DNA of 64,000 nt from Tubulanus polymorphus (Eukaryota; Animalia; Nemertea). The stretch lies in NCBI RefSeq assembly GCF_964204645.1, contig NC_134032.1:1670416-1734415 (forward strand). The letters run 5' to 3'. Of the stretch, positions 1 to 64,000 are shown one piece after another (the first letter of the stretch is position 1; each line of letters begins with the position of its first letter). The notes beneath the pieces were generated by a model. That model was given only the letters and a program-made list of their open reading frames with translations, was not told where the DNA came from and ran no database searches. The translations under genes were made by a program, and so were the position numbers.

Positions 1-3000
1 CCGGATTCTCGTTTATAGAATTGAACGCGTCCGATACTCGCAGTAAGAAGAATCTGGAGGAACACGTGATGACGGCTCTGAGAACTAAATCTTTAGTTAA
101 TTATATCGGTAAATAACGAAATTACTTCTCGAATCTATGTGTCGAAACTGGGGAACCTCTTTTCGATAAGAGTGGGCATTAGTTTTATAGATATTTAAAG
201 ATATTCTTAGGGATCACTGCTTAACTGGGACCTGATTTTATAAACAGTTATCTCTACTTATAAATCCTTAACCCTTTCAGTGCGTCTACACCGCAGTGCG
301 GTGTATGAATCAGTGATGGATTTTGCTAGTACACTGCACTGCGGTGTATGTATGTAATTAGTAATTAGTTTTCATCTCTCTTGAAAAATGGCAGCACTTG
401 TCAGACATAGTGAAATACTAGTAACTAACGATACACTGCACCGCGGTGTAGACGCACTATAGTGCTATTCGCGTTATTCAACACACTAGGGCGGAATTTT
501 ACAAAATTTTAAAATTATCTAGCACTATAGGGTATTAATAAGTCAGCACTGAAAGGGTTAACCGGGTCCCGGTTTTATATATCGGGCATCGAATTCTACG
601 AACCTTTAAGGGGTTTTAAATTTATTCCTAGGGATAATTTTGAACCGAGACCCGTTTCGTAGACCGGGTTCCTATCAGCACGGCATCTAATCGATCATTT
701 TTGATTGTTTTTTTTTAAGGAACTGGTAAAGAAGAGAATACGCGATTGAATCACTGTCTGTTGATGGACGAAGTGGACGGCATGGCCGGCAACGAGGACC
801 GCGGCGGAATGCAAGAACTAATCAAACTGATAAAATCGTCACGTATCCCGATTATCTGCATGTGCAACGACCGCGCGCACATCAAAATCCGTTCGCTGGC
901 GAATTACTGTTTCGATTTGCGGTTCTCGCGGCCGCGCGTCGAACAGATCAAGTCGGCGGCGATGTCGATCGTTTTTAAAGAAGGCCTGAACGTGTCGGCG
1001 CCGGCGCTGAACGAGATCATCCTCGCGTCGAATCAGGACGTCCGACAGGTACGTAGGGCCGGCGAAAAAAAAATTTCGATTTGCTCTTTTTCACGGGGTC
1101 CCTGCGACTCCTTGATTCCTTGCAAACTGCTGATAAACCAAAAATGTATTTCAAGGTCCTTGAATATCTTAGAATTTGTGCAAAATGTCCAAAATTTCTT
1201 CAATTCTGGAATAACTGATCTGTAGGGACCTTGTTTCAGCTCCGAAAGTCTCGTATCCTAGAATGCTACGGAAGAGATACCGTATTTTCCGATCGATAAG
1301 CTGATTTTAGCCTCAGATTTTTACCACAAGTTCCAGTTCCACAGTTTGAGTTAAGATTTAACTCTTACGTGTTCATTAACATTGAAAATTAACTAGTTTT
1401 AACTCAAAGCGTTTACTCTTAACTCACAACTGTGGAACCGAGTCCAGAATATCACGATCGAATGGAAAATCAGCTGTACGCGTTAGTAATAGTGCGGGCT
1501 GATGTTCTATGCTAATTCGCTTCATCCTACTAAAATTGGGGCTTGAGTTTTATTCGAATGTACATAAAATGACTACTCTATGAGCTCGGGGAGGCGAAGG
1601 GGGGCTTAAAAAATCAAAGCAGATTTTGAAAGTTCCGTTAAACGCCCCCGCGTTTAATTCGAAGGTAATTCACAACTTGGAGATGTTTTGCTCGAAAGAC
1701 AAATCGTTGGACTACGACCAGGCGAAAAAAGACGCGTCGGCCGCGAAAAAAGATTTCAAAATCGTGAGTAAAAAGCGTGGAAAACTCCAACTAACAATCG
1801 AGTTAACTGACGAAACTAACGAAAGAAATGCCACAATAATGAAGCCAAGATTGAAAAATTCTATATCCGAATGATTGTATTTGAGGAGCGACGTTTCGGC
1901 TAACAACTGTTAGCCATCATCAGGCGTACCGTCGAATACAATCATTCTGATATAGAATTTTTCAATCTTGGCTTCGTTATTGTGGGATTTCTCTCGACAT
2001 CGTCATACACGGATATTGTGTATCTTCTCGTCTAATCGAGTTAACCCTTTCAGTGCTGGCTAATTAATACCCTAAAGTGCTGGAGATAATTTGAAAATTT
2101 GTAAAAATTCCACCCTAGTGTGTTGAATAACGGGAATAGCACTATAGTGCGTCTACACCGCGGTGCAGTGTATCGTTAGTTACTAGTATTTCACTATGAT
2201 TGACAGGTGCTGCCATCTTTCAACAGAGATAATTAGTAATTACTAATTAAATCAATACACCGCAGTGTGGTGTACTAGCAAAACCCATCACTGATTCGTA
2301 CACCGCACTGCGGTGTAGACGCACTGAAAGGGTTATCAAACCAGAAATAATTATGATGTTTGATGAAATATCCATCGTGGAAACATTGTGTCTGATTGAT
2401 TGGTTCAATTTTGTTGGTTTGTATTATTTTCTAGGGGCCGTTCGACGCGTGTAGACAGGTATTCTCCGGGTCGAGTTCGTCTATGACCGTCGACAAACGG
2501 TCGGAGCTATTTTTCGAAGATTACGGCATCATGCCGCTGTTCGTCCAGGAGAACTATATCCAGGTCAAACCGTTTTCAGCCAAGTACGTTTAAAATTCTT
2601 TTTCATTACGAGTCCGCGCAGATTATATATAGTCTCTACAACATGATAAGACAAAAACCCACTATCTACAGATAAAAATAATTTAAAAACAAGAATTTAT
2701 TTTTTCAATCCAAAATATATAGAAGACACGAAGTATAGAATCACCTGACGATGATCTCTAGGACGAGATCGAAACGTCCTGTATTTTGTGTATTTTAGAT
2801 TGAATAACTAAATTCTTGTTTTTAAATTCTTTTAATCTGTAAATAGTGGGATTTTATCATATTATCCGTTCACCACGTTTGAGTGTGGTCATCGTTCTAC
2901 TCTACAACATCCTAGCTTGCCAGCGTTTGATTTCTGCCCGCACCAACACAGACCCTTCATTGGTCTATTACATTGCCCAAGATTTCTTGGGTGAACAGTT

Positions 3001-6000
3001 TGTCGCCCAGTGGCCACCGGTTTAAGCCAATCAGATGTGTTGTTTTTCATCGGTTGATTCGCTCTATCAGTTAATACAACGCATCTTATTGGCTAGGTAT
3101 ATAGACTGGTGGCCGCCGAGGGGAAACCAGTCCGCACAAGAAATCTTAGGCAGTGTTTATAGACCAATCAGATTGGCTATGTATATAGACTGGTGGCCGC
3201 TGAGGGGTAACCAGTCCACGCAAGAAATCTTAGGCAGTGTTTATAGACCAATGAAGGGTTTGTGTTGGCATGAGCTTAGGCGGGAGGCAATCAAACCCTG
3301 GCAAGTGAGGATGTCTCAACCGAGGAATAAGATGTGTCTAATTCGCTTACCGATCAATTACAATTTCGATCGGTGTTAATTTTTTTCAGCGGCGATCTAA
3401 AGAAGCATTTATCAGCGTTGAGTACGGCGGCTGACAGCATGTGCGACGGCGACCTGGTCGACCGATGCATTCGCGGCAACGGATGCTGGAGTTTACTCCC
3501 GTTACAGGTACCGGACCTTTCTTCGAGTCTTTGCTCTTGTGATGGCAACTTTTTAACCCTTTCAGTGCTGACCAATTAATACCCTATAGTGCTGGTGATA
3601 ATTTGAAAATTTTGAAAAATTCCACCCTAGTGTGTTGAATAACGGGAATACCACTATAGTGCGTCTACACCGCGGTGCGGGGTATCGTTAGTTACAAGTA
3701 TTTCACTATGTTTGACACGTGCTGCCATTTTTCAAGAGAGATAATTACTAACTACATCAAAACAACGCAGTGCGGTGTACTAGCAAAAATCTATCACCGA
3801 TTAATACACCGCACTGCGGTGTAGATGCATTGAAAGGGTTAACAGTGTCTTTCAATAGACATAAAAACTAATTGCTAATTACATCAATACCCCGCAGTGC
3901 GGTGTACTAGCAAAATCTATCACTGGTTAATACACCGCGCTGCGGTGTAGACGCACTGAAAGGGTTAATTTAAAATTCAGTAGCGTTGGAACCATAGCGA
4001 CTGCAGCGGTGAAAGCCGCGGCAATAATTTAGCGAATGACGTTTTTTTTTTTGTCGAAACTCTGTTTTTGACGAAATTGAAGTAAATTCGTCGCTGCAAT
4101 ATAAGAACCTGTCAAAAATTTCGCCGCGGAAATCAAAAATTGCTTCCAACATTGCGCCTGACATTTTTTCGAATGATTCGAATTCGACAGGGCGTCTACA
4201 GCACGGTGATTCCCGGTACGGTGATGGCCGGTCACATGACGTCGCAGATCTCGTTTCCCGGATGGCTCGGCAAGAATTCGACGACGCGTAAAACCGACCG
4301 CATCATACAAGAATTGAACTTTCACATGCGATTGAAGTAAGTTAGGTTCGGCAAGTAGAAATTCATTCAGCATTTTCAGGCGAAGTGTGGACGATCAGTT
4401 TTTGAAAGTGTGCTGATAAAATGTCTAATGTCTGGTGTTAGTAGTTCATTTTCAATTAAAAATGTCTCAGGTGAAGCACTGAACACATGTGAAGTGTGGA
4501 CGATCAGTTTTTGAAAGTGTGCTGATAAAATATCTAATGTCCGGTGTTTGTAGTTCATTTTCGATAAAAAGTATCTGGATCGTGACCCCTATTTAAATTT
4601 AAGAAAATTGATTTAAAAATGTGTCATATTTTATTGTCGCCTTAATTTTTTCAGAATTTCGGCCGACAAACGCGCGTTGAACTTGGACTATCGACCGCAT
4701 TTGAAACACGCGTTAACGAAGCCGTTGTTTGGCGACGACTCTACTCGGGTCGGCGAGGTCGTCGCTCTGTTGGACGAGTATTCTCTGTTGAAGGACGATT
4801 TCGACAGCGTGATGGAAATCAGCCAGTGGTCGAATTCTCCGGACGTGATGAGTAAAATACTGCCGAAGGTTAGAAAAAAAAAGTTTGAACTGTTTATTAT
4901 CAGAGGGGCGAATTTGGCCTCGGTTCTCGAAGCGCTGCACAGTCGAGTATCGCACAGAACCACGGAGGACGGCGTGCGGGTCCTACTCCAAAAAATTCTT
5001 CTACGGCCAGATACAATCTGCGCGTTTGTGGGGACACCCGTCCCAAATAAAATCTTAAATATACGGTGGAACCTCGTTAAGTGCGAATCTTTTGGGTAAA
5101 AGTGAAATAGTCGTATTAAAAAGGTTTTCGCGTTATCCAAAGCCTAATTAGTGTAGATATCGATGGCTGGGACGAGCCGGAAATCATCGCGATAAACAGG
5201 TTTCATCTTTAACAAAATTCTAAGGGATCATTCATTTATTACGTACGCATAGAATTTGAAATTTTCAACCCCCCTCCCCCTCTGTACGCAAAATCGGCCA
5301 TTTTTTTTTCGTATACATTGAGCATTACAGTACGCACTGACCCCCCCTCCCCCTCCCCTAATGCGTACGTAATAAATGAATGACTACGAAGGATTCTACA
5401 AACAAATTTCTATTGGATGTAACAATAATATTAGCAAATTGGGCACTTTCCCAAAATTACACCTGCTATGTACGGCCCTGCCCTGATAAGGGGTCATTCA
5501 TTTATTACGTACTCATTAGGGGAGGGGGAGGGGTCAGTGCAATTGCGTACATGTATTGTAATGCTTAATGTATATATAAAAATTGCTGATTTTGCGTACA
5601 GAGGGGGGGGGGTTGAAAAATTCAAATTTTATGCGTACGTAATAAATAGATAATCCCTAAACATGATTACATCATTACAGTTGCTGTTTCCTCAATTGAG
5701 TTCAAAAACTTAAACGCAGTTTCAAAATCGCAGTTTTTTCTATTTTTGGTTATGATATGAGTTCTAGCGAGTTCTAGTTCATCGGCACTTTATTCAATGA
5801 ATTATTTTATTCAAATGAATGATCCCATCTGATGCGATCATATCTAGAATGAAGCCGGTATCGACTCTCAAATCGTAATTTCGTTTCGAATCGCAGGTGA
5901 AAAGCGCGTTCACGCGGCTCTACAACAAAGAATCTCATTCGTTGCCGTACGCGATGACGGCGTCGGTGAAAAAACAACGCAAAACGACGGCCGCCGACGA

Positions 6001-7565
6001 CGACGACGGAGGAACGCTGCTCGGAGCGGACGCAGCAGACGCCGCCGATGACGAGCCGGAGAACGACGACATCACAAAAGATGCCATGATTAAAGTATGT
6101 TTACTCATCAGTTTTTGAAAATGGCCCAAATGGGTCGAACGCTCATTGAGTTCTCTCTATGTACTTTTTGTTTTTAAACATTGGTGAAACGGTATATAGA
6201 GAATCCCGCACTGATAAAACGAGAAAGATGAAGTCCGAAAAGTTTCCTTTGAAGATAATAATTTATTGATTCGAAGTTGCGACTTTATCCAAATAGTCGT
6301 CTTCAGGAATACTGTATTCCTTGAGCTAGTTTAGTTTATTCAACGTTTCGACTATATCCTAATAGTCATCTTCAGGAATACTGTATTCCTTGAGCTAGTG
6401 TAGTTTATTCAACGTTTCGACTATATCCTAATAGTCATCTTCAGGAATACTGTATTCCTTGAGCTAGTGTAGTTTATTCAATTTTTCGACTTTATCCTAA
6501 TAGTCATCTTCAGGGATACTGTATTCCTTGAGCTAGTATTGTTTATTCGATGTTTCGACTTTATCCTAATAGTCATCTTCAGGGATACTGTATTCCTTGA
6601 GCTAGTGTAGTTTATTCAACGTTTCGACTTTATCCTAATAGTCATCTTCAGGAATACTGTATTCCTTGAGCTAGTGTAGTGTATTCAACGTTTCGACTAT
6701 ATCCTAATAGTCATCTTCAGGAATACTGTATTCCTTGAGCTAGTGTAGTTTATTCAACGTTTCGACTATATCCTAATAGTCGTCTTCAGGAATACTGTAT
6801 TCCTTGAGCTAGTGTAGTTTATTCAACGTTTCGACTATATCCTAATAGTCATCTTCAGGAATACTGTATTCCTTGAGCTAGTGTAGTTTATTCAACGTTT
6901 CGACTATATCCTAATAGCCATCTTCAAGAATACTGTATTCCTTGAGCTAGTGTAGTTTATTCAACGTTTCGACTATATCCTAATAGTCATCTTCAGGAAT
7001 ACTGTATTCCTTGAGCTAGTGTAGTTTATTCAACGTTTCCACTATATCCTAATAGTCATCTTCAGGAATACTGATGTTGTCCTCATTACAACCATTGATG
7101 AAACACTCTGAGTCCGTGTTGTAAAGATAATATAAAATCCCTGCCCACTAAGAATAGAAAGAGTCTGAAATGTTTCCTCAAACTAGTGTAGTTTATTCAA
7201 AGTTAATAGACATTCATCTTCAGGAATACTGTATTCCTTGAGCTAGAAGTTGATTTAACGTTTTAGACTATATCCTAATAGTCATCTTCAGGAATACTGT
7301 ATTCCTTGAGCTAGTGTAGTTTATTCAACGTTTCAACTATATCCTAATAGTCATATTCAGGAATACAATATCCTGTTCAGTTCGTAGAATAAGATAGATC
7401 GATAGGCAGACGTTATAAGGGAAGTTGTGTAGTTTCAGTCATGTACGGCGTTTATGTTTGATTTATTTGCAGGTTAAGACGGCAGCTAAATCTAAGAAAG
7501 ACAGTAAAACATCCAAGAGCAAAGACTCGAAACGAGGAGGCAAGGGCAAGGGCAAGGCGAAATAA
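1..7565 (+). CDS. RFC1: Replication factor C subunit 1, 3' portion (gene starts upstream of window). Exons <1-108, 720-1048, 1665-1763, 2435-2583, 3390-3507, 4191-4336, 4655-4868, 5897-6094, 7473-7565
   Basis: Motifs IELNASDTRS, Walker B LLMDEVDGM, DRGG, PIICMCND, FFEDYGIMPLFVQENY, FPGWLGKNS, VKSAFTRLYNK and a Lys-rich tail. All introns are GT-AG with compatible phases; TAA at 7563-7565. Confidence 0.95.
272..557. mobile_element. piggyBac-type MITE (TTAA TSD, CCCTTTCAGTGC TIR)
   Basis: TTAA|CCCTTTCAGTGC...GCACTGAAAGGG|TTAA, with internal TACACCGC/GCGGTGTA palindromes; multicopy in the window. Confidence 0.85.
1796..2044 (-). mobile_element. Penelope-like short palindromic insert with a hammerhead core on the minus strand (1890-1923)
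   Basis: Inverted arms ~1831-1884 and 1932-1985; minus strand CTGATGA-t-GGCTAAC/GTTAGCC-GAAA-CGTC; flanking direct repeat AATCGAGTTAA (1796-1806, 2034-2044). Confidence 0.65.
2045..2332. mobile_element. piggyBac-type MITE, same family as 272-557 (opposite orientation)
   Basis: Same TIRs; flanks TTAA/TTAT. Confidence 0.85.
2655..2855 (+). mobile_element. Penelope-like palindromic insert with a hammerhead core (2745-2778)
   Basis: Inverted arms around CTGACGA-t-GATCTC/GAGATC-GAAA-CGTC; downstream arm homologous to 35496-35560. Confidence 0.6.
2907..3313. mobile_element. MITE with an internal ~87-bp tandem duplication
   Basis: CATCCTAGCTTGCCAG...CTGGCAAGTGAGGATG inverted ends; partial copy near 23985-24104. 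Confidence 0.6.
3557..3964. mobile_element. piggyBac-type MITE (3557-3838) plus duplicated right end (to 3964)
   Basis: Same TIRs and TTAA flanks; a second right-end copy ends GAAAGGG|TTAA. Confidence 0.8.
5221..5660. mobile_element. Two opposed copies of a Harbinger-like MITE (5221-5384, 5487-5660)
   Basis: AGGGATCATTCATTTATTACGTA-type TIRs with TAA flanks; related copy near 23738-23822. Confidence 0.65.
6262..7072 (-). repeat. 69-bp tandem array (~12 copies) of a minimal type I hammerhead ribozyme motif, Penelope-like derived; further units at ~7180-7365
   Basis: Period 69 (AACGTTTCG at 6342, 6411...). Minus-strand unit: TATTC-CTGAAGA-t-GACTAT-taggat-ATAGTC-GAAA-CGTT-GAATA. Confidence 0.8.
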
Positions 7566-7784
7566 ATCACGCGTTGGAAAATCAGGGGGTGGTTGCTTAA
7601 AAGTTGGTTAGACGAGTTAACTAGTGGATATAGTTGACGTTGTGACAATTAAAAGTTCATCGTTACTATGGTATTTATCGGCCGGTTATCGTTAACCAAC
7701 TTTTCAGCAACTGGCGCCCTTGTTCAATAATCTGAAATGTAAATATCAGACTCTGTACAAAATACATATCTATATCCTTGTTGT

Positions 7785-7790
7785 AATAAA
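7785..7790 (+). promoter_or_regulatory. Candidate polyadenylation signal of RFC1
   Basis: AATAAA about 220 bp after the stop codon. Confidence 0.45.
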
Positions 7791-9027
7791 AACACTGGAA
7801 ATGAAAAACTGTTTATTTCAAGATAGTATTTAACTGGGTCTCGGTATCAAGAAGTCTTAATTTAAATTCTTCCATAATTCACGACTCTACTTGGTTCATC
7901 TTGGTTTATCTGGGTTCGTCAAGGTAAAAAACAAAAGCGATGAGAAACAAGGCAATCTTTTTGGCCTTGTTGAAGAATTATGATCGAATAATCATGCGGG
8001 AAAGATAGCGGGTAGCTCCGATGAATTTTACTCGGAGCCATCCATATACCGGATAAATCGTCGTTACACACCCGGAAATGAATTGACAAATCAATCAATA
8101 AAGTCGAATTAGAAAATCGAAAATCGGCGACCGAAAAAGTTTAGAAATGCGACAGATCAAGTGACATGTTTGAAAAGCAATGATTTCGAGTACGACAAAA
8201 TATCAAACATTTACTGATTGAATACTTAGATGGTTTATCTGGAGATGTCAGTTTGTTAAATCGGTAGGTTTTTCGTAAATTGCAGATTAATTTACAGTTA
8301 CAGACAGGCCTATGTATTCCCTCCTCCCGCGAGATGAGGCCCGGCCTCCCCTCACAGCTCATCAGTGAGCTCACTTCGAATCATGTGAATTCCATTCTTA
8401 CTATTCCCTCCCCTCTTCTATTCATGGCATGAAACAGTTCACTTCAGCTGGATTCTCTCTCATCAGAAATTAACCGGCTGTCATCTACGTAGGCCTAAGG
8501 CTAGAAAATGATATACCCGTAATTTAAAGAAAAGTTTCGGTAAAAGTACAGATCTGCACCTCTCATGATTGATGCATTCTGCTGAATGACAGAATCTTTC
8601 TAGTGTAGATATCTTGAAATTAACTAATGGCAATGTACTGAATTGCTGATGACATTTTTAATCTGAAACAATGATATTTAATGTAATTGATTGAACTGTT
8701 TACACGGAGAGGTTTCATGAAGTTTGACATTTCGTGATTTTAATGAAAAAATTGATAGCTTAGTTCTTATTTCTGTTGACCTGGCCAGTTGCTGGTAGTT
8801 GCTTACTGTCGATGACGATCCTCCAGGTTTGATAGTGGTTACCGCTCCAATTTCTCTTGACAGGTTAAAGATTCAAATGAACTACACTGATAAGCTTGGC
8901 CTAAGCAATTTACGGTGAAGTCTATCTGACTGGAAAAGTGAAACTTATATTATACAGCGACTTGTAGGCCTATGATTATGATTGGATATGAGAAACCGGG
9001 TTAAGTAGTGTTTAGGATAAAATTCTG

Positions 9028-9134
9028 GACCCAGTTCCACAGTTGCGAGTTAAGATTTGACTCTGAGTTAACTCACTGAAAGTGAACTAATTTTAACTCA
9101 GAGTTAACTCTAACTCACAACTGTGGAACTGGAT
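9028..9134. mobile_element. PIF/Harbinger-like MITE (CWG TSD); family copies at ~1330-1445 and 58107-58214
   Basis: GACCCAGTTCCACAGTTG...CAACTGTGGAACTGG; CTG/CTG flanks here and CAG/CAG at 58 kb. Confidence 0.7.
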
Positions 9135-9391
9135 CCTGCTTAAAAAACCACACTGGATTACCGGTTTACTGCGATAAAAACTACTGATTTAGGAGGTGTG
9201 TACAGTTATTGGGTTATGAAAGTGATACAGACACTTCTTCAAAATTTGATATTTTCTGCTTTAAAACTCCATATATCCAGGAATGACTAATCTTTAGGGA
9301 CCCTGTTGAATTTGTTTGTTTGTTTTTGGCTTTACGTTGCTTGGATCTCGTTTTCACAAAATACTAAACCTATTGGATTATTGATTTAAGA

Positions 9392-9633
9392 TTCCTTTGA
9401 AGTGTTAGCCTACCCGCACACTGTAAGCAGCCAGCAGAACTCGAACCCACTTGTCACTCAGCACTGATGGTGAATGCTATAGCACTGGCCGTGTTTCCCC
9501 AAGACTAACCCTATTGGATTTTTAATTTAACCTCACGATGGAACCGCGGCCTTTGAAGTGTTGCCCGCACGCTGTAAGCAGCCAGCAGAACTCGAACCCA
9601 CTTGTCACTCAGCACTGATAGTGAATGCTATAG
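9392..9633 (-). repeat. Two tandem copies of a tRNA-related SINE-like segment
   Basis: ~90-bp direct duplication containing the B-box-like GGTTCGAGTTC on the minus strand. Confidence 0.4.
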
Positions 9634-9768
9634 AGCATCACGCCATATATATCCGCTAAATATCCCTGAAAATTCACAAATTTCCCTTATGAATAAACCC
9701 GTGTATTGCTGCGCCATCTGGTGTGTGCCGGTGATCAATGTGTAGTATTTTTAACGTATTTTTCAGAT

Positions 9769-12700
9769 ATGGAATCAGAGGACGAGAGTTCGCTGAAAGT
9801 CGCGCGGAAATTCCGCGACTTCCTGTCGTATCACAACAACTTCACGACGCTTCAGAAGATATCGTCGATATTCGTCGCGTTGCTCGCGCTGGCAGTCGTA
9901 ACGCGCAACGGCGGTCCGGTTCTGACGTTCTTCACCGCGAGCGGTCTGTGTTTCCTCGTCGCGTCGAAACTCTACGAGATCGCCGATCGCGAAACGTCAC
10001 GTTTCCTGCGTCGCGTGGCGCGCAATCTGCAACTGCTGTTCTACGAAAACGTCGTGCGTCCGCGCTTGAAGAAGAAATCAAAACCGGCGGCGTCGATGTC
10101 GGCGCGCGAACTCGAACACATCGAATACTGTTTAACCGAGCAGTTGAACTTGATGAAATCGTTGATTTTTCGAGATTTCATATCGTCGTGGTACTCGACG
10201 CTGAGCGATAACGCACAGAGCGCCACCGACGCCAACGCGATCGTCGCCGATCTGTTCGCATACGCGCGCCGCCGACTGGAGTCCGTCGACCGGCGCGAGC
10301 TCGTCGTGCGCGTCGTCGACACGTACGCGCGCCACGTCGCCGCGATCGTCGACGCCGAGGCGTTCGTGCGTCGGCAGCCGAAATACCGACGCCGCCGTCG
10401 CGACGCCGAGTTCAAGAAGATCGCGACGGTCGACGAGGTTTTCACGCTGAACGCGCGTTGGCACCCGGCGCTCGGCGCTCCGTCGGAATATCTGCGCGGT
10501 TGCGTCGACGTTCTGGCGAAGGTTCTGTTGAAGTCGGATCTTTACGCGTGTTTCACCGGGCGCGAGATGCTCGTCGACGTTTTAACGTCGAACGTCCTCG
10601 AGCCGTTGATCGCGAGGTTCGCGACGACCTCGTTCATTCACGAGATCGTCGTGAAGATTTTAACCGAGGACGAGGACGACGACGATGAATCGCGCGGCGC
10701 GGAATACGAGAAGGACGGCGTCGCGTTGAAGCGCCAACGAAGCAACCACGTTTTATACAAAAACGACGACGACGAGTCGGACGCGAGTTCCTACACGACC
10801 GACGTTCTCGCGCAACATTTTAAAATCGACGTTAAAAATCCGTCTGCGCGTTCCGACGGAAATACGATAAACGCAACCGGTAGAGATGAGGAGGAAACTC
10901 GTTCCTCTTCTTACCGCAGAACCGGAGATGATGATGACGACGACGACGATAAAAGCGGGAAATTGAGCTGTCGTAAAATCGGTAAATCTTCGTTTTATAT
11001 TCCGCAAGAGGCCGTTTCGCCGAGTCGCGAATTAGGACCGTCGTCGCCGTCGCGCAAAGATGACGAATCGTCCGATTATAATTATCGCGATGAACAAATT
11101 TCGATAGCTGTGATAACGACAGACGCGTTCGAAAATGACGATACGCGGGTCGACGACCGAATGAAGCGTCCTAGCAGACGTAAATATACGGCGTTCGAAA
11201 ATATCGATATCTGCGATGTCGATGTCGACGCGACCGCCGCCCCGGCGATGATATTGAACAAACGTCGATTTACGGTGTTCGAAAATATCGAAATATGCGA
11301 CGTCGCCGACGACAATGGCGGTGATAAATCGGTCGGCGCGGAGACGTCGGACGACGCGAACAATCGGTTGACGGTTTCGGCGAAAACGGAACGCAGCACG
11401 TCGTCGCAGTCGGATTATCTCGTGATTCCGAGCGATGGGTCGGAATCGGAAAACGTTTATTCCGTGAACTCGCAATCGTTCCTCATCGCGAGTTCGTCGG
11501 AGTCTAAACTCGGTCGAGGAATCGCCCCCAGTTTGAAGCCGCTGACAGGACTTGCCCCCGGTTCGGAGCCCGCCGATATACCCGTCCCCGGTTCGAATCC
11601 TCACCTGGAACTCGTCGCCAGTTCGGAGCCGTGTACCGGACTCGGCGCGGACTTCGACCCGGAACTCGCCGCCGGTTCCGAGGAGGATATCGTCGCCTCG
11701 TTACCCGAGAACGCGGAACGTCGTTTAGGAGATTTCGCGCAATCGGCTTCGAACGCGAGTTTGTTTTCGCTCGGCGGTTCGAGCAGACGCGAATCGGCGA
11801 TTTCGTCAGACGCGATTTCGTCGGATACGGACAGCATCGCGTCGTCGGAGAGAACGGAACCCGGCTACCACGCCGCGACGTCCGGCGGTAATCCACCGGT
11901 TAACGTACCCGGTCAACCGCCGTTCTTTCGAAATTTGAAAATTCCGTCGACGGATTTCATCGACGAGAAATTCGCTACTTACAACATCGAGGTAAAGATG
12001 GCGATTTTCTTTTCTTTTTCTGTTGTTAACCCTTTCAGTGCGTCTACACCACAGTGCGGTGTACGAATCGGTGATGGATTTTGTGAGTACACCGCACTGC
12101 GGTGAATTGATTTAATGATTAAGATGGAATATTTTGTTTAAATTGTTGTTTATGAACGTAGGGTTTATTAACCCTTTCAGTGCGTCTACATCGCAGTGCA
12201 GTGTAATAAATCAGTGATAGATTTTGCTAGTACATTGCACTGTGGTGTATTGGTGTAATTAGTTTTTATCTCTATTGAAAGATGGCAGCACCTGTCAAAC
12301 ATAGTGAAATATTAGTTACTAACGATACACCGCACCGCGGTGTAGACGCACTATAGTGGTATTCCCGTTATTCAACACACTAGGGTGGAATTTTTCCAAA
12401 TTTTCAAATTATAACCAGCACTATAGGGTATTGATTAGTCAGCACTGAAAGGGTTAAGGATACCGAATTTGTGCAATTTTTAGTATTTTTTGTATTCTTT
12501 ATATGCGTGGAAATAGGCTAGTTAGTTACCTAATCGTTGGTGGTAAGCTTTTATAATCAGATAGGCTTATACCAACGTTAGGGATGATGTGGTTCGTGAA
12601 AATATCCGATCGTGAAACTAAACCTCAGATGCTAGACTGGTTACCGACTGGGAAATAGGCCTAGCACGTGTTCAAAATCTAGTGTTTGAAGCTGCTCTAC

Positions 12701-14694
12701 TTGTCATCTGCGTGTAATCCGATAAATTTCCACTAGATGGCAGACTAGTCAAACCTGCCAGCTCAAACTGTATCAGCATGCTCTAGTTAGTCTTATAGTC
12801 GATCGATTAAATGCACAAACACTCTTAGGGTTTCCTCAGAGTTGGTGTAGCACTCAAGCAGTTAAGTCCACAGTAGACAAAACCTCTCGTTGAAGAATAG
12901 AGGAAAATAAACAATGAATTCTTTATGATATTACTTGCACGTGCTGTCCTGAAAACATCTAAATTTAAAATCCTTCGAAATCGGAATCATCAGATTCCAA
13001 ATCATCATATAATGAAAACAATGACAGACGGTTCTGAGATACCTGGCTCTTATTGAAACCAGTGTAGACCGAGTGCGCAGCTACACGCGCATTTCAGGTG
13101 ATGTCATTATAAGCCAATCAGAAATCACAGATTTATGTTTTGTTTTTGTTTAGTATGAAAGCTGGCATCGAACCGAAGACCGCGAGGCGCCCGTTCTCAT
13201 CAGTAAAACTGTTAAACGCAGATTTCGGGAATTCGTCATCTTACAAGAACGATTAGAAGATCATCGTAAATATAAAAAACTACTCAGAGGTAAAGAAACC
13301 CGGGCCCGGTTTTATAGACTGGTATTACCTTCAAGCCAGGGGTTAAATCGATTGAAAATGAATTGAGTTAGCCCCCGGGTTAAAGGTAATACCAGTCTGT
13401 AAAATCGGTCCCTGTAAACTTAGACTGGCTTCAACCTTACTGGCCTTTACTAGGCCTAATGAAATAAAATGTCAGTGATTTCAATAAGAGCCAGGTCCCA
13501 GGTCCCAGACCCGTCTGTCGTGGGTTGAGGACCTGTTTTTTCAAACCAGCTTTCATTTCCGGGACTGTGACATATCATGGGACCCTCCTGTTTTTCAAAG
13601 GGACCTGGCTTGTTAATTTCTTATTGAAAACACTGTATGTAAAATCAAAGATAATCCTAGTGCACCGAGGTGTACTACTGCTAGGCCTAATACTATAGGC
13701 CTAGCAGTAGTACACTGCACCTAGGTGTACTACTGCTAGGCCTATAGTATTAGGCCTAATGAAATTATACCTTAAATCAATGATAATCCTAGTACACCTG
13801 CTAGGTATATAGTATTTCATGATTGGGTTCATGGTGTTTTGATTGATATTGATTGAAACTTTCATCGGCTACCCACGAGGCCAATATCTACAAATGTATA
13901 ATATACAAATTTGCCCGAATGGCCCATGGCAAAAAATAGTGGCGTAAAGTTGTCGCCTGCTCATCTGATGAATAATATCTGAAGAGGGCGCCTCCGGGCT
14001 GCGGATTGATCAGCCCTGTCTGATGTGCGGTGTATTACTTTGTTTTTTTTTTTTTTCTAGGCATAAAAGCTCCGTCGAAATGGCTGACGTTGCCGTTCGC
14101 CAAAATGGACAACGTTTTAATCAAACAAAGACAATCATTTTTAGAGAAATATTTACAGGTAAAAATGAACTGGACTCGCGAGTTACCCTCGTTGAGAACC
14201 GACCCAGTAACGTACTCTATTTCTTACAAGTATTGTGCCCTTATTATGGTTTTTAGTCCATTTGCGCGGACTTAGGCAATCTTTAGGCAATCTTTAGGCA
14301 ATTCTTAGGCAATGCTGACCAGGTATTTAGGTATAATCTTAATGATCAGTCGATAATTCGTGTTATTTTTTCCTGTTTTTTCTTTTTTTTACAGCAAATA
14401 GTCAGTATTGAAACGTTAGCGTTGAGTTCCGAAGTGAAGGAGTTTTTGGCGTACGGTCGCGACGCGGGTCTGGCGTTCGTTAAGAAACCAGCGGAGTCTC
14501 CAGCTAGGGTATGTGTGTCCGTGGGACATATCTGAAGTAGTGATATCTGAAGTAGATGCTTTATATTTCATGTAGAGTACTTAAATCATTATTATTATCA
14601 TTATAATGATTAAAATAATAATAAAAATAATAATGATTATAATAATAATGATTATAATTATTATTATTATTATTAGCATTATTATTATCATTAC

Positions 14695-14755
<61 letters not shown>

Positions 14756-14783
14756 TAGCATTATTATTATTAGCATTAATTAG

Positions 14784-14826
<43 letters not shown>

Positions 14827-17800
14827 TAGCATTATTATTAATTAGCATTATTATTATTAGCATTATTATTAATTAGCATTATTATTATTAGCATTATTAT
14901 TATTAGCATTGATATCATCAAGCAAATCCGTTGAATTTTGTGGTGTTTTTGTGAGATCACTTTTCTTTATTTATAACTATATGATTCTGTTGTTTCGATG
15001 TACATTTTAGGCCCTTACATAGTCATTGGTGACAATTTCATTTGGACGTTTCCATACATACCTGATTTGAGGCCAATTTGCCAGAATATGAGGCAAAATT
15101 GTTTGGGCACCGATGATTAGATGAACTCGCAGAATTTCATCAGAACTTTACCCTAATTTTGTCAATATTCCTGTTGATGTAGACGTTAGCTTCAATCCTA
15201 GATGATAGACAGGAGCTGGCGTTGAACACATACTGCACAGGATAGTAAAATCCTGCACCAACAGAATAGATAGAAAAACGAAATTTCGTAGTCTGGCAGA
15301 TCCGTTGAATTTGTGTGGTGTTTTTGCGAGATCACTGTTCCTTATTCAAAACTATATGATTCTGTTGTTTTGATGCACTTTTTATGCCCTCATTGGTCGC
15401 CAAAATATATGAAAGGCAAACATTGCGTACTGGTTGTATACTATGTTAAACAATATTATAAAACTGGTTTTTAACTTACTACGCAAGTGTTTGTCATGTG
15501 GCATGAATGGATTCATTGTGAAATGCCTTTTAAGACAATCATTTTTAACCTATGACTTTATAAGAATTTCATACGGATATTATTTGGTTTGATATCGATG
15601 TGAAGATATCTACGCTTACTACAAAGTTGAATCGATTGAGAGGTTTTGTGAAACTTGATGATAAAATATGAAGGAAAGTTTGTTCGAAAAAGACGCGACT
15701 TTAGCAGACGCCGATTACGGCAGTTTGTCCGAGAACGTTAGTAGATTTGAGACGCGAGAGCGGGGGCAATCGTCGCGAGGATTTTCTTGTAACATCCGCT
15801 GTCAGGCGAACCGTATAGTTATTGTCGGAATCGTGAGCTTCGTGTTGCTTATCGTCAACATGTCATCGGGAACAATAGTAGCCGTCGTTTCCGAGATGCA
15901 AGGTGGATTTCGCAATAACTCGTCGTTTACGGATCGTCATATCGCCGAGAATGTAGCCATTACTAAAGCTGTATTTGAAGTCGGATTGGTGGTCGGGAGT
16001 ATTATCTGCGGTCGACTGACGTTCAAGTACGGCCACGTATATTCGTTCTGGTTCGGTATCGTATTCGGACTCGTCGGCACGCTCGTCTCCGCGTTCGCGC
16101 CCGTCTGGTGGATGTTGACGATTCTACATTCGTTCGTCGGACTTTCGCGGGCGTTCGTTCTCAACGCCGGATCGACTATGGTGGCCGTCGCTTTTCGAAA
16201 CGACGCCTCGCGAGTTCTAGCTTTAGCGATCGTGTATAGTTGTAACCTTACGGGTACTCGGTACGGATATTCGTTGAGTCTGTACGAGATACAATGGATC
16301 GGATGCGCCGTACCGTTTTTCTCTCTTTTCGGCCTTCTGGTGATAGCTGCCGTATTTCGCGCTTTCGTCGAAATTGAGAATAACATTGCCGAAACGCTCG
16401 AGGAAAAACGCATCCACCTCGACCCGATAAAAGCGATGTTGACCGATACCCAAACGATCGTTCTTTTCCGGCTGAGAAGTATCTTCATCGTTAGCGCGAA
16501 TGTCCATTACGAGTTCGCGCCTTTGTTGGTCGAGCGGGTCTTACCCGACGCGAAACATCGGCAGCTAGGAACGATCGTGTTCTTATCGACGACGATATTT
16601 ATAATTAGCACGAACGTACTCGGCTTATTGGTGGCGAAAACTAGAAATTATCGTCGGATTTATTTCGTCGGTTATTGCGCGATGGCGACGATCTCATTCG
16701 CGTCGTACCCGTTTGCGCGATACATCTGGCAAGCGTTCGCTGCGGATAATCTTCGTGCGTTGTCGTTCGCCCTCGAGAATAGTTTCTACTTTTCCTGGTT
16801 GTCCGATGTCGCCGATGAGAAATTTAACGGTTATTACGAGACTATTTATGCAATAGATGCCGTTATATCGCGTGTCGTAGCTATCATACTGATGTTGATA
16901 TTGGGCGCTGTGCAACCGTTTATCGGATACTCGGCCATTTTTATTGGCGTCGGTGTTGTGAATTTTACTTATTCTTTTACGTCACTCGTAATGCGAGATG
17001 CGGCAGGGTCGATTCAACATTCACCGGACTAGCAGCTCTGTGCTGCATATTGATGTATCTATTTGTAAACGAGAAATCCGTAAAATCAATAAAAAGTGAA
17101 ACCACACCTTTTGGATATATTTTTGTGATATTTTCTGGTATTCAATGATGGGGGTTGCAAAGAGACATAAGATAAAACATTCTGAAAGAGGTACCTTACC
17201 GAGGTATTCTGATAGGAACCTTACCAAGGTATTCTGATAGGTACCTTACCAAGGTATTCTGATAGTTACCTTACCAAGGTATTCTGATAGGTACCTTACC
17301 AAGGTATTCTGATAGGTACCTAACCAAGGCATTCTGATAGGAACCTTACCAAGGTATTCTGATAGGTACCTTACCAAGGTATTCTGATAGGAACCTTACC
17401 AAGGTATTCTGATAGGAACCTTACCAAGGTATTCTGATAGGTACCTTACCAAGGTATTCTGATAGGTACCTTACCAAGGTATTCTGATAGGTACCTTACC
17501 AAGGTATTCCGATAGGTACCTTACCAAGGCATTCCGATAGGTACCTTACCAAGGTATTCCGATAGGTACCTTACCAAGGTATTCTGATAGGTACCTTACC
17601 AAGGTATTCTGATAGGTACCTTACCAAGGCATTCTGATAGGTGCCTTACCAAGGCATTCTGATAGGTACCTTACCAAGGTATTCTGATAGGAACATTACC
17701 AAGGTATTCTGATAGGTACCTTACCAAGGTATTCTGATAGGTACCTTACCAAGGTATTCTGATAGGAACCTTACCAAGGTATTCTGATAGTTACCTTACC

Positions 17801-20800
17801 AAGGTATTCTGATAGGTACCTTACCAAGGTATTCTGATAGGTACCTTACCAAGGTATTCTGATAGGTACCTAACCAAGGCATTCTGATAGGTACCTTACC
17901 AAGGTATTCTGATAGGAACCTTACCAAGGTATTCTGATAGGTACCTTACCAAGGTATTCTGATAGGAACCTTACCAAGGTATTCTGATAGGTACCTTACC
18001 AAGGTATTCTGATAGGAACCTTACCAAGGTATTCTGATAGTTACCTTACCAAGGTATTCTGATAGGTACCTTACCAAGGTATTCTGATAGTTACCTTACC
18101 AAGGTATTCTGATAGGAACCTTACCAAGGTATTCTGATAGGAACCTTACCAAGGTATTCTGATAGGTACCTTACCAAGGTATTCTGATAGGTACCTTACC
18201 AAGGTATTCTGATAGGTACCTTACCAAGGTATTCTGATAGTTACCTTACCAAGGTATTCTGATAGTTACCTTACCAAGGCATTCTGATAGGTACCTTACC
18301 ATGGTATTCTGATAGGTACCTTACCAAGGTATTCTGATAGGTACCTTACCAAGGTATTCTGATAGGAACCTTACCAAGGTATTCTGATAGTTACCTTACC
18401 AAGGTATTCTGATAGGAACCTTACCAAGGTATTCTGATAGGTACCTTACCAAGGCATTCTGATAGGTACCTTACCAAGGTATTCTGATAGGTGCCTTACC
18501 AAGGTATTCAGATAGGTACCTTACCAAGGTATTCTGATAGGAACCTTACCAAGGTATTCTGATAGTTACCTTACCAAGGTATTCTGATAGGAACCTTACC
18601 AAGGTATTCTGATAGGTACCTTACCAAGGCATTCTGATAGGAACCTTACCAAGGCATTCTGATAGTTACCTTACCAAGGCATTCTGATAGGAACCTTACC
18701 AAGGTATTCTGATAGGTTCCTTACCAAGGTATTCTGATAGTTACCTTACCAAGGTATTCTGATAGGTACCTTACCAAGGTATTCTGATAGGTACCTTACC
18801 AAGGTATTCTGATAGGTACCTAACCAAGGTATTCTGATAGGTACCTTACCAAGGCATTCTGATAGGAACCTTACCAAGGCATTCTGATAGGTACCTTACC
18901 AAGGTATTCTGATAGGTACCTTACCAAGGTATTCTGATAGTTACCTTACCAAGGCATTCTGATAGGAACCTTACCAAGGTATTCTGATTGTTACCTTACC
19001 AAGGTATTCTGATAGGTACCTTACCAAGGTATTCTGATAGGTACCTTACAAAGGCATTCTGATAGTCACCTTACCAAGGAATTCTGATAGGTACCTTACC
19101 AAGATATTCTGAAAGAGGAACCTTACCAAGGTATTCTGATAGGTACCTTTCCAAGGTATTCTGATAGGTACCTTACCAAGGTATTCTGATAGTTACCTTA
19201 CCAAGGCATTCTGATAGGAACCTTACCAAGGTATTCTGATAGGTACCTTATCAAGGTATTCTGATAGGAACCTTACCAAGGTATTCTGATAGTTACCTTA
19301 CCAAGGTATTCTGATAGTCACCTTACCAAGGTATTCTGATAGTTACCTTACCAAGGTATTCTGATAGGAACCTTATCAAGGCATTCTGATAGGTACCTTA
19401 CCAAGGTATTCTGATAGGAACCTTACCAAGGTATTCTGATAGGTACCTTACCAAGGTATTCTGATAGGTACCTTACCAAGGTATTCTGATAGGTACCTTA
19501 CAAAGGCATTCTGATAGGAACCTTACCAAGGCATTCTGATAGGTACCTTACCAAGGTATTCTGATAGGTACCTTACCAAGGTATTCTGATAGGTATCTTA
19601 CCAAGGTATTCTGATAGTTACCTTACCAAGGCATTCTGATAGGTACCTTACCAAGGTATTCTGATAGTCACCTTACCAAGGTATTCTGATAGGAACCTTA
19701 CCAAGGTATTCTGATAGGTACCTTACCAAGGTATTCTGATAGTTACCTTACCAAGGTATTCTGATAGGAACCTTACCAAGGTATTCTGATAGGTACCTTA
19801 CCAAGGTATTCTGATAGGAACCTTACCAAGGTATTCTGATAGGTACCTTACCAAGGTATTCTGATAGGAACCTTACCAAGGTATTCTGATAGGTACCTTA
19901 CCAAGGTATTCTGTTAGGTACCTTACAAAGGCATTCTGTTGATGTCAAAGCAGGATTCATGAAGTCAGTAATCTCATCAGAAAGGCTGTATATAAAAACG
20001 TTGTGTTTATATGAAGGCACTGTATTTCAGGTAATCGCACGCACAATGTCGGGAATGATTGACAAGCTGTCGACGGCAGTGTTAGACCACGCCTCCCCGA
20101 ATATGATCAACAATAACGTATTGATTTCTCGACTGAAGAAACCGAGCAGTAAAGACTTGACCGCGTTAACTTCGGATGAAGATCAACTGAAGTTAGAGTT
20201 CGGGGCGCTAACGAATATGGTAATTAACTCCTTAATTAATATCGGCCTGTAATTACCTACGTAAAATACCAACTGGTTTATGGATTCGAAAAGGCTTTTA
20301 GAAGTTTACAGTTTCGACTCATTTCTATGCAAAATACACAGTGGCCTGGCACAAAAAGTTTATGACCCCAGTATCCTAGGTACTGGGGTCAAAAACTTTA
20401 TGTGTCAGGTCCCTGTGGCGCAATAAAATGTTCAGGGTTTGGAGGAAAAATTGGCCTAATTCGTTTAAATTGTTCAAATTATTGCTCACGACATTGTATT
20501 TGTTTATAGTGAACATGTAACGGCTTATAATTTGTTGGTAATGTTTATAGTGAGTTACGAGGTCAATGGTTGTTATTATGTTCACCAGGGGGCGTTGAAT
20601 AGTGAAATGATGTTTCATATCCTTTTATATTGGCACCTAGATTGGTACCTTAAGTTATGAGGTCATTGGTTCTGATATGCTTACCTTCTTTTTATATTGG
20701 CGCCTGATATTCTTACTTTTTAGAATTGGCAATATAACGTAGAGGATACTCTGGACAGTTGCTTAGCACTCGTAAACAATGAAATGAGAGCCAGCAAGTT

Positions 20801-23800
20801 GCTTAGCAATGCAAACTACGAGGAAGAATTAAATTCTGCAGTCATATTCCGCGATGTAACCGATAGCAACCTGTATCCTAGCAACTCATTCGATATATCG
20901 GCGCATTCGTTAGATTCTGTCGTTGCTATGGATATGATGGTTGCTATGGATCGTACGCACTCGAAGATTTCCGACTGTTCCGTCGATTCTTCTTCGAAAA
21001 TACGAGAACAATCGTCGGATATCGCCGCGGAAACCGAGATCGAAAACGTCGACGACGAAGACGTGTTTTTAGACGCTGAAGAATCGCAAATCGGAACAGC
21101 GGTCGGAACAGCGGCCGGAACAGCGGTCGGAACAGCAGCCGGAACAGCAGACGGAACAGCGGCCGGAACAGCAGACAGAACAACAGACGAGTCAGGAGCG
21201 ACAGAAAATTTATCAATCAAAGGTAAACTCAAGCTCCGTATGGGTTTCCAGCTGGGGGTGGACCCGGACGGGACAGCGACGATTTCACTCATTGGTAACA
21301 ATTTGTCTTTAGTTCTCGTTCGAATTGTACGCTTTCGAATTCGATTCGAGGCCAGTTCGCAAATAATTTTCACTCGATGTCAAAAACCTCGCTCGCGTCT
21401 ACGTAATTTTCTAAGGGAGCAGTCCCTTCGATGCGAGCGTCTCACAAGAATTACGCTTTCCCGAAAATCGACACGGTTATATTTGTCGATGGACTTATTG
21501 AATCAATTGAAGATCACGTGATAAAACGATATGAATAAAATCCCACAATAAATTAATTAATGATAAAATGTTTATTTTAAAAACATATGAGAAATATTTC
21601 TCATATGTTTTCAAAATAAACGTTTTATCATTAATTAATTTATTGTGGGATTTTATTCATTTCAGACTTATTGTTTTGTAAATCTATCCAAATGATGTAA
21701 TCGATAATTTTTTCAGGATTATTTTCCGGTTTTTTTTTTCAGAAGTGGATTCAGCGCCTGTGATACATTCCATACTAGAACTCGCCAGTGTTTTAACTCA
21801 GGGTCAACAATGTTTTTTGCTACAAGAGCGAATTCTACAAATGTTCGACGTTACCTTAGCGCACGTTGTTGAGTGGTAAGTGTCGCGGAAAAAAACCTCC
21901 GCGTCTCATAACCGCGATCACACGAGCGTTTTGGCACACACACCTGGTCACGGGTGCCAAATGGGCCTGACCAAAAACTGCGAATTCGGCTTCATAACTG
22001 GCACAATAGCCGTGGTCACACGAGCGTTTTTGAACCCGGGCCAACTGTTCACACGTGTCTGTTTGGCCCGACCGAAAGCGTTTGACCAGGGCCGAGCCAA
22101 ATCTAGCACGGGACAATGATTGCTTTTGAATTGCAACTGCTTTCGGAAATGATCCACTTTGCTTTGTTTAAGCATTGTTTATTATCGAATGAGTTGTTTA
22201 CGTGTGAACGCGTTCTCTAATTAGGCATGCGCCAAATTTGGCTCGAATGATCCGTGCCAATTTGGCCCGAGTCTGATCAGTGCCAATTTGGCTCGAGTCT
22301 GATCAGTGCCAATTTGGCTCGAGCCTGATCAGTGCCAATTTGGCTCGAGTCTGATCAGTGCCAATTTGGCTCGAGTCTGATCCGTGCCAATTTGGCTCGA
22401 GCCTGATCAGTGCCAATTTGGCTCGAGTCTGATCCGTGCCAATTTGGCTCGAGCCTGATCAGTGCCAATTTGGCCCGCGTTAAATCGTCTCCGTGTGATC
22501 ACGGCTATAGTGTAGTAATTTGTAATTTATTTCATCCATACGTTCATACAAGTTATACACAATACGTAATAGTTATATCATGGAAAGTTATACATTTTAA
22601 CAAACATAATGATGTAAATATTGATATGACGCTCTATAGAAAGGAATGGTCCAGAGCCAAATTGGGTGTCACCCATAGGGTGGACCACACCTAAATGCAT
22701 GGTTCCTACAGCCCTTAAAATTCCTAAAATACCCTAAAATTCCGGAATTCCATTTTTTAGGGGAGAAATACCCTAAAATTCTGGCTTTTAACCCTCAGGC
22801 CCCTAAAATACCCCTTAAATTCTGGATATCATCTCCGTAAAAAATTTTAGGATCGTTTTTGAATGTGATGCTGTATGTGAAACATCATAATGGGTTTTTA
22901 TATTCCTTTGAATTGTGTTAAAGTTAGTAGCTCAATTCAGCTCATTGTTTCCACTGGTCATTGTAGATGTAATTTAGATTAGATGCAAGCACACAGACAC
23001 AGAAGGCCTATTATTATTGAAATGTATTGGCTAGTGAAGGAACTGTTGACTTACCAGGGAGGTGATAGAGAGACTATCCAATCACCTCCTGCTTATTGTC
23101 TATAAAGCACTAATTAAGTAGTAAGGAAGGGGCTATTAACAACGGGCTGAGTAAAAAAGTTTACCAACATGTATGACACCAGTCGAAAGATCAAGGCTTG
23201 CATTTAAGCCCATTATGGGTCTTCTGAAGGCCACAATTTAATGAGGCCAGTCTCGGCTCATTTTGGTTCTATTGTCAATCTTACAACACTGAAGGCCAGT
23301 TTTGGATTTTCTTTTACTGAAGTTAATTCTGCGAAGAAGCTCGTATTTAGGTTAATTGCTGAAATGGTTCGCATAATTCTTATTCAATTTGTTCTTTTCA
23401 ATCGAATTTCAGCTATCTATGCGAGAAGATCTCAGACCTGACCGACCTGCAGAGTTGGGTGAAATATACGACGTTATTACGAGAAGTAATATGGCCACCG
23501 GGCGGCGATTCCGAGGAGACCGACGCCACGGCGATGACCGATCTCGACAGGCTGCAGCTGCGATGTAAAGCCAGGCGAACGCTGGTCGATTTTTTGCCGT
23601 CCGTTCTGCCGTGGTTGTTCGGTTCGGTTCAATACGACCATTGTATCGACACCGCGGTTAGTTCATTCGATAATGAACGTCTGAATCGGTAAGTGAATAC
23701 CGGTCAACCTGTCCAAGTGATACCTACCATTTTCTGGGGGGGTCATTCATTTATGTACACATTAGGGGAGGGAGAGGGGTAATTGCGTACTGTAATACTT

Positions 23801-24326
23801 AATGCTAAATGAATGATCCCTTGATGTAGCATCCTTCAGCTATAGGGATTCGAACCTGCCGGTATATGGATTCTGCCACGCAGTACAAAACTGGGGATAG
23901 ACCTATGATTGTTTCAAGGTGACTGGCTTCTGTATTTGTTCACCAGAGGCATTGTCTGATTTCAAGGCATATCAAGGGGGCACGGTGGCTGCTTAGTGGC
24001 AACCCGTCCGCCGAAGAAACCTCGGGCAATGTTATCGACCAATGAAGGGTTTGCGTTGGCGTGAGCTTCGGTGGTAGGCAATCAATCCCTGGCAAGCGAG
24101 GATGAGCTTGATCATGGTTTTAGAAAAAGTGATCTACAGGGTAGATCTCATCAAAAAGGAGACAAAAGCTATCGATTGTTATCTGTTCTTGTATCCGATA
24201 AGAAAAAACATTTTTTTTTTCAGGCATCTGATCTACTGTCTGTTAGACGTCGTCATGGAAACGCTAGTTCCCGAGATCGACCTGGATTCATTCCATCGTC
24301 AGTTCCTCGCTAGTACCGAGTTCTGA
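9769..24326 (+). CDS. SNX19: Sorting nexin of the PXA-PX-PXC class, SNX19-like. Exons 9769-11991, 13154-13289, 14061-14158, 14395-14508, 20031-20219, 20724-21222, 21743-21875, 23413-23688, 24224-24326
   Basis: Two N-terminal TM helices; PXA (IFRDFISSWY, HPAL...EYLR); PX (VKRRFREFVILQERLE, LEKYLQ, EVKEFLA...AFVKKP); PXC (WVKYTTLLREVIWPPG, NRHLIYCLLD); no recognisable RGS domain; GT-AG phases consistent. Confidence 0.85.
12030..12453. mobile_element. piggyBac-type MITE: partial copy (12030-~12104) and full copy (12172-12453)
   Basis: Same TIRs and TTAA flanks. Confidence 0.85.
13302..13411. mobile_element. Harbinger-like MITE
   Basis: GGCCCGGTTTTATAGACTGGTATTACCT / AGGTAATACCAGTCTGTAAAATCGGTCC inverted ends. 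Confidence 0.6.
14585..14910. repeat. (ATT)n/(AAT)n microsatellite
   Basis: Directly visible trinucleotide repeat with AGC interruptions. Confidence 0.95.
15668..17032 (+). CDS. Intronless MFS transporter (divergent SLC18/vesicular amine transporter-like), nested in SNX19 intron 4
   Basis: 454-aa ORF with ~12 hydrophobic segments, motif A-like GRLTFKYG, G...PF and PIKAMLTD segments; ATG in good context (AAATATGA). Confidence 0.75.
   Translation: MKESLFEKDATLADADYGSLSENVSRFETRERGQSSRGFSCNIRCQANRIVIVGIVSFVLLIVNMSSGTIVAVVSEMQGGFRNNSSFTDRHIAENVAITKAVFEVGLVVGSIICGRLTFKYGHVYSFWFGIVFGLVGTLVSAFAPVWWMLTILHSFVGLSRAFVLNAGSTMVAVAFRNDASRVLALAIVYSCNLTGTRYGYSLSLYEIQWIGCAVPFFSLFGLLVIAAVFRAFVEIENNIAETLEEKRIHLDPIKAMLTDTQTIVLFRLRSIFIVSANVHYEFAPLLVERVLPDAKHRQLGTIVFLSTTIFIISTNVLGLLVAKTRNYRRIYFVGYCAMATISFASYPFARYIWQAFAADNLRALSFALENSFYFSWLSDVADEKFNGYYETIYAIDAVISRVVAIILMLILGAVQPFIGYSAIFIGVGVVNFTYSFTSLVMRDAAGSIQHSPD
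17190..19940. repeat. 25-bp minisatellite, ~110 copies (GATAGGTACCTTACCAAGGTATTCT)
   Basis: Period 25 throughout; each unit holds the TACCTT-acc-AAGGTA hairpin. Confidence 0.97.
21531..21660. repeat. 130-bp near-perfect AT-rich palindrome
   Basis: ATGAATAAAATCCCACAAT...ATTGTGGGATTTTATTCAT. Confidence 0.85.
22007..22507. mobile_element. Harbinger-like MITE containing a 26-bp tandem array (~22230-22478, ~9 copies)
   Basis: TAGCCGTGGTCACACG...CGTGTGATCACGGCTA TIR; unit GTGCCAATTTGGCTCGAGTCTGATCA. Confidence 0.7.
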
Positions 24327-24899
24327 CGAATTCGACGAAATTCGAAATTCATTTTCGCGAACATTCGACAATCTGGATGATTATTCATTTCTATATACTG
24401 CGACCAACGCTTCATCCAGCGATGAACCTGTGCGGAATCACCGCTTCAGAGAGACCCTCGCCACTGTAGTACGAAGTCTTCATGATCACTCTCTGAACTA
24501 ATGCTGATAAAATAGATGTCTGGTGTCTGTGTAGTTGAAATTGCGCAGAATGTGAATGAATGATTGTAGCTACGAGGGCTGCGGGTCCAGACCGCAGGTT
24601 GATACTTACATTATTGGCGGGTTTCTTGATAAAAACTTGATGAAATTTCCTATGTCTACAAACTGCTACCCTCTTTTGTATATGCTGATTCTGTTTTCTA
24701 ATTACGTTCGACGCTTGAACTAGTTTTCAGAGAAGCGGAATAGTAGCTGCGCGCGTTGTTTGTTTGATGGAGAACTTTTTATGTCTGTCTAAAGAGATTT
24801 TCAGATATTGGACAAATTTGTTAAGACTCTTCAATCGTCAAAAGCGAACTAGAGTTCTATTTTACGCAGCAGCCAGTAATTTTACTGAATGATATTCCT

Positions 24900-25305
24900 G
24901 TCTCGTACTCCCCTTACTGTCCTCTCTCACTTCCCCCTCTCTCTCCCCTCTCCCCCTCTCCCCTCCCTCTCTTCTTTCTCCCTCCCTCTCCTCTCTCTCC
25001 ACTCTCTACCTTCGCGTCTTTATCGTCCCCTTTTATTTCCTACAGCTCGCTATTCCCTTACACTCCCGCCTCTCTCCCCTTTCTGAATCCCTCTCGCACC
25101 CTCTCTCTCCCCTTTCTAAACTCCCTCTCGCGCCCTCTCTCTCCTCCCGCCTCTCTCCCCTTTCTAAACTCCCTCTCGCGCCCTCTCTCTCCCTCTCTCC
25201 CCTTTCTGAACTCCCTCTCGCGCCCTCTCTCTCCTCTCCTGCCTCTCTCCCCTTTCTGAACTCCCTCTCCCGCCTCTCTCCCCTTTCTGAACTCCCTCTC
25301 CCCGC
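24900..25305. repeat. Polypyrimidine low-complexity/tandem repeat
   Basis: CT-rich units CCTCTCTCCCCTTTCTGAACTCCCTCTCGCG. Confidence 0.85.
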
Positions 25306-25807
25306 CACATCTCGGGGTAAATGAAAATGCTCACAATACTCAATTCAGTACACTACAAATATATCAACGATCTTCCGGTTCCGATGAAACGCGCAATCAG
25401 TTTGTACCGTACCGCTACTAAAGACAAGTAGGCCTTTCAATGAACACCATTCTGTGGGCAGGTTTAATATTTCCCGTATAATCAGGTCACCTGCTTCAGA
25501 ATGCGCGCTACTGAAGAGCAGACGTCTATTTTTTACCGATACGATATATACGAATGTACCTACGTGTATATGTAATATCATATTGTTATCCGATAATAGC
25601 CGAGCGGGTCGGGTTGAAATAGCTCAGTGATAGTAACTGAACACTCTTATTACGATGTTTTGCGAAAAGGTGTCGTTAACATTTGATTGCATTTTTGCGT
25701 ATTTTTGTGCGGTTTCAGTTCGCTGCGTGAAGCCCGGGCGATCACTTTTTTTGAAACAGCGCTGATTAGATATTTAATGTCTTGTGAGTGAAGTCCTGAG
25801 GGATCCA

Positions 25808-26002
25808 CAGGGGCGGATCCAGGGGGCAGTTTGAGACTTGTACATCAAATTCTTTTAGTGCCTCTTGCTTTTTTTCGTCATCAAAGATAAACGGTACATT
25901 TCAGAGCGGTAATGCCCGTATATTATTGACTTTGCGGACATCATCGAAGCGCAATTTTGGGATGTGACAAGTCCTTCAAAATTAGCCTCCGGATCCGCCC
26001 TG
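25808..26002. mobile_element. hAT-like MITE
   Basis: CAGGGGCGGATCC...GGATCCGCCCTG termini. Confidence 0.55.
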
Positions 26003-26121
26003 GTCCAAATGCCCGTCTGGATATTTATTTAGTCTGAAGATGAAACGTTCATTGTAGCTTTAACTGCAGCGGGGTTTTCAGTCAACCTGGCTTATTTACG
26101 ATCCAGGACAGGACCACGCGG

Positions 26122-26296
<175 letters not shown>

Positions 26297-28234
26297 CAGA
26301 GGTGCTATTTTTGCATAGCTGCCATATTGATTTTTAATGATTTCAGAGTATAATATATAATTTTGTTAAAATGAGCTGTTGTGTTTACACGTCCAAACAC
26401 CCTTAGTCGTCAATCGACCTATAGGCGTTATCACTTTGAAATATTGTTCTTGCGGAGCAATTCACTAGGACTACATTCGTCGATTCGGTCAGGGAAGCCT
26501 TAATATAGGCTATCATTGCTTTAAATGATGTTTAACCTCATCAAATTACCGAATCTGTTGATCTACCTAACCCACGGCTGTAGAGCAGCCCCACCTAGTG
26601 GCGTGTCGTGAGGTAATTTGATGATGGCATTCATGGGGGAGTTATGGAGGCAGCCGTGTCGTCTACAAGTGTCTAGTTTGGTAATAGCATCAGATGGAGG
26701 CAATTTTCTTTAGGGGCATCCATCTTTTACGGAGGGGTCCGTAGGCGGCAATTCGGTGATATCATGGGTTTTTGGTGAAGGGTGTTTCTTGAAACAGGAA
26801 CCCGTTTTATAGACCAGTTTTAACTTGATTCCGGAAGGGACGGGGCTTATGTTCAATTTATTTTATCGTTCTTGTCCATGTAAGGATCGTTAATGCAGCT
26901 GTCAATCTGCTATCTGTGGTCACGCCTCCTCAGAAGATCAACTTTTGAATGACGACGTCGGGACGAACACATCTACTTCAAATGGTGAATGTCTGTTTCA
27001 AATGGATAGTTCCGACACGACACCCTAAAATTCATTTTCAATAAAAAATGTCTGGGATACGCCACAGGGGGAAGCGACGCCTGGACGAATACGTTTTTGG
27101 AAAGGGGTGAATGTCTGTCGAACGCCCGAGGGTTTAGTACAGACAACAGGTTGATAGCTGCTTGATACAGTACTGAATTACAGTACTTCTCAATTGCTCG
27201 AAACCTCGAAGAATCAAACAAAAAAAAGTTTATTGTTGAAATTAAAAAACATATTCTCATTTTCGTTAATTTCTCTTGTTATTGAAAATGTCCGTGTTTA
27301 AAGAAGTTTTTATTGAAAATAAAAAGAAAAATTGATTTACACAATTTTATTTTAGAAAATAAGCGATTTTCCGAACGAGTTGTTGAATTATTTGAGAAGT
27401 CGGTTGTTGTTGTAGAGAAGCTCAGGTCCATGCGTCAACATCGAGGGACAAATGAACGAGTTTTGACTCTTAAGCAGGCCCGTGCCGAGTGGGGGCTCGG
27501 GGGTAGCGAACGAACCCCCTAACATTTTGAAAGCGTCCTTCAAAGTCGGTGTCAAAAAGTTTGGGAAGCAATGAAAAAATGAAAAGCAATCCATTCTGAA
27601 ATGATTTATTTATTCCGGTACCCAGGCATTTCATCATATTTTAGATGTGTACTTTTTCAATAGGAAAGTGCCCCTTTCCTAGGTAAAAAGTGCCCTTTTT
27701 ACTGTAACAAGTTCTATACTCTCCCATCCACCTGATTGGTTTTCTGCCATTCAGGGTGAAGCAGGCGGTAATTTTGGCTAATATAGATGACCCCGTAATG
27801 GTTTCCTGTCTTCATATTTGAGGTGCAATCGTCTCCAGCTGCGGGGCATACGGGTCGGCAGATATCTGCAACAATCGTCGGAAGCCTTCCATATCTGTCT
27901 ACTGCGGTTCCCACTGCAAATCTTCTCGACTTTCGGGTTTCCTGTTGAAGTATTCGTCTGTTCTTGGAGTACTTGGAGTAATCATTTGTCAAATGATAAC
28001 TCCAAGGCCTGTTGTGAGATGTATGCCTATACGGCGGAATATTATACGTGCGTGTCAATTTCTATTTGACACAGTCCGTTTATTATAACGCTTTATCGTT
28101 CTATCGTACACGCGTCACGTGGGGGTGCACGTACGGGTGGTTTTCGTCAGTTAATAAATTCTATGTAACATAGCGGACCGTTTATAGTATGGATTTCCTG
28201 GGAAGAACCGAATTGTAGAATTCCACGACATTTT

Positions 28235-29750
28235 TGGTCCCTCGTGCCGGATCCAGGAACACGAAAAGACAGCAATGAATAAGCGACAGCGGAGCCGTAA
28301 TGCTCATAGAGGCCTTGCAAAGGTAAATTTTGATAGTATTCGAACATTTATCGCTGCCCAGGACTTTGCGTCCGCCAACGACAATTTAGAAGAGCTAGAA
28401 TCCCGCCTTGATCTCATTGCTCAGTTAAACTCAGGCATTGCCGACGGTCTAGACGACGATGAGTTTGTTAGATTTTTTGAGCCGTCGGAGACTGAACTTT
28501 CTGCGTGGCGTATAGGGCCCAAGTCCGATATAAGTCGAAATAGTGCAGCTGGCGCATGTTTATGGCGGTAATTCGGTCATCCTCTTTACGGAATGGTAGA
28601 CAGGCCGACATTACAGTTTTACAGTAAACATACTGGCACTATTTTCGACTTATAACGGACTTGGGTAGGCCCAAGTCCGATATAAGTCGAAATAGTGCAG
28701 AAGTCAAGAAAATGAGGCGCCAAATTGAAGATGTTTCTCGTGAATTGCCTAAACCCAACCCACAGGCGCAAGCCAAAGTTCACCTGCCTAAAATAGTTTT
28801 GCCGAAATTTTCGGGGGTGATTTTGGAGTGGCAAGGATTTTGGGACTTATTCATCGAAAACGTTATCCAACGTATATAAGATCAATTACTTGAAGTGTCA
28901 GTTATCTGGGGAGGCGCTAGAGTGGGTTTCCGGCATTCCTTTGACGGACACGGGATACAAAGAGGCTGTTAGAAATTTTACAATCTCGCTATGGGAAGTG
29001 GCATGGGAAGTGATAAGTGCGTACACTAAAGCTATTCTTGATCTCACCTTGGAGTAATCATTTGACAAATGATTACTCCAAGATCTCCCGAAGCCGTCAT
29101 ATTCTCTAGGAAGCATGCGTCGTGAGTATCAGCTGCGTGAAATTATAATGGCAGACGTCGAATTGTGGCGTTCTCAAATGGTAAATCATTCTAATGATAG
29201 TTGTGCTGATTGTGGTATTATGCTGGACGACGGGTCACAGAGGACTTTCATTTAAGCAGTCACTTGTCAATGCTCTGGAGTTGGTGCCATTTCGGAAAGA
29301 GTCCATTAGACTTTATTGTTTTGGGTCTCAGTCGTCTGGTATTAGAATTTTGGATGTAGTTAAATTCAAACTGCGTTGTAAGGATGAATCTTTATTCGAT
29401 ATTGAGGCTTTAGTTGTTCGTGAAATCGCGGCACCTATCCAGACGAGCATTGACGTGGCTTCTTATGATTATTTACGCAACTTACGTCACGTTACAGACG
29501 ATCCGTTGAATGTTTCTCTTCTCGTAGGCTCAGACTACTATTATGATATAGTTTTAGATAGCATTGTTCGACGTGCATCAGGTAACGGTCCTGTAGCTGT
29601 AGACTCTAGGTTAGGTTATGTTTTATCTGGTCCGGTACTTGAGACTCGAGATAATCGCGATGTAACCATGCTCAGTGTGCTAGTTGGTCGTTCGGATACC
29701 AGCGTAATTACCTTCTTAATAAGAATTTTACGCCAGCAAGAAACATAAAT
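28235..29750 (+). mobile_element. Degenerate BEL/Pao LTR retrotransposon fragment (PBS, gag, protease)
   Basis: tRNA-Tyr-like PBS TGGTCCCTCGTGCCGGAT after an ...ACA LTR end (28230); DUF1759-type HLPKIVLPKFSG..EWQGFWDLF; frameshifted protease MLDDGSQRTF, LLVGSDYY, GPVAVDSRLGYVLSG; several stops; truncated before RT. Confidence 0.85.
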
Positions 29751-30028
29751 AATGCTCTTCGCACGATTGGTAGAACACTATATCCGTGTTGACGCGATGA
29801 GCAGAGAATCCCACAATGATAATAAAAAGTCCGAAAATGAAACTTCGAGACAGTAGTTTATTTCAACGTTTCGACTATATCCTAATAGTCATCTTCAGGA
29901 ATGATTCATCTTCATTCCTGAAGATGACTATTAGGATATAGTCGAAACGTTGAAATAAACTACTATCTCGAAGTTTCATTTTCGGACTTTTTATTATCAT
30001 TGTGGGATTCTCTCCTCAATGCTCTTCG
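29751..30028. mobile_element. Penelope-like inverted-repeat insert with a hammerhead core on each arm
   Basis: ~100-bp inverted arms spanning 29804-30012; same core as the 69-bp array; 11-bp TSD AATGCTCTTCG (29751-29761, 30018-30028). Confidence 0.75.
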
Positions 30029-30386
30029 AAAATTGTCAGAAGCCATTTTCGGACTTAAGGCTTTTCTCAGTCACGTGACTGAATCCAACTCTCGTGAAGT
30101 CACCGAGTGTGCGGGAATGGTGCGATTTTGATCGTGTGCGATCGTGCGATAATCGTTAAGGTGTGCGCCGGGCTTAACCGGCCGAGCAAACACGACTTTT
30201 CTGCATGTCTTCTAAAAAAACCATCTAACTCACCTGAAGCCGTTCAGAAAGAAGTCGAATGTCGACTAAACCTGGGTCGAAACTCGGACACGTAGTAGCA
30301 CTGACTGAGAACCACTCTTATTAAAGCCTATACTCTTGAGACTATTACATACTCACTCTTTCATATAGATATCACTCAATTCAAAT

Positions 30387-33300
30387 TCAAATAATGGATA
30401 TCAAGGTCTTGCTGAATATCGAAAAACCTTCCCCATACCGATACTTACCCACTTTAGTCAGAACATGGACGGTTCTAACGCTGTTACAAGATTCTGTATT
30501 GTTAGACGGGGTATAACCAGTAGTTTGAGCACATTTCGATATCAGGCCTTCCGCCCACACGGCGTAACCGTTCCAATCCTTCGTTAGAGCCGTTTCCTGG
30601 CACTCTAACGGGCTCAGTGTAATTACATTCACCAGTTTCTTGGTGATGAAGTCGGCGCATTCTAGTCCGCTGCTGTAAACAAAACCACCCGGAGTACCTA
30701 AAAAACTCAGAAAATGTAAACGCCATCGATAACAATGATATAAAGGAAGCAAATGCTCAGAAACCAATAATATCCAAAACGTCTGAATGCGAATTTCCAG
30801 AATATTGACCACTAGTTGATTAGAGATTAAGAATTTATTGTAGCGAACGGAATGGGCTTAGGAGGGTGAATGACAAGATAGGAGGGGTGAATACGTATGA
30901 TGAGTGAAGTAGAACCCAACCGCTTAGCATTTTGCTATTTTTGAGCTAACTGCCTTTGGACTGCTGACCTATAGGAGGGGGGGGGGGTGAAATGAACTCT
31001 GCTGGGGGAATGAAATGAGGGAGTTTATATAAAAAAATATACAATTATACCGACCCCCTGTTTCGCTCCCGGCAGGTTTGGTGGGTTTGTAAGGGACGCT
31101 CAATCAAAAAAAGTCAAACGAAGTTTACCAACCGAATAAACAACAGGGTCAATCCCTATTTTAAGATCAAAAACCTATAGCTGTAATTGAAGGCGATCGT
31201 TAAAGTGATCGTCATAGTTTCGCCGAATCATACCTATTTTAGTATACAAAATAGAACCTTTGACAACCGATGCCGTGGCGCAACCGGAACTTTTCAGATA
31301 GCAATGGCCACTGTAGAAGCTGAATTGTACGCATTTGGCCTCCTCGTTACACTTATCGACGCAAGGTGTCGCTTCTCTTGCGCTAACAGACACGTATCTA
31401 GTCGCACAAGTCGCGTCCATTCGCAATAAGTAGCCATTTTCTGCAACTGATTTTCGGAAAAAACAAACATTAGATTTATGAATGAGTAATATCATAAAAA
31501 AAAGTTAATTATCAGCTGAGTTCATCGATATTTCTACTTTGTTTTTTTTATCTTAATCCAATCCAGGGATATGAACGAAATAGGAAAATCAAACAGGGAA
31601 AAATAGGGACAAAAAATTCAACGATTCGGACCCGGCGGGTACCCGAAAAATAGCGCCTAGAAAATGTGAAAAGACTTATCGTATATAAGAGCTCTAGTAT
31701 TTTCTAGTAATCCAAAAAGCTTTGATTTCTATCGCAAACAACACGAAACTATTAAGCGAATAGTTTGGTAGGTTCTAAATCTGCCGTTTTTTATAGAACC
31801 ACACGGCGCGGTCGGTGCTTCTTCGTGAATGCGGTTTCGATGAATATTACCAACATCGCTATCGACGTCGGATATCGCATCTCAATAAAAATTCAAAAGC
31901 ACTCGAACGAACGACATTTAGGGCCTCAATTTATTGAAAAATATCGGCAAGCTTAATCTCTTCTTTACGTGACACGCCGGGCCAGCGGCTTAATTTGTTA
32001 TTGAAATATCTTCTTAGCGCACGAATAATCTGAATAACAATTCGGGCTATCTATCGGAGACTGCGGTATTTGATAAACACGTGTAACATTAATGCATCGT
32101 GTAAATGCACCGTTAATGCATCGAGAATGGATCTACGTTAATATTTAGAGAAAATGTGCCCGGGGTATATGAAAGTTGACCACGCGGGTTCGTGCGAAAC
32201 TCAGGAGGTGAAAATGCCCTTTTTCAAATTTTCGATATCCAAAAATTTCCTCTGGCAATTCCGTGTCCGGTATGTGGTCCGGCAGGTCCGTATATCATAA
32301 AATGTTCATCTTTATTGTATCTTTACTGGAACTACATCTCAATGCGGGACATTTTCTAGAAAGCACTTTTGCATCAGGACTTCATTTATTGCTTGAGAAT
32401 TGCAACTAGAAACTGTAAAATATTCTCAAAATGTTCTCGTGGAGGACCACAGATCCTCGCGGGTTGGGTGTATGGAACGGTTAGACATCAGATAGAAAGA
32501 TATGAGATAATTGATTACTATTGTAGTTTTACGTGAATTTAGTTAATTATTCCTGATGGTACTTTTTTCCTACCATTAAAATAAGCATTTTCTATGTAAC
32601 GAAATATGTTGCAAAATTTTGTGGCATTTTCCGTTGATATTCATTTTGATTGTAATGTTTTTTATGTTAATCATTTCCCTCAGTGCGCGAACGGATGCTT
32701 ATTTGTTAGGTACTATGTTGCTATTCCCCAATTTGTATAAGTGAGTCCTCGTGCTATCGGGAAATGGGGGGAAGGGGGGATTGTAATCAGTGACGGGCGC
32801 GGTTTGTGTAACTAATGCAAATAATCAGAATCAATATTGAAATTGGACCCCGGGTTGACACGGGAGCCCTTCTTGATTAACCGAGACATTTGCCTTTTCA
32901 ATTAATATCTAAATATTCGGATGACAAAATATCAATTTTTCGCACGGTGAACAGGCGCTTTATAAAACATTTAATTAACAAAACCATTTCCAGGTTCGGC
33001 GTATGTTCAAGAGTCATGTTCGAATTCAAGTATACGCAGTCGGCGTTCGGGCAACAAGTGCCGCAATTAGAACCCTGGATTGAACAGGAAAACTAGAATA
33101 TGAAAGATTGATTGCTACTACATAAACCAAAAATAGGGAGACTTGGGGACAGAAACATGCAGGGCCCCGCCGTACCTGTGAAACCTAAAAATGGCAGTTC
33201 TATTGGATAAAACAGTAATATTTGCCCAAAAAGGGGACTTTTCCGATGCGCAACTGCCCATGCCTCCGCTATGTACGGCTCTGACGCGTTTACGGAAAAC

Positions 33301-34172
33301 GTGGTTTCGGAAAAAAAACGTTTTCGAGATCCTTCAAATTAGGTATAAACCCTGGCTAGTCTTGCCGAGTTAAAAAAAAAAGCGAGCTATAATTCTATTC
33401 TTTTCAGGGCCGTCGGAACGGGGGCGACAGGGGCGGCCACAGCCGTCCCACTACTGTCCTTTTGTGCTGAACTAGAAATGTTTGTTTTCGTGTTCCTTCC
33501 TCTCGTAATGAATATCATGATTTTCATAGTCGGATTCACTCGGAATCAATCTCGGAGCTCGGGAAAATCGAACAGAATTTGGGGGAGGACCCTTTTGAAA
33601 TACAGCTGCGCCGCAATCAAATACTTAATCAGCTCATCGATATAAACAATATCCGCCCCACTGAAATTTTCCTTCCGACGGCTCTGTTGTAGGTAAGAAT
33701 CTCTCCTCATTCAAATTAGGTTAAAACCCACACTAGTCTTTCCGAGTTTAAAAAAAAAGCGAGCAATAATTCTATTCATTTATTAATTTTTTAGTCTAAT
33801 TAGTCTTTCTACTAAATTCATTAGTGTCAAATTCTTGATGTTATACCCGGCAACCTTACAGTGAAATGTGAACATATACCGATATGTATAAATGTACCTT
33901 ATAATCGTCTATATTTGAACGCCATTTAGATTTTTGGCTTTAGTTGACTTTTAATCTCTAACCGCGACTAGTTCTGTTCATCTGTTCACGCGCGCGTGTT
34001 TGCGACCAGAATTCGAAAATGATTCGTACAATCTAAGTTTGAATTGAACTTAAAAAACAAGTTATTTAGGCTAAAAAAATTCGGATCAAAACTTACGCGT
34101 TTTTGAGTGACCGACAAGTACTGTCCACAAGACTGTTACATATAGCCAGTATAGATAGCCGGACGCAGCCAT
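30387..34172 (-). CDS. Secreted PAN/apple-domain protein, 199 aa. Exons 34172-34097, 31446-31234, 30697-30387
   Basis: Signal peptide MAASGYLYWLYVTVLWTVLVGHSKT; PAN motif CVDKCNEEAKCVQFSFYSGHCYLKS; two phase-1 GT-AG introns give a 600-nt open CDS. Confidence 0.7.
33405..33686. mobile_element. hAT-like MITE
   Basis: CAGGGCCGTCGGAA...TTCCGACGGCTCTG termini; a ~70-bp direct duplication lies on both sides (33333-33400, 33710-33777). Confidence 0.55.
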
Positions 34173-34665
34173 GTAGCCGGTAGAGCCGAGTTCTGTGAGC
34201 TAACGGCAAATAGTTCGATTCAATCAAACGCACCGAGATCCGTTTCCGAAGTATCTAGCAAAAGTTCGGCTTTTGGGTGAATGAGATCCTTAGAAATTGA
34301 CCACCAATTTAACCTGCCCAAAGTCGTATTGTGAGCACATGTAATACCGGTCTGGGAGAACCACAAATTCCCAAAGAACTTGTGTTTGCTAAACTTAATT
34401 GCTCATATTGTTGTGAAATACCGATCTGATTAGAAAAGCAGCGCAATAATCTACAATCCACTATTATTCATTGCTCTGACAGTGGTTGACGTGGTTGCGA
34501 CGGAGGTTATTGGTCCACAACTACCCGTCATAATGTCTGTCCGTTGCGCGGGTATCTCGCGGTCTTAGTTTCCCCGTCTTCCGGTGGCACTGCTAATAGT
34601 TCCGCGTCCTGTCTCGTCTTGCGATGCGTCGAATCATCAGGGAAGTGTAATCAGACTTCCCTAGT

Positions 34666-34974
34666 CGAATATTCCCTAATCTCAGTAACGAGACGAGTAG
34701 TGCTGTATAGGTTAACTATTTATTTGACGCACGAGTCTACTTAGTAGCAGCTTCAGCAGGTGAATGAGTAAAGTCAATGGAAAAATACTGTTACTTTTTT
34801 TAAATACTGTTGTTTTTCTATTGACTTCACTCATTCACCTGATGAAACTTCTATTCATTATAGAAGCGAAAGCTCGTATGTTAAATAAATAGTTAACCTA
34901 TACAGCACTACTCGTCTCGTCACTTATTTTAAACCTGGTTAACACGGCTACTCTACGAATAATCCCTAATCTCA
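34666..34974 (+). mobile_element. Penelope-like inverted-repeat insert with a hammerhead core (34839-34875)
   Basis: Inverted arms ~34685-34790 and 34810-34925; CTGATGA..CTTCTAT/ATAGAAG..GAAA-GCTC; 19-bp TSD CGAATA(T/A)TCCCTAATCTCA. Confidence 0.7.
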
Positions 34975-35448
34975 ATAAAGCTCTTAACCTAGGTTCGATC
35001 TAAAAGCGATGTTCGCTGCTCGACGGATCGATTCGGTTTTCATAATCTGTTATCGTCAGCGTTTGTCGTCGTTTTTATTCGCGACATTATCCACGCATTT
35101 TACAACTCATAATTACGGCGTTGTCACGTCGTCGAAACCCACTGAAGTTCGCACGCATTGACGTCGAAATGAACGCGATGCTCGCGTAGGTTACTACGAG
35201 CGAACGACGGATTAATTACATTTTTCTCGCATCGATTCCGTCAACGCGAAGCCCTCCGCGGCGTCTCGCGACTCAAGCGTGTAATTCAAAACAGTCCATC
35301 AGCGAATTATGTTTAAATTGTATAAGCTTAATATTTGATCTCCCCTAGTTTCTACCAGTTTACACCGTGTAAACACATGTAACTCTAATCCGTATTGATT
35401 GCAGTCGTCCGAACTTTGGAATTTGTCGTCAGGAACGAATTGTCAGTT

Positions 35449-35495
35449 GACACCTGACGATGATCTCTACTAGGGTGAGATCGAAACGTCGTGTC
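35449..35495 (+). ncRNA. Minimal type I hammerhead ribozyme motif (Penelope-like)
   Basis: GACAC-CTGACGA-t-GATCTC..GAGATC-GAAA-CGTC-GTGTC: perfect stem I and II, intact core, GUC cleavage triplet. Confidence 0.7.
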
Positions 35496-35994
35496 TTATA
35501 TATATTTTAGATTGAATAAATAAATTCTTGTTTTTAAATTCTTTTAATCTGTAGATAGTTGATCTTTATGTTTAAACTTACGAGGAAATTCTATTTTTTA
35601 ACGTTTATTAAGTAAGGTATTTATTAATCCTCAGGTTGTTTTAGGGTCATAGCGCATATTTTCAAACTGTTGCACATCATAGTAAACCTTTTTAGCTACC
35701 TTACCTAGTAGGTGGTTTTTATAGTTATGGAAAGTCATTTTGGAATCCTACGCCCTTCTCTTCTATTTATAAAGTTTCTTTTAGCGTTCTTTTTTTAAAA
35801 TTGATAACAGACACAGCTAGGTGAGCGTCACGTCTCACGCGCCGATGAGGGTCAGAGAAATCTTTGATAAAATCTTTTAACTGATTTTCGTAGTCATATT
35901 CATATTGAATCTAAGCGCAATGACTTGAATACTTTCTTTCTTAATGTACGAGTTAAATCAATTTTCTAAAATGCGGGAAGATACGTTCAGTTCC

Positions 35995-36220
35995 AGAGCA
36001 CTCTCAGTCAGCAGACAGATAGACCGAGCACTCTCACTCTCGAACAGTCGATGTACCCTCAGACAGTAGACTCTCAGTCAGTCAGACAGTACACTCTCAG
36101 ACAGATAGTACACTCTCAGATAGACAGTAGACTCTGAGTCGGTCAGACGTAGACTCTCAGTGGGACAGTCAGCACACTCTAGGACAGTCAGTACACTTTC
36201 AAACAGTCAGCGCGCTCTCA
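35995..36220. repeat. Degenerate ACTCTCAGACAGTCAGTAC tandem repeat upstream of a GPCR; shorter homologue at 53775-53840
   Basis: Repeated ~16-20-bp units just 5' of the ATG in both paralogues. Confidence 0.7.
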
Positions 36221-36237
36221 TTCAAACCTCATGAATC

Positions 36238-37188
36238 ATGAATTCTACTCAGGTGATGATTGGTCGAGCTTATATCAGTCACATGGTTCTCATGTCGGTG
36301 GTGAACAAGTCTGGAGTCTACCTTACTGTGACACTGGTCGTACTGCCTGTCGTGTTCATGTTTGGAACGCTTGGAAATTCGGCTACTTTCCTGATAATGA
36401 TAAGTCGCAGATTCCGCGGTTTATCTTACGCTAACTATCTGATCGTTTTGTCTATCAGTGATTTCATGATTTGCATCACTTATACACTGATGCCTGTTTT
36501 ACAGTTTGTTCTCTTTCACGTTAAAGGTGGTCCGATATTCGTGATGAATTCACTGATCGGTTGTCAAATATATGAATTTGTAATGGCGCTTGTATTCTGC
36601 AATAGTGCGTGGTTTATAGTAGCGATATCTCTAGAACGCGCGGCAGTTGTTCTCTTCCCGTTCACATCTCGTTTGATATGTACACCGAGATTCGCTAGAT
36701 TTGTTATATTGTTAATGACTGTAGTGAATGCGCTGGTTCTGTATCTCGGTCCTGTTTTGCGGATGCATTTTACCGATAGATATTTTGAATGTTACCACGA
36801 CCTTTCTGACCAATTAACACATTTTGCCATGACTGCCGTCCATTTCAATATTCTCCCGTTTGCTCTCATCATTGCATCAAATTCTGTTATAATAATTCAG
36901 TTATTCAGGGGTTCGAAAATGGTTTCGTCCGATCAGAAAACTAAAAAAGCGAAACGTACGACAATAATGCTCGTAACAGTTTCACTAGCATTTGCAATAT
37001 TCATATTTCCAACCACTATAACCACGTATCTACCAATCTCACTGGCGCTGAAAGATTTTGTCTACGACATTTTCTTTCAGTTTCAAATGTTTAACTATGT
37101 CGTGAATTTCTACATATATCTTCTGTTGGGACGAGAAGTTCGTGAATATTTCTGTGCGAAAATCCGCTGTAGAAATTCAGTGAAATGA
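36238..37188 (+). CDS. Intronless class A (rhodopsin-like) peptide-receptor-type GPCR
   Basis: 316 aa, 7 TM; GN (TM1), LSISD (TM2), SLERA (TM3), P in TM5/TM6, NFYIY (TM7). Confidence 0.9.
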   Translation: MNSTQVMIGRAYISHMVLMSVVNKSGVYLTVTLVVLPVVFMFGTLGNSATFLIMISRRFRGLSYANYLIVLSISDFMICITYTLMPVLQFVLFHVKGGPIFVMNSLIGCQIYEFVMALVFCNSAWFIVAISLERAAVVLFPFTSRLICTPRFARFVILLMTVVNALVLYLGPVLRMHFTDRYFECYHDLSDQLTHFAMTAVHFNILPFALIIASNSVIIIQLFRGSKMVSSDQKTKKAKRTTIMLVTVSLAFAIFIFPTTITTYLPISLALKDFVYDIFFQFQMFNYVVNFYIYLLLGREVREYFCAKIRCRNSVK

Positions 37189-38674
37189 CCACCGATTCAA
37201 CCGCCGACCCGAAATAAAAAACGGGCTCGTGAAAAATTGATAGTTAATGTTTCCTACATTTATTTCCCTACATTATCAAGACCCAATGTGAAAAAAGTTT
37301 CTCGGACCTACTAATTTTTATTTCTTTTTTCCTGAATATGGAATCCGTCCATCTGTAGTTTACATACTTCCACGATTTGCACTGTAAGATCTAGATTTGA
37401 ATTCCGTTGAAAAAGTGCAATTTAGGCTAAAAAAAAATTGATACCTTGTTTCTCCGCTCTGCTGAGCTTAAATGTTGACCCGGCCGGCCGCCTATCTAAC
37501 AAATACATTACTTTTTTTAAAATCGTGATCAATTTTACCATAACAGACCCGGCCGCTATAGAAATGAACTGTTTATAAATTTTATTTTTTGTTTAGCCTT
37601 AGGTTCTGATGATAGATTCCGTACATACCCTAACCAGATACGTAAAGATGTCGTTTGAACAAATATGCCTCCCGTAGAAAAATAACGATATCGATTTTAG
37701 TAACTACGAGCCATCATTATTCGGAGCTCTCGCTACTAAACATTCAGCAAACATTTTTCTAACAAAAAAAAAAATTACGCGAGAAAATAAGAAACTTGTA
37801 CTCATTCTTTTACCAAAGGTGTGACTGTGATTTTATGCGGTACATATTTATTCTAAAATATTTATGATGAAAAATCAAATCGATAGATCATCGTAACGAA
37901 CGTATGTGTTCAGTCCGCTGGCGAAATTCGATATTTCAAAATTGTGTAATTGAGAACGCTCCCGATTGCTGTATGTTAACAAAATTTAATTGGCAACCAG
38001 ATACGTAAGTTGCAGTTTTCACCTTGGATAGACCTGCGATGGCGCTATCTAATGAGGCCTTGTAAATAAATATCCCCGATTTAACGTTATTATCGAAAGC
38101 AGCTTCAAATTACATTACGCACCCCTTGTATCATAAATAGCGTTAAAGATAGTAGTCGAAAAAAACACTCCAATCCGTGTATGCTGTAGACATTTTAAGA
38201 TATTCGTGGCTGCAAAATAATAATCATATAAAATTCGAATTGTGGAATTTCTGTAATTAACGTTAAGATATTCGGGTCTTTTCCAAGATTTCGATATGAA
38301 ATTTTTTACAACAGTAAACCACCGAGTACACCGAGTTGTTTTGGGGTATAAGCATCAAATCTATACAGGGTTTACTGCTGATGTACTGCTGATACAACGG
38401 GCCTTTTCTACGATTTTGATATGAAATTCGACCATGCATGCGATATGTCTTTATCAATATCTACGCGCGGTATTAACTAAATCTAACTCATACAGAATCT
38501 TCAGGGCCATATACAGCCAGAAGACCCTGATATTTCAACCAATCAATGATGAATCAATTAAGTACACCTTAGGGTATCAATTACAATTGGAAACAGCATC
38601 TTCAGGGCCACAGGTAGCCAGACAATCTGGATCTTTTATTGGAAATCAGTTCAGTAAAAATTCCGAAAAATTGA

Positions 38675-38963
38675 GAGGGCGCCACGAGGTGGTCATAGAA
38701 CCAGCGGGTTACGAGTTCACAGCGAAGTGAACGTCACGAGGCTGCTAGAGATGGCGCCACGAGCTGGTCATAGATCCTGCGGGCTACGAGTTCACAGCGA
38801 AGTGAGCGTCACGAGCGCTGCTAGAGAGGGCGCTACGAGCTGGTCATATATCCAGCGGGCTACGAGTTCACAGCGAAGTGAGCGTCACGAGGCTGCTAGA
38901 GAGGGCGCCACGAGCTGGTCATATATCCAGCGGGCTACGAGTTCACAGCGAAGTTAGCGTCAC
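38675..38963. repeat. 75-76-bp minisatellite, left part (continues at 53291-53370 after a 14.3-kb insertion)
   Basis: GAGTTCACAGCG at 38713, 38788, 38864, 38939; the unit resumes in register at 53295. Confidence 0.9.
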
Positions 38964-39044
38964 TGTTGCGTGCCGAATAGGAATCGTGCCATCTGAGAAT
39001 ATATGCGCACTACTCTAAATTTAAAATTGCTTTGGCGAAACGAT

Positions 39045-39091
39045 GATTTTAGCGGGCTACCGGCGCTTCGCGCCGGTAGCCCGCTAAAATC
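39045..39091. other. Perfect 22-bp-stem hairpin with a TTC/GAA loop
   Basis: GATTTTAGCGGGCTACCGGCGC-TTC-GCGCCGGTAGCCCGCTAAAATC. Confidence 0.9.
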
Positions 39092-41996
39092 TCTCCTCTT
39101 TCCTCTTTCTTTTCTTCTCCCCCTTCTTCCCATTTCTTCTATAGAATTGTATAGAAAATGAATTCATAGATATCATCTGATATCATATCCGTTTCTTTGC
39201 TAGAATTTTAGATGATATCAGAATATTAGCCTGCCCAGATTAGGCAAGCCGCAACTATATACTTTTTTTCTGAAAAAATAAGCTTTAGAGAAAGACTAAT
39301 TCCTTGCTTAAAAAAGAAAAAGCAATCTTAATATGAAAATAAACAAGTTGTCTTTTGAGTTCTGATATGGCTACCGCCTGCTTTTCGATTATGCGCATCT
39401 TCTTTTTCCCAAAATATCAAGACATCATATATATAGTTGCGGGACCCATCAAAAATTAGGAATATTTTATAATTCCATGTTTTGATGATAAATTGTGACT
39501 TATAGCCAACCGCTTACTTTCTGGTAAAATAAATCGTTACGCTGTAGAAATGCGCTGTTAGGATTTACGAACAGAATTAGGCCTAACATCCCCAAATGCT
39601 TCATTCATAATTCAAAATTCCGTATAAATGTTAAACATTCGCGCTCGCAACTTGATTTTTTTTGTCATGGTATTTTGATGAGCTGAATTTTTGGAAGTTT
39701 CAATTTCCCCTACGCCACCAACTAATGATTTGTCTTGGTCTTGTATAAAGTTTTTTCATGAAATGTTTAATATTAGGGAAATTTTGTTCGTCACCTAAAG
39801 CAATTTTCAAAAATTGATTGGATATCATAAGGTGATTTCTAACAATGCGGTTCGTAGGCCTACAATCATCCTCCCAGATTCGGTATTCTTCATGTAAAAT
39901 GAGATGGCTCCTAAATTCAACTGCTTTCAGTTTGACTTTGATTTCTTTTGGGAAACGGCGATTTCATTTCAAAATTATATAGGCCTTCCTCGTTATCGGA
40001 GTTGCAATATTTCTATTTCTTGAAGTGACGGCTTTGTATGCGGACGATATGACAATCAAGAATAGGAGATAATCATATTTTTCTCTCTACTAACAGAATA
40101 ATTTGATTGAACTTCTATGGTTACGCGTTTTCGAGCGAATATGCGCCGAACCTTAACGCCGAACCAATCATTTTTCAGACTTCCTATTATATCATATTCA
40201 ATCGTGTGGTAAGTTTATATACTGGCATGTGTTACTGCAACTAGGCCTGGGGAACAGTTGGATCACCGAAAAAACGTATCTGCTGCAGATTATCTGAGCG
40301 CTTGTATTTTTTTTTCAAATTTTCTGGCACGACCGAGACAATAGGCCTACTCTAGTGCTCAGCTGCTCAGAATCAAATTGTTGCAAAAACATCAACAAAC
40401 ACTATCAAGTCGATGCTCACTCAAATAAAACGTACACTATCTTCAGTTTGTGACAAGAATGAACAGGGAGATATGTACCTTTATAAATAAAGATACACGC
40501 AAAATTATAATTTTTGAAATTGATAATGATCATATATAGTAATTCATGGGACTAACTACGCTATAGTGTACTCCCTATTGAATTCAAAATACATGTATGT
40601 GTTAAACTGAGGCAAACATACCAACCCTGCCTATGCCAATTAATACATATCACATCACTTTGGCTAGAGTTGAATGATCGATAAATCCATAACAAAATCA
40701 CAACTAAAACAAAATTCAAATTTGAAGTCAGATCGCTATGGGGTCCTGAAAGAAGCACCCATATCATAGAAAACCATTGTCATTATCGAATGTGGGCTAT
40801 ATATTCTGTAGTATAAGTGTGTGTCGGTGTAATGATTAGGCCCGGATCAGGTTACTGACTAGGAAAACCCACATTGAAAAATTAAGAACCTTGTTCGACT
40901 ATGATTTCTTTTATTAATATTTCATGAAATAAGTTGAGTGATAATATAGACCTTTGAAGAGTAAGACTTTTTACACTAATTGCAATGATTAAGATTTTAC
41001 ATAAGGCTTTATCCATGTTTGAAGGATTGTTCAATAACAGTTACATAAGCTAGATAGAGGAAATTTAAATATTCAGGCCCAGCTAGTAAGCCTGTCTTTA
41101 AGGAGCGCAATTGGATTGATTAAGATAGGATCCATTGCGCGTTGATAAAGAATCAATAGATATTGCGGCATTCTAAATTAGATTATTTAAAAACCGCAAG
41201 TTTAGGCGTTCAATTGGTCCTAACATTCATTAGAAACATCAGATCAAAATGATACAGCGTTTCGATACTCGTCATAAAGTACATTGGCTGCATCAATTTG
41301 GTGAATTTTATATGGCAAGCACAATTTTTCTAAATTTTTAAATGTTAAAGGAAAGTTTAAGGTGCTGGACCAATAGTTATCTACACATTTGTTTGGGTCA
41401 AAAATATGCCTCCACAAGGTGAATGATATGGCAAAAATTAAGAACATTCCAAATCAAGACACATGACAGTCATTTTTGGGGGAAGATGTAGACTTTTCCC
41501 AACATAATTCGAGGATTTAATTCCCAAACTTTCATTTTTCATTGCGCCTGCATGACCTATAGTCAAGTAGTTTTCACAGCTAGAATCACCAGCCACAGAC
41601 GGTTTGTTAAAAAAACCCAGGTTGGTTTATAATATAATCTATGAAATTTGATATGTAATTTGCTTGCTTATTCTTGATATAAATGAACTACCCTGATATT
41701 TGGTTCGGTACAGAGGCACGCAAAGTAGGTTCATGGCTGGAGGAAAGTAACCTTCATGTCAATGAGATTCACGACAAACATTTTCAGCAGTTTGCAGTTC
41801 TGAGGGAATTTTTGCAAACCGTAGGATCAAAAGTCTGGATATTTATCGGTCAACATGGTAAATAGGCTGAAAATTAAATAGTTCATATTCAAGACAGCGA
41901 TGACTGACACCATTTTTGTGAGTGAATAAATGCAGGCTTATTTCGCGTTTGAAGTTTTAGTGGTTTACCACATTGCATCTTAAAACTTTATACATA

Positions 41997-42094
41997 TAGT
42001 AAAGTCCGCTGCACAAGGCACCGAAAAAAAGTTTTTTCCTCGTGAAAAACGTTTTTGATGTGTCTTGTTATGCCGTGTGCAGCGGACTTAACTA
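41997..42094. mobile_element. Small TAG...CTA MITE (Academ-like ends)
   Basis: TAGTAAAGTCCGCTGCACAAGGCA / TGCCGTGTGCAGCGGACTTAACTA. Confidence 0.55.
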
Positions 42095-42554
42095 ATCTTG
42101 TTTTATATTTTAATAACTTAACGTACCGGGTGTTTTTTGTCATTTATATAAAAAAGCGTGTTCATGATTATGGATAGTTGGGTTTGTCAAAATAAATTTA
42201 AAAAGATAAGTTCTAGTTATTTGTGGTTAAAAGTTGGTTTGATTTTCAGGTTTTCATATCCCCATATTTCACACGAATACAAAAGGATCGGTTTAACCAT
42301 AGAACCACACAGAAACTTGCTCACTTGAGTAAAAGACTAGCTCAAGGAAACATTTTTAGGACCTTGTTTTGGACGTTTTCGTTATTTCTGTGGGATTCGC
42401 TTTAAATTATGCATGGCTACATCCCTGTAGCATGTGAATTAAGTTCCAGAGTAAATTTCCAGACGGCAGATGAAGGCAATGACATAAGTTAGGGGACCCT
42501 AAATACTGAAACAAAAAATCCAATCAAAACGTCTACTAAGTTTATTCTATAATA

Positions 42555-42735
42555 CAGTGGAACTTCGTAACAGCGAGGTTCATGGGACCAGAAAATATGT
42601 TCGTTATTACCGATAGTTCGTTTCGTTATATCCAGTATGAAATTAATAGTTATCTTTCTTACTTGGGACAAAATTCTATATTTGTTATATCCGATGAGTC
42701 GTTGTTTTCGAGTTTGCTATAACGAGGTTCCACTG
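42555..42735. mobile_element. Tc1/mariner-pogo type MITE with TA TSD
   Basis: TA|CAGTGGAACTTCG...CGAGGTTCCACTG|TA. Confidence 0.8.
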
Positions 42736-45700
42736 TAATGCACGAATAACTGACGAGGTAAACTTAGCAAAAGAGTTCAATATAAGTTCCACAAAGCTAA
42801 ACAGTTCAAATATCAAAACGATACAATTTATTATAAAAAAAACAGAATTATCGGTTTTCCACTTAAAGCATTATTAAGGAATGAAAACTAATACAGCGTA
42901 TCAAAAACATATATAAAAAAAAAACGCTAATTAATACAATCTTCGATTATCTTCTGTACAATATTTCTCTCATGCACATCGGTTTTCGAGAATTAATTGA
43001 TGAAATCGTATACCAGTAGCTACAGCTTGTTGGACGTCATTAGTCTGAACAGGAGGCATGGAAGAAGGCATGTGAGACCATCTATCTTGGTTTAGTAATG
43101 CAAGATAAAAATTAATATTGCACTAATATATAGCATACTGACCCACTACCTGACTCAGCTAAATAACTGCAAGTATTCAAAATAATATTGAAAGAGTTTT
43201 TTGATACTTTGGATGTTCGTAGTAATCGAGAATGGGTGCGCAGCGGTAAATCAAGTATTCGTCTAATGGCCGTCCTCCATGCCTTAAAAATGTGTCATAC
43301 ATACATACAAGTAGACATCAGTCCATTGGTAATACATTTATGAATCCCTATAAGTAATCTGTTTAAACTACTAATAATATATATATGTACATGTACATGA
43401 ATTTAGGCCACAGGAGGACCATCTCAGGTCAGTCCAATTCTGATGAGCCCTTGAGCGATACAAATGTAATAAAAAATATCAAGATAATTGATTAAAGCGT
43501 TTTCAAAATCTCCCTTCAAAACTTCAAAAGTGTGTAAGTGCTAAGTTCAGCAATGCCATATTCCCTATATGGACGGATGGATGAATGCGAAGATAGACAA
43601 CGGATGAACAGTGAGCACAATAATCTGGTGGGACTTAAGTCTCAAGTGGGCTAAAAAGGAAATATCCTGATGCGGACGTAATTTCTATCGACAAAATATT
43701 ACAACCATTCACAGAGGCTCTTCGACTTTGACATTCCGTCAACGATATTGGATAACACTTAACGACGTATGTCAGCAGAATAGCTGAGAATCTACAAATC
43801 AACTTTTAAGTGGCCTTATATTGTAATTTTCAATCTTAAAATTTGCCAATCTGTTGTACCGCTCAGCTGTATTTTTTCCTAACGTCGCAGCACAGACTTC
43901 ATGAGCTTGGTTATCACCGATACCAAAATATCTTGCCACCAGGGATCTAATTATGTGTATCCTTATTCTTGCACGTACTGATGAAGAACTGAAAGATGAG
44001 AGAAATCAAATAAGAAAAAACTTCATATCTATCTATCCATATATGTATAAATTTGAATCCTAGATCTGTACCTAACAAACACATTTGAGTGAAGACAAAA
44101 ATTTAAATACATTGAACTGGTATACCAGTCATACAGGGATTCAGGAATTGAAATTTTAATACAATCATTTACAAATGCAATGAAATACCTACCTTAATCT
44201 CTTTTGAAGAATTTTGGATACTAAATGAATTGGTGCCATGAATGGAACTTCCATTTGTGAGTAAGAATACACCATTCTGAAAATGATAGTTTAACGGCTT
44301 TAAAGCAAATATTTGTACTGTTGACCCAACTGTATTTTGAAGGTTAAATTATTGGAGGGTTGTACAAACAAACCGTGAGATATAATGTTTTATTCAATGA
44401 TGTTTTAATATTTGAACTTGAATACCGAGTGCAACATGCTCTTTCAGTAGTACGAAACATTGCTTTACCAAAATAATCTGTGAGAGTGTTCAAATATTTA
44501 TGTGATTTGAGTAAACTTACATTGGATGTACTGTAAATTTTACAAAAAGTGACTCAGCAATCAGTTGAACGACACAGCTGACATTATTTTCGACAACACC
44601 AGCACCATACGCATTATCAGACAAAATATTTTCCTCCTGCAAGCTGAATGCATAGAGCAATTATCTTTATCGTTAAACAATTGCAAATATCAAGAGAAAC
44701 TAAAATTATGGCACAAATGGGATGTCATAATGATATGAATTTCTCTAGAGTCCATCAGATGATGATTACATGAACTTGGCACCTCCATTTTCTGCCTTAA
44801 GCTTTAGATCAGAAATTCATAGAAATTATGGATGTTGATTATTAATTCATCCATAATATGGGTCGCTACTATGGTCAAGATTCAGATCTGTATTAAATCC
44901 CTAGATGTACATGAGCTGATGCTTTTTTTCAAAAATTAGCCAAATCGATCAAATTTTCAGAATCTCCTGTCATGAAACTTTGTTCTTACATGCTTGGTAG
45001 ACTGAATATCTTCTCAATATTATATCTGAGCTCAAGGAGAACCTGAAAGTATAATAGAGAGTTGGAGTGGTGTACATTTGAAAGTCCTATAGACATATTA
45101 ACGGGACACCATGCCACTGCTCAATGGGATCAAAATCTATGAAAGACTACAGCAACACCGTCTGCTGACTAGTTGAAACCGATATGTTTAATGATCTAAA
45201 CTAATATTCAATAATAGAAAGTAGGAATAGAAGATCTATGCTATACTGAAGTTGGCTATAGATTAGCCATCTGAGGGCTCAAGACATATATACTCACTTT
45301 CCCATTGCTGCGATACAAATATGACAAAGGAATCATTCTTGAATCGTCTACATCGTTTTCATCATCAATGAGTTTATTCAGCTTTTGCGAACAAATCATA
45401 CATACAATGCTATCAGACATTCTAAATTTAATGAATAAATACATAACATGTAAGCATCAAAGAAACTGAATTTACAAAATGTAATGTTAACCATGAACTT
45501 AAGATTAATAACCTCGAGCTACTTTTGGAAAAACAGATAATACACGCAGAAGTAATGGACAATCTGACCTCTTCCTTGACCTAGAAGAAACAAAAGCAAA
45601 GAGACCAAATTAGACATTTCTGTAGAATAACTACTGGCAGGATCAATTTGACAATTATAGGTTGATGCTATAAATGATGGACAGTTTGTAGTAGTACGTA

Positions 45701-48700
45701 TATATGATTTTACCTGATTATAAGCACTGAGCTTTGTTTCGACGATATGTATGGGACATGTGTATGTTCTAATCAAATGACAATCTTTTTCTTCCAGACC
45801 GACACATCCAGGATGAATGAGCCATTTACAACTTACATTCAAACATTCCATAACATGATAGTTGCTATAAAATAAGAAGAGAGTTAGTTTTTGAATCTAT
45901 GGAGTGAATAGTTTTCAATTAAGAATTATTGATATCTTCAATGTATCATATTCAGTAACGGTATACTGGTTTGAATTTCATACAATAATGAAGGCAAAAA
46001 GAAATTATAAAATTAAATCCTTTGATTCAGAGTTTAAGTGGTTTTGTTTCAGGTAAAAAAGAAATAACATATCTTGCAATGTAATATAATGCAGTTACGT
46101 ATTTTGTATTGGTCTTGACTGGAAGTACAACCATAATAAGTCACATATAAGCTATGTGGGGGGGGGGGGGAGATTGTAAGGTGAAGCACATGTGAGAATG
46201 AATAAAGGGCTAATATGCGCCATGAGTGGTGAAGACCTCTGCAGATCCAAACACAACATTCTTCAAGGGTGGTTCATTCACATAGACATGTAGATTAAAT
46301 GATATCATTAGGGCGGTTTTAATATACAATTTCAACAATCAAGAACCTTTGACATTTTATACCAACTCCTAGCTTTCTGATGCATAATTTCAGTGAAATT
46401 TTTGGCTCAGTCATGTAAATGTTGACAATAAAAAGATGTGCTACATCTTGAAGTCAATCAAGATCAAAATTAAATCCTTATTGGCTCTCAATACCTAAAA
46501 TAAAGATTAAGTTACGTTATATTGTGCAAATGAACGGAACTAACTTCTCTGTCCTCATTTGATATTATGACAAAAATATACAGGATGTATGCTTGTGTGG
46601 TTCCAAAGGGTTTGTCCGCAGCGATTATTTTATGATAATAAAACTTTTGAGTCACTTTTGCCTGTAATTGCACATTTTGCATTGGTTTTTGTTATATAAT
46701 GTGACAGAATGGGCATGAACCAGATTAAAGAATTAGGTGCTGCGTCAGAATGGTGATTCGCCTTAGTTATCTGACTCATGTTCAAGACATAGCTGCCAGG
46801 TGTCTGATGAATAATCAATAAATGATAAAATATTCCTGGTTGCAAATGATCAATGGATTTACAGTACCTTACTGTCATTTGTTTCAAACCATTAACCATC
46901 AATATCGCAAACAAAAGATATATAATGTCCTCCTTCCAAAGAAGAGCCTTGATGAACCACAACACTGCAAAGTTTAAAATTCTGAAAAATATGTGACAGT
47001 GTTATTTATGTGCAGTATTCCTAAAAAACTAGAATATCTTCAGTAAATGAGCATACCTCGTTGTGGAAGCTAAGAACTTCATCAAATCTCACAAAATCAT
47101 TTCTTTTTTCCAATGTCTTACTGAATCTTAAAAGGACAAGACAGTCTATTAGTTATAACTCCACCAATCAATTCTAGAGATACTGTTCATACCGTATGCC
47201 ATGCGTAAAATACCATTCTACAGGGTGCCTCAAAAAATGTGTTTTCAGTTACACAAAAGCAGTTTAAGCAAATTGACAGATTAAGTATTTACCTGTTAAT
47301 TTGAATAGCTAAACATTCAGGAGCCTTCAAAGGTTTAGTAGATTTCCTTGCAACCTTTAATTTGCAACTTCAATGAAAAACGATGGAAATGAAATCATAG
47401 CTAAAAGATAATACCTATAAATATGGAATCAGTACTTATGATCACTACATGAAATAAACATAACAAACTCACTGGGAACACTCATAGTCATCCAGTTCCT
47501 CACTACAAAAATATGAATTAAGTAACAAGACAAGGGTTGTGACTCCTTTTCCTTTATCCTTCTGAAATACAAAGAAAATCTCAAATGTCATATAGGAACT
47601 ATTTATAGGAAACATATAGAAATATTCAGCGGTTTAAGGGACCAAAAACACAGCTACACACCCCAAGTGATAGACTGAGGTTTGTGAATCCATCAGTTTG
47701 TGTTGATTCAGTAGAACAGGATCTACAGATGACTGAAAGAGAAAGTCATGAAATATTCAAACAGGGCTTACTGATGTGAAAATTAAGTGTAGTAAAAATG
47801 AATGAATCATTGCTTGAAAAGCTTTGCTACTTAAAATACCTTTTGTTTGAAGAGAACCATGGAAAAACTTAACAATCTGTTTAAAATCAGAACTGAAAAA
47901 ATAAACACACATTATATTCATCATCTATCTAGCCTCAATTTTTTGATAAGTATAAACATAATTGCATTCGTTCATTCGCTTGTTGCTTCATTCATTTTGT
48001 TTACCTTGAATTTTCATCTTCAATTTTACTCATCCAACGAATGAAGAACTCATGGGCATCACACTGACGTCTTGAGTAGAGCCCTATATCTAAGATAAAA
48101 TGGGGTGAAAATCAGTTTGGTTCAGTAAAGGAAAGTTGAAGAAAGAAGTGAGAAAGAAGCAAAACCACATTTTTTTCCAGTTCACCACGGTTGTGTATGA
48201 ACACCAAACCATCCAGCTCTTCATTATAGAACAGATAAGCAAGGGTCTCATTCCTCGAGACATCACCTACATATTTTGATCATAGTAGTGTATAACATAC
48301 ATGAATAGCATAAAAGTCATGAAGCGAAGCAACATATATAAAACAGAAAACAGATGAAATAGGAGTGAAATATTGCACTGGTCATTGTGGTCACCTCAAA
48401 GTCTTCAGATACAGAAGCAAGTGGCAATGAGGCTCTAGTCATTTAAGACCCTACTCAAAATTAGGGGATACCTATGGAATTTCCAAGAAAATAACGCCTA
48501 TGTGACTGTCATTGGTTTGGCAAGAAATCATACTATAATTAAATATCATATCAAAAGTGTTTGATACAGGCTATTCCTAGTATAAGCCCATCTGATCACT
48601 TTTCCTGAGATAGGCACATAAAATGTTTTCCTAAATCGCTGCAATAAGGTGAAAAAAGACTTTTGGTGCAACGACACAACTAGCACACCACGCCTACTGG

Positions 48701-49556
48701 CGAAATGCTTGACAATCTGAAAATAATCAAATACCACATTATTCCGTTATTCGCCTGGTGATCATACTCAGAAACGAATTATGTACCTTGAAACTCACCC
48801 AGCACGAATTTCAACACATTATAATGGCAAACCATAATCACTACCATTAGGAAGCTACAGGTCTCAGAATTCAGGGCACAAGTGACCTTTTTTTGTCAAA
48901 ATATCAAGGAACTTCATTGAAGCATATTCAAGATTTCCCAGCCAGCCATCTGGAATTTGATCAGGCCAGTTTTTGGCTCCAGATGCATCTAAAGTAGCTA
49001 TTAACCTAATATCAAAACAAACCATTGAAGCATCAATTACAGTTCAATTTTCCACAAATTACTGGGGCCTGTCTACAAACAATGAATGAAAAGTGAACAA
49101 ATTAGGCCCGCTAGGATTTAAGTCCCAAGTGGGTTAAAAAGCATTTGCATTGTAATGAGACATAATCATGTGGATTACTTAATACTTAATACCCTGAGAT
49201 GAAGCCTATATGTGTAGAGTATTTACATAGACAATGTGAAGCAAAGAAAATTGATGAAAAACAAATAGGAAGATTATATAATATACCAACCATTTTGCCA
49301 TTATTCTGTCAGGAAAAGGAAATTGAAATATAAACATTAGGTCAAAAACACTTTAATTCTCAAATTACACAACTAATCTAGTTTATGAATTAGAGATATT
49401 TTATTTCAAAGGACTAAAAATTGCAGTATAATGAGAAATTTTGATCAAAGTAAATACTTACTAGGCAAAAGACATTTCATGGCACTAGGATTCACTACAT
49501 GACTAATATTTGCTGATGTACTTCGCAGAACTAGACACAGATCCTCCAGTGTCTGG

Positions 49557-50050
49557 GTTCAAGTTCAAGTTCAAGTTCAAATTTATTTCACAGAAAGCAT
49601 GACAGGCTATGTACACAGGTTGAGAGAAAACAAACAATAAAATTTACAATTTTTTTAAACAAAGCACAATTATAAAAGAGAGAGAGAGGACAGTAGCTTT
49701 CAGTGTGGGCCAAGCAAAGCCTTTAGGCCGCTGTCGCAAGCACCCAGGGAAAAAAAAAACGAAAGGGAAATGAAGAAATAAAGTGGAAGGAAATGAAAGT
49801 TGATGATTTTTGATAATTTCAGGAGAGTTTATATGAGTAAGCTAGAGGGTTCAGGAGAGTGAGCAATTATAACAATTAGGGTTATTACATTGATGGATAT
49901 CATTGTAGGTGGAGGTGAGATATGGTCTGAGTTTACGTTTTAAATTTTGTTTGCTTGTTTGTAGGATATCATACCTACTGAGGGTGAAATTATCCTGCTT
50001 TACCTCGAAATCAAAGATGTTATGTGTCAATTCTATGAACAATAGGAATG
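49557..50050 (-). mobile_element. 5'-truncated CR1/L2-like LINE 3' end
   Basis: ORF end LKRKLRPYL...CNNPNCYNC; AATAAA followed by a (TTGAAC)n tail on the minus strand. Confidence 0.6.
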
Positions 50051-52079
50051 CTTGGCTGTGAGACGATTATCCCACCCTTAAGGCTGGCTTGAGGCTGATT
50101 AGCGGGATATGAGATCCTCCCAGTTGCTTCCCTGCTTTTGTCCGGTTCCGATTACTGGCAACTGCACTGGATCACATGGTCATGAGCATTTTGAGGATAG
50201 ATTTAAATTATTTTGAATTGCGAAATATATTTCCAGTTGAAAAGCAGTTTCGTTAAGACTTTTATCTTTCTGATTCGGTTTTGAATACAATGTGTAAGCG
50301 ACATCATATAAAGATGGCCGCTCACTACGTAATTCTACCAATTTCGTTTCTAGATCTTTAGTCCAGTCAACTGCAATGCTGGACGTTTGGTTTGCGTTTG
50401 AAACTACTTGAAATTACCGGTAAATATTTGTGACATGATACAAATGACACTAATGTAGCAATCAAAATTTGTACTATGATCATTCGGTCTCTAATTGGCT
50501 GGTATTCCTGCGCTCAGTTCCATCGCGTCAAGTCAGGAGAGGGAGGTTGTCATACACATAGGATAACATATATACCGGTACCCATCCTTTATATGGGCTA
50601 AGCATAAAGTCAAATTATGGCTCCTCACCGAAATTTGATGATGATGATTAGGCCTATATATCCAATCATAGAACTCATCATGAGCTACAATTTTGCAAAG
50701 TGGTGACAATTTTGCAATTGTGGTAAAAATATGCCTAGGTAACTTGACTAAAATTGAACCGATATGCATTAGGCTATTCCTCAGGCATTGATATTCACAG
50801 GGCTCTGCCCCAAATGACATCCAAGTCAAGTCACGGGGCCGTATATTTTGGTGCAGCTGAAAAGTAGCGATACTTAAAATAATATACATAGATGATGATA
50901 AATATTTCAGTTAGATATATCATAATAGCATAGGCTATATGGTATCTATAGTTAGTCTGAATACTGGTGGTCGTTTCACGAACGCCAGTTAACTTCGAAT
51001 TCGAAGGTGATAATCAAAAATTCTTCGAATTAGGCATAGATCATTTGATGATTAAATCTGTTTCACTAACGCAAATTAGCGAAAAATTAACCAATTCAAA
51101 TTATCTCAGATAATTCTGAATTAGTTGCCCATAATGCATTAGTCCTATAACATGAACAAGGTTTCATTCATAAATATCGTAGGATTTTTTGGTTGTACAA
51201 TGAAATTGTATAATTGATCGTTCCGTATTTTCTTTGCAATTCTTTCTCCAATGAGATTTTCAATAGGCCCTAAATCTAAAAATGTGTAGGTGATATATGA
51301 TAAATATCTTAATTTGCATTTTTGAAATGGGCATCGAAAATTAACCTAAAAATTTTTATTCGCATTGGGCAACTAACCCAAATTAGAGGCTTAATCCCTG
51401 TATGTAAAACCGGGCCCAGGGAGTTAGGGTGAGTTTAAGGGTCCGTTTTACACTTAGAGAGATGAAAGGGTTAGGGTAAGGTTGAGATACGATACGTTGA
51501 ATGCTATATGAATTGAAAACTTACAGCCAGATTGCAAGAACGTATTTTATATCTATATTTAGAGGATATATACACTGGTCCGGGTTCGAATCCCGCTCTA
51601 TTTTCTCTAAATCTGTTCAAATTTTCTTGAATTTTCAAAGTTTTGCATTTGCGCAGCATCAATTAGGCAATCAAAACAAGTCATTGGAAAAATGACATAG
51701 TCTAATAATAAGAAAGGCAGCCAATATTTTGCCAATGCGGTATTATTCCTCTTAACACTATTTTGCCAATGGCGCGTTCTGAATGACTAATTGCGGCTGC
51801 ATAGGAAAGTTTGGAGAACAGAGTTAGCCTAGACAAAATAAGAGCATAGACTAGAGTGGGATTCGAACCCGGACCACCAGATTACTGGCCTAACGTCTTT
51901 CCACTAGACTAGACCACTGGGCTCACTGACAACTACCCGTAATTTTTCACTACAGCCTCACCTTTACCAAAACTCTATGGGTAATAACGGACACTTAAGT
52001 GGCTAAACCTCACCCTAACCGGCGCGATTTTATTGTTACATTTCATAGCCATTGGGCATTGGCAAAATAGCATATCGCT

Positions 52080-52798
52080 GTGGCTACTCGTACGGACCCG
52101 TACGGATTACTCTGGAGGCTATTCATACGGAACTAGGATCTGTTTCACCAAGAATCTTAGTGTCTGATGTACCACAGGATTGGTTACACTAGGATCGTAG
52201 AGCGACGGAGATCACTGGTGGAGACAACCACTGCCAGTGCTGGGTGAAGGATCTGTACGCTAATTACTGTCGCTGATTGGCCGATAAACGCCCGCCATTC
52301 AAGGAAAGTGTGGAGAATATAGTTAGAGAACAATAGAGTGGATCAAGCGAGACTCGAACCTGGGCCAGTAGATAACTAGCACAGCATCATACCACTAATG
52401 TCTATTTATTAATTGATGAGACCTGTTTTTCTGGGATATTTTGCTTACTATTTGGGGTACATACCTCATTTATGTCTTAACAGAATGCCAAAAATCGCGG
52501 ACAACAACTGAATATCCGATATTATTCCAGTTCTGTACCAATTAGATGGATTAGCAAAAAGACTCCTTAAGTCCAGTTGAATGAGAGAGAAAATCCTCCG
52601 TTTTGTGAAATTTCTTGGATTTGAACATTGTTACCACTGAGCTCACTGACAGTCAGCCGAATGTTTTGACTAGCCTGACCGTACGAATAATTCCACAGTA
52701 ATCCGTACGGGTGCGTACGAATAGCCTACGGAATTATTCATACGGGCGCGTACGAATAGCCTACGGAATTATTCGTACGTGTCTGTACGAATAGCCAC
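52080..52798. mobile_element. MITE with CGTACG-rich subterminal repeats in USP intron 1
   Basis: GTGGCTACTCGTACGGAC / GTCTGTACGAATAGCCAC inverted ends. Confidence 0.55.
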
Positions 52799-53290
52799 TT
52801 GATTTACTAAAATAATGCTGCATTATTGGCAAAATATCCACTTCCATTCTTTAAAGCCTTCAAAATGGGCTTTATATATACTTACGACATCTATTGAAAA
52901 GCTCCATTGAATTCTGGCTTTCTGCGGACTTTTTAGAGAACAGTTTGAAATGTTCTGCTACACACTTAACCGATTGAATAACGCTGTTCATATAACAAGA
53001 CTGCCCATAATTAGTAAGACCACGAGTGTATTTTGAAGGCCTCTTAGAATATGCCCAAGCAGTAGAACCTAAGAACATCATATTGTATGTTGAAAACTGA
53101 AAAAAACTGTTAAATCGCTGAGTCGAAACTTGTCGAAAAAGTTATTCCAACTTGGCGCAAGTATCCGTGGCGCCTCCTACTATTGCCAACGTTTCAGTAT
53201 AGGATGTTGTTTGCATTTTGATTCTTACTCTGGCATGCACTTCCGCCGATAATTCTTACTTGGCACGATATTCCCACTTGGCGCATAACA

Positions 53291-53370
53291 TCACTAGCGC
53301 TGCTAGAGATGGCGCCACGAGCTGGTCATAGATCCTGCGGGCTACGAGTTCACAGCGAAGTGGCGTCACG
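53291..53370. repeat. Right part of the split 75-bp minisatellite
   Basis: Near-identical to the units at 38740-38890. Confidence 0.9.
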
Positions 53371-53846
53371 TCTCTTGCGCTGAGAATAACGGTCTTCACA
53401 GATGACAGAGAAGTTTTCAAACTGATTTTGATGAGTCAAATAACTTTCTAATAATAAATAATATTTCGCTTGTATAAAACTGACAGTCAATTCTAACCTG
53501 TTCAGACGTTTTACTATACTGAACATATCACACCATTTACAATGGTACAACGAACATTTTCATTCAATTTAGCTTCAATTTCATATTCTACACAAATAAT
53601 AAACTTTCACAAATTTTAGAAAATTGAGTTAGATCTCTGAGGAATGTGATGCGAACGATAAATCTTACAAATGAATTGCCGCTATAATAAAGACTTGAAT
53701 GATATCTTTTATATGAACGCTGAATGAATTTTCGAATACGCGAGAGAACACACTGTCAGTTCCAGAACGTTCATACTCTGAGACAGTCATAGTAAACTCT
53801 CAGACAGTCAGTACACTCTCAGACAGTCAGTACACTCTTACGAATC

Positions 53847-54797
53847 ATGAATTCAACTCAGATGCAAATTGGCAGAGTTTATAACAGTTATATCGTTCTC
53901 ATGTCCGTGGTTAACAAGTCTGGAATCTACCGCACTGTGACATTGGCCTTTCTACCCGTCGTGTTCATGTTAGGAGCCTTCGGAAATTCGGCTACTTTTC
54001 TGATAATGATAAATCGCAGATTCCGCAGTTTATCCTACGCTAACTATCTGATCATTCTTTCTGCTAGTGATTTTGTCTACTGCATCAGTTTAACGCTGAT
54101 GCCCGTTTTGCAGTTTGTTCTCTCGCGCGATAAAGACGGTCCGATATTCTTCATGAATTCGCTGATAGTTTGCAAAATCTACGAGTTTGTAATGACTCTT
54201 GCCGGTGGCAATAGCGCGTGGTTAATAGTAGCGATATCTCTAGAACGCGTGGCGGTTGTTCTCTTCCCGATCAAATCTCGTTTGATATGTACACCGAGAG
54301 TGGCTAGATTTGTTATATTGATAATTACCGTAGTAAATTCGTTGTTTCTATATCTCACACCTACTTTGTCGATACAGTTTACTGACCAGTCTTTTGGATG
54401 TTTCTACAAGTTGATTGATCAGATTACAGCTTTTGCCATAATTGTCATCCACCTTGTGGTTTTACCATTAACTCTGATCATTGCATCAAATTCTGTCATA
54501 ATAATTCAGTTATTCAGAGGTTCAAAATTGGTGTCGTCCGATCAGAAAACCGCGAAATCAAAACGTACGACAATAATGCTCGTAACGGTTTCACTCGCAT
54601 TTGCAATATTTACACTTCCAACCACTATAACAGTATTTTTACCAATCTCTCAGGAGAAGAAAGATTTTGTTTATGATATTTTCACTCAATTCTATGTTTG
54701 TAACTTTGTGATAAATTTTTACATATATCTTTTACTGGGACGGGAAATTCGTGAATATTTCTGTATGAAAATCCGCTGTAGAAATGCAGTGAAATAA
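53847..54797 (+). CDS. Intronless class A GPCR, paralogue of 36238-37188
   Basis: 316 aa, colinear with the first copy (MNSTQ..., SLERV, NFYIYLLLGRE). Confidence 0.9.
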   Translation: MNSTQMQIGRVYNSYIVLMSVVNKSGIYRTVTLAFLPVVFMLGAFGNSATFLIMINRRFRSLSYANYLIILSASDFVYCISLTLMPVLQFVLSRDKDGPIFFMNSLIVCKIYEFVMTLAGGNSAWLIVAISLERVAVVLFPIKSRLICTPRVARFVILIITVVNSLFLYLTPTLSIQFTDQSFGCFYKLIDQITAFAIIVIHLVVLPLTLIIASNSVIIIQLFRGSKLVSSDQKTAKSKRTTIMLVTVSLAFAIFTLPTTITVFLPISQEKKDFVYDIFTQFYVCNFVINFYIYLLLGREIREYFCMKIRCRNAVK

Positions 54798-54923
54798 TCA
54801 TTGATGACTTTATCCGACATGAACTCAAGAAATTATAGAATAGAAAATTGCAGTCAAGGGCATTTAAAATTGATACCGTGTTTTCGCTGTACACTGGTTT
54901 CTCAAAAGCGACGCAGGAGCCTG

Positions 54924-55108
54924 AGGCCGGTTCCATAGTGAAGACCTAAGACCAAAAGTGGTCTTAAGTCTTAAGACTGGGCTTAAGTTGTTACATTAGC
55001 TATATAACTAAGTTGGTCTTAGACTGATCTTAAGTTGTTAGATTAGCTATAGAACTAAGTTGGTCTTAGAACGGTCTTAAATTTAAGCCCTGACTATGGA
55101 ACTGGCTT
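54924..55108. mobile_element. Harbinger-like MITE
   Basis: GGCCGGTTCCATAGT...ACTATGGAACTGGC, with internal GTCTTAAG repeats. Confidence 0.55.
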
Positions 55109-56107
55109 CAGGTGTTTTTTTATTTAGTTAAAATAAACCTTGAAATAGAATATTTCGAGAAAGATATGGAGGAAGAGCATGAAGTCAAATTTCTATCTTT
55201 ATTGAGGTAGAAAGTGCAGTGAGGATGACAAGAGGGATCGAAATCCCCGTGTGCAGTCGGTCTAATTAACTAGGCTTCAGAGAAAGTCCTCGACAAGAAC
55301 ATTAAAACTGAAATACAGTGTTTATGAAATGTATATTAATACGATAACATCAGTAGCTGGGAGTGAGAATATGATAATTATAAAACATATCACTGATTAA
55401 TGTAGAAATATCGTTATAACATTCAACACTTTTCATATGACATTAAGAATTTCGAGTTATGTTGGAAGTAAGAATTAAATGAAGGTCGATCAAATAGGTC
55501 AAGTATCGGGGACTATCTTCCACGATTATAGAACATGTCAAAATATTCACATGGCGCTAACCATCACAGACTCGAACCTGGGACCTAGCTCTCCAGCCAC
55601 TAAGCCATAGACTAGTGAAACTCGGTGTTGCAAGGGGTTGTCTAGTCAGTGGTGCCCAGTGCGTTGTCTGGTGACGAGTCAAGTGTAGTGTCTCACAACC
55701 AACATCCTTTAATCTCAAGTTTCATATCGTGTTTACTAGCGGAAAATTCTCTACCGAGATCTCGCTGAATCAGTAGCACGTCAAACATTCTAAAACTCGT
55801 AGTGAATTCGGCGCCCAGAATGTTAACAAAATCTTTACAATCATAGACCTGATACATAGACTATGCATGTCCTATGAATATGTATATGCTTCCACTATCC
55901 GTAGGCATACAGTTCTGGAAATTACAGCCTTTGATGCTGTAAACCGTGTGGCCACCGCGGGTCGACACAATAACGACAACGCAGAAGATGATTATTGTAC
56001 TTCAGAACTCAAGCGAATATCGGGATTGAGGAAGGCAGTGTCTGATCAGAGCGAATCGAGTAAACGGTCTCTCTTGCGGTTTTCCGTATCGAATTTTCGA
56101 TAGCGCA

Positions 56108-57130
56108 ATGTCGGTGAATGAAACGTCAGACCCGGGGCAGGTTTGCTGTGTTCCCTGTAACGCTTCGATCGTATTAAACTACAGGGCGATAATGACTTAT
56201 GCGCGGGGCTCGTTTTATTCGATCGGTATCATCTCGAACTGTCTCGCGTTTGTTGTACTCCATCTGATGACACTCGGAGGTAGCAGTATTCTATATTTGA
56301 AGATGCTGGCTGTAGCTGATTGCGTGAACTGTCTGACCGGGCTGTTCGGGCGCGAGATGTTGTTTGTTTCGACCTCGTTAGAATATCTTCACTATAACCA
56401 CATTTATCAACAATATAAACGCCATGTTTATCTTTACGTGGACGCCATCTTCCAGATGACGACGACCACAAGTTCGTGGCTACTGTTCGCATTAAGCTTA
56501 GACCGCTATGTAGCTATCAGATTCCCGCTGTCTGCTAGGAATATATGCACGATTCGTAACGCAGTTCGTGTTTCGGTTGCTATTTGGATTCTAACATTTA
56601 TTTTCGATTTTCCGACGATTTGGGATCTAGAAACGTACTTTAGGATGCCCGGTCAGCCTTGTAAATATGTTGTACAAAGGAAACTCCTGCTTAAGAATAA
56701 ACAATACGCTTTGTATTACGATTTTGTATTTGGCAAAATTGTGCTGAAGTTTATTCCGGGTTTGATTGTTTTAGGTTGTAACGTACACATGATGATGTTG
56801 GTTCGGTTGGCGGCTCGTCTGAGACACAAACTTCAACAAATCGACGTCAAAGATGAAGCTTCGACGAATAGTAAACAAGGACGACAAATAACTCTGACGA
56901 TATTAGCTTTAAATATAGTATTTATGGTTGAATATGGAATGTCTTTAATAAACACATTTATACCGGCGATTTTACCCGATGGATACACATATCGTCCGTA
57001 TCATTCGGGGCAGTTGTTACACGCTATCAATGCTATGATAAATCTATTCGTTTATTTAGGAATTCGAAAAGGTTTTGGAGAAACTTTAGTTTGGTTTTTG
57101 AGTTGTCGTCGGTTTGGAAAGCGAGTGTAG
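56108..57130 (+). CDS. Intronless class A GPCR (FMRFamide/peptide-receptor-like)
   Basis: 340 aa, 7 TM; LAVAD, SLDRYVAIRFP, NLFVY. Confidence 0.9.
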   Translation: MSVNETSDPGQVCCVPCNASIVLNYRAIMTYARGSFYSIGIISNCLAFVVLHLMTLGGSSILYLKMLAVADCVNCLTGLFGREMLFVSTSLEYLHYNHIYQQYKRHVYLYVDAIFQMTTTTSSWLLFALSLDRYVAIRFPLSARNICTIRNAVRVSVAIWILTFIFDFPTIWDLETYFRMPGQPCKYVVQRKLLLKNKQYALYYDFVFGKIVLKFIPGLIVLGCNVHMMMLVRLAARLRHKLQQIDVKDEASTNSKQGRQITLTILALNIVFMVEYGMSLINTFIPAILPDGYTYRPYHSGQLLHAINAMINLFVYLGIRKGFGETLVWFLSCRRFGKRV

Positions 57131-58582
57131 TATAAGATGAGCAAGATGTAATGTGGGGGTTACAATGGTGGGAACAGGGACACCCCCTGGTGCGCATCTG
57201 TCACCACCGGGATCTTTGAATTTCGCTTGAGTGAGTGAAAATACCACAAAACGCCCAAGAAGAAAACAACTCTCAGCACACAGAGTTCCTGTCTTCGGTA
57301 GTACTTTATTCAGCGAACTGATCTCAACGATCTAGATGGTTACAGCTGTCTCCATCAACCGTCCAAAACAACTAGTATATATAGTTCGCTTCTTAATTAT
57401 CTTATCGATAAAGACATTACCTAAACGGTAAAAATTGTCGTTAGCCCAACCTGAGTTGGATGAAAAACCATTCAATCTAAAGTGACGTGACGATGAACGT
57501 GACATTTTCTCATTGATTTCTGTCTATATACGTGACATTTCTCATTAAATTCTGACGTAAAGTTTGAAGCAGTTGTTGATCCCAAAATCCGACATTTTCA
57601 CATTAATTCATGTCACAAAGTTTGAGCTATCTTTTGAAGCAGCAGTTCTCTATTTATGAATCGAACTGCTGTTGAAAATCAATAACATAAATCAATCCAT
57701 AACCCAAATCAATAGTACTGCTGTCAGACCTCTGTTTGCAGTGAGACAACTCTGATGAATCAGTTTCAGATTCGAACCCTTTTTTTATGCACTCATTTCT
57801 AGTACGTATTCCTCAGAATCAGTGTCGGACCGGGCTCGAACCTGGGACACCCCTATACTCCCCCACACTCTTAATCGGTATGAATTGAAACTGGAATTTC
57901 GCGATCTGACGATTCAAACTAATTACATTTTTGTCGTAGAAAAAAACACCGACAGAATATGTTTCAAAAAGTGTCCAAGTATTTCAGAAACCCGGACATA
58001 ACGTTTTCAGCGACAAACGCGTGATTTTTGTCCAAACGTTTAGGTTAAAGTCTGTGCTGTTCTCTATGCGGGCTTTTAATTGACGAGGTTGAACGATAAA
58101 CAGCAGGACCCAGTTCCACAGTTGTGAGTTAGAGTTAACTCAGAGTTAAAGTTAGTTCATTTTCAATGTTTTAACCCAGGGTCAAATCTTAACTCACAAC
58201 TGTGGAACTGGACCCAGATCGACACAGATCTTATATTTCACATTTCTAACTCTTAGACATTGTCGAATCTGCTAGAATATTTTACTTTGAAATATATATT
58301 TTCACCTCTACAATAGGTCCTTGTTGGGGAATTATTCTTAATCTACTTAGGCCTACATTCATTTTACAACAATAGAATGTCATAAATCTGTTTTATAATT
58401 TGTGTGAGAATTGATTTCTCATTTGATGCGGTCAATAGAACCGTACGGATGAATAATATCGCCGGAGACTTTAACGATTTCTAAAACGTGGAAAATAAAT
58501 TTCCGATAATGCGAGAGGACGCGGCCGGTCTCCATTCATTATAAGACGGTCAGTACACTAACACGCGATTCTAGTATAGATC

Positions 58583-58617
58583 ATGAATTTAACTCAGATG
58601 ATGATTGGTCGAACTTA
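58583..58617 (+). pseudogene. 5' stub of a third copy of the 36238/53847 GPCR, cut by a pogo insertion
   Basis: ATGAATTTAACTCAGATGATGATTGGTCGAACTTA (MNLTQMMIGRT) vs MNSTQVMIGRAY. Confidence 0.75.
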
Positions 58618-61600
58618 GGGTAACTCACTGTAATTTCGCAAGACCACATAAGTTCGGAAGTTTTCTTCTACAGCCTCTCCGCGGTCGCGGAGAGGGAATA
58701 CCTATTTGGACTAGCTTAAATTTGAAAAAGGGGGAGTAGGTTGGTATTTCCTGGGAATTCCACGGGAATGCGCGCCATTTTGATGACGTAGTACGCATTT
58801 CTTTCTGGCACACGAAATCAGCGCGGCAAATCGCTAAAGTCGGTCACGTAAGTACACTATTGATTCGACCCGCTTTTACGGCATTTCGTGGCAGCCGATA
58901 CGTAAACACTGCCGCGAAGTTCTAGGAAGCCGATAGTTTGTTTATAAACATTCATTTACTATCGGAATACGCTCATTGTTACATAAACGGCGATTTTCAA
59001 AAACTCAAACGCCTACACATAATTTCGGAAATCCCATACCCAGCTTTCACGGCTCCTCCACGTAATTTCGGAAGTTCCGAAATAATGTATAATTGTTATT
59101 GCGTATGTTTACACAGCTGTTTTTCCTAGAAATGAACGATTCTATTTCTAATTCAAAACAACAAACAACTTTTTTAGATTAAAATTGAATTTATTTAAGC
59201 TTAGGCCTATAATTAGTTGGACCTTGTGGCTAATGACTGTAGCAGCCTAATAAAATTAAAACAAATTGAAAAACTACCACAAATTGAAGGTCTTAGACCC
59301 TGCTGTTTTATCGGCCCGAGGACAGTGCCCTTTCCCTGTAAGCATTGATTAATTTAAAATTTGGTTTTATTTCCAGGATGCCAAAGGTTTATTGCAAATG
59401 GTCAGAAGACCAAATGACCAACGCGATTGAATCAGTGAAATCAGGCTCTTCGATATTGAGAGCAGCCAGTGAGTTTTCTGTACCAAAATCAACTCTGCAT
59501 GATAGAGTTAGTGGAAAAATCTGTCATGCAACAGCAAAATTAGGCAGGCCGACCCATCTCAGCATGGTGGATGAGACACAACTTGCAGACTTTGCAAAGA
59601 ACCGAGCTGATTTGGGGTATGGGTTTTCGAAAAGTAATTTTATGAGGTATGCTGGTGATTTGGCACTCAAACGCGGCAAACCATTCCAGGAGGTATGTCT
59701 ATTGACTTGTGATCTGTTAATTCTCAGCTTGGTATGTAGGCCTATAAGTTAAAAAAATCTATATATATATATACCGGTATTTATATCTGTAGGTTGTTCC
59801 TAGTGACCAGTTTTGGGCTGGCTTTAAAGCCAGACACCCAAGTGTATCGTTGCGAAAGCCAGAGGGCACTGCTGCTGTTAGGCACCAGTGCATGAACGTG
59901 AAAAAAGTAGGCAGCTATTTCAAGGCCATCCAGAGTGCATTGGCTGGTATTCAGCCAATGTACATCTGGAACCTTGACGAAACCGGGGTTCAGTTGACCC
60001 ACGTACCAGGGAAAATCGTAGCAAGGTAGGGCAAATTGATGATTTTTGATGTAACGAACTGGCCAATTACACTGATCTTATTACAACTATATTCTTATTG
60101 TTAATATATCATCTAGAAACAGTTAAATTTTACAATTCTCTGCTGATACCTTAATGAATAGGCCTACTTGGTTTTTTCAGAAAAGGAAGCAAGTACGTTC
60201 AGTCACGGATTAGCGGAAACCGGGAGACGATTACTGTTATGGCGTGTGGTAATGCCTCAGGGCAAATGCTGGCACCACACGTCATATTCAAAGGAAAACT
60301 GTCGCTTCGCTGCAATCGGTGGATTCGATAAATGCTCCGGCTGGAACAACTCTGTCAGTTTCAGAAACAGGGTGGACTAAACAGGTATTTATTAAAACAA
60401 CAAAAATATTAAACAATTATTTGAAATCCACCATATTCTAACCATTAAATGTATTTTATCTTTGAATTTTATAGGGTATTGCCACACTTTGGTTTCGAGA
60501 AAGCTTCCTTCCGGCAATCGGACAAACATGTCCACAAATATTAATTTCAGATGGCCATAATAGTCACAACTTTCTAGAACTAGTCGAATTAGCCAGACAG
60601 AACGAAATCACTCTAGTTGAGTTGCCAGAGCATACATCACACTGGCTGCAACCCCTAGATAGGTAACACCACAATCCTTTTCTTAACTCTTTGTAGTATA
60701 TTGTAGCAATAATATTAATGGTTTATTTTTACATAAACAGAACGTGTTTCAAGACTTTAAAATCTAGCTGGAACCGCTTATGTCAAGAATTCTCCAATGA
60801 TTACCCGGGGAGAGTGATAAACAAAAGCTGCTTCTTCGAAATATTTCGCAAGGCTTGGCAGAGCATTTCACCAGATATGCTTATCAATGGTTTCAGGTCT
60901 TGCGGAATATTTCCTTTCAACCCATATGCCATACCAAACGAGGCGTACTTACCGTCTACAACAACTGTTCGCGATATAGTGAGTTATACATTCATATATG
61001 TATTGTATCGGCTAAAATGTCCTCATATATAAGTGACTAGCATTTATTTATATTCAGATATCAGATCCTGCTTCATTATTGCCAATACAATCATTTGAAT
61101 TGAATCAAAATCCACCAAGCGAGGTAACATATTACAATTATGCAATAGAATTTGAAAAATTTACGTTTTTCTTGATGAATTTTGTTCCATAGTTACACTA
61201 ATAACAGTTGACGATAGCGTTATGATTGCTTTAACAAACTTTTAGAATTACTTCTGTGTTTCAGCATTTTTCTGTCCTTGGAGAGCTGCTACATGCAAGA
61301 TATCCTTTTAAAAACCTGAATAAACCTGAATAAATTTGCAAGAAACTGAAATGAATTCAATTCAAAATATTTTATTCTAACTTTTGAAAATTAGTGAAAG
61401 ATACTTATACTGTTTGATATTTTTTTCAGGCTCTACCGGTGAACAATTCTCGTTCTTATAGTACTGCGCTACAGACGTTGGAGTCGGTTATCTCACCTGA
61501 AATGAAAATACAATTTGAACGTCAATACAATGAGGGATATGATGTCGCGGGAGATTCCCTGTATGAGGCATGGAAATCCCTGAAATCAAACGAAATTAAC

Positions 61601-63839
61601 ATTCATTCCAACATTTTCAACAATTCATCATCGCCAGGTGAGACTCAAATGAAATGGGTCTGTTTGATTCAACTAATTGTTAGAACGTGAAATTACCTTT
61701 CTAATCTCATTTTCAAGCTGACTCGGACAAGGATGTTTTAAAATATCCGATTGTGGAAAGTCGTCGCTCGAAAAATCGCACAGAAGATTCGAAACGATAT
61801 TTCATCCTCACAGCAGATGATGCTTATGCGAAAGCTCTCGAGAAAAATCGGAAAAAAGAAGAGAAAGAAAACAAGAAATTAGAACGACAAGAGAGAAATA
61901 AGAAATGTGCAACAAGTGTAAGTTTCAGGGACAACCTCCGGTCGAGTTGTGAGTTCATTCATTTCCCGGTACATCGTGATGATTCTTGACCTGCTAGGTA
62001 CTTAGTCTATAAATATTTCAGGCGTCCTCAAGACCAGTGGAGTCTCCTGTCGAGGAAAAAAAAAACGAAAATCGTGTAGTTGAGGTAGGCCTATGAAAAT
62101 TAAACATTTAATGAAATAAGTTTTTTGGAATTTAAAATTGAGAAGGGCTACAATGTGTATCTGAATTTCAGGATCCTGTGAGTGTGCCTGAAACAAGTGG
62201 CGTGAACTTGATTCACGAGATCAATATAAGGTAAATTACTACATGCTTAGCTTAAAAACATGTAATAGGCCTACCTGGTTAATAGTGATGAATAATCTAT
62301 CATTACTGGGTAATTATCATTGTAGTGAAGGTTCATATGTAGCCCTATACCAAGAGGGCCAGAAAGGCAGAAAGCACCTTTACTTCGGAGTGGTATGTTT
62401 CATCGGCTAAATTTTAACTGAAAAAAAGGAGAAATAGAATTCATGTACGGATAGTTATATATTCAACTATTTGCAGATTCTGGAAATATCGAATGACGGA
62501 GAAACAATGTCGGTGCAATTTTTGGAACAATATTGCAATAAAAATCTGTTCGTTTGGCCGGACGTGGAGCTCATAGAAGATCATCCGGTTGAAAATATTG
62601 TAAACAGCTTGGAACCACCTGAAGTAGTGAACACAAGGATTCAGATGGTTTTCCGGGCTGCCGAATTTGTGAAAAGTTGCGATTTATTTGCTTGCATATG
62701 TACATAAATGTTTTACTGTACTGTTGATAATATATACACGTATTTGTTGTTAAGAAAAAATTATTTAAATCATTAAAGTTATTTCTGTTATTGGCTACGA
62801 TTATGTATTATCTCTTTATTCTACAGTCGTAAGATGTTTTATAATATTTATTAGCCTACCGGCACCAGTAGGCCTATTTAGTTGTGCAATAAAAATGTGC
62901 TGTTGTTAGTGTTTTGCCTTTAATAGACCTACATACATTCTCAGTTTTCCATTTTATTACCTTCTTATCTAACGGTCCTCCTTTCAGGTGTGATGAATTT
63001 TAGGATCAATTTCCCAAGCCAAACATTCTTCGTGTTTGCATGATTAAGCAGTCATCTCCCGTCACTTACAGTCTAGGCCACCGTTTGATTTCCAACGTGA
63101 CAACCATGTAGTTTGTATGACAGTTAAGATACAGTTTTGGTATCTAAAGCTTAGGTGTGAAAGATAACGGTACATCATCTATCTAATAATCCATCAAAAT
63201 CCACGTGGAAACACCGTAATCTGGCAATCTTCCAAATCATTTCCGGGTTTGACTTCTGGGCACATCTATTCGTCGCATTGGGGACGGTGGGTAGCGTAAA
63301 GCCGAGGGAATATCAAAAAATGAAAACCGGCTCGTGATTTTTCTGAAACGCGCATGGAAATTCGAATTTTTTATGTTATAAGCCATCTAATAGGCAATAT
63401 ATATCAAATATTAAACAAAATGCGATCTATGTTTTGTCTTAATTACCTAGACGAAAAACTCCCTCCAACGGCCATTTGTGCGGTTGTGATGCTACCATCC
63501 CTAACAAATTGGTATAACCCATATCCCCCATAAACAACATGGTATCGCCCGTTTTCAATAGCATACAAGCTGCGTTTAAATCGGCGTACAGAGCATTTCC
63601 GAACTTACGTGTTAGGTTTCCGAATTTACGTGACCGCGGCTTCCGAAATTACGTCGGCATAAAAAACTTTAAAAATCAGTGCGTTTATCTATTCAAACCC
63701 CCCAAAAAAATGATTTTGACAATAATTTGGGCAAAAAACAAAAATACATCTCGGAGCTTAATTGCCGATTACTGCTAATAATTGACGGAATCCACCGATC
63801 AAAATCGCATTTCTGTAAATGTATTCCGAACTTACGTGG
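58618..63839 (+). mobile_element. pogo-superfamily (DD35D, Fot-like) DNA transposon, right TIR truncated
   Basis: Starts after TA; CCACATAAGTTCGGAA (58644-58659) is inverted at 63824-63839; related subterminal motifs at 59016-59073 and 63597-63654. Confidence 0.8.
59378..62707 (+). pseudogene. Intron-rich pogo transposase (HTH_psq, CENP-B-type HTH, DDE_1, C-terminal Tudor/SH3-like domain), one frameshift. Exons 59378-59692, 59793-60025, 60181-60384, 60475-60662, 60741-60978, 61058-61123, 61430-61637, 61718-~61917, small exons ~62022-62392, 62477-62707
   Basis: WSEDQMTNAIESVK..AASEFSVPKSTLHDR; IWNLDETG; ITVMACGNASG..PHVIFKGK; SETGWT; LISDGHNSH; [13 protein letters not shown] (35 aa between D2 and D3); GFRSCGIFPFNP. 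One A is missing at ~60295-60298. Confidence 0.88.
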
Positions 63840-63841
63840 AT

Positions 63842-64000
63842 TAATAATCATATAAAATTCGAATTGTGGGATTTCTTTAATTAGCGTTAAGATATTCGGG
63901 TCTTTTCCAAGATTTCGATATGAAATTTTTTACAAAAGTAAACCACCGAGTACACCGAGTTGTTTTGGGGTATAAGCATCAAATCTATACAGGGTTTACT
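63842..64000 (+). repeat. Segmental duplicate of 38218-38376 (GPCR intergenic DNA)
   Basis: 159 bp colinear, with only a few substitutions. Confidence 0.9.

What the first reader, a model, noticed from the sequence alone, without database searches (positions are those of the whole stretch)
38960..53294. 14.3-kb TGT...ACA transposon-like element carrying a deubiquitinase-PHD cargo gene
Seen: a 75-bp minisatellite is split exactly at TCAC, which is duplicated (38960-38963, 53291-53294). The insert begins TGTT, ends AACA, and has a ~39-bp imperfect TIR (about 28/39 by eye, mostly transitions). The TIR is built from a repeated GCCAAGT(A/G)(A/G)GAAT motif that recurs inward at the right end (about 53144-53159 and 53221-53236), like transposase binding sites. 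Established: TGT/ACA ends with a 4-bp TSD characterise Ginger transposons, and Ginger1 proteins are known to carry OTU or Ulp1 proteases and PHD fingers. Inference: this is an unusually large Ginger-like element whose cargo is a different protease class (USP/C19) in an intron-rich gene, possibly a chromatin-targeted deubiquitinase that counters host silencing. I know of no described family with this make-up. No integrase was recognisable in this copy, so it may be non-autonomous.
Basis: partly seen in the sequence, partly recalled or inferred. Interest (0 to 1): 0.88.

Follow-up and report, generated by a model that had tools for sequence, protein, structure and literature searches.

The report
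Giant jumping gene with deubiquitinase
This is a broken, internally deleted copy of a young 23.5-kb cut-and-paste jumping gene of a ribbon worm, whose complete copies carry a ubiquitin-removing enzyme in front of the jumping enzyme and a histone-reader-like finger behind it, a kit that two other jumping-gene families in the same genome partly share.

Summary
The element is real. It has TGT...ACA ends and a TCAC duplication, a paralogue shows the empty site, and three more 99%-identical copies each have their own 4-bp TSD. Full-length copies are 23.5 kb. The window copy has lost 9.2 kb that holds an intron-rich H2C2-DDE-CXC transposase of the KRBA2/Ginger2 clade.

The 'USP-PHD cargo gene' is a by-product of that deletion. 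The PHD is in the transposase's C-terminal tail. The USP (10 exons, catalytic triad intact in the C5 copy, broken here) lies upstream.

A second family (26 kb, 6-bp TSD, different integrase subclade) and a Mutator family carry a USP with the same intron scaffold. One flanking intron pair is shared with the host USP36/42-like gene. The host appears to be Tubulanus polymorphus.

The scan had already noted this family and the Mutator-USP on other DNA. Deubiquitinases on transposons are known (OTU, Ulp1, UCH in Helitrons). I found no report of a USP on Ginger2.

The parts
38964..53290 (-). Internally deleted (non-autonomous) copy, 14,327 bp, of a 23.5-kb Ginger2-clade DNA transposon (family F1); genes run on the minus strand
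   Evidence: copies 99.2-99.6% identical
38960..38963 (.). Left 4-bp target-site duplication TCAC
   Evidence: empty site
53291..53294 (.). Right 4-bp target-site duplication TCAC
38964..39009 (+). Left imperfect TIR with two degenerate copies of the terminal motif (38972-38984, 38988-39000)
53242..53290 (-). Right imperfect TIR with two exact motif copies (53252-53264, 53270-53282)
53144..53236 (-). Subterminal motif copies (exact at 53144-53156; one-base variant at 53221-53236); probable transposase binding sites (inference)
39045..39091 (.). Perfect 22-nt hairpin 80 bp inside the left end; a shortened form persists in a 77%-identical older relative at C4:15.255 Mb
52886..53081 (-). USP exon 1 with the catalytic Cys box
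   Evidence: Pfam UCH 24.8 bits; RefSeq model P0184 joins exon 1 to exon 2
49462..50005 (-). USP exon 2; in this copy the acceptor is altered and a 427-bp dispersed repeat (about 49558-49982) interrupts it
48005..48089 (-). USP exon 3 (QQD/EF-box equivalent)
47840..47892 (-). USP exon 4
47662..47732 (-). USP exon 5 (first CxxC of the fingers zinc site)
47473..47561 (-). USP exon 6
47293..47367 (-). USP exon 7
47057..47126 (-). USP exon 8
46868..46981 (-). USP exon 9 with the His box and Asn/Asp; TAA stop at 46892-46894 in this copy only
   Evidence: Pfam UCH 26.4 bits
46473..46494 (-). First 22 nt of USP exon 10; the rest of the exon is deleted
46472..46473 (.). Breakpoint of a clean 9.2-kb internal deletion (C5 element positions 8199-17433). 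It removed the linker exons, the whole H2C2-rve-CXC core and the first tail exons, including the first CxC of the PHD
45714..45864 (-). PHD-finger exon of the transposase tail (phase 2 in, phase 0 out), orphaned here
43800..45580 (-). Six further tail exons (45580-45513, 45421-45298, 45042-44990, 44643-44521, 44276-44193, 43988 to about 43800), with two CxxC motifs and an unassigned helical C-terminus
52397..52633 (.). 238-bp nested repeat in USP intron 1, absent from the C1, C4 and C5 copies
38673..38963 (+). 75-bp minisatellite, left part (target)
53295..53370 (+). 75-bp minisatellite, right part (target)

Best explanation
The stretch is a dead deletion derivative of a young 23.5-kb cut-and-paste transposon whose transposase belongs to the KRBA2-like (Ginger2) clade. 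Shown: ends, TSDs, empty site, copies, and the domain order on one strand (USP, then tandem mini-exons, then H2C2-DDE-CXC, then PHD). The transposase from a complete copy would bind the repeated terminal motifs, cut at TG...CA ends and insert with a 4-bp stagger; this copy was moved in trans or lost its core after insertion. Inferred from splice signals: the PHD is part of the transposase tail (about 85%), and the USP is joined through a polar linker to the transposase N-terminus in one ~40-exon, ~1,350-aa protein (about 60%). Inferred mechanism: the tethered USP removes ubiquitin from the transposase or its complex, protecting it from proteasomal turnover, and possibly from nucleosomes or repair factors at the donor or target site, while the PHD reads histone H3 tails. 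It would fill the role that OTU or Ulp1 domains have on related transposases.
For: Four copies with both ends and distinct 4-bp TSDs; empty site; rve E 3e-9 in the deleted part; best named relative KRBA2-like; tree groups F1 with it at 97/92. USP exons 1-9 are GT-AG, phase-consistent and stop-free in C5 and C4, with Cys, His and Asn/Asp present. A splice model trained only on USP and core sites recovers the whole tail chain from the CXC donor through the PHD exon: score 47 against 19 for the opposite strand, 10-36 for 12 block shuffles and 10-14 for two non-coding stretches. The true last USP exon ends in a donor (97th percentile), followed by 3-5 symmetric phase-0 repeat exons whose number varies between copies without breaking frame. 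The first transposase exon has an open, in-frame upstream acceptor, and two in-frame routes join them in C5 and mostly in C4. Family F2 has the same order with an all-phase-0 join, and the Mutator family F3 has a strong in-frame chain from USP to transposase. Relatives of the F2 transposase carry OTU or Ulp1, whereas F2 has none and has the USP instead.
Against: The linker middle is the weak point: acceptors at C5 element 14535 and 13668 score at only the 53rd and 69th percentile, C1 has a stop in the 13668 exon, and an in-frame Met sits where relatives' transposases seem to start. Exons are not clearly more conserved than introns among the near-identical copies, so selection is not shown directly. 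Close transposase relatives in other species sit in 5-7 kb elements with no USP within 10 kb, so the USP is not required for this clade. No activity was measured.
Confidence: 0.6

Rival explanations
1. Same element, but two neighbouring genes: a USP gene with a repetitive C-terminal tail, and a separately started transposase-PHD gene. The USP would act in trans.
For: Weak acceptors in the linker middle and a Met at the start of the first core exon; an AATAAA at C5 element 13695 and several ATTAAA in the linker; RefSeq models a short USP-only product at two copies; unchecked note s1-492753.
Against: No convincing terminal exon follows the last USP exon; in-frame routes exist with polar peptides (0.76-0.78 polar against 0.50 background). 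The C1 copy under one RefSeq model is broken at USP exons 4 and 8, which could explain a split model. Short-read contigs would tend to break at 42-nt repeated exons (inference). F2 and F3 joins are in frame.
Confidence: 0.3
2. The USP is passive or host-serving cargo: a captured host gene fragment with no role in transposition.
For: Related elements elsewhere lack it. The intron pair around the His exon matches the host USP36/42-like gene, so capture from host DNA is plausible.
Against: It is only distantly similar to any host USP region tested, yet keeps an open 10-exon frame and triad in three families with one intron scaffold. Neutral cargo would not be expected to stay intact over that divergence.
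Confidence: 0.12
3. One reading: a stand-alone USP-PHD cargo gene in an element whose transposase is a separate gene.
For: In this copy the USP and PHD exons are adjacent and on one strand.
Against: They are 9.2 kb apart in full-length copies with the transposase between them. USP exon 9 ends in phase 0 while the PHD exon needs phase 2, and half of the PHD is deleted.
Confidence: 0.03
4. A remnant of a Polinton/Maverick or of an LTR retrotransposon.
For: Large size; integrase-type catalytic core; F2 makes 6-bp TSDs like Polintons.
Against: No long ORF for polymerase, ATPase, capsid or reverse transcriptase in four F1 copies or in F2; no LTRs; intron-rich; 4-bp TSD in F1; H2C2 motif present.
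Confidence: 0.02

Closest known systems
Ginger2/Tdd DNA transposons, KRBA2/SCAND3 clade (Bao 2010 PMC2836005; Llorens 2012 PMC3575427)
   Same: TGTNR ends, 4-bp TSD, short TIR (Ginger2-1_HM has 45 bp), H2C2 plus DDE core without visible YPYY or GPY/F motifs, best named hit KRBA2-like.
   Different: 23.5 kb against 2.7-6.7 kb; about 40 exons; upstream USP and downstream PHD, neither described for Ginger2; TSDs mostly GC-rich rather than RTATAY.
Ginger1 with OTU or Ulp1 (plus PHD in Ginger1-9_HM) (PMC2836005)
   Same: A ubiquitin-family protease and a PHD on an integrase-type transposase; introns in the transposase gene.
   Different: Different integrase clade; the protease is C19/USP and lies N-terminal, not C-terminal; no CCGG/CCGT specificity.
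Helentron/HLE2 elements with UCH, OTU or VTD domains (PMC11417382; PMC9741609)
   Same: A USP/UCH domain stably carried by a DNA transposon; Helitron VTD domains were shown to be active K48/K63 deubiquitinases.
   Different: Rolling-circle RepHel elements without TIR, TSD or DDE enzyme.
Trichomonas vaginalis XP_001314237.1, transposase_11 plus peptidase C19 (cited in PMC2836005)
   Same: A C19 domain in one protein with a DDE transposase.
   Different: Other transposase family; a single protein record with no element described.
IS3EU/GingerRoot (PMC6839031; PMC10045372)
   Same: Large integrase-related elements up to 12.9 kb; 6-bp TSD as in family F2.
   Different: Mostly TA...TA ends and no HHCC motif; F1 has a 4-bp TSD; F1 and F2 cores are KRBA2-like.

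Membership tests
Ginger2/Tdd | TGTNR termini with TIRs of about 45-300 bp | tested here: met
   TGTTG and TGTTA ends; imperfect TIR of 46/49 nt, at the short end of the range
Ginger2/Tdd | 4-bp (or 5-bp) TSD | tested here: met
   TCAC, CAGG, CCAC, AATA
Ginger2/Tdd | H2C2 zinc finger plus DDE integrase-like core | tested here: met
   In full-length copies only: rve E 3e-9; Integrase_H2C2 E 0.019 on half the motif, split by an intron
Ginger2/Tdd | No YPYY and no GPY/F motif | tested here: met
   Neither seen by inspection of the translated core exons; no profile test
Ginger2/Tdd | Transposase clusters with Ginger2 | tested here: inconclusive
   Groups at 97/92 with a KRBA2-like protein, and PMC3575427 places KRBA2 inside Ginger2; no named Repbase Ginger2 sequence was available for the tree
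Ginger2/Tdd | RTATAY target preference (a described trait from Nematostella elements, not part of the definition) | tested here: not met
   Three of four TSDs are at least half G+C
Ginger1 | CCGG/CCGT-specific TSD | tested here: not met
   0 of 4 paired copies; one single-ended copy is flanked by CCGG
Ginger1 | Gypsy-like integrase with YPYY and GPY/F; C-terminal OTU or Ulp1 | tested here: not met
IS3EU/GingerRoot | 6-bp TSD and TA...TA (rarely TG...CA) ends | tested here: not met
   F1 has a 4-bp TSD; the separate family F2 has a 6-bp TSD but a KRBA2-like core
Polinton/Maverick | Protein-primed polymerase, ATPase and capsid genes | tested here: not met
   No such long ORFs in four copies
USP/C19 deubiquitinase | Cys box, His box with Asn/Asp, and intervening boxes in order | tested here: met
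   Two exons over the Pfam UCH cut-off; open exon chain in C5 and C4
USP/C19 deubiquitinase | Catalytic activity on ubiquitin | not testable with these tools
   needs an assay
PHD finger | C4HC3 zinc ligands; histone-tail binding | tested here: inconclusive
   Ligand pattern present across two exons, last ligand His; Pfam PHD_NSD E 0.008 below cut-off; PHF2/PHF8 E 0.2-1; binding untested
Repbase/Dfam Ginger families | Identity to a catalogued consensus | not testable with these tools
   libraries not available

The most novel reading that the evidence does not exclude
One intron-bearing USP-plus-linker module, descended from a USP36/42-like host gene, has been passed among unrelated transposases in this genome (two non-sister Ginger2-type clades and a Mutator). 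It is spliced onto their N-termini as a plug-in counter-defence against ubiquitin-based control of transposition, replacing the OTU domain of relatives, and the Ginger-type carriers form a giant (23-26 kb) multi-exon lineage with 4- or 6-bp TSDs.
Probability: 0.35. Interest if true: 0.8.

Novelty: new variant of a known kind. Interest (0 to 1): 0.62.

Why it matters
Bao et al. (2010) proposed that ubiquitin- and SUMO-proteases on transposases take part in transposition. I found no test of this for a DDE element in the searchable literature. Here are young, nearly intact elements of two superfamilies with a complete USP, so the idea becomes testable with one catalytic substitution. The family also extends the published Ginger size range about threefold. 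The same USP intron scaffold on three non-sister transposases points to module exchange between transposons or repeated capture of one host gene. Practically, such copies are annotated as host USP or KRBA2-like genes.

Tried and rejected

Rejected readings: (1) The 9.2-kb segment as a nested transposon: no TIR or TSD at its borders, and C4 keeps part of it. (2) A separate third gene after the transposase: the CXC exon ends in a strong donor. (3) A TAF13/SPT3-like look of one tail exon: half of it was intron polypyrimidine tract, and PDB, Pfam and Atlas gave nothing. (4) My first choice for the last USP exon (C5 element 17640, window 46661-46509, listed as USP10), replaced by 17455-17387. (5) Apparent F1-F2 protein matches at window 48700-49000 and C5 element 9750-9880: dispersed non-coding repeats. 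(6) RTC4-like or INTS8-like tail: weak and unconfirmed.

Dead ends: the USP exon 1 homologue search found only this genome's own model; a tail exon search found nothing; eight foreign loci around related transposases showed no USP (two are only 2 kb long).
Full report
Observation. The insert runs from 38964 to 53290 (14,327 bp), begins TGTTG, ends TAACA and is flanked by TCAC on both sides; removing it restores the 75-bp minisatellite. The TIR is imperfect: 34 of 49 columns, with 7 of 9 mismatches in the first 38 columns being transitions. The terminal motif is exact three times within 150 bp of the right end and degenerate twice at the left end. The target lies between two paralogous 7-TM receptor genes.

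Copies. The window is G000:C8:1670416-1734415 of a 268-Mb genome. A RefSeq name on the element's own USP fragment identifies the host as the nemertean Tubulanus polymorphus. Both ends recur at C5:3020251-3043885 (23,635 bp, TSD CAGG), C1:12711110-12734631 (23,522 bp, CCAC) and C4:14807580-14823592 (16,013 bp, AATA). Partial copies lie on C7, C11 and C77, and older 69-95% fragments elsewhere. The four complete-ended copies are 99.2-99.6% identical, so the family moved recently.

What the window copy lacks. It has a clean 9.2-kb deletion at 46472/46473 with no TIR or TSD at the borders. The missing part holds an intron-rich transposase core: H2C2 motif, rve (E 3e-9), an SH3-like stretch and a CXC motif. 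Its best named relative is KRBA2-like, and the tree joins them at 97/92. Llorens et al. place that clade in Ginger2 (PMC3575427). Ends and TSD length fit Ginger2 as defined by Bao et al. (PMC2836005); size and target composition do not match the published examples.

The USP. Nine exons from 53081 to 46868 are GT-AG, phase-consistent and stop-free in C5 and C4, with catalytic Cys, His and Asn/Asp. The tenth exon, which closes the fold, is at C5 element 17455-17387 (acceptor score 11), and the deletion cuts inside it. In the window the gene is also broken by an altered exon-2 acceptor, a 427-bp insertion in exon 2 and a stop in exon 9. C1 is broken at exons 4 and 8.

The PHD. The transposase CXC exon ends in a consensus donor in phase 2. 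A splice model trained only on USP and core sites finds a 14-exon in-frame chain from there through the PHD exon to the last exon, scoring 47 against 19 for the opposite strand and 10-36 for shuffles. The first CxC of the PHD is in a deleted exon. So the PHD belongs to the transposase tail, as in Ginger1-9_HM, and the adjacency of USP and PHD in the window is a product of the deletion. C5 is open through all but the last exon, which has a one-base shift.

One gene or two. After USP exon 10 the frame continues through five (C5), four (C1) or three (C4) 42-nt phase-0 exons in a 144-bp tandem repeat, then a strong 78-nt exon. The first core exon has an open upstream acceptor in phase 1, and two in-frame routes of polar peptides join them. 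That gives about 40 exons and 1,350 aa. The middle acceptors are weak, and I have no RNA data. I put fusion at about 60%.

Two more USP-bearing families. Crossing the rve and UCH searches revealed family F2: C5:12456856-12483097, 26.2 kb, TGT...ACA ends and a 6-bp TSD in three copies (CACGTC, CACGGC, TACACT). It has the same order of USP, integrase, zinc finger and tail. One tail exon is shared with F1 in sequence and phase, and genome-wide it matches only F1 and F2 copies. The F1 and F2 USP genes share at least seven intron positions and phases. Their integrases are not sisters: F2 groups with OTU- or Ulp1-bearing proteins, and an AU test rejects an F1+F2 clade (p 0.009; quick tree, 24 rows, about 140 columns). 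F2 itself lacks the OTU that its relatives carry. Family F3 (C9:4.386-4.393 Mb, with a 99% copy on C8) joins a USP with the same phase scaffold in frame to an 846-aa MULE/SWIM reading frame; earlier notes describe this Mutator. Of about 20 other USP His-box regions read from this genome, only the USP36/42-like gene has both introns that flank this exon in F1, F2 and F3. It scores best for F1 and F3 and second for F2. This is a hint of origin from 40 residues, not a phylogeny. Eight loci around related transposases from other organisms, several of them 5-7 kb elements, had no USP nearby.

Mechanism. Shown: cut-and-paste signatures, recent mobility, domain order and an intact catalytic triad. 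Inferred: splicing into one protein; deubiquitinase activity; protection of the transposase from ubiquitin-dependent turnover, or editing of ubiquitin at the integration site; PHD binding to H3 tails. The inference rests on OTU and Ulp1 domains in the equivalent role on Ginger1 (PMC2836005), on active Helitron deubiquitinases proposed to prevent degradation of transposition proteins (PMC9741609), and on H2B as a USP36 substrate (PMC7316882).

Novelty. Proteases of the ubiquitin system on transposons are known, including UCH in Helentrons (PMC11417382) and a C19-transposase protein in Trichomonas. Ten paper searches found no USP on a Ginger2 element and no Ginger of this size. Repbase and Dfam could not be checked, and most subscription papers are not covered. 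The scan had already noted this family on other copies; my reading was reached before those look-ups. The additions here are family F2, its 6-bp TSD, and the shared USP intron scaffold across three non-sister transposases. Verdict: new variant of a known kind, interest 0.62.

Noticed in passing
L055:856 to L057:7097 (G000:C5:12456856-12483097): Family F2: 26.2-kb TGT...ACA element with a 6-bp TSD in three copies, an N-terminal USP gene and a KRBA2-like integrase of the OTU-bearing subclade but without OTU. A 6-bp TSD is atypical for Ginger.
   Followed up: partly
L102, L072, L075 (G000:C9:4386600-4393030); copy at C8:9173573: Family F3: USP joined by in-frame exons (a C2H2 finger and two repeated acidic exons) to an 846-aa MULE/SWIM frame. 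Its ends were not mapped.
   Followed up: partly
L085 (G000:C4:26324953-26325882) and C2:24203117: Two equal-scoring intronless UCH matches inside 1,758-aa open frames, with similar His boxes at C7:14.17 Mb, C9:9.75 Mb and C5:9.44 Mb; possibly a fourth mobile USP family.
   Followed up: no
L073 (G000:C2:12103707-12104123): Decayed, apparently intronless USP fragment with several stops.
   Followed up: no
L018:7310-8006 (C5 element 16310-17006): 144-bp tandem repeat, each unit holding a 42-nt phase-0 exon with strong splice sites; 5, 4 and 3 units in three copies. F3 has a similar repeated linker exon.
   Followed up: yes
L066 (G000:C4:15254974-15255069): Older 77%-identical left end with cleaner terminal motifs, flanked by GGCC: a related subfamily.
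   Followed up: no
window 36238-37188, 53847-54797, 56108-57130: Tandem array of intronless rhodopsin-family 7-TM receptor genes in duplicated segments; the element sits between two paralogues.
   Followed up: partly
window 6269-7366: 69-bp tandem array (about 12 units) with inverted partial copies at 29803-30013.
   Followed up: partly
window 17189-19938: 2.75-kb array of a 25-bp unit (110 copies).
   Followed up: no
window 9706-12105 and 15668-17032: PXA-domain exon (sorting-nexin-like) and an intronless MFS transporter gene.
   Followed up: partly
window 51576-51876 and 52080-52805: Nested small inverted-repeat elements and a 35-bp tandem repeat inside USP intron 1; one arm resembles a tRNA T-loop.
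   Followed up: no
L078:8935-14412; L058:8843-15982: Ordinary-sized (5.5 and 7.1 kb) relatives of the F1 transposase with TIRs; L078 has TGT...ACA ends and no USP.
   Followed up: partly
L080:10001-23461: Ptychodera flava KRBA2-like gene followed by an OTU gene model on the same strand, probably one split transposase-OTU gene.
   Followed up: no
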